Part shown: positions 1 through 32,000 of the stretch, in pieces
Position numbering within the stretch: position 1 is the first letter of the stretch
How the letters are laid out: the number at the start of each line of letters is the position of its first letter
Assembly: GCA_963675515.1 (NCBI GenBank)
Contig: OY776328.1
Coordinates: 2,280,001-2,312,000, forward strand
DNA: 32,000 nt
Reading direction: 5' to 3'
Origin: Coprobacillaceae bacterium
GTDB taxonomy: Bacteria; Bacillota_I; Bacilli_A; Erysipelotrichales; Coprobacillaceae
Notes under the pieces: model-generated
What the model was told of the DNA's origin: nothing
What the model saw: the letters and a program-made list of their open reading frames with translations, nothing else
The model's database searches: none
Position numbers and translations under genes: made by a program

Positions 1-569
1 GTTGCCATATTTGGATGGATCATCCCCGAACCTTTGGCGCAGCAACCAAGGGTTACTGTCTTGCCTGAAAGTGAAACTTCGATGGCCATGTTCTTTGGTT
101 TCGTATCAGTCGTCATGATGGCCGTAGCAACATCGATTCCGGCCTCTTCCGATTCGCTAAGCAGGTCGATTGCCTTAGGCAGACCGGCTTCGATGATGTC
201 CATTGGCAATTGTTTTCCGATGACACCGGTCGAACAGATAAGAACTTCGTGTTCATCCAAGCCCAGGTTTTGGGCTACCAGACGGGCGAATCTCTGATTA
301 TTCATTTCCCCGGCCACTCCGGTGCAGGCATTGGCAACGCCCGAATTGATGGCGATCACTTTTGCAGTCGAATAATTGTCGACGATGTTTTTATCCCAAA
401 TGACCGGTGCCGCTTTGACAACGTTGGTTGTGAATGTCCCGACACACTTGGCTGGCACCTGTGATACGATCATCGCCAGGTCCTTTTTAGCTTTCTTGAT
501 ACCGATATAGCAGCCAACACCCAGATATCCGATTGGTGAAGTTACTGTTCCATTTTCTATTATTTTCAT
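1..569 (-). CDS. argJ: Ornithine acetyltransferase / N-acetylglutamate synthase ArgJ, N-terminal part (3' end runs off the left edge)
   Basis: Minus-strand translation from ATG (complement of 567-569) reads MKIIENGTVTSPIGYLGVGCYIGIKKAKKDLAMI...CAKGSGMIHPNMAT, the ArgJ self-cleavage motif region. It lies 14 nt downstream of argC. Track ORFs 34-297(+) and 210-464(+) are its antisense shadows. Confidence 0.9.
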   Translation of the reverse strand, partial: MKIIENGTVTSPIGYLGVGCYIGIKKAKKDLAMIVSQVPAKCVGTFTTNVVKAAPVIWDKNIVDNYSTAKVIAINSGVANACTGVAGEMNNQRFARLVAQNLGLDEHEVLICSTGVIGKQLPMDIIEAGLPKAIDLLSESEEAGIDVATAIMTTDTKPKNMAIEVSLSGKTVTLGCCAKGSGMIHPNMA

Positions 570-583
570 AAGTTTCTCCTTGT

Positions 584-1621
584 CTAAAGACTGTTTGGTG
601 CCTGGTCGATACCCATTGACTCTTCGATACCGTACATTATGTTCATGTTCTGGATTGCCTGGCCGGCCGCACCTTTGACCAAATTGTCCATCGCTCCTAC
701 TACTATTATTCTATTACATCTCTGATCGATTTTAAAGTTAATATCGATATAATTCGAGCATCTTACGTTACGGATTTCCGGATACACGCCATCCTTCAAT
801 ACTCGCAGGAATTTTTCATCTTCATACATCTTGTACGCATTTGCGACGTCTTCTTGACTAACCCCGGCTTTGAGGGTCGCATATGAGGTGGTGAGGATCC
901 CGCGGTTGATTGGAATGAGATGCGGGGTGAAAGTCACATTGAATTTTTCTTCTCCTGCCCCGTTGAGAATCATCTCGATTTCCGGAGTGTGGCGGTGTGT
1001 GGCTATCCCGTAAGCCTTGACGCTTTCATTCACCTCGCAGAAGAGGTTAGGGATTTTGGCCGAGCGGCCCGCTCCCGAAGTTCCCGAAAGCGCATCGATG
1101 ATGATCGTCTCAGTTTCGATCAATCCCGCCTTTACCAAAGGGTACAGTGAAAGTGACGAGCAGGTCGGATAGCAACCCGGGTTGGCCAACAGGCGGGCAT
1201 CCTTGATCTTGTCACGGTTGATCTCGCAAAGACCGAAAACAGCATCTTCCATCATGTCCCAGCTGGGATGTCCACATTGGTACCACTGTTCATAGACATC
1301 CTGTTGATCAAGACGGTAGTCGGCTGACAAATCGATGACCTTCACCTTTTCAAGCATTTCCTTGGAAATCATTTTCGAAGCCACACCGTGTGGGGTCGCG
1401 AAGAACACCACATCGACCTGGTCGAGATAGTCTTCCAGGTTGTCACTGATCAGCTGGTCATCCACTATATTGAAATAGCTGCCATAGATATCACTGAAAT
1501 GTTCCTTTGCATATGAACGTGATGAAAGCCACACAATCCTAGCTTCCTTATGATTCAACAATAACCGCACCAATTCATTCCCACCGTATCCGGTCGCACC
1601 TATTATTCCTACTTTTACCAT
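584..1621 (-). CDS. argC: N-acetyl-gamma-glutamyl-phosphate reductase
   Basis: Contains MVKVGIIGATGYGG (NAD-binding fold) and the active-site motif ANPGCYPT. I moved the start from 1645 to the ATG at 1619-1621, which has a GGAGAA RBS and gives the typical N-terminus. Confidence 0.93.
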   Translation of the reverse strand: MVKVGIIGATGYGGNELVRLLLNHKEARIVWLSSRSYAKEHFSDIYGSYFNIVDDQLISDNLEDYLDQVDVVFFATPHGVASKMISKEMLEKVKVIDLSADYRLDQQDVYEQWYQCGHPSWDMMEDAVFGLCEINRDKIKDARLLANPGCYPTCSSLSLYPLVKAGLIETETIIIDALSGTSGAGRSAKIPNLFCEVNESVKAYGIATHRHTPEIEMILNGAGEEKFNVTFTPHLIPINRGILTTSYATLKAGVSQEDVANAYKMYEDEKFLRVLKDGVYPEIRNVRCSNYIDINFKIDQRCNRIIVVGAMDNLVKGAAGQAIQNMNIMYGIEESMGIDQAPNSL

Positions 1622-1643
1622 TTTCTTTTCTCCTTTAAAATAC

Positions 1644-1862
1644 AAAAAAACGCCTCCAAAAAAGAGACGTTATTAACGCGATACCACTCTACTTGCCATC
1701 AGTCGACCTGATGACCTCTCTCACTGATAAGGGCAGTTACCCGAAAGTTATACTTGGTTTCCAACTTTCCTCTCCAAAATGCGCTTGGGATTAATTCCGT
1801 CACTGACCTTGCACCGTCGTCAGCTCGCTTTAGACTTCCTTAATCTTACTCTTTTTGTCATC
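1644..1862 (-). promoter_or_regulatory. T-box leader (tRNA-sensing riboswitch) of the argC-argJ unit, specifier read as CGC (Arg)
   Basis: Read on the minus strand:
- Stem I base is CAAAA/TTTTG.
- An AGAGTA box is present.
- The distal AG bulge is AAGCGA and the loop contains GGTGCAAG.
- The 3' side of the specifier loop is CCAAG-CGC-A directly before the basal helix (CGC = complement of 1781-1783).
- The T-box sequence is AGAGTGGTATCGCG (complement of 1677-1690).
- A terminator follows: ACGTCTC-loop-GAGGCGT plus a T-run (1644-1671). Confidence 0.85.
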
Positions 1863-1883
1863 GAGTTCAATTTATTTAAGTTA

Positions 1884-1911
1884 ATTATAGACAATAACTT
1901 TATTTTGTCAA
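1884..1911 (-). promoter_or_regulatory. Sigma-A type promoter of the argC T-box leader
   Basis: On the minus strand: TTGACA (complement of 1906-1911), 16-nt spacer, TATAAT (complement of 1884-1889). It sits about 20 nt upstream of stem I. Confidence 0.7.
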
Positions 1912-1944
1912 TATTTTTTTCATTTAATCATAAATTTGTTTGGA

Positions 1945-2934
1945 TTATTCTTCTTTTCCTAAAGTTGCCACCAAAACAGACTTGATGGTATGCATCCGGT
2001 TTTGAGCTTCCTGGAAGACAACCGAGTTTTTCGAACGGAACACTTCATCCTCGACTTCACGGATGTCGATTCCCTGTTCCATCTTATCTCGAGCCAGGAC
2101 CGTGTTGAAATCATGGAATGAAGGAAGACAGTGCATGAACAGAACATTGTCGTTTTTGGTTTTGGCCATCATCTCAGGGGTCACCTTGTAAGGATGGAGC
2201 AAATCAACCCGGGTCTTGTACAGTTCTTCAGGTTCTCCCATAGATACCCAGATGTCGGTATAGATGACGTCGGCACCTTCGATATCATCTAATGATGAAG
2301 TGACGGTGATCGAACCGCCTGATTTATTTGCTTCTTCCTGGCAATAGGCCAGAACTTCAGGATCGATCGTCAATGCGTCAGGACCAAGACAGACAAAGTC
2401 CATTCCCATCTTGCAGGCACCGTACATCAATCCGTAGCACACATTGTTGCGGATGTCTCCGGCAAAGACGAATTTCACTTCATTGAGTGGTTTGTCCAAG
2501 TTTTCTTCGATGGTCATGAAATCCGCCAGTGTCTGGGTAGGATGGTCGACATCGGTCAGGCCGTTGTAAACCGGAACGCCCGAATATTTGGCCAGATCTT
2601 CCACCAATTCCTGAGAAAAACCGCGGTACTCGATCCCGTCATAGATTCCACCCAACACCTTGGCGCTGTCTTCAACCGACTCCTTGACGTTGAACTGCGA
2701 ATTGTCCAGGAACGTCACATTGCCACCTTCATCATTGATGGCAACCTCGAACGAACAACGGGTCCGAGTCGAAGTCTTGTCAAAGATTAGGACGATGTTT
2801 TTCCCTGCCAGCGAATTACCGATGATTCCCTGTTTTTTCTTGGCCTTAAGTTTTTTCGAAAGGTCCAGCAGATAACGGATTTCCTCTTTCGTGTAATCCT
2901 TGAGGGTCAAAAAGCTTCTGTTTTTCAAGTTCAT
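1945..2934 (-). CDS. argF: Ornithine carbamoyltransferase
   Basis: 329 aa with the OTCase/ATCase motifs STRTRCSFE, HPTQ and HCLP. An AAAGGAGAA RBS overlaps the end of the upstream gene. Confidence 0.93.
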   Translation of the reverse strand: MNLKNRSFLTLKDYTKEEIRYLLDLSKKLKAKKKQGIIGNSLAGKNIVLIFDKTSTRTRCSFEVAINDEGGNVTFLDNSQFNVKESVEDSAKVLGGIYDGIEYRGFSQELVEDLAKYSGVPVYNGLTDVDHPTQTLADFMTIEENLDKPLNEVKFVFAGDIRNNVCYGLMYGACKMGMDFVCLGPDALTIDPEVLAYCQEEANKSGGSITVTSSLDDIEGADVIYTDIWVSMGEPEELYKTRVDLLHPYKVTPEMMAKTKNDNVLFMHCLPSFHDFNTVLARDKMEQGIDIREVEDEVFRSKNSVVFQEAQNRMHTIKSVLVATLGKEE

Positions 2935-2948
2935 ATGTTTTTCTCCTT

Positions 2949-3905
2949 TTAAAGTAGTTCTTTATATAATCTAAGCACATTCAAATGGGTGATTTTTTCA
3001 ACTTCCCCCTCTGTGAATTCCTTTTTTAGCGCCTTGACCAGATCCGGCAAGGCCCTACCATCATAGATTTCCAGTTTGCCGTCGATACCGTCGAAGTCAC
3101 TGCCAAGCCCGACATTGTCGAGCACGCCCAACTTCTCAAAGTGCTTGAGATGGCGTACCATGTCGGATATCCTTGATTCATTAGTCCCATCATCGCTCAA
3201 GAAGTCCCCCAGGAAATTCAATCCGATTACACAGCCTCTTTGAGCCATCGCCAGGATAAGCTCATCGGGCAGGTTGCGCCCGACATCGCAGCACATCCTT
3301 GCATTGGAATGGGATGCCACAAACGGTTTGGTTGTATGGGCCAGCACATCTTCGACCAGCTTGTCCGAACAGTGGGAAACATCGATGATGATGCCCAGTT
3401 CCTCCATTTTCTCGATGTAGGCGATACCGTAATCGCTCAGGCCGTTGTCCTTGTCGGTCCGCTTAAGGTCCTCGTATCCCTCAAGATTGAAGCCATCAAG
3501 GTTGGGGAAACCGACCCGGTTGGGATAATTCCAGGTGAGGGTGATCATCCTCACCCCAAGATTGTAGAATTCCTCAAGCCTTTCATAAGGGACAAGTTCG
3601 CTGTCTTCTATCGTCAGCAGCGCATTGATCTTGTCAAAGTCAATATCAGCGTATTTGAACACCGGTTTTATTTTGTCACTGTTGCACTCAAGCTGCTTGT
3701 AATAATACGAGATGATTTTCTTAGTTAGCTCTTCAAGGTTGGAGTACTCGGTCATGTCCAGGAATATCGCAAAATTTTGGATCAGATAGTCCCCTGATTC
3801 GAGCTTTTTAAGATCGAGATGACATTCGTTTTCATTCAATTGGTCATCTTCATCATCAAAATACAATCTTGTTATAGTATCACAGTGCATATCCGCAATT
3901 TTCAT
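2949..3905 (-). CDS. Peptidase family M19 (membrane/renal-type dipeptidase) homolog
   Basis: Contains DMHCDT, VSHCSD, ASHSNAR and GLGSDFDG, the metal-ligand pattern of M19 dipeptidases. The start is set at MKIADMHCD (ATG, complement of 3903-3905) with a GAGGTGG RBS. The 15 codons upstream in the track ORF were rejected. Confidence 0.85.
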   Translation of the reverse strand: MKIADMHCDTITRLYFDDEDDQLNENECHLDLKKLESGDYLIQNFAIFLDMTEYSNLEELTKKIISYYYKQLECNSDKIKPVFKYADIDFDKINALLTIEDSELVPYERLEEFYNLGVRMITLTWNYPNRVGFPNLDGFNLEGYEDLKRTDKDNGLSDYGIAYIEKMEELGIIIDVSHCSDKLVEDVLAHTTKPFVASHSNARMCCDVGRNLPDELILAMAQRGCVIGLNFLGDFLSDDGTNESRISDMVRHLKHFEKLGVLDNVGLGSDFDGIDGKLEIYDGRALPDLVKALKKEFTEGEVEKITHLNVLRLYKELL

Positions 3906-3948
3906 AATCCACCTCGATAAAATAATAACATCAATCACACAAAAACAC

Positions 3949-4165
3949 AAAAAAACGCCTCCAAAAAGAGACGTTGTAAACGCGATACCACTCTACTTGC
4001 CACCAGTTGACCTGATGACCTCTTTCACTGATAAGGGCAGTTACCCGAAAGTTATACTTGATTTCCAACTTTCCTCTCCAAAATGCGCTTGGGATTATTT
4101 TTGCCGCTGACCTTCCACCATCGTCAGTTCGCTTGAGACCGCCATAACCTTACTCTTTTTTTCAA
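3949..4165 (-). promoter_or_regulatory. Second T-box leader (dipeptidase-argF unit), specifier read as CGC (Arg)
   Basis: It has the same architecture as the 1644-1862 leader and is near-identical from the specifier loop to the terminator. The specifier CGC is the complement of 4085-4087. The T-box AGAGTGGTATCGCG is the complement of 3981-3994. The terminator plus T-run lies at 3949-3975. Stem I distal sequences differ from copy 1 but keep their pairing. Confidence 0.85.
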
Positions 4166-4177
4166 CGAGTTACATAT

Positions 4178-4205
4178 ATTATAGACAATATCAAAATTCT
4201 GTCAA
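4178..4205 (-). promoter_or_regulatory. Sigma-A type promoter of the second T-box leader
   Basis: TTGACA (complement of 4200-4205), 16-nt spacer, TATAAT (complement of 4178-4183). The layout matches the argC promoter. Confidence 0.7.
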
Positions 4206-4257
4206 GGGAATTTTGGAAATTGGATCATTGTTGCAATTGGGGATTTTTGAAACGGGA

Positions 4258-5133
4258 CTAATCCTTGATGACTGCCTGGATTGCCAGGCTTCCTAGTCCC
4301 GCATGGCTTGCCAGAACAGCTGGCAATTCGATGATTTCGATCTCTATGTCAGAAAAATGCAGTTTCAGATACTCTTCGAACTTCATTGCAAGAACCGCAT
4401 TGTCGCCATGGGCCAGATATATCTTGTATTGAGATCCGTTGACACCGATCTTGGTGAAATGATCCTTGATTGCAGCCATGATTTTCGATTCGGTCCTGGT
4501 CATTTCAAACTTGTCGATCTGGGTTCCATCCTCTTTTAGTGCCAGCAGCACCTTGATCTTGAGCATGCCCGCAACTCCGGCCGCCAATGGGGATAGCCTG
4601 CCTGATCTTGACAACTGTTTGAAATTCTCCGGGTAAAGGAAAGAAAAAGTATGGTCCATCTTGTTGTGGATCATGTGGAGTATTTCCTCCTTGCCTAAGC
4701 CATCTTGAACCATTTTTTTTGCCGCGATTGCCATATCCATGATCGGTGCAGCGATAGTCCTAGTGTCGATAACCGTGACGTTGGTCAAGCCGGCTTGTTC
4801 AACCGCCAGGTTGACCCCGGAATAAGTCCCCGAAAGATCGCTCGAGCAGCAAAGGACTATAATGTCATCATAATCTTCCTTAGCCCATTGAATCATCCTG
4901 GCCATAAGATACCCGGTGTTGGGCTGACTGGTCGAAGGCAAAGCTCCCTGTCTGAGCAATCCATAGAGATCACCAGTTGAAATGTCGATCTGGTCCTTGT
5001 ATTCGACACCACCAATGATCACCGATAACGAAAGAAGCTCGATTCCTTCTTTGGTCGCCCGGTCCTTGTCCATCGCACTTGTAGTGTCGGCAACTATCAG
5101 TATCTTATCCAAATTGTCCCATCTCCATTTCAA
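4258..5133 (-). CDS. DegV family (fatty-acid binding) protein
   Basis: ILIVADTTSAMDKDRATKEGIELLSLSVIIGGVEYKDQ is a typical DegV N-terminus, and 291 aa is the usual length. The true start could instead be the TTG at 5112 (GGAGA RBS 8 nt upstream), which would reduce the overlap with the upstream ORF. Confidence 0.8.
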   Translation of the reverse strand: MKWRWDNLDKILIVADTTSAMDKDRATKEGIELLSLSVIIGGVEYKDQIDISTGDLYGLLRQGALPSTSQPNTGYLMARMIQWAKEDYDDIIVLCCSSDLSGTYSGVNLAVEQAGLTNVTVIDTRTIAAPIMDMAIAAKKMVQDGLGKEEILHMIHNKMDHTFSFLYPENFKQLSRSGRLSPLAAGVAGMLKIKVLLALKEDGTQIDKFEMTRTESKIMAAIKDHFTKIGVNGSQYKIYLAHGDNAVLAMKFEEYLKLHFSDIEIEIIELPAVLASHAGLGSLAIQAVIKD

Positions 5134-5371
5134 CTGCGAAGTCCTTATAGTTTTTTGTCAGGTGTTTGGTCTCCTTGAGCCAGGTGATGGCCTCATCGAA
5201 CTCCTCCTGGTTGAAATCATCCAGGATCCCACTGACGATCAGTTTGCACACATCGTAATTGCTTTGCCAAAGGGCATCAAGAACATCCTCATCGGCTTTT
5301 TGGTCAGCCTGTTCGGATTCGAGATATACTTCAAGGTCACGGCCCGTTTCCATCGCTTCTTCATATGTCAT
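5105..5371 (-). CDS. Hypothetical small acidic protein (88 aa)
   Basis: Open frame with a GGAGGATG-type RBS (caaggaggatgttttATG), translationally coupled to DegV. I recognise no family. Confidence 0.5.
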   Translation of the reverse strand: MTYEEAMETGRDLEVYLESEQADQKADEDVLDALWQSNYDVCKLIVSGILDDFNQEEFDEAITWLKETKHLTKNYKDFAVEMEMGQFG

Positions 5372-5447
5372 AAAACATCCTCCTTGTAATTTTTCTTACT
5401 TCATTATATCATTATAGTATCCAAAAACAAACAAAGGAGATAACAAC

Positions 5448-5690
5448 ATGAAATCCGTATCCGCATTCGATGCCCCGTTCATCAATAAAATATTCAACGA
5501 AAGAAATATCCCAGCCAAGATCAAACTGCATGACACTTGCGGTTCCCAATCACTGGAATTGGTCTATGATGAGGAAGATAAAAGTATCGATATCGATGAA
5601 CTGATTGTCATAATCAACGAGTATTTCAAGAACAAATATATCCGAATCGAAAAAGGACCGATAAATCCGCGCATTCTTCAGATAAAGTAG
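5448..5690 (+). CDS. Hypothetical protein (80 aa)
   Basis: An AAAGGAGA RBS lies 7 nt before the ATG. It is divergent from the 5371 gene. I recognise no family. Confidence 0.5.
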   Translation: MKSVSAFDAPFINKIFNERNIPAKIKLHDTCGSQSLELVYDEEDKSIDIDELIVIINEYFKNKYIRIEKGPINPRILQIK

Positions 5691-5752
5691 ACTCCGTCAC
5701 GATTTGAAGCAAAAGAACAGAAAAAAAATTAATATTATTTTGTAAAAAAGTA

Positions 5753-5781
5753 TTGCATTAGTGTTCATTAGATGGTATTAT
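5753..5781 (+). promoter_or_regulatory. Promoter of the tRNA operon
   Basis: TTGCAT (5753-5758), 17-nt spacer, TATTAT (5776-5781). It is preceded by an A/T-rich UP-like tract and sits about 28 nt before tRNA-Asn. Confidence 0.65.
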
Positions 5782-5808
5782 CAATGGGCACTAAGCGATA
5801 CAGATTCT

Positions 5809-5884
5809 GCTTGAATAGCTCAGTTGGTAGAGCACTCGGCTGTTAACCGAGCGGTCGTAGGTTCGAGTCCTACTTCAAGCGCCA
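5809..5884 (+). tRNA. tRNA-Asn (GTT)
   Basis: Hand-folded cloverleaf: acceptor GCTTGAA/TTCAAGC, anticodon loop CTGTTAA, T-loop GGTTCGAGTCC, encoded CCA. Confidence 0.95.
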
Positions 5885-5888
5885 TTGG

Positions 5889-5964
5889 GGCCCGTTGGAG
5901 AAACGGTTAACTCACATGCCTTTCACGCATGCATTCACGGGTTCGAATCCCGTACGGGTCACCA
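5889..5964 (+). tRNA. tRNA-Glu (TTC)
   Basis: Acceptor GGCCCGT/ACGGGTC, anticodon loop CTTTCAC, T-loop GGTTCGAATCC, encoded CCA. Confidence 0.95.
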
Positions 5965-5976
5965 TTTAAATATTTC

Positions 5977-6052
5977 GGGGGTTTAGCTCAGTTGGGAGAG
6001 CATCTGCCTTACAAGCAGAGGGTCGGCGGTTCGAGCCCGTCAACCCCCACCA
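5977..6052 (+). tRNA. tRNA-Val (TAC)
   Basis: Acceptor GGGGGTT/AACCCCC, anticodon loop CTTACAA, T-loop GGTTCGAGCCC, encoded CCA. Confidence 0.95.
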
Positions 6053-6064
6053 TTTTATTTATAA

Positions 6065-6140
<76 letters not shown>

Positions 6141-6147
6141 TTATCAA

Positions 6148-6223
6148 GACCCGCTAGCTCAGTCGGTAGAGCATCTGACTTTTAATCAGAGGGTCAGGCG
6201 TTCGAGTCGCCTGCGGGTCACCA
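6148..6223 (+). tRNA. tRNA-Lys (TTT)
   Basis: Acceptor GACCCGC/GCGGGTC, anticodon loop CTTTTAA, T-loop CGTTCGAGTCG, encoded CCA. Confidence 0.95.
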
Positions 6224-6233
6224 TTTTAAATAT

Positions 6234-6316
6234 GCGGGTGTGGCGAAATTGGCAGACGCACCAGACTTAGGATCTGGCGGGTAACCGTGGGGGTTCGAGT
6301 CCCTTCACCCGCACCA
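6234..6316 (+). tRNA. tRNA-Leu (TAG), class II with long variable arm
   Basis: Acceptor GCGGGTG/CACCCGC, anticodon loop CTTAGGA, variable arm CGGGTAACCGTG, T-loop GGTTCGAGTCC, encoded CCA. Confidence 0.95.
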
Positions 6317-6500
6317 AACTAAAAATAACGGCTATTTATGGCCGTTTTTTCTTATAATTTTATATACCCGATATCCGATTTTTCGAACATTTTATAAATT
6401 TAAGAGCTGTAATAACATTGTACGATGTTGTTTTTGAAATTAGCCATAATAGGTGAAGGACACAATTCCAAAATTAGAATTGTGTCCTTCACAGAAATAT
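6310..6500. repeat. Junction 0 (attL-like): core copy 0 (6310-6350) plus conserved left arm of cassette A (6351-about 6500)
   Basis: The core is cgcaccaaactaaaaataacggctatttatggccgtttttt. The left arm tatatacccgatatccgatttttcgaac... continues to a 14-bp-stem hairpin GAAGGACACAATTC/GAATTGTGTCCTTC (6455-6490). It aligns over about 190 nt with 13596-13786 and over about 90 nt with 10231-10320. Confidence 0.85.
6328..6351 (+). terminator. Intrinsic terminator of the tRNA operon
   Basis: Hairpin ACGGC-tatttatg-GCCGT followed by TTTTTT. Confidence 0.8.
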
Positions 6501-6570
6501 TGGTAGTTAATATAATGATCCATTCTTAATAAGAACTCATCTGGATAGTCAACACTTTTTTAGACAATTT

Positions 6571-7350
6571 TTATAAGGACAGCCTGTATTGTACGGGTGT
6601 TTTGTAATTAAGGCTCCCATGCTTCCTTTTGTTGTTGAACCAGTTGACATAATCATACAGTTCCAATGACAATTCGTCGATACTGCGGAATTGTCGATTG
6701 AATGCGAATTCTGTTTTGAGTATTTTATACATTGATTCTGATACCGCGTTATCAATCGGTTTTCCTTTGGCACTCAACGATCTCTTGATTCCATGCAATG
6801 CCAATATCCCATCAATCATCTCGTTTTTGAACTCCGATCCTCGGTCTGAATGAAATATCTCGACATCACTGAGATCACTTTTTATATCGTTTAATGCCTT
6901 AATAACCAAGTTGGCGTCTTTGTTTTGACCACTAGATTTACCAACGATTTCACGATTGTACAAATCAATTATCAGACAAATATAGTTCCATTTTCCAGCC
7001 ACCTTGATGTAGGTCAAGTCGCTGGTTAAATATTGCATTGGCCGCTCTGCTTGGAATTTTCTATTGATCATATTTTCAATATCGTCATTATTTACTTTGC
7101 CATAATGCTTTGGTCGTTGCTTGATGGTGTATTTACTAATCAAGCCGTATTTGTCCATGATTTGAGCAATTTTTCTTCTGCTGGCAACCATGTTTAAATC
7201 ATCCAAGTCATCTTTTATCTTGCGTGTTCCATAATTCTTCTTGCTGTTTTTGAATGATTTTATTACTTCATCTTCAAGCTTCGAATCCACTTTACGCCCT
7301 TTGGGTTTGTAGTAGAGAGTTGCCCGAGAGATTTTCAAGACTTTGCACAT
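6571..7350 (-). CDS. IS3-family transposase OrfB (DDE domain), expressed as OrfAB fusion by -1 frameshift
   Basis: LTSDLTYIKV...IFHSDRGSEF...DNAVSES is an IS3 DDE pattern. The -1 frame stays open upstream of 7350 back to the slippery heptamer T TTA AAG (complement of 7422-7428) inside orfA, reading ...FKASGADNGTKRQVIFANKHKYSISAMCKVL. Confidence 0.9.
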   Translation of the reverse strand: MCKVLKISRATLYYKPKGRKVDSKLEDEVIKSFKNSKKNYGTRKIKDDLDDLNMVASRRKIAQIMDKYGLISKYTIKQRPKHYGKVNNDDIENMINRKFQAERPMQYLTSDLTYIKVAGKWNYICLIIDLYNREIVGKSSGQNKDANLVIKALNDIKSDLSDVEIFHSDRGSEFKNEMIDGILALHGIKRSLSAKGKPIDNAVSESMYKILKTEFAFNRQFRSIDELSLELYDYVNWFNNKRKHGSLNYKTPVQYRLSL

Positions 7351-7385
7351 AGCGCTGATAGAGTATTTGTGTTTATTGGCAAAGA

Positions 7386-7679
7386 TTACTTGTCTTTTCG
7401 TCCCATTATCAGCGCCGCTTGCTTTAAAATATCATTTTCCATCTTCAGTCGTTCGTTTTCTTTTTGGAGCTTGATAAGCGCCTTGTCATGATCTGATCGA
7501 TTGTCGGCTTCAGTAAACGAACCCGTGTCATTGAAGCGTTTAACCCATTTATTGAACGCTGAAGCTGTCAAATCGTATTCACGGATTATTTCCGCTCTGG
7601 GTTTCCCATTGTTGTAAAGTTGAACCATTTTGATTCTGAATTCATCGGTGTAAGTACGTTTAGGTCTGCGTTTTGTCAT
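7386..7679 (-). CDS. IS3-family transposase OrfA (HTH)
   Basis: MTKRRPKRTYTDEFRIKMVQLYNNGKPRAEIIREYDLTASAFNKWVKRF plus a leucine-zipper-like C-terminus. The start is set at the ATG (complement of 7677-7679) with a GGAGGATAT RBS. Confidence 0.9.
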   Translation of the reverse strand: MTKRRPKRTYTDEFRIKMVQLYNNGKPRAEIIREYDLTASAFNKWVKRFNDTGSFTEADNRSDHDKALIKLQKENERLKMENDILKQAALIMGRKDK

Positions 7680-8021
7680 TTTGAATATCCTCCACAAATT
7701 TAACAAGATTTTATCATGTCCTTATAATCTTGTCTAATTTATTGTAACCTATCCAATCAAATAAAAATAAACACACATACCGTTTTAGATCTCATAGTAG
7801 TTTAGATAACGGGAAGTTTATTAAAGCCTTTTGTACTGGTAGTATCTGCAATTTAAAAAGTGTGATATAATCGCCAATCAATATAATCTCTTGGTCATTT
7901 TATAGTATATCCAGATTTGGCATAAAGCACTATTACATTCACATCCAAAGCTATGTGACTGATTATCAAATTATTACCATAAGCTAAAAGACACGTCTAA
8001 AACAATTACAAATTCTTTATA

Positions 8022-9056
8022 TTAATTGTCCCAATTTATCGAACCTTTCGTTGTTACGGTTTTATTACCTTTTATAATTGTACCAATTTCATAACACTTA
8101 ACACCTTTTTGAATACAGTGATCCATAATAACTTGCTTGTAGTCATTTTTAACAACCATAGCTATGCCGACACCTAAGTTAAAGGTTCTGATCATTTCGT
8201 CATTATCCACGTTACCAAACTGCTTGAGTTTTTTAAACAATTCACTAACTTGATAGTTATCTAAATTAATTTCAGCATCAAGATGATTTGGTAAGATCCT
8301 ATTTAGGTTCTCTTTTATTCCACCACCCGTTATATGTGCTAACCCTGTAATATTATTTGTTTCAAATAGATCTTTTAATACGCTATAATAGCATCTATGT
8401 GGTTCTAATATTGCGTCAATAAATGCTCTGCCGTCTACTTCTTCTTTGAGAATTTTCGGATACTTTTTCATAATGCTTCTTACAAGAGTGTACCCGTTAG
8501 TATGAACTCCACTCGACTCTAAAGATAACACGCAGTCGCCTTCAGAAATTTTAGAACCATCAATTATTTTTTTCTTATCTACAATGCCTACTATACTCGA
8601 AGTTAGTATGTATGTATCGTCGCCTAAAATACCAGGTTGTTCAGAAGTTTCTCCCCCTGTCAATACACAGCCTTCTTTTTTACAAGCATCGGCCATAGAT
8701 CTCACACATCTCTTGACTATGTCACTATTCATTTTACCACAAATGATTGCATCTTGAACTGTTAGAGGTTTTGAACCCATTACAATACAATCATTGATTA
8801 GATGATTAATCATATCGTAACAAACACCCTCGATACGGTCATATTCCATTGCTAACCCCTGTTTGGATCCCGGTTCCTCAGTTTTAAGTACAAGAACAGG
8901 ATTTTCGTATTCAGGGAATTTAATGTCATACAAAGATGAAAAAGCTCCCACTTTATTTAGAACTCTTTTTTCATCAGTTTCTAAATCTTTGGCCATCGCC
9001 TTTTTTGTTTGGTTGGCTAAATCAATATTAACATCATACTTCATTTTCTCACTCAT
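8022..9056 (-). CDS. PurM (AIR synthase) superfamily protein, divergent paralog
   Basis: It is collinear with PurM throughout (INDCIVMGSKPL, GGETSEQPG, SSGVHTNGYTLVR, HITGGGIKENLNR, MIRTFNLGVGIAMVV). The canonical GTDGVGTK and FLDY segments read KTEEPGSK and VQDA. The start is set at MSEKMKYD (ATG, complement of 9054-9056) with a GGAGGAT RBS. The 38 upstream codons in the track were rejected. Confidence 0.8.
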   Translation of the reverse strand: MSEKMKYDVNIDLANQTKKAMAKDLETDEKRVLNKVGAFSSLYDIKFPEYENPVLVLKTEEPGSKQGLAMEYDRIEGVCYDMINHLINDCIVMGSKPLTVQDAIICGKMNSDIVKRCVRSMADACKKEGCVLTGGETSEQPGILGDDTYILTSSIVGIVDKKKIIDGSKISEGDCVLSLESSGVHTNGYTLVRSIMKKYPKILKEEVDGRAFIDAILEPHRCYYSVLKDLFETNNITGLAHITGGGIKENLNRILPNHLDAEINLDNYQVSELFKKLKQFGNVDNDEMIRTFNLGVGIAMVVKNDYKQVIMDHCIQKGVKCYEIGTIIKGNKTVTTKGSINWDN

Positions 9057-9206
9057 AATAATCCTCCATTGATACCTATTATTATAACGCCAATAGTTAA
9101 CCGTTTCCATAATTATTTGAAAATCGATAATATTTGTTACCGTAAAAATGGGTGTTAAGCTGTATATCACAAAAAATCATATATTCTATCATGTATTCTT
9201 CGTCTT

Positions 9207-9485
9207 CTATTTCACGCAACTATAAGGCATTGTTGCTCTACGTAGGTAGTGAAAAACGCAATTCATCATACGACAATTGCGTTTATCCAGACTAAAAAAA
9301 AATATATCTTCAAATTTCTTATCAAGTGCCACATATAAAACTAGGGCAAGTTTTGAAATTGTATTGAACTGCCCAGTTCCAATTGAACTTATTGTATTTC
9401 TAGAAACGCCGACGATTTCAGCTAATTTTTGTTGTGCCATGTTTTTTTCTAATCTTACCGGTTTCAAATTGTTATGAATAGTCAA
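9207..9485 (-). CDS. XRE-family helix-turn-helix transcriptional regulator
   Basis: NNLKPVRLEKNMAQQKLAEIVGVSRNTISSIGTGQFNTISKLALVLYVALDKKFEDIF is the short Xre/Cro HTH pattern. The start codon is TTG with a weak AAGGA RBS. Confidence 0.75.
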   Translation of the reverse strand: MTIHNNLKPVRLEKNMAQQKLAEIVGVSRNTISSIGTGQFNTISKLALVLYVALDKKFEDIFFFSLDKRNCRMMNCVFHYLRRATMPYSCVK

Positions 9486-9544
9486 ATTATCCTTTTTAAT
9501 TTAATTACCTAGAAGAGAAGTTTAGACGCATAAGCAAATAAAAG

Positions 9545-9823
9545 TCAACAAGTAACTATCGAACAAAAAAATATATACATTGGTCTCTTTTTGTTAAATA
9601 TTCGGTATAAACCAAAAAAGTAACCAGTCAAATATCCCCAAGTAACCGTAAGAAGCAAATATAATTCAGTTACTCTCCACTTAATCAAAGCAATAGCAAT
9701 TAATACTAAAATAACAAACAAAAATATTACAGTCCCGAATATTTATGCTTGATTTAACATAAATATTGAACCCTCATCATTTCTATTTTCCAAACTGTAT
9801 TTCAAGATTTCTTTTTTTGTCAT
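9545..9823 (-). pseudogene. Small two-TM membrane protein interrupted by an in-frame TAA (or a 26-aa ORF plus untranslated remainder)
   Basis: AGAGGTG RBS plus ATG (complement of 9821-9823) gives MTKKEILKYSLENRNDEGSIFMLNQA, then TAA (9743-9745). The same frame continues IFGTVIFLFVILVLIAIALIKWRVTELYLLLTVTWGYLTGYFFGLYRIFNKK. The position upstream of an Xre gene resembles small membrane protein/Xre pairs. Confidence 0.35.
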
Positions 9824-9882
9824 ATTAACACCTCTTTCCATTGTACATTTTTGTGGTATTGAAAATGATTGATAATACTACC

Positions 9883-10230
9883 TGATATTACCATTGATAT
9901 ACTAAATCCGGTTATTGAAAGAGAGAAGCACTCCCCACTACCCCGTTACGGGCAATAGCATTTCCCAGCTTATATACTGACTTGCTTGAGTCTAGTCGCA
10001 GTATGTGTGTCTTGTGGAATCACGGCCTTACTATTTCACCAAGATAGTTTTAAATGTAGGTTTTATCGCCATCATTTCAATGTTGCGAACCCATTTGGCT
10101 ATTCCAACTATTAATCAATAACCTATTCTATTTCCAATGATCTAAACGCAAAAAGTGTTGATTTTAATAATCAACACATGATTAATTACGATTAGAAAAT
10201 TGAAAATAGTTCGCATACGATGAAGCACTT
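9883..10230. repeat. Conserved non-coding right module, copy 1 (end of cassette A)
   Basis: By eye it is near-identical to 18125-18432 (a handful of substitutions apart from the last 18 nt). It is clearly homologous to 12649-12999. There are stops in all six frames and no ORF of 60 aa or more. Confidence 0.9.
10149..10177 (-). terminator. Minus-strand intrinsic terminator inside right module copy 1
   Basis: 9-bp stem GTGTTGATT/AATCAACAC with a 5-nt loop. On the minus strand it is followed by TTTTT. It is identical in all three module copies. Confidence 0.55.
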
Positions 10231-10320
10231 CGCACCATACTAACAACAACGGCTATTTATGGCCGTTTTTTTATTTTAACTTATATACCCGATATCCAAA
10301 TTGTTCGAACTTTTCATAAA
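10231..10320. repeat. Junction 1 (attP-like): core copy 1 (10231-10272) plus short left arm of cassette B
   Basis: The sequence is cgcaccatactaacaacaacggctatttatggccgttttttt followed by attttaacttatatacccgatatccaaattgttcgaacttttcataaa. The terminator hairpin is retained. Confidence 0.85.
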
Positions 10321-10325
10321 TACAA

Positions 10326-10357
10326 CCTAATAAAGAGCAAGGTTGTCCTTTATTAGG
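10326..10357 (-). terminator. Hairpin at the left end of cassette B (probable terminator of its minus-strand genes)
   Basis: 10-bp stem CCTAATAAAG/CTTTATTAGG with a 12-nt loop. A U-rich tract follows on the minus strand. It occupies the position held by the GAAGGACACAATT hairpin in cassettes A and C. Confidence 0.45.
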
Positions 10358-10499
10358 AGCCAGTCAATGTGCACTTTCTAAGTATTGTTGTAATTAAAAA
10401 TATAAGGGTTATAATAATATTTGATGACACAAACTAATCAATAACCCGATATTTATTCACTTTATCATATGATTTGCCTGCACCACAAAAAGATTATAG

Positions 10500-10727
10500 T
10501 CATTTGACATTTGTCATATAACATGAAAATCCAATTGCAAAAAAAGGCATTTCCTTATGTAATAATTTCATAATTTGATCATCGGTTAATGATGCTAACC
10601 ATGCATCGATAATGCTAACAATATAATTATTCTTACGTAAGGTTTCTGCCAAATATCCCATTCCAATTTTTTCTTCCGCTGTACGCTGTGAAACAGGTGC
10701 AACAGTACATAAAACTATTTTCCTCAT
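10500..10727 (-). pseudogene. B12-binding-domain radical SAM protein, N-terminal 75-codon fragment
   Basis: GGAGG RBS plus MRKIVLCTVAPVSQRTAEEKIGMGYLAETLRKNNYIVSIIDAWLASLTDDQIMKLL is a typical B12-binding rSAM N-terminus. It stops after 75 codons, and no CxxxCxxC core follows. Confidence 0.6.
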
Positions 10728-10765
10728 TTTCATCCTCCTTCCTGAACTGTCAAAAAAATACATTA

Positions 10766-11202
10766 CTATTTGATTCTTCTTATCATGTCTTTCATCCATT
10801 CAGGATACAATGGCGACTGCAAAATCTCTTTGGTAGTTAACCAAAAACATTCAGTATGTTCTTCACTTAAGGTGCATTGCCCTTCTGAACAACAGCACAG
10901 ATAAGTTACAGATAAGTTATTATTATCAATTGCGTTTTATCTGGTCGAATCGCTGAGTCAGCATGCAATAACTGTATATTGGTTATTATTAAATTTGTTT
11001 CTTCTCTAACTTCTCGTTCTAATGCTTCTTCTAATTTTTCTCCATATTCAAGTCTTCCTCCTGGAATATCAAACAAGTTCTCACAAGCATCTTCAAGATT
11101 TTCTTCAACAGATTTTTTTATTATCAAAATCTGTCCGTTTAAATTTTGAATAATTGCTTTTGTTGCTATCTTAAAATTTTGATTTCTATTATTATATATC
11201 AT
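10766..11202 (-). pseudogene. Nudix hydrolase inactivated by an 11-bp tandem duplication
   Basis: The Nudix box GGRLEYGEKLEEALEREVREETNL is present. acagataagtt is directly repeated at 10897-10907 and 10908-10918. Removing one copy restores a continuous frame ...IIITYLCCCSEGQCTLSEEHTECFWLTTKEILQSPLYPEWMKDMIRRIK ending at 10766. Confidence 0.8.
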
Positions 11203-11207
11203 ATTTA

Positions 11208-11726
11208 TTACCTTTCGCCCTTATATGGTTTGCCTATCCATGTACAAAGATAGTCAATATGCACAAGCTGGCCATCACACACTAAAATTTTTGAATAATT
11301 CGACAAATCAATGTTGCTTTTTAGAAACTTCATACAGTCTTCTTCATGTGTCAACAATGATTTTTTCCCAATTTTCCAATAATTAGTGAGATATGCTTGT
11401 GCAGCACAGCCCCCACCGCATATATCACTATATTTACAATCACTGCAATCTGGTATATCTTTATGGTATTAATTCCTAAGCTGCATATTTTGAAAGGGTT
11501 CCGATGTAATAATGTCAATTATATCTCCCTTAAGTAAATCTCCAACCTTAAAATCATGTAAATATATGCATGGAGAAATGAAAACTTCTCCTTCTGGGCT
11601 TATGGAGTGAAAACGCATAGATGTGTTTCCGCATGCGTAGGAATAACGTTTCTCATGCCCGACAAGTGAAGAAAGACGCGGCTCGGTAATATCAATCGTT
11701 TCACATTTATTAAGTAAGTATTCATA
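11208..11726 (-). pseudogene. Radical SAM maturase, SPASM-domain C-terminal fragment with in-frame stop
   Basis: The minus frame reads ...YSYACGNTSMRFHSISPEGEVFISPCIYLHDFKVGDLLKG...RN*YHKDIPDCSDCKYSDICGGGCAAQAY, a SPASM Cys pattern. There is a TAA at 11469-11471. The radical SAM core is missing because the 5' side ends at the MITE-like repeat. Confidence 0.7.
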
Positions 11727-11754
11727 TTAGATACTCTATTATCAATAAATTTTT

Positions 11755-11904
11755 TTGAATGACCACATGGCTCAGGTTGAGAATTTTAGTAGTGAAATGT
11801 CGAAATTTGGACGCTTAATAATCCAACAAATTTCAGCATTTCAGAACAGTTATCGCATTTTCGCAAACCAATAGAATTGCTGCCTGTGTTTTATGGTCAT
11901 TCAA
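11755..11904 (-). repeat. MITE-like 150-bp element, copy 1
   Basis: Terminal inverted repeats TTGAATGACCA(C/T)A lie at both ends. The body aligns in inverse orientation with 16527-16675. The flanks ATAAATTTTT and ATAAAATTTTT resemble a target duplication. Confidence 0.6.
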
Positions 11905-12419
11905 ATAAAATTTTTCATCGAACTGTCAAAAGTTGTTCTTGGATTTTCCAAAGAATATTTCTTTGCCCATTTTTTATAATTTTTATTAACAATATCTTTA
12001 GCTTGTTTAAAGTTATTATCCTCAAAAATTCTAATTAATCCGATCTCATCTTCAATAAACACATCCGAATTTGCCAATTCCAATAAGAACTGTGATGCGA
12101 GTTGCAAATCATTGCTTTCATATAGCAATACATCTCCACCAACATAAATGTCAAAATCTATATAATAATTGAAATATACACTAGCAACGCCAGAATTTCT
12201 ATGCATCATAAATCCCTTTACACCATCTTTTAAGAAACCTACTGACGGATTATATATTCTATTGATGGGCTTTGCAATTATTCTTGTAATTTCTTCAAAA
12301 TGTATCTCTTTAATACTTTCTTTATTTATGCAGTAAATCAATCCACCAGCCTCTAAATGTAAACTTGGAAATGAATTAGATTTTTCAATGGAAATATAAA
12401 TTTTTTCTCTTTTAGTCAA
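11901..12419 (-). CDS. Hypothetical protein (172 aa)
   Basis: TTG start with an AGAGGTG RBS 7 nt upstream. I recognise no family. Its stop codon lies inside the MITE-like repeat. Confidence 0.5.
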   Translation of the reverse strand: MTKREKIYISIEKSNSFPSLHLEAGGLIYCINKESIKEIHFEEITRIIAKPINRIYNPSVGFLKDGVKGFMMHRNSGVASVYFNYYIDFDIYVGGDVLLYESNDLQLASQFLLELANSDVFIEDEIGLIRIFEDNNFKQAKDIVNKNYKKWAKKYSLENPRTTFDSSMKNFI

Positions 12420-12648
12420 AATAACACACCTCTTTCTATATATTTAATTGATTGTAATCTTTTCAATATTGTAACACCACAAGTATAATAACGCCACATT
12501 AATCATATCCATTTACAGTTATATTTGTTATTTTACAAATTTTTAATGATTGATTACTGTATATCTAAAACATTTTTGAAATATAATTTTGTTATCGATC
12601 TCCATAGATATTTTTTGCATTATTTTGCAAATTAATAATAACATTCAG

Positions 12649-12999
12649 TGATATTACCATTAATATAAAAAAACTGGTCATTGAACGAGAGAAGCACTCT
12701 CCACTACTTAATAAGCAATTGCATCTCAGCTAATACGTTGACTTGCCTGCGACAGTACGATCACTGCTCTGACTCAGTCGCAACGTGTGTATCTTAGAAG
12801 TTTCAGCCCTACTACCTTGCCACGATAGTTTTAAACGTAGGTTTTATCGCCATTTATTTTATGTTGCGAACCCATTTGGCTATTCCAACTGTTAATCAAT
12901 AACCTATTATATTTTCAATGATCTAAACGCAAAAAGTGTTGATTTTAATAATCAACACATCATCAATCACGATTAGAAAATTGAAAATAGTTCGACAAC
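12649..12999. repeat. Conserved non-coding right module, copy 2 (end of cassette B), split by an IS remnant; its last 12 nt, following the 6-bp target duplication (13578-13583), are at 13584-13595
   Basis: The right two-thirds (12826-12999) is nearly identical to copies 1 and 3. The left third is diverged, with substitutions and a roughly 21-nt insertion (gcgacagtacgatcactgctc) that can form its own small hairpin. Confidence 0.9.
12930..12958 (-). terminator. Minus-strand intrinsic terminator inside right module copy 2
   Basis: It has the same GTGTTGATT/AATCAACAC hairpin and T-run as copy 1. Confidence 0.55.
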
Positions 13000-13577
13000 T
13001 GAGTATTCCGGCAGTTCAGAGCCACCTTGTCCGGAGTTGAGAGCCACTATGTCCGCCCCCTTAGAGCCATAAGTATAATTTAATAATTGCCACTCACGGA
13101 ACCACCTCTTCAGTAGTAAAATTGAAGCGTAGCCATTGTTCTACCATGCAACTACTAAGTAGGTGGTTTTTATACGAGAAATCAAAAAAATTCTTTAGAC
13201 GCGTTTTAAAATTGAAAGTCATCGATCCATTGTTTCAGCGCTGCATGTATCAAGAATACTGTCAGATATCCTTGAAATAATGGAGTCTAGGTGTAATAGG
13301 TACTCAACTATACTGTGCAGTCAATGTTAACCAGAGGGTTGGTATCAACGCTTGGGTGAAGATCCCGTTGCAAATGCAATACTTGATAGGATTATTAACA
13401 GTTCATATAACATCTTGTTACAAGATTCATCTATGAGGTAAGAATACTCAAAAATCAAATGATTATCGGTGAACCAATCATTGCTGGCTCTCGTTAATGG
13501 ACACCCCGGCTCTATAAAGCGGACAAAGGTGGCTCTAAACGAATGGACAGGGTGGCTCCGCCACACCGGAATATTCA
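13000..13577 (+). mobile_element. IS21-family element, internally deleted remnant (578 bp)
   Basis: - The ends are TGAGTATTCCGG... and ...CCGGAATATTCA.
- Both ends carry doubled subterminal repeats GAGCCACCNTGTCC, the multi-repeat ends typical of IS21.
- A 6-bp target duplication GACAAC lies at 12994-12999 and 13578-13583. The uninterrupted module copy 3 has a single GACAAC.
- Internally, only a tail reading WYQRLGEDPVANAILDRIINSSYNILLQDSSMR survives (about 13342-13443). It resembles the C-terminus of IstB-type helper ATPases. Confidence 0.75.
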
Positions 13578-13595
13578 GACAACGAGTAACCATAT

Positions 13596-13786
13596 CGCAC
13601 CAAACTAAAATCAACGGCTATTTAAAGCCGTTTTTTGCTTTCAATTTATATACCCGATATCCAAATTTTTCGAACTTTTTATTAATATTAAGCCTGTCAT
13701 AACATTGTATATTGTTCAAGTTTGAAACAATATATAATTGGTTAAGGACACAATTTCAATTAGAATTGTGTCCTTCATACAAATAT
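13596..13786. repeat. Junction 2 (attP-like): core copy 2 (13596-13636) plus long left arm of cassette C
   Basis: The sequence is cgcaccaaactaaaatcaacggctatttaaagccgtttttt followed by gctttcaatttatatacccgatatccaaatttttcgaac... It ends in the AAGGACACAATT/AATTGTGTCCTT hairpin (13744-13775). The terminator stem keeps its pairing through a compensating change (ACGGCT/AGCCGT). Confidence 0.85.
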
Positions 13787-14071
13787 TTAATTTAGTTTTC
13801 TATCTCTCCAAAGCGTAATAGCATTCAAAGTCAAGAAAACGAGCATAGTTAACAAAAACACGAGATAATATGATCTATTTTCATTAGTGGATGTTATCAT
13901 ACTAGTATCAATGTTCATAATATCAACTATTAAATAAATCATTATTAGAAGAATTCCAGAGAAAACGACAATTCTAGCGTGCAATAATTTTGCTATCTTC
14001 CCGAAAATTCTAAAAAAATCAAAAATTATCACTAAAATCAAAATGCATTCAACAAGATAAAATAATTCCAT
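13787..14071 (-). CDS. Hypothetical small membrane protein (94 aa, about 3 TM)
   Basis: The sequence is strongly hydrophobic. The RBS is weak. It is followed by the left-arm hairpin. Confidence 0.45.
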   Translation of the reverse strand: MELFYLVECILILVIIFDFFRIFGKIAKLLHARIVVFSGILLIMIYLIVDIMNIDTSMITSTNENRSYYLVFLLTMLVFLTLNAITLWRDRKLN

Positions 14072-14514
14072 AGTTATTTACTCACGAAAGTGACCTTTCC
14101 ATTAAGAAATCTTTCAAGCAGACTTCATTTGCATTTTCCTCGATTTTCGCATCTACAATACTAGCAATAATTGTGCGAAAATCACCATCAATTCCTTCAG
14201 TCATATATCATATACCAGCATGAACCGTAATCAAGTACACAAAGCATCAATTATTTCAGGATATTTAATAACATATGATACGAAATAGAACTTGATGTTG
14301 GTCCAGGAAAAAATTTAATTATAACTCCACACAGCACATAAGAAACAATACTTTGTTTGATAAGCAAAATCTTAAGAACCGTTTAATAGCATGTCTTTTC
14401 TTATTTTTGGCATAATCCTTTTTATAATCATGTGCAGACCATTACGGTAGCAAAAAACACCAACTTTGAAATCCAAATTTCTGAAACTCTTATGAATTCA
14501 ATTCAAGTTTTGTT

Positions 14515-15114
14515 TTAAGAATATCTTACTATTGTATGAGTATAAGCTACACCAACCGGAATTAAAAAAGGTATTCCTTGAACATTAATTCTATCACTAT
14601 ATCCAACTGTAGGATACGCTGCTTCTCCATTTATTAGATTGGTATCCACATATGAATGAATCCCAATATTCGGAAAATCAAAAGTTAACCGATATTCGTA
14701 TCCTTTAATCAGTTTTTCTTGTGGTGAAATTATCTTTTCGATTTTATTTGATGAGATTAATAATATCCCGTCTACATTAAACAATTCAAGTCTCTCTTCA
14801 CTTTGATTATATGTGATTGCGTTATAAAATTCATCCAACAAAAATATTTTTTCCAATTGACCCTTCGCATTGATTATTCCTAAGTATGATACTTCTCCTG
14901 TGCCGGTGTAATTCATCGAATTAGAATCATGTAATAACACATATGAAGTTTCAAAATGAAAGTTTCCAGATGAAAATTCAGACAATTCATTTTGAGTAAG
15001 TTTTCGATTATTATCAACAATTTGGTATGTCTTATATTCTTTCACTGCGAAGTACAAACAAAACGCTAACATTATCGAACATACGACCACTAACGACGTT
15101 TTAATCACTTTCAT
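14515..15114 (-). CDS. Hypothetical protein with N-terminal membrane anchor/signal (199 aa)
   Basis: MKVIKTSLVVVCSIMLAFCLYFAV is a TM or signal segment. Its ATG overlaps the upstream stop (TAATG at 15114), indicating translational coupling. I recognise no family. Confidence 0.6.
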   Translation of the reverse strand: MKVIKTSLVVVCSIMLAFCLYFAVKEYKTYQIVDNNRKLTQNELSEFSSGNFHFETSYVLLHDSNSMNYTGTGEVSYLGIINAKGQLEKIFLLDEFYNAITYNQSEERLELFNVDGILLISSNKIEKIISPQEKLIKGYEYRLTFDFPNIGIHSYVDTNLINGEAAYPTVGYSDRINVQGIPFLIPVGVAYTHTIVRYS

Positions 15115-15683
15115 TATCGATATACCGGAACAAACCTTTCAGCCGTTATCTGTATGGTTGAGAAGTAATAGGTATATTGATACTCACCGGTATAGTTGTC
15201 ATACACATCTGCACGATAGTATTTCCAATTGAAATCAGTATACACCCTCACTTTAGAATCCCTATTTTGATCAACGGATATTGAATAACCAAAATTTGTA
15301 CTCGTGGTATTAGAGACAGCTAGTGTTCCAGATACAGTTCCATATGTAATAGTAAATGATACCCCCACATTCACAGTCGAAGAAGTATTGAAGTAATAAT
15401 GATCAACCCGTCTCCAGACAGACGTTGATGGATGATATCCATTGTCATACCAACTTTTATATCCACTTGACAATAGAGTTGTAATAGAATGATAACTTGA
15501 CATCTCACTATAATCTTCAGGCATACTCATTGAAACTAAGTCGCCTTCTTTGTCATACGTTATGAAATTGGATGTTGACAATTCATTTGATGTATTCTCA
15601 ACAGCGCTGACCGAATCACACTGGAGTAGACAAAAATTAAACACAAGCAAAAAAACCACTAATATCTTTGTAAGCTTATTCAT
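15114..15683 (-). CDS. Hypothetical secreted protein (189 aa), Tyr/Ser/Thr-rich beta-type C-terminal half
   Basis: The start is set at MNKLTKILVVFLLVFNFCLLQCDSVSA (signal peptide) with an AAAGGAGA RBS. I recognise no family. Confidence 0.6.
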   Translation of the reverse strand: MNKLTKILVVFLLVFNFCLLQCDSVSAVENTSNELSTSNFITYDKEGDLVSMSMPEDYSEMSSYHSITTLLSSGYKSWYDNGYHPSTSVWRRVDHYYFNTSSTVNVGVSFTITYGTVSGTLAVSNTTSTNFGYSISVDQNRDSKVRVYTDFNWKYYRADVYDNYTGEYQYTYYFSTIQITAERFVPVYR

Positions 15684-15849
15684 AATTATCTCCTTTAGTA
15701 CCAAGGTTCACTGTGCATTGAAAAATAAATTATTACACCTTGAAATACTAATATATCTAATCAAATTTTGTAATTACTCGTTCATTGATTATTAATTGTA
15801 AGTTTGTGAAGTTATCAAGAGAATGTATGAAGCGTGTTACAAACACACT

Positions 15850-16461
15850 TTATTCACTATAGTAATACTCGGTATATAGAACTATGTTTCCATATCTTGA
15901 AGATCCATAGTATAAATCCGCAGTATACCTAACTGCCCCTGTGCGACCTCCATCAAGATATGAATACTTCGGGCTACTTATGTTGCTCAACCATGCATCA
16001 GCTATATAGCACGCAAGCTTATAATTTATTTGAGAATTTCGCATATAACTTATTTGGGTACCTGAAACGTTATAAGTTGTTGTAATAGAAAAGTATGTTG
16101 CCATGCCCCAAATATCTTTCGTTTTTGTTTTTGTAACTGTCGTTGCAGTAGCAGTTGCGGTTGCGGTTGCAAGCGATTGGAGTGTAAATAATTCAAAATC
16201 TACCGAATCTCTCAAACTGATGTAGTCAATTAGCTCCCTTTGTTGTTGAGCGACTTGACGGGTTATATTAATATAATCATCAAGTGAAATTTCCGATTCA
16301 TCGATAGGGAGAAATGTCATATCGACACCAAATTCTCCAACAATTTGATTAAAAGCTTCCTCGTAACTAACCATCTTAAGCGAACTTGATTCAGCATATA
16401 CATCAATATTAAACCCGAACATAATTGTAAAAAGTACTACAATACTAACTAATTTTTTCAT
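15850..16461 (-). CDS. Hypothetical secreted protein (203 aa)
   Basis: GAGGGGG RBS and signal peptide MKKLVSIVVLFTIMFGFNIDVYA. It has a central ATATATATATTVTKTKTK linker and a Tyr-rich C-terminal domain (YTADLYYGSSRYGNIVLYTEYYY) that loosely resembles the C-terminus of the 15114-15683 product. Confidence 0.6.
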   Translation of the reverse strand: MKKLVSIVVLFTIMFGFNIDVYAESSSLKMVSYEEAFNQIVGEFGVDMTFLPIDESEISLDDYINITRQVAQQQRELIDYISLRDSVDFELFTLQSLATATATATATTVTKTKTKDIWGMATYFSITTTYNVSGTQISYMRNSQINYKLACYIADAWLSNISSPKYSYLDGGRTGAVRYTADLYYGSSRYGNIVLYTEYYYSE

Positions 16462-16526
16462 TTGAATCCCCCTCTTTATTAAACAGAATATAAAACATTG
16501 TGAATCCTATTTTCTCATTCATAATT

Positions 16527-16675
16527 TTGAATGACCATAAAATACTGGCAGAAATTTTTTGGTTATCGCAAATACGGTGACTAATTTGAAATACTGAAAT
16601 ATATTGGTTTTTCAAGTGATCAAATTTCGACATTTCACTACAAAAATTCTCAACCTGAGCTATGTAACATTCAAA
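16527..16675 (+). repeat. MITE-like 150-bp element, copy 2
   Basis: It aligns along its whole length with the reverse complement of 11755-11904. The ends are TTGAATGACCAT and ATGTAACATTCAA. Track ORF 16445-16633 lies inside it and is probably spurious. Confidence 0.6.
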
Positions 16676-16810
16676 TTCTTAATAATAAGCAAAATAATGA
16701 TTGCAAAGCTATTTGAGTATCCCTTCAATAATTCATTCAATCACTAATATTATTTATTATGAGTGTTTCTCAATTTGCAATTTCAAAGCTAAGATAACAA
16801 AATTTTACCA

Positions 16811-17098
16811 TTACAAGCCCGTTACAATATCGGACAACATTTTTACATAATTCTCAAATTGCTCCCTGCCAAATTTTGTTAACTCATAGTTTGTTATAAT
16901 TCTATTTTGTTGCTTAACCTTATATGAGCTTATATATTCCCATTCCTCCAATTTCTTAAGCTGTACGCTTAAATTCCCATCCGAACATTCAGCCAGCATC
17001 TTCAAATCATTAAAATTTTTAGAAGAATCAATAAGTGAACTAATAATTACCAATCTCAATGGCAATGTAAATGCTTGAGGAATATTCTTAATATTCAT
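16811..17098 (-). CDS. Winged-helix transcriptional regulator (ArsR/PadR-like small wHTH)
   Basis: PLRLVIISSLIDSSKNFNDLKMLAECSDGNLSVQLKKLEEWEYISSYKVKQQNRIITNYELTKFGREQFENYV is a typical wHTH pattern. I prefer the ATG at 17098 over the GTG at 17110. It overlaps the upstream gene by 11 nt. Confidence 0.7.
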   Translation of the reverse strand: MNIKNIPQAFTLPLRLVIISSLIDSSKNFNDLKMLAECSDGNLSVQLKKLEEWEYISSYKVKQQNRIITNYELTKFGREQFENYVKMLSDIVTGL

Positions 17099-17765
17099 TT
17101 GATAATTCACTACTTCTTAAGTATATCCCCAGAATAATATAACCAACCGAAATTATCAAGTTGAACGCTATGGACCAAAACGGAATAGACATTGTATATA
17201 TGTAAACTTTCGCAGTAATTCCAACACTCTGTGCATACAACACAAACATTAAAAACGTAACGCACATCACAATGGCACCAGTTTGAAAACGCCTTCTACT
17301 ATAAGTAAAACTGATAACTGCATAAAGAAATAATATCAAATTAGCGATAACGTTAATATTTATGGATTGATTTATAACAATTATTGGATTGACATCACTG
17401 GTATAGTAAAGAAAGATCTTTGCGGCTACCAAGATCAACGGTAAAATAAATGTGATAAACATAAATAATCTGAGAAATCCTAAAAAATATAAATTTGAAG
17501 AATCCTTATACTTGTTTAGCAATTTCTTGAATTCTACGTAAAACCCCAAAAGCATCAACGCATCTATTACAAAGCCAAATAAAGCAACCTCGTTATACGT
17601 AAAAATCAGAAAGCTCGAAATTGTTAAGAAAATAAAGTTCACAAAATTGACAACCCCTAAAATGATAAATATTTTCCCTACTACATCACTCCTTTTTTTT
17701 GTCCTCTCAATAGAGTCACTAATTGTCCTAATTTGTTCAATGGCATTTTCAATATCTTCATTCAT
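17088..17765 (-). CDS. Hypothetical polytopic membrane protein (225 aa)
   Basis: GGGAGGA RBS and roughly six hydrophobic segments. It is translationally coupled to the wHTH regulator. Confidence 0.6.
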   Translation of the reverse strand: MNEDIENAIEQIRTISDSIERTKKRSDVVGKIFIILGVVNFVNFIFLTISSFLIFTYNEVALFGFVIDALMLLGFYVEFKKLLNKYKDSSNLYFLGFLRLFMFITFILPLILVAAKIFLYYTSDVNPIIVINQSININVIANLILFLYAVISFTYSRRRFQTGAIVMCVTFLMFVLYAQSVGITAKVYIYTMSIPFWSIAFNLIISVGYIILGIYLRSSELSNEY

Positions 17766-17819
17766 AATGATTCCTCCCGTAAAATAAATTTCCTAAAACA
17801 AAAAGATAACCAAGATATT

Positions 17820-17880
17820 CACTTTATAATATAAAGGAGTTTCTTACTTTATATTATAAAGTGAATATCCAATTTGTCAA
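17820..17880 (-). promoter_or_regulatory. Promoter with overlapping 17-bp perfect palindrome (candidate operator) of the membrane-protein/wHTH operon
   Basis: On the minus strand: TTGACA (complement of 17875-17880), 16-nt spacer, TATAAT (complement of 17853-17858). The inverted repeat is CACTTTATAATATAAAG (17820-36) / CTTTATATTATAAAGTG (17847-63). The -10 box lies inside one arm. Confidence 0.6.
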
Positions 17881-18099
17881 TATCAATATACAAATTTCTA
17901 AATAACCTTCAAATACGCGAAACATATCTTTTGCTTAAGAAAAATGAAAGTTCATCTGCAATACATGGGATATTACTCTCTAGCCATCACCAATAAAAAC
18001 TCAAAGAAAAATTTTTATCAATATCAAAAGCAAGTAATACCATTATCCATTTATTTGCACCTATCTGACATATCAAAGGTTATTTAAACTATAATTTCA

Positions 18100-18432
18100 T
18101 AAAAAAGAATTTGGTTACCGAAAAGGAGAAGTACTCCTCACTACCCCGTTAAGGGCAATAGCATTTCCCAGCTTATATACTGACTTGCTTGAGTCTAGTC
18201 GCAGTATGTGTGTCTTGCGGAATCACGGCCTTACTATTTCACCAAGATAGTTTAAATGTAGGTTTTATCGCCATCATTTCAATGTTGCGAACCCATTTGG
18301 CTATTCCAACTGTTAATCAATAACCTATTCAATTTTCAATGATCTAAACGCAAAAAGTGTTGATTTTAATAATCAACACATCATTAATTACGATTAGAAA
18401 ATTGAAAATAGTTCGACAACGAGTAACCATAT
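18100..18432. repeat. Conserved non-coding right module, copy 3 (end of cassette C), uninterrupted
   Basis: See copies 1 and 2. It contains TTTCAATG twice (18277-84 and 18334-41) and an inverted near-copy AATTGAAAA (about 18401-18409). The tail is gttcgacaacgagtaaccat. Confidence 0.9.
18350..18379 (-). terminator. Minus-strand intrinsic terminator inside right module copy 3
   Basis: GTGTTGATT (18357-65) / AATCAACAC (18371-79), with a T-run on the minus strand (A-run 18352-56). Confidence 0.55.
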
Positions 18433-18473
18433 CGCACCATACTAACAACAACGGCTTTAACGGCCGTTTTTTT
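18433..18473. repeat. Junction 3 (attR-like): core copy 3, followed by unrelated flank
   Basis: The sequence is cgcaccatactaacaacaacggctttaacggccgttttttt. After the T-run it reads gtgcccttttttcattgtggc, which has no similarity to the left arms. Confidence 0.85.
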
Positions 18474-18750
18474 GTGCCCTTTTTTCATTGTGGCAACAAT
18501 TTGGGAACATTTTTCAAAATTAGATAATTCGCCGTTTATATTTATTATGTAGATGTCAAAGAATAATAATACGAATCTGAATCAATGATAAGATTACCTG
18601 ATTCAATCCAGAATATGACCAAACAATAAATGAGTTTATAGATAATACATCTTGTAAACAAGTCAGCATTTTTACTGGCATAAATGGAGCAATGGAGTCA
18701 ACATTAAATATGAATATGATTATTGTGAAACAAGTCATGTTCAACAAATT

Positions 18751-18948
18751 ATGAGCCGAGCAAATTGCAAGTGTGATAAAGCGCCAATGGAACGCTATTT
18801 CAACACGATCAAAAACGAATATCCAACGATATTAACATATTAAACAATAAAGAGATGTCTCGAGGGATTAGCGAATCCAGTCATGTGAAATGTAACCACA
18901 AGCGGCTGCATTCATCCAATGACGGATTGCCACCAAGTATAGCACGAT
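18751..18948 (+). pseudogene. IS3-family transposase, C-terminal remnant with frameshift
   Basis: SRANCKCDKAPMERYFNTIKNEY matches the GNCxDNAPMExFF..LK.E motif. In another frame, ISESSHVKCNHKRLHSSNDGLPPS matches the YNhkRlHssLgy.sP motif. It differs from the IS3 copy at 6542-7755. Confidence 0.6.
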
Positions 18949-18977
18949 AAGAAAAATTAATACTTCATCCCCTGGTG

Positions 18978-20225
18978 TTACAATTTCTCTTGACTAGAAC
19001 GATTTAAATTCGAATGATGCCTACTAAACATTAAATAGAGAAGTCCTATATTGATCGTATTGAGTACAAGTCCGATGATAATGACATTGATATATGTCCC
19101 TGTAAAATCATAAATATACCCGATTATTGTCAAAGAGACGGAACTGCCCACATTTGTCAAAAATCCAATTGTGGGGTACACTGATATGTAATTATCAGCT
19201 CCAAAAAAATATTTTGTCAATAATGGTATGCCTACCGCTCCTACCGAATATACCGATCCAAAAATGAAAGAACCCATTATCAATATCAGCAAATTCATAT
19301 CACGAATACCCAACAACAACATGCAGAGTGAAAAAATATTGACTGAAATCATTGTGGCACACGCTATTACAGGTGTTAGACGATCACTGATAAAACCAAT
19401 TAGGAGTTTAGTAATAATATTACCCAACATAACCAACGACATCATGGTCGCACCGGTATTTGCACTCATGCCTATGCTTGAAGTAATTCCCGACAAATGC
19501 TGGGTTATCCCTGTTATGGATGTATGCAGCAGGGTGAATATGCTCAAAACCGCAAAACTAACCATCCCTAGAGAAAATGGATTGATTTTTCTTTTGACTG
19601 AACTTTTTACATTTTCTTTAACATAACCGTATGGCAACATATTAGCATCAGCCGGTTTTATTGTCCACGGCCATATCAGCGTAGGCAGGGTTAAGGAAAA
19701 AATACAAACTGCCATCAGCAGATAGGTTTTTTGCCAACCGAAATTTGTGATCCATGCACTCAGTAAAGGCGAAAAAACCGCTCCCGCCAACCCACTGAAG
19801 CTTAGGGCGATGCTTGTTGCAACACCGTGTTTTTTATAAAACCAGTTGGTGATGATAAGGGTCATCGGAACCATGCCATACAGCCCCACCCCAACACCTC
19901 TGACGATTCCTAACAGATAGAACGCCAATATCGACCTGGCGCACGACATGCAGGCAGTTGACATCGTTGCCAAAACAACACCAATAACAAGAATATTTTT
20001 ATAGTGATATCGTTTGATTATTTTTGGCATGAATAATGAAATCCCGGCTGTTGCCAATGACGATAAGGTCGCATGCATCGCAAACGTTCCTCTTAATACA
20101 TTCAAACTATCTGACACCGGAGTATAAAAAACCCCCACCGAATTAATGCATAGACCGATCGAACTTGCGGATAGGCAGCACATAAATATAACAATGACCC
20201 AATGTTCATAACTCCTGTTTTTCAT
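18978..20225 (-). CDS. MFS transporter (12 TM, oxalate/formate-antiporter-like subfamily by overall look)
   Basis: 415 aa and hydrophobic throughout. AAAGGAGGAG RBS. The subfamily assignment is only an impression. Confidence 0.75.
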   Translation of the reverse strand: MKNRSYEHWVIVIFMCCLSASSIGLCINSVGVFYTPVSDSLNVLRGTFAMHATLSSLATAGISLFMPKIIKRYHYKNILVIGVVLATMSTACMSCARSILAFYLLGIVRGVGVGLYGMVPMTLIITNWFYKKHGVATSIALSFSGLAGAVFSPLLSAWITNFGWQKTYLLMAVCIFSLTLPTLIWPWTIKPADANMLPYGYVKENVKSSVKRKINPFSLGMVSFAVLSIFTLLHTSITGITQHLSGITSSIGMSANTGATMMSLVMLGNIITKLLIGFISDRLTPVIACATMISVNIFSLCMLLLGIRDMNLLILIMGSFIFGSVYSVGAVGIPLLTKYFFGADNYISVYPTIGFLTNVGSSVSLTIIGYIYDFTGTYINVIIIGLVLNTINIGLLYLMFSRHHSNLNRSSQEKL

Positions 20226-20436
20226 TGATTGTCTCCTCCTTTGACTGTTGTTCTTCCAACCGGGGCATTGGTATTTTCATCTTGTATTTCCAGCCCAACC
20301 CACAAGGCGCAACCAGATTAGGATATTGATCGCATTTGAAATGATCTGAATTTTTACCATATCGCCCTATCGGGTTGCAATTACCACTTCAATATAATCT
20401 ACCTGCGATTTTATTTCCATCGATTTCCAGATTTGA

Positions 20437-20473
20437 GAAATGAAAACACACAAGCCTAAAACTTGTGTGTTTT
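20437..20473 (-). terminator. Intrinsic terminator after the RpiR gene
   Basis: On the minus strand: AACACACAAG-ttttagg-CTTGTGTGTT followed by a T-rich tract. The hairpin includes the last codons and the stop of the RpiR gene. Confidence 0.7.
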
Positions 20474-21226
20474 TGAATATTCCTGGGCGATCAGTCCGGC
20501 GATAAATTGTAATTGATAAGGATGACTCCCCTGATCTTGTAGCGAATCAAACAGTATGAGCTCATCAACATAATCAGGATAATCTATTCGGCCACTCGAG
20601 ATCAGCCATATCTTAGGGTGCACCAATTGTTTTTTCAATGCACGGAGATCTTGATAATCGAAATATGATCCGGTGTATGAAAAGATTATTATCAGGTCTT
20701 CTTCATTGGCAGTCAAAATGTACTTGATTTGTTCAGTATATGAGACATTCGTATACACCTGTTTTCCTAGCATCAACAGATTTCCCTGAAGATTGATAGC
20801 GACTGATCCAGCCTTTAGCAACCCAAAAACCGCCACCCTCTTGTATTTGCGGATGTCATCGCATATGGGTTGGATCTTGGTCAAATCAACCGAATTTTTC
20901 ACCATATTTATGCTTTCGATTACCTTGGACGCATATTCTTCCGCTCGTTGGGATAATCGAGAAGAAACCGACTGCTCCTCAAATGATAAATCGGTGGACA
21001 GCAGCAGCTCGCGAAGCTCCACAAAATCTCTAAGTCCGATTTCCTTGCAAAAACGGGAAATCGAACTTACAGCAACATTGCATCTGGCTGCCATCTCTTT
21101 GATTCCGATATTCCGTACCTCACCTAGATGATCCAATATATATGTCGCAATTGAACTGTTGATCGAGCCACTTTTCTCACTCGCAATAGTGCTTAGAAAT
21201 ACAATTGGCAGCTTATCGTAAATCAT
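20456..21226 (-). CDS. MurR/RpiR-family transcriptional regulator (HTH_6 + SIS domain)
   Basis: IATYILDHLGEVRNIGIKEMAARCNVAVSSISRFCKEIGLRDFVELR is an RpiR HTH. The C-terminal half is SIS-like. The start is set at MIYDKL (ATG, complement of 21224-21226). Confidence 0.85.
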   Translation of the reverse strand: MIYDKLPIVFLSTIASEKSGSINSSIATYILDHLGEVRNIGIKEMAARCNVAVSSISRFCKEIGLRDFVELRELLLSTDLSFEEQSVSSRLSQRAEEYASKVIESINMVKNSVDLTKIQPICDDIRKYKRVAVFGLLKAGSVAINLQGNLLMLGKQVYTNVSYTEQIKYILTANEEDLIIIFSYTGSYFDYQDLRALKKQLVHPKIWLISSGRIDYPDYVDELILFDSLQDQGSHPYQLQFIAGLIAQEYSKTHKF

Positions 21227-21239
21227 CCTATCCCCCCCC

Positions 21240-21791
21240 TTATTTACCACCGGCAAAATTATACAGCATTCTCTCTTTTAACATTGTAACATCTTTTCCT
21301 AATATTTGGGCAATTTTGTATGCAAATGGATATGGTGTCGCCGGTCCTTGGCTTGTGATGATGTTTTGGTCAAACACAACAACCTCATCTCTAAAAATTC
21401 CGCCGCGCAGCTTTTTGTCATATCCGGTATAACCAGTCACTTGTTTTCCAGTAATAACACCGGCGTCTGATAAAACTACTGTCCCAGAACACATTGCTGC
21501 AAGATACTTTCCCTGAACGTCATAATATTTTACAAGCTCAATGACTGCAGGATTGTTTTTCAAGTTATCTCCACCAGGTCTTCCGCCAGGTAGAACCAGC
21601 AAGTCATATTCTTTCACTTCTTCACCAAAAATCTTGTCGGCTTTGATTCTCATATTGTGCATGCCTAATACAAATTCACCATCAAAAGAAAACGTATGAC
21701 ATGTGATACCACTTCGTCTCAAGATATCCACAATTGTAAGTGTTTCGCTTTCTTCATAGCCTTCGGCCATCAACACTGCGACTTTTGCCAT
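21240..21791 (-). CDS. DJ-1/PfpI (ThiJ) family protein, copy 2
   Basis: MAKVAVLMAEGYEESETLTIVDILRR...LLVLPGG...AAMCSG is the nucleophile-elbow Cys context. GGGAGGG RBS. Confidence 0.85.
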   Translation of the reverse strand: MAKVAVLMAEGYEESETLTIVDILRRSGITCHTFSFDGEFVLGMHNMRIKADKIFGEEVKEYDLLVLPGGRPGGDNLKNNPAVIELVKYYDVQGKYLAAMCSGTVVLSDAGVITGKQVTGYTGYDKKLRGGIFRDEVVVFDQNIITSQGPATPYPFAYKIAQILGKDVTMLKERMLYNFAGGK

Positions 21792-22352
21792 TTATTGTCC
21801 CTCCCTTTCATCGAATGCGTTAAAGTAAACCATTCTTTCCTTGACCGACCGGGAATCACCACCAAGCAAATCCACAAGTTTGTATGCAAAAGCATAGGCG
21901 GTGGCCGGTCCACGACTTGTCACAACATTGTCATCGACAACAACAATGTCCGACAGGTAATTTCCTTCAGCAATCTTTTGATCGTATCCAACATAGGCGG
22001 TATAGTTCTTCCCCCTAAGTATTCCCGCACGATCCAATGCGATTGGAGCTGCGCACATTGCGGCTATATAGGCACTATTTTCATTCATTCTGACTAATAT
22101 TTCCATAAGTTCATCGCTGTCACGAAGATTTGTTGCTCCAGGCATGCCACCAGGAAGGACAATCATATCATAATCGGCTACATTTCCATTCAATATACCG
22201 TCAGTTTTGACAACAATGTCATGTGCCCCCGTCACCTCGCCTGCAAAGCCAATCAGATCACACCTGATATTGGCCCGACGGATAATATCGACAATTGTCA
22301 AAGTCTCTCCTTCTTCGAATCCAGGAGCCACAATTACTGCTACTTTTTCCAT
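21792..22352 (-). CDS. DJ-1/PfpI (ThiJ) family protein, copy 1
   Basis: MEKVAVIVAPGFEEGETLTIVDIIRR...MIVLPGG...AAMCAAP is a paralog of the adjacent gene. The start is set at the ATG (complement of 22350-22352) with a GGAGGT RBS. Confidence 0.85.
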   Translation of the reverse strand: MEKVAVIVAPGFEEGETLTIVDIIRRANIRCDLIGFAGEVTGAHDIVVKTDGILNGNVADYDMIVLPGGMPGATNLRDSDELMEILVRMNENSAYIAAMCAAPIALDRAGILRGKNYTAYVGYDQKIAEGNYLSDIVVVDDNVVTSRGPATAYAFAYKLVDLLGGDSRSVKERMVYFNAFDEREGQ

Positions 22353-22433
22353 TTTTCTACCTCCAATTTTCCTATCCAACCCGAATATATTACATTTATT
22401 TCCGCTTTTCCATTGATTTCCCGATTTAAGAAA

Positions 22434-23597
<1,164 letters not shown>

Positions 23598-23703
23598 TCA
23601 AAAACAATAACGTATGGCAGTACTGTTGAAATCACAACAACGATGGCAAGTGAAATTGTACCCTTGAGTATATTTCCATTTCCTTCTCCCAGGGAATTCT
23701 CGT

Positions 23704-23744
23704 TATAAAAAATATGAGAGACCATTTGGCGAATGGTCTCTCAT
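23704..23744 (-). terminator. Intrinsic terminator after lacX
   Basis: Perfect 13-bp stem ATGAGAGACCATT/AATGGTCTCTCAT (23714-23744). On the minus strand it is followed by ATTTTTTAT. Confidence 0.85.
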
Positions 23745-23869
23745 TTGTTATAAAGATAATTATTGCATATAGACAAATCGAATAATATAATACAAACGTA
23801 ATAGAAATCAATTGTTTTGATTGTAAGATGCCTGGTTATGATAGCCAAAAGCACCAAAAGCCAATCAAT

Positions 23870-24769
23870 TTAAGCTAAAATGGTAATTTCGAAATGCAGC
23901 ATTTTCTCAAAAGAAGGTTCCACAAATTGGACATTCCTTTTTTCCTCAAAAAAATCCGATTCCTCCGACGAGGTCGACAATCCACTCCACGGTTCAATAG
24001 CTATGAACGGACCTTTATTGGTGGTAGACCATATGACCAGATACGGAAAATCCTGGAAATCCAACTCAATTCCTTTGCTATGATTTCTCGAAAGCAATTT
24101 GACGTTTCGCGATTTGAGTTGATCCAAAGTCACAGCATCCGACTCGAATAATGAATAGTCCAAGTCAAGCGTCTTTTGCCCATTCAAAAAGGGTTTTCTA
24201 TCCAAACAGTCCAACAGTCCCGTATCCGGAAATTGTCTTGGAACAGAGCATGTTTCCACCTCCGCAAACTCCAGATAGTAGTCCTCATATTTTTCACCAT
24301 TTATTAGAGGACAATTGAAGCCCGGGTGACCGCCTATAAAGAACGGCATGCGTTTGAACTTTTCAAAATTTCTTACAACATATTCAACTTTTACCGTTGC
24401 ATCAACCAGTGAGTAGATGATTTCCAATTCAAAATCATATGGATACTCATTATACATTTTCTGATCGCTTTTGACTGTAAAGGAAACCCGACTGTTGTCA
24501 ATTTTCTTGTAATGAAACAAATTCTTTCTAACCAGACCATGGCGCGCAATAGTGCCATTTTTCAAGGATTCAAAACCCTCACTATAGACAGCCTTATCAC
24601 ATCTCAGACTGCCGCAAATCGGAAAAAGCACAGGAGCTTGTCCGCTCCAATATTCCGGATTTCCTTGCCATATGTACTCAATTCCATCTTTATCTTTGAT
24701 AGATGAAATGGTCCCACCCATTTCTTTAAATTGGACTGTGAGCAAATCATTTTTTAGTTCTATTACCAT
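23870..24769 (-). CDS. lacX: Aldose 1-epimerase family protein (LacX-like)
   Basis: 299 aa with WSGQAPVLFPICG and FFIGGHPGFNCP, the mutarotase-fold LacX pattern. It sits directly after lacG, as in lactococcal lac operons. Confidence 0.8.
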   Translation of the reverse strand: MVIELKNDLLTVQFKEMGGTISSIKDKDGIEYIWQGNPEYWSGQAPVLFPICGSLRCDKAVYSEGFESLKNGTIARHGLVRKNLFHYKKIDNSRVSFTVKSDQKMYNEYPYDFELEIIYSLVDATVKVEYVVRNFEKFKRMPFFIGGHPGFNCPLINGEKYEDYYLEFAEVETCSVPRQFPDTGLLDCLDRKPFLNGQKTLDLDYSLFESDAVTLDQLKSRNVKLLSRNHSKGIELDFQDFPYLVIWSTTNKGPFIAIEPWSGLSTSSEESDFFEEKRNVQFVEPSFEKMLHFEITILA

Positions 24770-24870
24770 AGTTTTCCCCCATCAAACAGAAGCAAATTGA
24801 GATATTCATTGACTCCTGTTGAAACATTTCCATTGTCACACCGACACATTTTACAAAGAAAACTGCCAAC

Positions 24871-26274
<1,404 letters not shown>

Positions 26275-26296
26275 TTAGTAATCCCTCAATCGAAAT

Positions 26297-28000
26297 TTAA
26301 TTGAATTGCGCCATGACAAAATCCAGTGCACCTCGGCCATCACGAGTCAATTTAATATACTCGGAACCTTCGGTACGTGCTAGTCTGATTCCCAAACGAT
26401 CTGTATCTTGTTTGATATCTTCATAATTTGAAGCCACCTGAGGCGCTAAGATAACCAGATCATAATCTTTCATAATATCCATATGTGCACCATAACTTCC
26501 GGCAGCAGCTTTTACCGGAGAACCGTATTTTGCTGCAGCTTTTGTGAGTGCATTCGCGAGCAAGCCACTGGTTCCACCACCTGCGCAAAGTACGAGGACA
26601 TTGATATCGCTGACAGTTTGACCTGTCTTTGATTCCGGCTGATTTTCCAAAGATCGAAGAATTGAATCCGCTTTTTTGGTATCGAAGTTGGCATTGATTT
26701 TTTCGTGTAAAGATTCTTGAGAACCTTTACCTGATTGTTCTTCAGCCAGAATTTGTTCGTCATATACTCTCAAGAAAGGATAGTAGATGGCCACATCAAC
26801 CACTATCAGGGTTATTGCCAAAACAAATGACCACAGACCAAACCCGGTTCCCATGATAATCCCAAGTGGTCCTGGTGTTGTCCAAGGCAGGTTCACGCTA
26901 AAACTATTCATTCCCAACACATCCACGAAGAACTTGAACAGCCAAACATTTACAATCGGAGCAAGAATAAACGGAACGAAGAATACCGGGTTCAATACTA
27001 TAGGGGCACCAAATAAAATCGGTTCATTTACACCAAAGAAAGTTGGAACAACTGATGCCCGACCAATAGCCTTATTTCGCTTCGATTTTGTAAGCCACAT
27101 GAACATGAACGGAACGACCAAGGTTGCACCAGTCCCACCCATTGTAACAATGAACATCTGGGTTCCTGAAGTTAGTATCTTGTCAGCGTGTTGACCTAGT
27201 TGCAACAGCTGGAAGTTTGTTTCAATGTTTGCATATGTAATAGCTGCAATTGCCGGCTCGACAATCGAAGGCCCATGGATTCCAACAAACCAGAACAAGG
27301 CATAGGCCCCGAAGATCACTGTGATTCCAAGGTAGCCATCGGCTGCTGTGAAAAGCGGTTCAAAAAATCTAAGAATTGCTTCTGCAACTGTAGTGCCAAC
27401 AAAATTATGACTGAGTAAATCGATTGCATACAAAGACAAAATTGCAAGGGTGAATGGTATGATGTCCTTGAACACCTGGGAAATGTTAGGTGGAACTTCA
27501 TCCGGCATTTTGATTGTGACATTGTTTTTAATACAAACTTTGTAGATGTTCACCGTAACGAAAGCTGCAAGAAAAGCGGTAAGCAAGCCTTTTGTACCCA
27601 TGTAACCGCTCGCAAACCCTCCAGCTTCAAGTGAATCAGATGCAAGCAGCAGGAAACCCGAAATGGCCGCCAGCATTGCAGAAATGAAATTTATTTGATT
27701 GGTGTTTGGCAGTTTACGATTAATCGAATCTGTTAGTGATTTGGCGGTAGTTCCGGCCACAAGCACGGCGATTATCCCCATGGTATAGCCATAAGGCTTC
27801 ATAATAATCGATGTTATGTTGTCTGGCCAAGAATATCCAAAGATGTTTGGCACAAACGCCACCAGCAAGAATATACTTGAAAACAAAATCACTGGCATTG
27901 CGGCAATGAATCCATCCCTGATCGCCCTCAGGTATATATTACGCGACACTTTTTCAAAAAACGGCTTACCTTTTTCAATCTGAGCAATTAATAGGTTCAT
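26297..28000 (-). CDS. lacE: PTS lactose-specific EIICB component
   Basis: 567 aa with a polytopic EIIC domain and a C-terminal EIIB domain ([19 protein letters not shown]). It lies between lacF and lacG. Confidence 0.93.
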
Positions 28001-28005
28001 AGTTT

Positions 28006-28320
28006 CTAGCTCCCTCTTTTATATAAATCTATCAAGTGTTTCATCAGGTCTTTTAGCAATAGAGTCGTCATCAGATGATCTTGACCATGCATCATAGTAA
28101 CGCTGTAGGCAATATCATTGCCTTTCGCTTCTTCTGCTAGAAGCTCTGTTTGCGCCTTATGAGCATCCACAATACACTCGTTTGCTTTTTCAATCAGCTT
28201 ATCCGCCTTGTCAAAATCCCCTGCTTGGGCTGCGTTCAAAGCTTCCAATAGTTTTGATCTAGCATCACCGGCATAAGCAACAATTTCAAAACCCAGTAAT
28301 GCAACTTCTTCTTTGTTCAT
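28006..28320 (-). CDS. lacF: PTS lactose-specific EIIA component
   Basis: [28 protein letters not shown]...MHGQDHLMT is the EIIA-Lac pattern. The start is set at the ATG (complement of 28318-28320) with a GGAGGG RBS. Confidence 0.92.
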
Positions 28321-28350
28321 TATGAATCCCTCCAATTAGTTGACCTTTTC

Positions 28351-29334
28351 TTAGTTGACCTTTTCTGTCCAAGATGTTGCCGTGCGTTCAAGCACCGTAT
28401 TTAATTCTTCAATATTTTGGGCCCCAACTGTTTGAAGCCATTTACGCGCAGCTGCTTCTCCCTCTTCAATGTACACTTTGACTGATCCAGCCCAAGTAGC
28501 CCGACCACAAAGGACACCATTAAATTTTGCACCCGATTTGTAGGCGAATTCCAAAGTTTTCTGGAACATTTCCGCACTTACACCGGCACTTAGGTAGATA
28601 TAGGGAAGATTCGTTGCCGCCTCCTGTTGTTTGAAATAAGCCGCCGCTTCCTCTTGTGTGAATACGAATTCACCTTCGGAAAATCCTTCAACAAAGTTCA
28701 TGTTTACTGGAACTTCAACTTTTAGGACATCGACATTGAAGCGTTCTTGAGAAAACACCTTCATAGCCTCAATCACTTTATGCGGTTTTACCTTCGCAAA
28801 TTCGACACTTAAATTGTCGGAAATATTATCGTCATAAGTCAGAATTTCCAAGAAAAAGGGGATATCTTCCGCGACGCATTCCGAACCGATTCTCTCTACA
28901 TATGCTTGTTTTTGCAAGTTGGTATATTCGTTATCATCGACATCATAATATAGAAGGAATTTGACGGCATCACTTCCCAGCTCTTTAAGTCGTTTTGCCG
29001 ACCACTCAACCAAACAGTCCGGTAAACGTCCGACCGCATTTGCGTCATATCCTGTTTTTTCGTACGCAAGAAGCAAACCTGCTTTTTCATCACGAACTTC
29101 AGCGGCCGGCAACCCGTATTCAGGGTCCAACAAAATTGATGATGCATATTTTGTTAGTTCCTCGGACACAATTTTTTTCAATTCCTTAATCTGCTCTTCC
29201 TTTGGTTCCTGCTCTTGATATTGGGCCATCATTTTTTTCAAAGCCCCTCTTTGGTCAAACGCCAGAGCAGAAATAATCGCATTTTTGCTGCTGACATTTT
29301 CTAAATATTTTCTTTTTTGTTTTGACATCATCAT
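28351..29334 (-). CDS. lacD: Tagatose-1,6-bisphosphate aldolase
   Basis: [33 protein letters not shown] is a LacD N-terminus. 327 aa. The start could be any of three consecutive ATGs. Confidence 0.92.
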
Positions 29335-29340
29335 CTTTAA

Positions 29341-30273
29341 TTATACCTCTATCACTTCAATTTGTTTAAATAATTTATCGTAATTTGAAAGGTTGACCTT
29401 TCCTGTTTGTTTTTCCTGAGCATTTAACATCCCCAGGCTGTTTGCCATCTTCAACAAGTCTTCATCGGTTTGGAAGCTGCACAAGGCAGCGGTGATACCG
29501 GCAACCATCGAATCTCCAGAACCTACGGGGTTAACAATAGAAATTACAGGGATATTGACCTTGTAATATTTGTCGCCGTGTTTCGCAAATACCCCATTTG
29601 GACCCAAAGACAATATCACCCACTCAATTCCTTCAAAAACATCATTTGATAATGCTGTTTTCAAACTCGAGAAATCATCACTGACTTCGGTTCCAAGAAT
29701 TTGGGATAACTCATCGATATTCGGCTTGATGGCAGTGGGTTTGCTCTTTCCTTTCAACACTTCTAAAAGGGCATTCCCGGAACAGTCTAAAACCACTGGT
29801 ACGTCATTATTGTTGCAATGCTCGATCATTTTTGAATAATAATCTGCAGGCATGCCTTTAGGCAGGCTTCCGGATATTGCTACGATTTCGTAATCGGGCA
29901 CAATTTTTGCGAAATGGTCCATGAATTCAGCGGCTTCTTTTTCCGATATTTCCGGACCAGGTTCCAAAATTTCCGTCTGTTGCCGATCATGCAAGATCGC
30001 AATACAGTTTCTAGTTTCGCCCGAGACCTTATGAAAGGAGTGCTTGATACCTGCCTTATCTAGTTCAAGTTCTAGAAACTCTCCAATCTTTCCTCCAAGC
30101 AATCCACTGGCAACAACGTGTTCTCCTAACTGGGACAAAACCCTTGTGACATTCAACCCCTTTCCACCGGGTGTCTTATGAGTTTCACCTACGCGGTTGA
30201 CCGTATCAATTACAAGTCTATCAAGGTGATATGCGATATCAACCGAGGGGTTCATAGTGACGGTTAGAATCAT
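29341..30273 (-). CDS. lacC: Tagatose-6-phosphate kinase
   Basis: [15 protein letters not shown]...[11 protein letters not shown]...[12 protein letters not shown], PfkB family, in the LacC position. Confidence 0.92.
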
Positions 30274-30287
30274 ATTTTATCCTCCAA

Positions 30288-30803
30288 TTAATCTACGTAT
30301 CCGCCTCGATCCCATTTTTCTAGAAATTCGTCGAAAAAATGAGGGCTGTTTTGATCTTCGTTCGCAGTTTCGACCGCTGATATTTTGGCAATAAGCTTTT
30401 TGTTTTCTTCCGTTTCGATATATTCGGAATTGATGAAAGCCTCGATGATGTCACACATCAGAAGTTCACCAGTGATTTTCCCTCCAAATCCGATCACATT
30501 GGCATTTAGTTCCTCTTTGGCATAAACCGCCGAAGTCATATCCCTCACCAATGCCGAACGAATTCCAGGTACCTTGTTCACTGCATTATTGATACCAACA
30601 CCTGTTCCGCATATACAAACACCCAAGTCTGCTTCGCCATTGACTACTGCATCGCCGACTTTTTTACCATATATAGGGTAATGTGTTCGTGTAAAGTCAT
30701 ATGTTCCAACATCAATCACCTCGTGCCCGATAGATTTTAAATAATCCGATACTGCCATTTTGACCCCAGTTACGATATGGTCACATCCAATTGCAATTTT
30801 CAT
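30288..30803 (-). CDS. lacB: Galactose-6-phosphate isomerase subunit B
   Basis: [12 protein letters not shown]...[29 protein letters not shown]...FLEKWDRG is close to known LacB. Confidence 0.93.
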
Positions 30804-30820
30804 TTTTTACCTCACTCCTA

Positions 30821-31249
30821 TTAACCCATTTTATTGAGCATGTCTACTCGAATTTGGTGGCGACCACCATCATATGTCCCGTTCACAAAGCCTTTTACAA
30901 TGTTCTTTGCAAGTGTAGTACCTACAATTTCAGATCCGATTGTAATAATTCTTGAATTATTGTGTCCTCTGGTCATATATGCCGAACGTTCATCAGAAAC
31001 TTCTGCTGCAATCATACCTTTTATTTTAGATGCCACCATGAAGGTTCCTGCCCCATAGGCATCAACCACGATTCCCAAATTTTCCTCTGCCTTTTTTACT
31101 TCATGAACAACGTCCAACGTTGTGTCAACGAAATCCTTAATTACCTTCTCACTGACATCAACTACAGCATACCCGCTATCGAGCAGATAATTTTTGATAA
31201 TATCCTTGAGATTTTTGCCTGCTGCGTCTGCACCAATTACAATCGCCAT
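30821..31249 (-). CDS. lacA: Galactose-6-phosphate isomerase subunit A
   Basis: [16 protein letters not shown]...[34 protein letters not shown]...[15 protein letters not shown] is close to known LacA. Confidence 0.93.
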
Positions 31250-31371
31250 TTCTATTTCTCCTATTCATTTAATTTTGATGTTCAAACAGTATTTAAAACA
31301 AATTTTGCAAAATTGTCGTGAAAAGGTAATTCACTATTCATTAAAGTGCTTTCACTCTTTTCTACAACTCC

Positions 31372-31476
31372 ACTATACAAACAAACAAACAAAAAGTCAA
31401 CATATATTTGTTTGTTTTTTATCATAAAATTGCAGTTCCAATATTTTGGTGTTTGTTTTGTTTGTTTTTCAAACAC
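31372..31476 (-). promoter_or_regulatory. lac operon promoter embedded in TGTTTG/CAAACA repeat-rich candidate repressor operators
   Basis: On the minus strand: TTGACT (complement of 31395-31400), 17-nt spacer TTTTGTTTGTTTGTTTG, TATAGT (complement of 31372-31377). An inverted repeat AACAAACAAA...TTTGTTTGTT brackets the -35 box (about 31379-31417). A second block GTGTTTGTTTTGTTTGTTTTTCAAACAC lies at 31449-31476. Confidence 0.6.
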
Positions 31477-31506
31477 AAAAAAACAGGACTATGCTTCATG
31501 TCCTGT
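31476..31506 (-). terminator. Intrinsic terminator after the glucokinase gene
   Basis: On the minus strand: ACAGGAC-atgaagcata-GTCCTGT followed by TTTTTTT. Confidence 0.85.
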
Positions 31507-31519
31507 CGTTCTTGATTCC

Positions 31520-32000
31520 CTATTGGGCAACCAAACCGGCTGCTCCAATAACCCCTGCATCATTTCCCAATGAAGCCAGACGTATTTGTGTTCTGCCTTC
31601 AACCGTCGGTATGACGAAGTTATCAAATTGTTCTTCCACCTTGTCTTTTAAATATTCTCCGGCCATGGAAACCCCGCCGCCAATAATGATGTACCTAGGA
31701 TCTAGTGTATTTGCCAGTTGGGCACAGGCAAAACCTAGATAAAAAGCAAATCGGTCAACAACTGCCTCAGCTATCACATCGCCTCTTTTCGCAAAATCAA
31801 ACACATCTTTTACCGTTACCTCGCCTTCAATTACCAAAGTCTTCAGCTGCGAGTCAGCTAGCGAGCGATTGGCTTCCGTTTTGGCCAGATTGATTATTCC
31901 AGTTGCACTCGCAACCGTTTCAAGACATCCGCGATTGCCACAGGTGCATTGAAATCCCCCGGGGTCTACGACGATATGGCCGATTTCACCGGCACAGCCT
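31520..32000 (-). CDS. glk: ROK-family glucokinase, C-terminal part (5' end beyond the right edge)
   Basis: The frame is open to the window edge. It reads GCAGEIGHIVVDPGGFQCTCGNRGCLETVASATGI (the ROK CxCGxxGCxE zinc motif) ...IIGGGVSMAGEYL...LGNDAGVIGAAGL. Confidence 0.88.
   Translation of the reverse strand, partial: GCAGEIGHIVVDPGGFQCTCGNRGCLETVASATGIINLAKTEANRSLADSQLKTLVIEGEVTVKDVFDFAKRGDVIAEAVVDRFAFYLGFACAQLANTLDPRYIIIGGGVSMAGEYLKDKVEEQFDNFVIPTVEGRTQIRLASLGNDAGVIGAAGLVAQ

Follow-up and report, generated by a model that had tools for sequence, protein, structure and literature searches.

Composite islands built from elements that lack a recombinase of their own are known from several bacterial groups. 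In the staphylococcal SCC composite islands at rlmH (orfX), pseudo-SCC elements without recombinase can be excised by Ccr recombinases acting in trans. Integron arrays and CALINs contain recombinase-less cassettes in the same orientation, and their repeated site has a hairpin of conserved structure with a variable loop.

The CIME (cis-mobilisable element) was defined, and its tandem accretion described, in Streptococcus islands of the ICESt1/ICESt3 type (Pavlovic 2004; Bellanger 2011; reviewed in PMC5704250). Among the ssrA islands of Dehalococcoides, 15 lack the integration module and were read by the authors as possible CIMEs (PMC3146451). In the Prochlorococcus tycheposon islands, adjacent elements are separated only by partial tRNAs (bioRxiv 10.1101/2020.12.28.424599). 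The sequence-only reading of the locus studied here did not recognise its architecture from a described family; a claim that it matches none is not supported, since att-flanked tandem islands without integrase are documented in these works (PMC5704250; PMC3146451; bioRxiv 10.1101/2020.12.28.424599). The concept of helper-dependent or decayed islands stacking at one site is therefore known, and what is unusual here is the long, structured non-coding arm.

Results

Integration site and array

The window, meaning the whole 32-kb stretch of DNA analysed, contains a cluster of six tRNAs on the + strand (5809-6316; ARAGORN), of which tRNA-Leu(UAG) is the final member. It is followed by three units of 3.9, 3.4 and 4.8 kb, placed head to tail with shared polarity and bounded by 41-nt cores (Table 1). 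Each unit runs from a left arm through minus-strand cargo, differing between units, to a non-coding right module (RM) of about 330 nt. The segment is AT-rich and its base composition is foreign, with a GC content of 29-36% versus 40-47% in the flanks.

Table 1. Features of the array and its borders, in window coordinates.
Feature	Position	Strand	Remarks
tRNA-Leu(UAG), integration target	6234-6316	+	ARAGORN; Rfam tRNA
Core copy 0 (J0, attL-like)	6310-6350	+	tRNA end plus terminator
Left arm, unit 1	6351-6501	+	conserved motif TATATACCCGATATCC-GATTTTTCGAAC, then 19-bp inverted repeat 6453-6492
IS3-family IS in unit 1	6542-7755	-	OrfA 7386-7706, OrfB 6571-7350; rve-domain transposase
Unit 1 cargo	7756-9858	-	AIR-synthase-related protein 8022-9170; XRE-type HTH 9207-9485; small membrane ORFs
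RM1	9859-10230	+	common to RM3 from 9905, to RM2 from 9859; non-coding, structured
Core copy 1 (J1, attP-like)	10231-10271	+	RM1 + core + left arm 2
Left arm, unit 2	10272-10322	+	short form, ~50 nt conserved; different hairpin after
Unit 2 cargo	10323-12624	-	B12-binding fragment 10500-10799; truncated NUDIX 10906-11202; SPASM fragment ~11472-11726; 172-aa unknown protein 11901-12419
MITE of ~160 nt in unit 2 cargo	11748-11910		
RM2, main part	12625-12999	+	5' half most divergent of the copies; hairpin loop 21 nt larger
IS-derived non-autonomous element in RM2, 578 bp	13000-13577		terminal inverted repeats TGAGTATTCCGG / CCGGAATATTCA
RM2, final 12 nt	13584-13595	+	GAGTAACCATAT, identical to RM3
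Core copy 2 (J2, attP-like)	13596-13636	+	
Left arm, unit 3	13637-13787	+	long form, homologous throughout to left arm of unit 1
Unit 3 cargo	13788-18107	-	225-aa membrane protein 17088-17765; winged-helix regulator 16811-17110; three signal-peptide or unknown proteins 14515-16461; 94-aa membrane ORF
RM3	18108-18432	+	
Core copy 3 (J3, attR-like)	18433-18472	+	RM3 + core + chromosome
Ancestral chromosomal flank	18473-18520	+	GTGCCC..GTGGCAACAATTTGGGAACATTTTTC; aligns with L002

To the right of J3, the sequence aligns with the one that follows the tRNA-Leu trailer in another Coprobacillaceae genome (L002). This supports the empty site that had been proposed earlier and shows that the 12-kb segment is an insertion. 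Two syntenic relatives (L001 and L002) have other material at the same place, with their own duplicated trailer or a fragment resembling a tRNA 3' end; these different inserts point to a recurrent integration hotspot in the lineage.

The core joins the last 7 nt of tRNA-Leu(UAG) to an intrinsic terminator. As first noticed, it is present four times, the pattern CGCACCAWACTAAMAWYAACGGCT being exact at the starts given in Table 1, where shuffles expect 0.00 occurrences. All 4 copies form a terminator-like hairpin followed by a T-run, with the stem arms AACGGC / GCCGTT inverted about a short spacer. The edges of homology coincide exactly with the core edges, which are the tRNA CGCACCA on the left and the T-run on the right. 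There are n+1 cores for n units (4 cores, 3 units), polarity is uniform, and the four junctions confirm the anatomy of repeated insertion previously described. Core variants follow the adjoining arm, being T..C..AAC with RM1 and RM3, A..A..ATC with RM2 and A..A..AAT with the tRNA, and loop variants travel with the sequence on their right side. Such arm-linked polymorphism is a prediction of reciprocal exchange within the core.

Conserved arms

Families of direct repeats (6296-6401, 10217-10322 and 13582-13687, core overlap included) verify the left arm in all three units, and in units 1 and 3 its homology reaches 6501 and 13787. The conserved motif has a 1-nt deletion in unit 1. The RM also recurs in the three units, as proposed, with identities of 78-93% (9905-10271, 12830-13052 and 18108-18473). 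It had been thought to abut the core in every unit, which is not the case of RM2, severed 12 nt before its core by the 578-bp insertion. The RM is not a decayed gene, an explanation considered in the sequence-only reading for an integrase, since its six frames are stop-rich and gave no Pfam match at E<=10. No known RNA family from Rfam matched it.

The 3' half of the RM is 95-100% conserved, and the three copies are nearly identical in alignment columns 211-330. They are mosaic, with RM1 equal to RM3 over columns 41-330 and RM2 equal to RM3 across the 15 nt adjoining the core, a pattern that indicates recombination between copies. Near-identity of the 3' halves, taken with this mosaic pattern, could stem from gene conversion among the tandem copies and not from function. 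In the 5' half, the hairpins are retained through 9 double compensatory base-pair changes (0-2 in slid controls; 0/500 shuffles reach 9), counted on only three sequences that represent effectively two lineages. The hairpin loop varies from 8 to 29 nt, several G-U pairs are present only on the + strand, and a good + strand terminator always closes the module. The consensus folding energy is -76 kcal/mol for the + strand versus -89 for the - strand. We found no convincing conserved + strand promoter for the RM, and the complementarity of its loops to core and flanks is no better than chance (8-10-mers).

Gene content and later insertions

Domain searches covered 77 stop-to-stop frames of at least 45 aa between 6300 and 18600. 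They gave no Phage_integrase, Resolvase, Recombinase, relaxase or Rep match, in agreement with the earlier claim, and no pseudogene fragment of an integrase or transfer gene could be detected in them. No remnants of ICE, IME or phage genes are found in any of the three units, nor a helper integrase within the window. The sole enzyme of the recombinase or transposase kind in the units belongs to the IS3-family IS of unit 1, a complete copy with 26-nt inverted repeats and a 3-bp ATC duplication, which is incidental to the array.

Every sizeable ORF in the units is on the minus strand, as was also read at first. The cargo of unit 2 is largely pseudogenised and consists mostly of gene fragments. 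In unit 3, ORFs of 62 aa (16445-16633) and 203 aa (15850-16461) are found where the Logan contig L004 has a single called gene of 255 aa. This contig and a second one, L005, carry a unit-3-like operon with 94% aa identity and no adjoining RM. Their homology to unit 3 stops at window position 18044, short of the RM, so that cargo and module are separable.

The mobile insertions across the units are one IS3, one IS-derived element and two MITEs. The IS-derived element is flanked by a 6-bp target duplication, GACAAC (12994-12999 and 13578-13583). On the evidence of the IS and MITE insertions, pseudogenised cargo and severed RM2, unit 2 at least seems to be inert now. The split of RM2, the partial decay of the cargo, the mosaic RMs and the compensated hairpins had all escaped the sequence-only reading.

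Search for further copies

Exact-pattern scans of GTDB representative genomes, JGI metagenomes, IMG/VR, PLSDB and INPHARED found the RM, left arm and core array nowhere else, and no second locus, alternative array, empty site or element with these arms; such scans require exact matches, only one genome stands for the species, and in flanking proteins the nearest available relatives share only 62-80% identity. The expectation that the repeats would occur elsewhere with different cargo, whose failure the sequence-only reading had named as refuting it, has so far failed in these collections.

Discussion

We suggest, with a probability of roughly 0.55, that the 12-kb segment is a composite island in which three CIME-like elements, none of them autonomous, accreted in tandem by site-specific insertion, their integrase being supplied in trans or lost. 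The att site would be the 41 bp over which tRNA-Leu(UAG), at its 3' end, and its terminator hairpin overlap, and the circular form of each element would carry an attP-like RM + core + left arm of about 0.45-0.55 kb. Recombination of the element core with the chromosomal core, or with that of a resident element, would duplicate the core. After n insertions, n+1 cores are predicted, with tRNA + core + left arm leftmost, RM + core + left arm inside and RM + core + chromosome rightmost, exactly the junction set observed.

A tyrosine integrase is the most probable recombinase, given a long and identical core that lies at a tRNA 3' end and whose stem arms are inverted about a short spacer. The units do not encode it; it would have come in trans from a helper element or other locus, or from an element since departed, and present-day mobility of the array is putative. 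The conserved arms would represent the cis-acting part of each element, with two candidate protein-binding arms, namely the ~160 invariant nt on the 3' side of the RM and the left-arm motif of ~30 nt. Since the hairpins of the RM 5' half were kept by compensatory changes, some function through a single-stranded form is probable, as RNA or as ssDNA, for instance a site of the oriT/sso type. Derivation from an ICE, IME or phage, an assumption of the classical CIME model, is only putative here, since the units carry no such remnants.

The array may otherwise be fixed debris, in which three formerly autonomous elements with their own integrases inserted in turn and are now immobile, the arms being what deletion spared. 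The decaying cargo fits such a history, above all the fragments of unit 2 and the two ORFs of unit 3 in the place of one L004 gene, as do the later insertions, one of them cutting RM2 off its core, and the lack of a further copy in the collections searched. CIMEs are by definition such decay products (PMC5704250). However, three independent deletions would have to erase all integrase, excisionase and mobilisation genes without trace and spare, to the base, the same ~330-nt RM and left arm of ~50-150 nt. The arms, with the RM 3' half as the clearest case, are also much better conserved than unselected debris beside pseudogenising cargo should be, which leaves this explanation unlikely.

Stacking by homology would dispense with a recombinase in the units, where none is found: after one site-specific insertion, alternative alleles with different cargo and shared arms would have piled up in tandem, through unequal crossing-over by RecA or through Campbell-type integration of DNA that was circularised or had entered by transformation. 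The RM-core-left-arm block, of ~0.5 kb, is long enough for RecA, and the mosaic RMs tell that copies did recombine. We regard this route as quite improbable nevertheless, since it still requires the initial att-type duplication and also a population of alternative alleles, and no such allele appeared in the collections searched. Neither the tidy boundaries at the core edges nor the arm-linked core polymorphisms are expected from homologous exchange, and the unit 2 left arm is common to the others over ~50 nt only. A last explanation, close to one raised in the sequence-only reading, makes the RM itself the active principle, a structured RNA or ssDNA site directing a host or trans enzyme to the tRNA trailer, the RNA form being a + strand transcript ended by the copied tRNA terminator. 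If true, this would be a new class of recombinase-less cassettes, akin to RNA-guided or hairpin-recognising recombination systems. The compensated hairpins with their variable loop, the G-U pairs of the + strand, the constant terminator and the failure of Rfam families to match the module, which is the best-conserved part of the units, are in its favor. Such a role is nonetheless very doubtful, given that no convincing conserved + strand promoter was found, a folding energy that does not favor the + strand, loop complementarity within chance, and only three sequences with neither a partner enzyme nor another instance known.

Comparison with known systems

Accretion of CIME-like elements, the reading we prefer, places the array close to several known systems and apart from each. 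As in integron arrays and CALINs, units of the same orientation and without their own recombinase are split by a repeated hairpin-bearing site. Unlike integron cassettes, these units are multi-gene, 3-5 kb long, with their own promoters and regulators, and the repeated block is of ~0.5 kb; the core hairpin is devoid of R''/R' (RYYYAAC/GTTRRRY) boxes and neither end of the array has intI or attI. SCC and pseudo-SCC share with the array recombinase-less cassettes with the same short site repeats, in tandem at one conserved site, although they target the 3' end of a protein gene, use serine recombinases and have no long conserved structured arm.

Tycheposons resemble the array in their integration at tRNA genes, in the displacement of older insertions by newer ones, in the partial tRNA copies that alone part neighbours and in the piling up of degenerate remnants (bioRxiv 10.1101/2020.12.28.424599). 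What defines them is a tyrosine recombinase together with replication or packaging genes (bioRxiv 10.1101/2020.12.28.424599), none of which is present in the array, whose repeat is mostly terminator with 7 nt of tRNA only; phylum and habitat also differ. The Dehalococcoides ssrA islands are likewise multiple, tandem, low in GC and placed behind a small-RNA gene, whose 3' end is directly repeated at the borders of each island with extra conserved sequence adjoining (PMC3146451). Their target is the tmRNA, with a repeat of 20 bp (PMC3146451), whereas the array targets a tRNA trailer/terminator. Many sister islands of the same Dehalococcoides arrays have a serine integrase module, DsiB (PMC3146451), so that the helper is evident there, in contrast to this locus.

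The likeness to CIMEs extends to attL/attR direct repeats of the target-gene 3' end, the lack of own integration and transfer genes, the head-to-tail arrangement at one site, where the internal att junctions are chimeric, and a predicted mobility only through a neighbor's integrase (PMC5704250). CIMEs, however, are recognisable deletion derivatives of a known ICE or IME, next to such an element or related to it (PMC5704250), and the array has no ICE/IME remnant, the 32 kb contains no helper and no autonomous relative was found in the collections searched. In addition, all three of its units are integrase-less, not just one, and their conserved arm is long (~330 nt), with structure-preserving covariation.

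Architecture of the tandem islands

The six tRNA genes preceding the units form one cluster (ARAGORN; Rfam concurs), and the end of the last, tRNA-Leu(UAG), recurs downstream. The pattern CGCACCAWACTAAMAWYAACGGCT has four exact matches, all on the + strand, against a chance expectation of 0.00 in dinucleotide-preserving shuffles. All four copies run on into the same hairpin and T-run, each called terminator-like, so the shared core is 41 nt long and comprises the 3'-terminal 7 nt of the tRNA followed by its trailer and terminator. Directly 3' of cores 0, 1 and 2 begins a left arm including the motif TATATACCCGATATCC(A)RAWTTKTTCGAAC, with homology over about 50 nt in all three copies and over about 150 nt in units 1 and 3. 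The non-coding right modules (RM1 to RM3) terminate exactly at cores 1, 2 and 3, according to direct-repeat analysis and alignments; RM1 is homologous to RM3 over 326 nt (91-93% identity) and to RM2 over about 370 nt. Modules and left arms adjoin the cargo ends directly. The units have 3.9, 3.4 and 4.8 kb, with a GC content of 29-36% vs 40-47% in the flanks.

The sequence-only reading had described these four core repeats with their conserved left arm and right module, and pattern search, shuffles, direct repeats and alignments bear it out; the observation is well founded and was described with care. Its placement of the cargo on the minus strand holds for all sizeable ORFs. Its statement that each right module abuts the next core applies to RM1 and RM3, but RM2 is split 12 nt before core 2 by an insertion (Table).

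Table. Coordinates of features in the islands and their flanks
Feature	Position (strand)	Description
argC-like gene	584-1645	preceded by a T-box
Peptidase-M19-like/OTCase gene pair	1945-3950	preceded by a T-box
T-box leaders, full-length	1660-1870 (-); 3964-4174 (-)	121 and 115 bits; conserved left flank
tRNA cluster	5809-6316 (+)	six genes
tRNA-Leu(UAG)	6234-6316 (+)	last gene of the cluster
Cores 0, 1, 2 and 3	6310; 10231; 13596; 18433 (+)	exact pattern matches
IS3-family insertion sequence, complete	6542-7755	unit 1; 26-nt inverted repeats, 3-bp ATC target duplication, rve-domain transposase ORFs
AATWGTTCG(A/C) direct repeat	10060-10330 and equivalents	both core sides: module about 22 nt upstream, left-arm motif downstream
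MITE, ~160 nt	11748-11910; inverted copy 16526-16665	units 2 and 3; terminal inverted repeats TTTGAATGACCA..
IS-derived non-autonomous element, 578 bp	13000-13577	terminal inverted repeats TGAGTATTCCGG; 6-bp duplication GACAAC at 12994-12999 and 13578-13583
Stretch missing from the L004 operon	15076-16410	1.3 kb; two secreted unknown proteins (196 and 203 aa)
Consensus promoter	17810-17880 (-)	12/12, TTGACA-16-TATAAT; a perfect inverted repeat of ~23 bp overlaps it; ahead of the unit-3 membrane-protein/winged-helix-regulator pair
IS3-type transposase remnant, by eye	~18750-18950 (+)	core 3 to MFS gene; frameshifted, C-terminal (..DKAPMERYFNTIKNEY.., ..HKRLHSSNDGLPP..)
Unit 1 cargo		AIR-synthase-related protein; XRE-type regulator
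Unit 2 cargo		B12-binding, SPASM and NUDIX fragments; 172-aa unknown protein
Unit 3 cargo		winged-helix regulator; membrane protein; secreted unknowns

Search for a recombinase and content of the units

The Pfam scan covered 77 stop-to-stop frames of at least 45 aa between 6300 and 18600, where the sole mobility domains are those of the IS3 (rve, rve_2, rve_3, HTH_Tnp_1 and HTH_21). Phage_integrase (PF00589-type), Resolvase, Recombinase, relaxase and Rep had no match in these frames, and neither had primase, helicase or capsid domains; a recombinase concealed in short or broken frames was likewise not found in this set. ICE, IME or phage gene remnants were not detected in any unit. Outside the island segment, the window contains arginine biosynthesis genes, DegV, an MFS transporter and a lactose/tagatose cluster. 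The claim that the units carry no recombinase thus stands for the tyrosine and serine types, but unit 1 has a complete IS3 transposase. This ISSag12-like copy (about 80% over a short stretch), located 40 nt past the unit-1 left arm, is an incidental passenger, and the units are thus not devoid of DNA-breaking enzymes.

The cargo is heterogeneous among the three units and partly broken. When the 578-bp insertion is removed from RM2, the module is colinear with RM1 and RM3; by eye, this element carries an IstB-like C-terminal fragment (..AILDRIINSSYNI..), a candidate family assignment. A relative of the unit-3 operon with 94% protein identity was found on two short Logan contigs; the read sets that contain it are SRR22315504 and SRR22315505. 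Their homology to the window ends at 18044, about 60 nt short of RM3, giving way to unrelated sequence and a MITE end, and since it stops before RM3, cargo and module are separable. One of these contigs, L004, has a single called gene of 255 aa in place of the 62-aa and 203-aa ORFs of the window. The MITE end on L004 is at its 5' end (1-31), and it is probably the point where that assembly broke. The inverted repeat over the unit-3 promoter is probably an autoregulated operator; it yields spurious miRNA-family matches in Rfam.

Nature of the right module

A decayed integrase or other gene was rejected as the origin of the right module. Stops crowd all six frames of the three copies, Pfam gives no match even at E<=10, and the indels between copies (1, 2, 3 and 21 nt) are not restricted to multiples of three; the sequence-only reading, which had named integrase decay as an outcome that would overturn it, comes through this check. 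A 53-aa module frame had 0 matches among 1.84 billion representative proteins, a test without power since the frame did not recover itself either. The module is also no known RNA: at gathering score, only tRNAs and T-boxes match Rfam 15 families, and noise alone appears at E<=5-10.

The 5' half contains three or four hairpins, and compensatory changes retain them despite the divergence of RM2 from RM1/RM3. Both partners are altered in nine pairs, three of them consecutive within a 15-bp stem with a loop of variable size (8 to 29 nt). As controls, slid alignments gave 0-2 such pairs and 0/500 shuffles reached the observed value. This covariation is suggestive of a kept structure, as read from three sequences representing effectively two lineages. 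Several G-U pairs are formed only on the + strand; the consensus folding energies do not favour this strand, and a search for conserved promoters gave none that would convincingly drive a + strand RNA. The 3' portion of about 160 nt has 95-100% identity among the three copies and includes a perfect 9-bp hairpin with the form of a minus-strand terminator; this hairpin (GTGTTGATT..AACAC-T5) could be the end of a short minus-strand RNA. RM1 equals RM3 over most of its length, while RM2 equals RM3 in the 15 nt adjoining the core, and this mosaic pattern indicates that the module copies, or their ancestors, have recombined.

Other functional signals were sought around the junctions. The search for arm-type repeats recovered only weak motifs; the AATWGTTCG(A/C) direct repeat and TAATCAAYA, present in three copies in the invariant portion of the module, are possible protein-binding sites. 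The reverse-complemented left-arm motif (TTCGAA-16/17-TATATA) was dropped as a candidate junction promoter, its -35 box being too weak for the scan, and guide-like pairing of the module with the core or its flanks was rejected, given that only chance 8-10-mers were obtained.

The insertion site in related genomes

Using DegV homologues, we found two syntenic relatives, L001 (72% identity) and L002 (64%; Coprobacillaceae MAG OY780959.1). Both retain the arginine genes, DegV and the six-tRNA cluster, and they differ after tRNA-Leu. The nearest relatives of the flanking proteins have 62-80% identity (DegV at most 80%, MFS at most 63%). The window sequence to the right of core 3 (GTGCCC..GTGGCAACAATTTGGGAACATTTTTC) aligns with the sequence after the L002 tRNA-Leu trailer region, which makes credible a predicted empty site composed of tRNA-Leu, core and GTGCCC.. 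(GTGCCCTTTTTTCATTGTGGCAAC). The putative IS3-type remnant that lies past core 3, before the MFS gene, had no tblastn match with OrfB of the unit-1 IS3.

In L001, a 44-nt direct repeat (77%) of its own, different tRNA-Leu trailer (6534-6577 and 8748-8791) brackets a 2.2-kb unit that holds, on the other strand than the tRNAs, an ISL3 transposase and a GNAT gene, an arrangement suggestive of the same kind of hotspot with another core. Another tRNA-3'-end-like fragment, GGATTCGATTCCCCACCAC, is present at about 6470-6500. L002 has a second fragment of this type with a terminator 117 nt beyond tRNA-Leu (8633-8691 and 8566-8609); three tandem 11-nt repeats, GGCAACATTTT, follow it, and the island beyond holds a resolvase and an IS66 TnpB. 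From these sequence comparisons, the tRNA-Leu site looks like a recurrent hotspot.

Search for a wider family

The genome, metagenome and viral collections were scanned by exact-pattern matches, which limits sensitivity. A right-module 20-mer had 0 matches in GTDB representative genomes and 0 in IMG/VR, and a further module 20-mer also had 0; a 17-mer, run on IMG/VR only, gave 3 chance matches, none supported by the profile. The gapped pattern of the module 5' half and the left-arm motif each had 0 matches in JGI metagenomes and in IMG/VR. The core pattern had 0 matches in IMG/VR and, among GTDB genomes, only hit the tRNA trailer of L002 itself. Nothing relevant was returned by blastn of the module against PLSDB and INPHARED and of each cargo against PLSDB, and nhmmer profiles of module and left arm detected only core-like trailers in all fetched loci. 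The sequence-only reading had counted the lack of the repeats elsewhere with different cargo as a refutation of itself; as far as exact-match scans reach this is the case, a weak absence of evidence given that one genome seems to represent the species and that its nearest relatives share just 62-80% identity in the flanking proteins.

Proposed mechanism and alternatives

The array has n units and n+1 cores, with homology running precisely up to the core edges. Within the core, the left part varies with its neighbour (T..C..AAC with RM1 and RM3, A..A..ATC with RM2, A..A..AAT with the tRNA), and the hairpin-loop variants track the sequence to the right. The core counts, the edges and these arm-linked polymorphisms fit the prediction of reciprocal conservative recombination inside the core. 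An attP composed of right module, core and left arm would recombine with the chromosomal or a resident core, so that the junction at core 0 would be attL-like, those at cores 1 and 2 attP-like chimeras, and that at core 3 attR-like. The core has inverted AACGGC/GCCGTT arms flanking a short spacer at the tRNA 3' end, a shape that we take to be that of a tyrosine-recombinase site. We favour, with a probability of roughly 0.55, three non-autonomous islands accreted in tandem and site-specifically at the tRNA-Leu trailer att, with an integrase acting in trans or lost. Repeated site-specific insertion without a resident recombinase, as already put forward from the sequence, is reasonable in light of the n+1 cores, the edge homology, the 77-frame scan and the L002 alignment.

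The decay of the cargo and the IS insertions would also be expected if the array were fixed debris of three once-autonomous elements, an explanation that we consider unlikely, as the arm boundaries are clean and identical and no integrase remnant is left. The mosaicism of the modules speaks for a stacking of alternative alleles, with the 0.5-kb repeated block serving for homologous recombination, an explanation to which we give somewhat less credit still. Other possibilities concern the module itself. The right module (about 330 nt), the core and the left-arm motif of about 30 nt might be the complete cis apparatus of recombinase-less cassettes forming a family not described before; an enzyme with its gene elsewhere would capture and move them at the terminators of tRNA trailers, with the covarying hairpins acting as RNA or ssDNA (a transfer, priming or recombination-directing site) and not as double-stranded integrase arm sites; this is a speculative proposal with little chance of being right. 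That the right module is by itself an active RNA or ssDNA principle seems to us highly improbable.

Few mobile elements have been characterised in Coprobacillaceae. If the units are moved in trans, these gut bacteria of the Erysipelotrichales would have a tRNA terminator at which genes are captured much like cassettes, with a fully defined recombination substrate (the 41-bp core, the left motif of ~30 nt and the right module of ~330 nt). Only the structured, covarying arm exceeds textbook tandem accretion, and if it is an RNA or ssDNA site, it would reveal how integrase-less islands retain mobility. If the array is fixed debris, it would be an ordinary case of island decay at a tRNA hotspot.

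Comparison with known systems

A classical tRNA-targeting tyrosine-integrase island requires an integrase beside the att site, and the PF00589 type is absent from all frames. Tycheposons resemble the array in the repeats of partial tRNA and trailer at the unit borders; the assignment was rejected since the units contain no recombinase, primase, helicase or capsid domains. Integron arrays and CALINs have attC boxes (R''/L''-L'/R'), cassettes with single, mostly promoterless ORFs and, if complete, intI/attI, whereas the units here have 3-5 kb, several genes with regulators and promoters, and no integrase; the core hairpin AACGGC..GCCGTTTTTT lacks GTTRRRY, and this class was likewise discarded. 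Elements of the IS110 bridge RNA or IS200/IS605 PATE type are recognised by their cognate recombinase or transposase, encoded close by or by other family members, and by guide loops that pair with target and donor or by subterminal hairpins at the two ends with no target duplication. Mobilisation of this type in trans was rejected, as there is no cognate enzyme and module-core complementarity is at chance level; the n+1 shared cores point instead to conservative site-specific recombination with core duplication.

The closest parallels make the claim of an architecture matching no described family an overstatement, since the same logic is known from CIMEs and their accretion into integrase-less tandem islands (PMC5704250), from those ssrA islands of Dehalococcoides that lack an integrase (PMC3146451) and from tycheposon-built islands (bioRxiv 10.1101/2020.12.28.424599). 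The array works like a CIME array: attL/attR-type direct repeats are present at both ends, three units being bounded by four cores, and integrase/excisionase and relaxase/T4SS genes are absent from the 77 frames scanned with Pfam. Strict membership fails on one defining point, descent from a recognisable ICE/IME, of which there is no remnant in the units and no related element in the collections scanned. What is unusual is that all three units, without an integration or transfer remnant, share a long, structured and highly conserved non-coding arm.

Follow-up and report, generated by a model that had tools for sequence, protein, structure and literature searches.

A shared non-coding end-piece of recombinase-less cassettes stacked at a tRNA-Leu gene resembles a cis-acting mobility module with a partly kept hairpin fold

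Introduction

By what means could unrelated gene cassettes that carry no recombinase of their own come to stand in a row at a single chromosomal site? For most genomic islands no way of moving is known. The locus described here lies in a window of 32,000 nt, the whole stretch of Coprobacillaceae DNA that was analysed, where three gene cassettes follow one another behind a tRNA-Leu(UAG) gene as low-GC islands (about 31% GC vs 42–45% in the flanks) stacked at its 3′ end. An earlier note on this DNA had drawn attention to a conserved module of about 335 nt and had left two readings of it side by side, a structured RNA or an unusually long recombination arm. Each half of that either/or finds support here, and neither is proven: the arm is favoured by the position of the module beside a tRNA-derived core at the end of an integrase-less island, and the structured nucleic acid is favoured, for the distal half of the module, by nine compensatory base pairs. 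Because it is a shared end-piece of recombinase-less cassettes and has partly kept a hairpin fold, the element looks like a cis-acting mobility module, and it may contain a new structured RNA or single-stranded DNA element.

Results

Three cassettes that share only their non-coding ends

There is one module per cassette, always at the right end, where it borders directly on a duplicate of the final 7 nt of tRNA-Leu(UAG) together with the tRNA terminator, hereafter the core (Table 1). The order along the array is tRNA-Leu core, P′ arm, cassette, module, core, P′ arm and so on, and the array ends with module, core and the chromosomal flank B′; CGCACCA plus terminator is repeated at 6310, 10231, 13596 and 18433. 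The tRNA-Leu gene is intact despite the insertions, so that the locus displays both the direct repeats and the regenerated tRNA by which an attP-type arm is recognised. No cargo is common to the cassettes, and all three share only non-coding ends of about 480 bp with matching boundaries. Every cargo gene lies on the minus strand, downstream of the module. The Pfam domains of the cassette ORFs include no integrase, relaxase or transfer gene in any of the three cassettes; similarly, in a search for the cognate tyrosine integrase, Phage_integrase and other recombinase domains were absent from every cassette ORF, the sole protein with an rve domain (the DDE transposase-type integrase core) being an IS3 transposase, and neither a cognate integrase nor a helper was found within the 32,000-nt window. 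The cassettes thus retain attL and attR and lack integration and transfer genes, which is how CIMEs are defined (PMC5704250). They also show signs of decay, namely the IS3 insertion, truncated Nudix and rSAM genes, and a MITE-like element that splits module copy 2 and for which plasmids and Rfam held no match.

Relatives show that the array is an insertion. A related genome (L004) has the tRNA-Leu gene, its terminator and the B′ flank and lacks the 12-kb array, and so presents an unoccupied attB, with a 117-nt mini-insert between two core-like terminators. In a different species (L001, DegV 77% identical) the same P′ arm directly follows tRNA-Leu, and the contig ends there. Flanking genes served as anchors for these comparisons, DegV leading to L001, L003 and L004, and MFS to L002 and L031, where synteny is broken and the loci are uninformative. 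Protein cluster look-ups showed that cassette 3, alone of the three, recurs elsewhere, and its joint with the module was found in several unrelated metagenome samples; the Logan and ENA contigs with cassette 3 all stop inside the module, as expected of a multi-copy repeat. Other searches returned nothing: nhmmer over 281 kb of collected loci detected no further module copy, blastn of the module against phages and plasmids (72,556 plasmids) gave no match, and a concatenated query of eight cassette proteins in a protein search had no return. Likewise, exact patterns (a 21-mer, a 26-mer and a 17-mer of the module, and the P′ arm) recovered nothing real in viral contigs, nor did exact-pattern scans of representative genomes and JGI metagenomes, and the 16/17-mer matches in such scans are chance. 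Searches of phages, plasmids, viral contigs, metagenome contigs and representative genomes brought to light no autonomous element related to the cassettes.

A module of two unequal halves

All three copies of the module were found where the earlier note had placed them, and the near-identity of copies 1 and 3, which have no cargo in common, was upheld (93% over 363 nt). Copies 1 and 2 are 77% identical over 375 nt, and copies 2 and 3 are 87% identical over about 240 nt, and the sample of three full copies amounts to two independent lineages. The note had also seen that copy 2 resembles the others near the core and diverges distally, and block identities agree: in the proximal half (columns 191–346 of alignment A2) every pair is 93–97% identical, vs 58–62% between copy 2 and the others in the distal half (columns 22–190), where copies 1 and 3 remain 94% identical. 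The proximal half is better kept than the core itself (82–92%). The 21-nt insertion reported in copy 2 is genuine and lies in the apical loop of a conserved hairpin. The left boundary of the module is common to unrelated cassettes, and the module boundaries agree within about 45 nt in the three, as one would expect of a selected unit more than of deletions that happened to stop at random points.

Could the three copies have arisen by segmental duplication at this locus and play no part in mobility? The 93% identity of copies 1 and 3 is what such a duplication would leave, but the intervening cassettes are unrelated, every copy comes with a tRNA-derived core and a P′ arm, the joint between cassette and module recurs unchanged in several unrelated metagenome samples, and the P′ arm is present in another species. 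We regard this explanation as close to refuted.

Table 1. Features of the cassette array and of the module, in positions of the window.
Feature	Position	Strand	Remarks
tRNA-Leu(UAG), integration target	6234..6316	+	first core at 6310-6351, made up of the tRNA 3′ end and terminator
P′ arm of cassette 1	6352..6410	.	TTATATACCCGATATC...TCGAAC; equivalents at 10272-10330 and 13637-13697
Module copy 1	9883..10230	.	right end of cassette 1
Minus-strand terminator-like site, copy 1	10155-10177	-	
Core and P′ arm, junction of cassettes 1/2	10231..10330	.	with module copy 1, an attP-like P-core-P′ site
Module copy 2, main part	12649..12999	.	right end of cassette 2; distal half diverged
Insertion of 21 nt in copy 2	12750-12770		
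Minus-strand terminator-like site, copy 2	12936-12958	-	
MITE-like insertion, 578 bp	13000..13577	.	splits copy 2; terminal inverted repeats TGAGTATTCCGG / CCGGAATATTCA; target duplication GACAAC
Module copy 2, last 18 nt	13578..13595	.	beyond the insertion
Core and P′ arm, junction of cassettes 2/3	13596..13697	.	alignments, self-matches
Module copy 3	18100-18432		
Closed multi-hairpin domain, copy 3	18113..18325	.	RNAalifold consensus, pair counts; covariation p < 0.004
Helix 1	18113-18121 with 18317-18325		9-bp long-range closing helix
Helix A	18124-18138		
Helix B	18144-18155		
Helix C	18174-18210		
Helix D	18211-18249		
Invariant hairpins	18283-18310		after helix D
Imperfect palindrome, about 80 nt	18330..18411	.	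near-invariant in three copies; inverted repeat, self-matches, consensus fold
Intrinsic-terminator-like site, copy 3	18350..18379	-	9-bp stem GTGTTGATT/AATCAACAC, then TTTTT
Variable block, 16 nt	18416..18431	.	between palindrome and core; copies 2 and 3 the same, copy 1 50% different
Core	18433..18475	+	last 7 nt of tRNA-Leu(UAG) and tRNA terminator; alignments, terminator scan
Candidate crossover segment AACGGCT	18450-18456		inside the copy-3 core
B′ chromosomal flank	18476..18530	.	common to L004, a relative without the array

Core, candidate crossover and arms

Across the core from the module lies a shorter conserved arm of about 65 nt. With the module on one side of the core and this short arm on the other, the cassette junctions read P-core-P′, and the junction as a whole, about 480 bp, reads from its sequence as an attP-like site. 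Where within the core would strands be exchanged? Polymorphisms to the left of AACGGCT travel with the module type and those to its right travel with the P′/B′ side; this co-segregation leaves the 7-bp segment as the part common to all and hence as the candidate crossover. There is no clear repeated arm-type motif conserved in both the P and P′ arms: ATTTGG[C/A]TAT is inverted in P and P′ at two junctions only, and AGTTCG/CGAACT, inverted across the core, is not kept at all junctions. Similarly, the TTTCAATG motif pointed out in the earlier note is present, but its first copy reads TTTTATG in module copy 2, and since one motif copy is not conserved, it makes a weak arm-type site. That the module serves these elements as their att-linked cis end seems likely to us.

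The distal half keeps its hairpins

Is the module more than an arm? By eye no convincing covariation had been seen in it; computation now finds some. The RNAalifold consensus of the three copies shows four hairpins and a closing helix of 9 bp preserved in the distal half, diverged as it is. Compensatory changes occur at nine base pairs and are spread over the four hairpins, and in the closing helix the changes are wobble-compatible only. For these three sequences only, the covariation has a p value of about 0.003 (0.0025 with column shuffles, below 0.0025 with random placement of the substitutions), and controls with slid partners gave 0–2 compensatory pairs vs the nine observed. The consensus fold has a z score of −4.0 on the plus strand and −4.6 on the minus strand. 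Single hairpins are no more stable than shuffles, folded as DNA or RNA. The compensatory pairs and the fold z scores together suggest that the distal half is more than a protein-binding arm.

Which strand folds is less clear. One-sided changes that keep G.U pairing number 9 on the minus strand vs 2 on the plus strand, whereas the basal stem of helix C pairs well on the plus strand only, so that the strand signals conflict. A long-range closing helix and wobble changes of the G.U type characterise RNA at least as much as they do single-stranded DNA. That the distal hairpins act as DNA rather than RNA is a possibility that we hold tentatively, and with some doubt.

The module might instead be a plain double-stranded DNA arm on decayed CIME remnants, its hairpins and compensatory changes being by-products of terminators, quasi-palindrome correction or chance. 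Its position beside the core, the rise of conservation toward the core, the decay of the cassettes, the ordinary thermodynamics of the single hairpins and the sample of three copies would all fit such an arm, but we judge it improbable: the covariation beats both nulls as well as the slid-partner controls, the compensatory changes are spread over four distinct helices, a single arm of 335 nt would be a long one, and the left boundary common to unrelated cassettes and a proximal half kept better than the core also speak against this reading.

Coding potential and transcription signals

We rejected a coding region. As the earlier note had stated, stops occur in all six frames (at least three per frame in every copy); the substitutions are without codon phase (17/15/20), and the copies are separated by frame-shifting indels. 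The note's figure of 13 codons for the longest recurrent ORF was inexact, as copies 1 and 3 contain a minus-strand ORF of 35 codons started by TTG. This ORF starts within the tRNA-derived core, lacks a Shine-Dalgarno sequence and is interrupted in copy 2. The ORFs inside the module have no counterpart in the protein collection, and we take them as spurious.

The 9-bp hairpin with its T-run, which had been read as a minus-strand terminator, is indeed a terminator-like site in all three copies, and with the plus-strand tRNA-type terminator it makes a convergent pair at every copy. Promoters are another matter. The promoter scan found no conserved sigma-70-type promoter in or beside any copy on either strand, and it called none at the −10-like boxes noted earlier upstream of the conserved start; the plus-strand promoter was dropped for this reason. 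The conceivable plus-strand transcript of 360–390 nt is likewise left with no conserved promoter, and the wobble pattern leans to the minus strand. A possible promoter leading from the P′ arm into the core (TTCGAA-N16-TATATA) was rejected as well; it matches at only 3/6 positions of the −35 element, and the scan did not report the site. The Rfam check that the note had recommended yielded no family (Rfam 15): the matches in the window are a T-box and tRNA only, and the three copies searched at E-values up to 5–10 gave weak matches well below the gathering score.

Could the module, or its closed domain of 215 nt, nonetheless be the gene for a new structured RNA in every cassette, either on the minus strand, as a leader or sRNA ahead of the cargo, or on the plus strand, as an RNA that has its end at the tRNA-type terminator and its target in the helper or in recombination? 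The nine compensatory pairs and consensus-fold z of about −4 would be expected of such an RNA, a multi-helix junction with a 9-bp long-range closing helix is a classic RNA architecture, the G.U-keeping changes favour the minus strand, and the variable 21-nt insertion sits at a hairpin apex; furthermore, there are strong terminators on both strands, and the cargo genes all lie downstream on the minus strand. We nevertheless think this reading unlikely, although it deserves to be kept in view, because no conserved promoter is found at any copy on either strand, the minus-strand terminator comes before the domain and not after it, the helix C basal stem contradicts the wobble pattern, Rfam holds no match, and compensatory changes in DNA quasi-palindromes can also arise via template switching. 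A bolder version, in which a structured RNA of about 215–370 nt, encoded next to the attachment site, is the sole conserved "gene" of the cassettes, recruits or programs a recombinase or helper in trans, and, in place of an arm with protein-binding sites, defines both the family and its tRNA-Leu terminator target, would give the module an adaptor or guide role like that of bridge or omega RNAs; we consider it highly unlikely.

Discussion

What, then, is the module? We propose that the module forms the long end, on the P side, of an attP-type site that measures about 480 bp with the core and P′ arm included, and that this site would be the only conserved backbone of a family of recombinase-less, CIME-like islands, which insert at the tRNA-Leu(UAG) 3′ end and terminator and accumulate there in tandem. 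A tyrosine integrase and a directionality factor would be supplied in trans by a helper element outside the window, and the integrase would recombine at the terminator stem, presumably at AACGGCT, and would use as arms the module on one side and the P′ arm on the other. Single cassettes or composites may leave as circles carrying module-core-P′, and these may re-enter attB or any existing junction; such re-insertion is our proposal for the origin of the observed array. The near-invariant core-proximal half would hold the arm functions and the minus-strand terminator, which together with the plus-strand tRNA terminator may shield the site and the cargo from outside transcription. Most conditional of all is the role of the distal half, which we suggest is a folded-strand element of four hairpins closed by the long-range helix, with a cis action on the element once it is excised or transferred, for example as a helper-dependent transfer origin or a complementary-strand origin. 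Taken whole, as a cis backbone of CIME-like cassettes that combines an arm, an insulating terminator and a folded-strand element and is mobilised in trans, this is a reading whose chances of being right and of being wrong seem to us equal. CIMEs and tandem accretion are on record in Firmicutes (PMC5704250), oriT-only islands are on record as well (bioRxiv 10.64898/2026.01.13.699239), and so is an IME with oriT plus ssoA (PMC5090054).

How does the array compare with known systems? The CIMEs of the ICESt1/ICESt3 family (PMC5704250) are alike in having attL and attR flanks and no integration or transfer genes, in standing in tandem at the 3′ end of their target, and in being mobilised by the integrase of another element, as we propose here. 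The present cassettes differ in that they have no known autonomous relative, be it an ICE, an IME or a prophage, in that their matching non-coding ends look like a backbone that was never coding rather than like three independent decays, and in that the arm is unusually long and partly folds. In phage lambda the P arm is about 150 bp, with arm-type, Xis and IHF sites and the sib/tI RNA hairpin nearby, and the HP1 attP is about 420 bp. A lambda-type attP likewise has a long and a short arm around a core that duplicates the tRNA 3′ end and regenerates the tRNA, and a structured, terminator-containing stretch in its long arm; unlike it, the site described here has no adjacent integrase gene and no clear arm-type repeats, and its apparent crossover lies in the tRNA terminator stem and not within the tRNA.

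Small non-coding cis sites with overlapping single-stranded hairpins are also known from iOriT islands (bioRxiv 10.64898/2026.01.13.699239) and from the oriT plus ssoA of IMESag-rpsI/pMV158 (PMC5090054, PMC5863519), and in this the module would be alike; iOriT islands, for their part, are defined by known or newly defined oriT families. The 3′ base of helix C, AGTATGTGTG/TCTT, resembles the pMV158 MOBV1 nick region, AAGTATAGTGTG/TTATAC (PMC5863519), over about 11 nt; each of the three copies has (A/G)TGTG/T there, which recalls TAGTGTG/TTA of pMV158 (PMC5863519, PMC5090054). The likeness is short and post hoc. In a MOBV1-type oriT, a MOBV relaxase recognises a hairpin that has the GTGTG/T nick at its 3′ base; the window encodes no relaxase, and blastn gave no plasmid match. 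Two further likenesses, between CACTAC of the module and what we take to be the pMV158 dso nick motif, TACTACG, and between TAGCAT/TTGCAT and TAGCGT, which we take to be the ssoA CS-6 motif, were dropped as too short or not conserved.

Integron attC arrays are alike in their single orientation, in having one structured, recombination-associated repeat per cassette and no recombinase of the cassette's own, and in keeping structure more than sequence in part of the repeat. Unlike integrons, the array has no IntI/attI platform and no R''-L''/L'-R' boxes, its core is tRNA-derived with long arms, and its cassettes are multi-gene and have their own promoters. We rejected an attC assignment, as no integrase lies beside the array and the boundary lacks RYYYAAC...GTTRRRY boxes; GTTAAGG and GTTACGG inside the module are neither conserved nor at the boundary. 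Tycheposon and ssrA-island arrays (bioRxiv 10.1101/2020.12.28.424599; PMC3146451) likewise result from successive integrations at tRNA or tmRNA genes, with older elements pushed inward and partial tRNA repeats left behind. Unlike the present cassettes, those elements normally have their own recombinase. We know of no conserved 335-nt non-coding module described for them. Finally, the bridge RNA of the IS110 family is a structured non-coding RNA at the end of a mobile element, beside the recombination site. Here the 40-nt tRNA-derived direct repeats fit tyrosine-integrase sites and not IS110 cores, and no conserved loop complementary to the target was found in the module; such a system was rejected, as no cassette has a DEDD/IS110 recombinase ORF.

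The candidate crossover in the tRNA terminator stem is directly testable, and under either reading of the distal half, transfer or replication signal or RNA, the module offers a search handle for more cassettes and for their helper. To our knowledge, the mobile elements of Erysipelotrichales and Coprobacillaceae are poorly known. Since three unrelated sets of cargo have no more in common than about 480 bp of non-coding sequence, the instructions for moving them must lie in that sequence. If the distal domain is a transfer or replication signal, these cassettes would represent a minimal "hitcher" in gut Erysipelotrichales/Coprobacillaceae; if it is RNA, they would carry a new class of element-borne structured RNA.

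Sequence and coding potential of the module

What is the block of about 335 nt that closes the right end of each cassette? The three copies of this module described by the earlier note were each recovered by a repeat finder, MAFFT, blastn and nhmmer. Copies 1 and 3 are 93% identical over 363 nt, copies 1 and 2 are 77% identical across the entire module, and copies 2 and 3 are 87% identical over ~240 nt. In alignment A2, which holds the three copies with the MITE-like insertion removed, copy 2 shares 58–62% identity with the other copies in the distal half, far from the core (columns 22–190), whereas every pair is 93–97% identical in the core-proximal half (columns 191–346). The 16-nt block adjoining the core is the same in copies 2 and 3, and copy 1 differs at half of it. 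In copy 1 only, this variable block (GAAGCACTTCGCAC, 10222–10235) is a near-repeat of the distal helix A region (GAAGCACTCCCCAC, 9925–9938); in copy 3, by contrast, the block GTAACCATAT is complementary to the distal start ATTTGGTTAC. The insertion in copy 2 has terminal inverted repeats (TGAGTATTCCGG / CCGGAATATTCA), a 6-bp target duplication (GACAAC) and several subterminal GAGCCAC(C/T)nTGTCC repeats at both ends, and it has no match in plasmids or Rfam.

The module is non-coding, because no copy has fewer than three stops in any of the six frames, substitutions between copies fall evenly over codon phases (17/15/20), and the copies differ by 1-nt and 2-nt indels. The longest recurrent ORF, previously put at 13 codons, is exceeded by a 35-codon TTG ORF on the minus strand of copies 1 and 3, which starts within the tRNA-derived core and is not preceded by a ribosome-binding site.

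Features of the array and its surroundings (window positions)
Feature	Position	Strand	Remark
T-box leaders, paralogous	1660-1870 and 3964-4174	minus	two, 86% identical
tRNA-Leu(UAG)	6234-6316
15-bp perfect hairpin (GGTGAAGGACACAATT...AATTGTGTCCTTCAC)	6452-6492 and ~13740-13782		just inside P' arm, cassettes 1 and 3
Cassette 1 cargo		minus	IS3 element, PurM-like protein, HTH protein
IS3-family element (orfA/orfB)	6571-7706		within cassette 1
Module copy 1	9883-10230
Cassette 2 cargo		minus	Nudix fragment, B12-radical-SAM fragment, one unknown protein
Truncated cassette 2 genes	10500-11202
Module copy 2	12649-12999 and 13578-13595
MITE-like non-autonomous insertion, 578 bp	13000-13577		splits module copy 2
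Cassette 3 cargo		minus	three unknown secreted proteins, winged-helix regulator, membrane protein
94-aa membrane protein	13787-14071		adjoins cassette 3 P' arm
Three neighbouring signal-peptide genes	14515-16461		cassette 3
Consensus promoter TTGACA-16-TATAAT	17880-17853		perfect; cassette 3, outside module
Module copy 3	18100-18432
Helix 1, 9-bp long-range, GGTTATTGA with TCAATAACC	18113-18121 with 18317-18325		RNAalifold
AACGGCT, candidate crossover	18450-18456		left stem of tRNA terminator

A tandem array at tRNA-Leu

The final gene of a six-tRNA-gene cluster in the window, tRNA-Leu(UAG), is followed by its terminator. The last 7 nt of this gene and the terminator, together the core, are repeated at 10231, 13596 and 18433, with a module immediately to the left of each repeat. 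Each of the first three cores is followed on its right by another conserved stretch, the P' arm, of ~65 nt (TTATATACCCGATATC...TCGAAC); in cassettes 1 and 3 it continues for a further ~100 nt and there takes in a 15-bp hairpin that is missing from cassette 2 and is probably the terminator of minus-strand cargo. The fourth core has different sequence on its right. From the placement of modules, cores and P' stretches follows the layout B-core-P' / cassette 1 / P-core-P' / cassette 2 / P-core-P' / cassette 3 / P-core-B', B' being the right chromosomal flank. Such an order is what successive site-specific insertions into a single attB leave behind, the module being the P side. GC content is ~31% in the 12-kb array versus 42–45% on either side; all of the array's ORFs are on the minus strand and are unrelated from one cassette to the next. 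No integrase, relaxase or transfer protein is found among the ORFs of the three cassettes.

A comparison among the four cores, and of these with two related-genome loci, L001 and L004, points to a candidate crossover. Core differences left of AACGGCT (e.g., CATACTAACAAC versus CAAACTAAAATC) segregate with module type, and those to its right, in the terminator loop and right stem, segregate with the P' or B' side. Between these two linkage groups, AACGGCT is the sole segment shared by every site. Judging from the four junctions, recombination probably occurs there, and 7 bp fits a tyrosine-recombinase overlap.

Several features of the cargo and its surroundings were recorded. The IS3 transposase of cassette 1 has several copies in the source genome. 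The truncated genes of cassette 2 (Nudix, 98/141 aa; B12-radical-SAM, 99/523 aa) derive from a Nudix / B12-radical-SAM / NRPS-like cluster; many ENA and Logan contigs (L012–L021) have this cluster whole, and none of them carries the module. A second copy of the 94-aa membrane protein, at least 90% identical, lies elsewhere in the same genome and hints at another related cassette. None of the three signal-peptide proteins of cassette 3 (~200 aa) belongs to a Pfam family, and one has an (Ala-Thr)n / (Thr-Lys)n low-complexity stretch. One T-box leader precedes an aspartate-semialdehyde dehydrogenase gene, and the other an M19 dipeptidase-like gene followed by an OTCase-like gene.

Occurrence in related genomes

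The source organism belongs to the Coprobacillaceae/Erysipelotrichaceae or is closely related to them. In L004 (a 2.6-Mb relative, DegV 64% identical), the same tRNA cluster and terminator are followed by sequence resembling the B' flank, and the array is absent. All that this "empty" site (8554–8810) contains is 117 nt flanked by two core-like terminators, perhaps a mini-remnant. The motif GGCAACATTTT occurs four times in the L004 B' flank and as two degenerate copies in the window (18490–18515); a related motif, GAAC(N)TTTT, is found in the P' arms ~55 nt away from the candidate crossover. In L001, a MAG of another species (DegV 77% identical), a P' arm directly follows tRNA-Leu (83% identity, 125 nt), and the contig ends there. 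Seven short Logan/ENA contigs from unrelated samples encode proteins at least 90% identical to those of cassette 3; of these contigs, six stop 50–124 nt inside the module, as expected where assembly meets a multi-copy repeat, and the seventh (L006) stops before it. The L001 P' arm and these contigs therefore place the element family beyond the source genome. No further full-length module was found in phages, plasmids, viral contigs, representative genomes or JGI metagenomes. In a diverged cassette 3 (L022 1–300; Logan SRR22315505), the module-side flank is replaced by unrelated sequence with inverted repeats of the TGAGTGACCA...TGGTCACT type, which may be another small insertion element.

A predicted fold in the distal half

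RNAalifold on alignment A2 predicts that helix 1 encloses ~215 nt containing hairpins A–D and two invariant hairpins; beyond it lie an 80-nt imperfect palindrome, topped by a 9-bp terminator-like stem, and then the tRNA terminator. The 21-nt insertion of copy 2, noticed earlier, is borne out and sits in the helix C apical loop. Nine pairs are compensatory, with both sides changed and pairing kept, and all are in the diverged distal part (helix A, two; B, one; C, four, three of them consecutive; D, two). Sliding partners by 1–3 columns leaves 0–2 such pairs, and shuffles give 3.4 ± 1.4, with 0/500 reaching nine. Since the structure came from the same three sequences, the entire prediction was repeated on two kinds of null alignment. 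When columns were shuffled inside their conservation classes, compensatory pairs averaged 2.9 (p = 0.0025); when the 37 substitutions of copy 2 were put at random positions, such pairs averaged 2.2 and never exceeded 7 (p < 0.0025). Folded as a consensus, the closed domain has z = −4.0 (plus strand) and −4.6 (minus strand), and p(covariation) is below 0.004 for either strand; single hairpins are no more stable than shuffles. Thus the covariation that could not be found convincingly by eye exceeds its nulls, in a sample of three sequences that are effectively two lineages. Even with no transcript under selection, compensatory changes can arise by template switching in DNA quasi-palindromes.

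Is the folded strand RNA or DNA? The main rival to our reading, that the module is a new structured RNA, draws on the fold and its compensatory pairs, and we consider it rather unlikely. No Rfam family matches any of the three copies, a search the earlier note had recommended. One-sided changes that keep a pair only as G·U number nine on the minus strand and two on the plus strand (two-sided binomial ~0.07); the nine are three helix 1 changes, two intermediate haplotypes of helix A, one of them the variant of the Logan copies, and four others. Broken pairs in the consensus number four on the minus versus nine on the plus strand. The helix C basal stem, with invariant G·T pairs on the plus strand, forms on that strand only. 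Each copy has the minus-strand terminator-like hairpin reported before and the plus-strand tRNA terminator, converging on the core-proximal 70 nt. The plus-strand −10-like boxes suggested earlier did not hold up: across the three copies, no conserved promoter-like site lies in or beside the module on either strand. Neither the strand nor the choice between RNA and DNA is decided by these transcription signals. That the fold is an RNA programming recombination is very improbable.

Interpretation

The module very probably acts in cis as the P side of an attP-type site, given its position, its linkage to the core and its matching boundaries in unrelated cassettes. Because no recombinase was found in them, the cassettes would depend on a trans-acting integrase, which is the definition of a cis-mobilizable element, or CIME (PMC5704250). 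With the earlier choice between recombination arm and structured RNA, position and core linkage bear out the arm in part, and the distal fold bears out the structure in part.

Three features set these elements apart from ordinary decayed ones: the non-coding ends are all that the three cassettes have in common, the module arm is long, and folding is conserved in its distal half. Our reading is therefore that the module makes up the entire cis backbone of a hitcher family that encodes no mobility proteins. The invariant half would supply arm sites and an insulating terminator, and the distal half a folded-strand element. For the distal half we slightly favour a DNA-level role over RNA because no promoter is conserved; by analogy with the oriT and ssoA of Firmicute IMEs (PMC5090054), this might be helper-dependent transfer or a complementary-strand origin. 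The 3' base of helix C shows a short resemblance to the MOBV1 nick region (PMC5863519), which we offer as a lead only. These elements are CIME-like tandem islands at a tRNA gene, with an unusually long, partly structured non-coding backbone.
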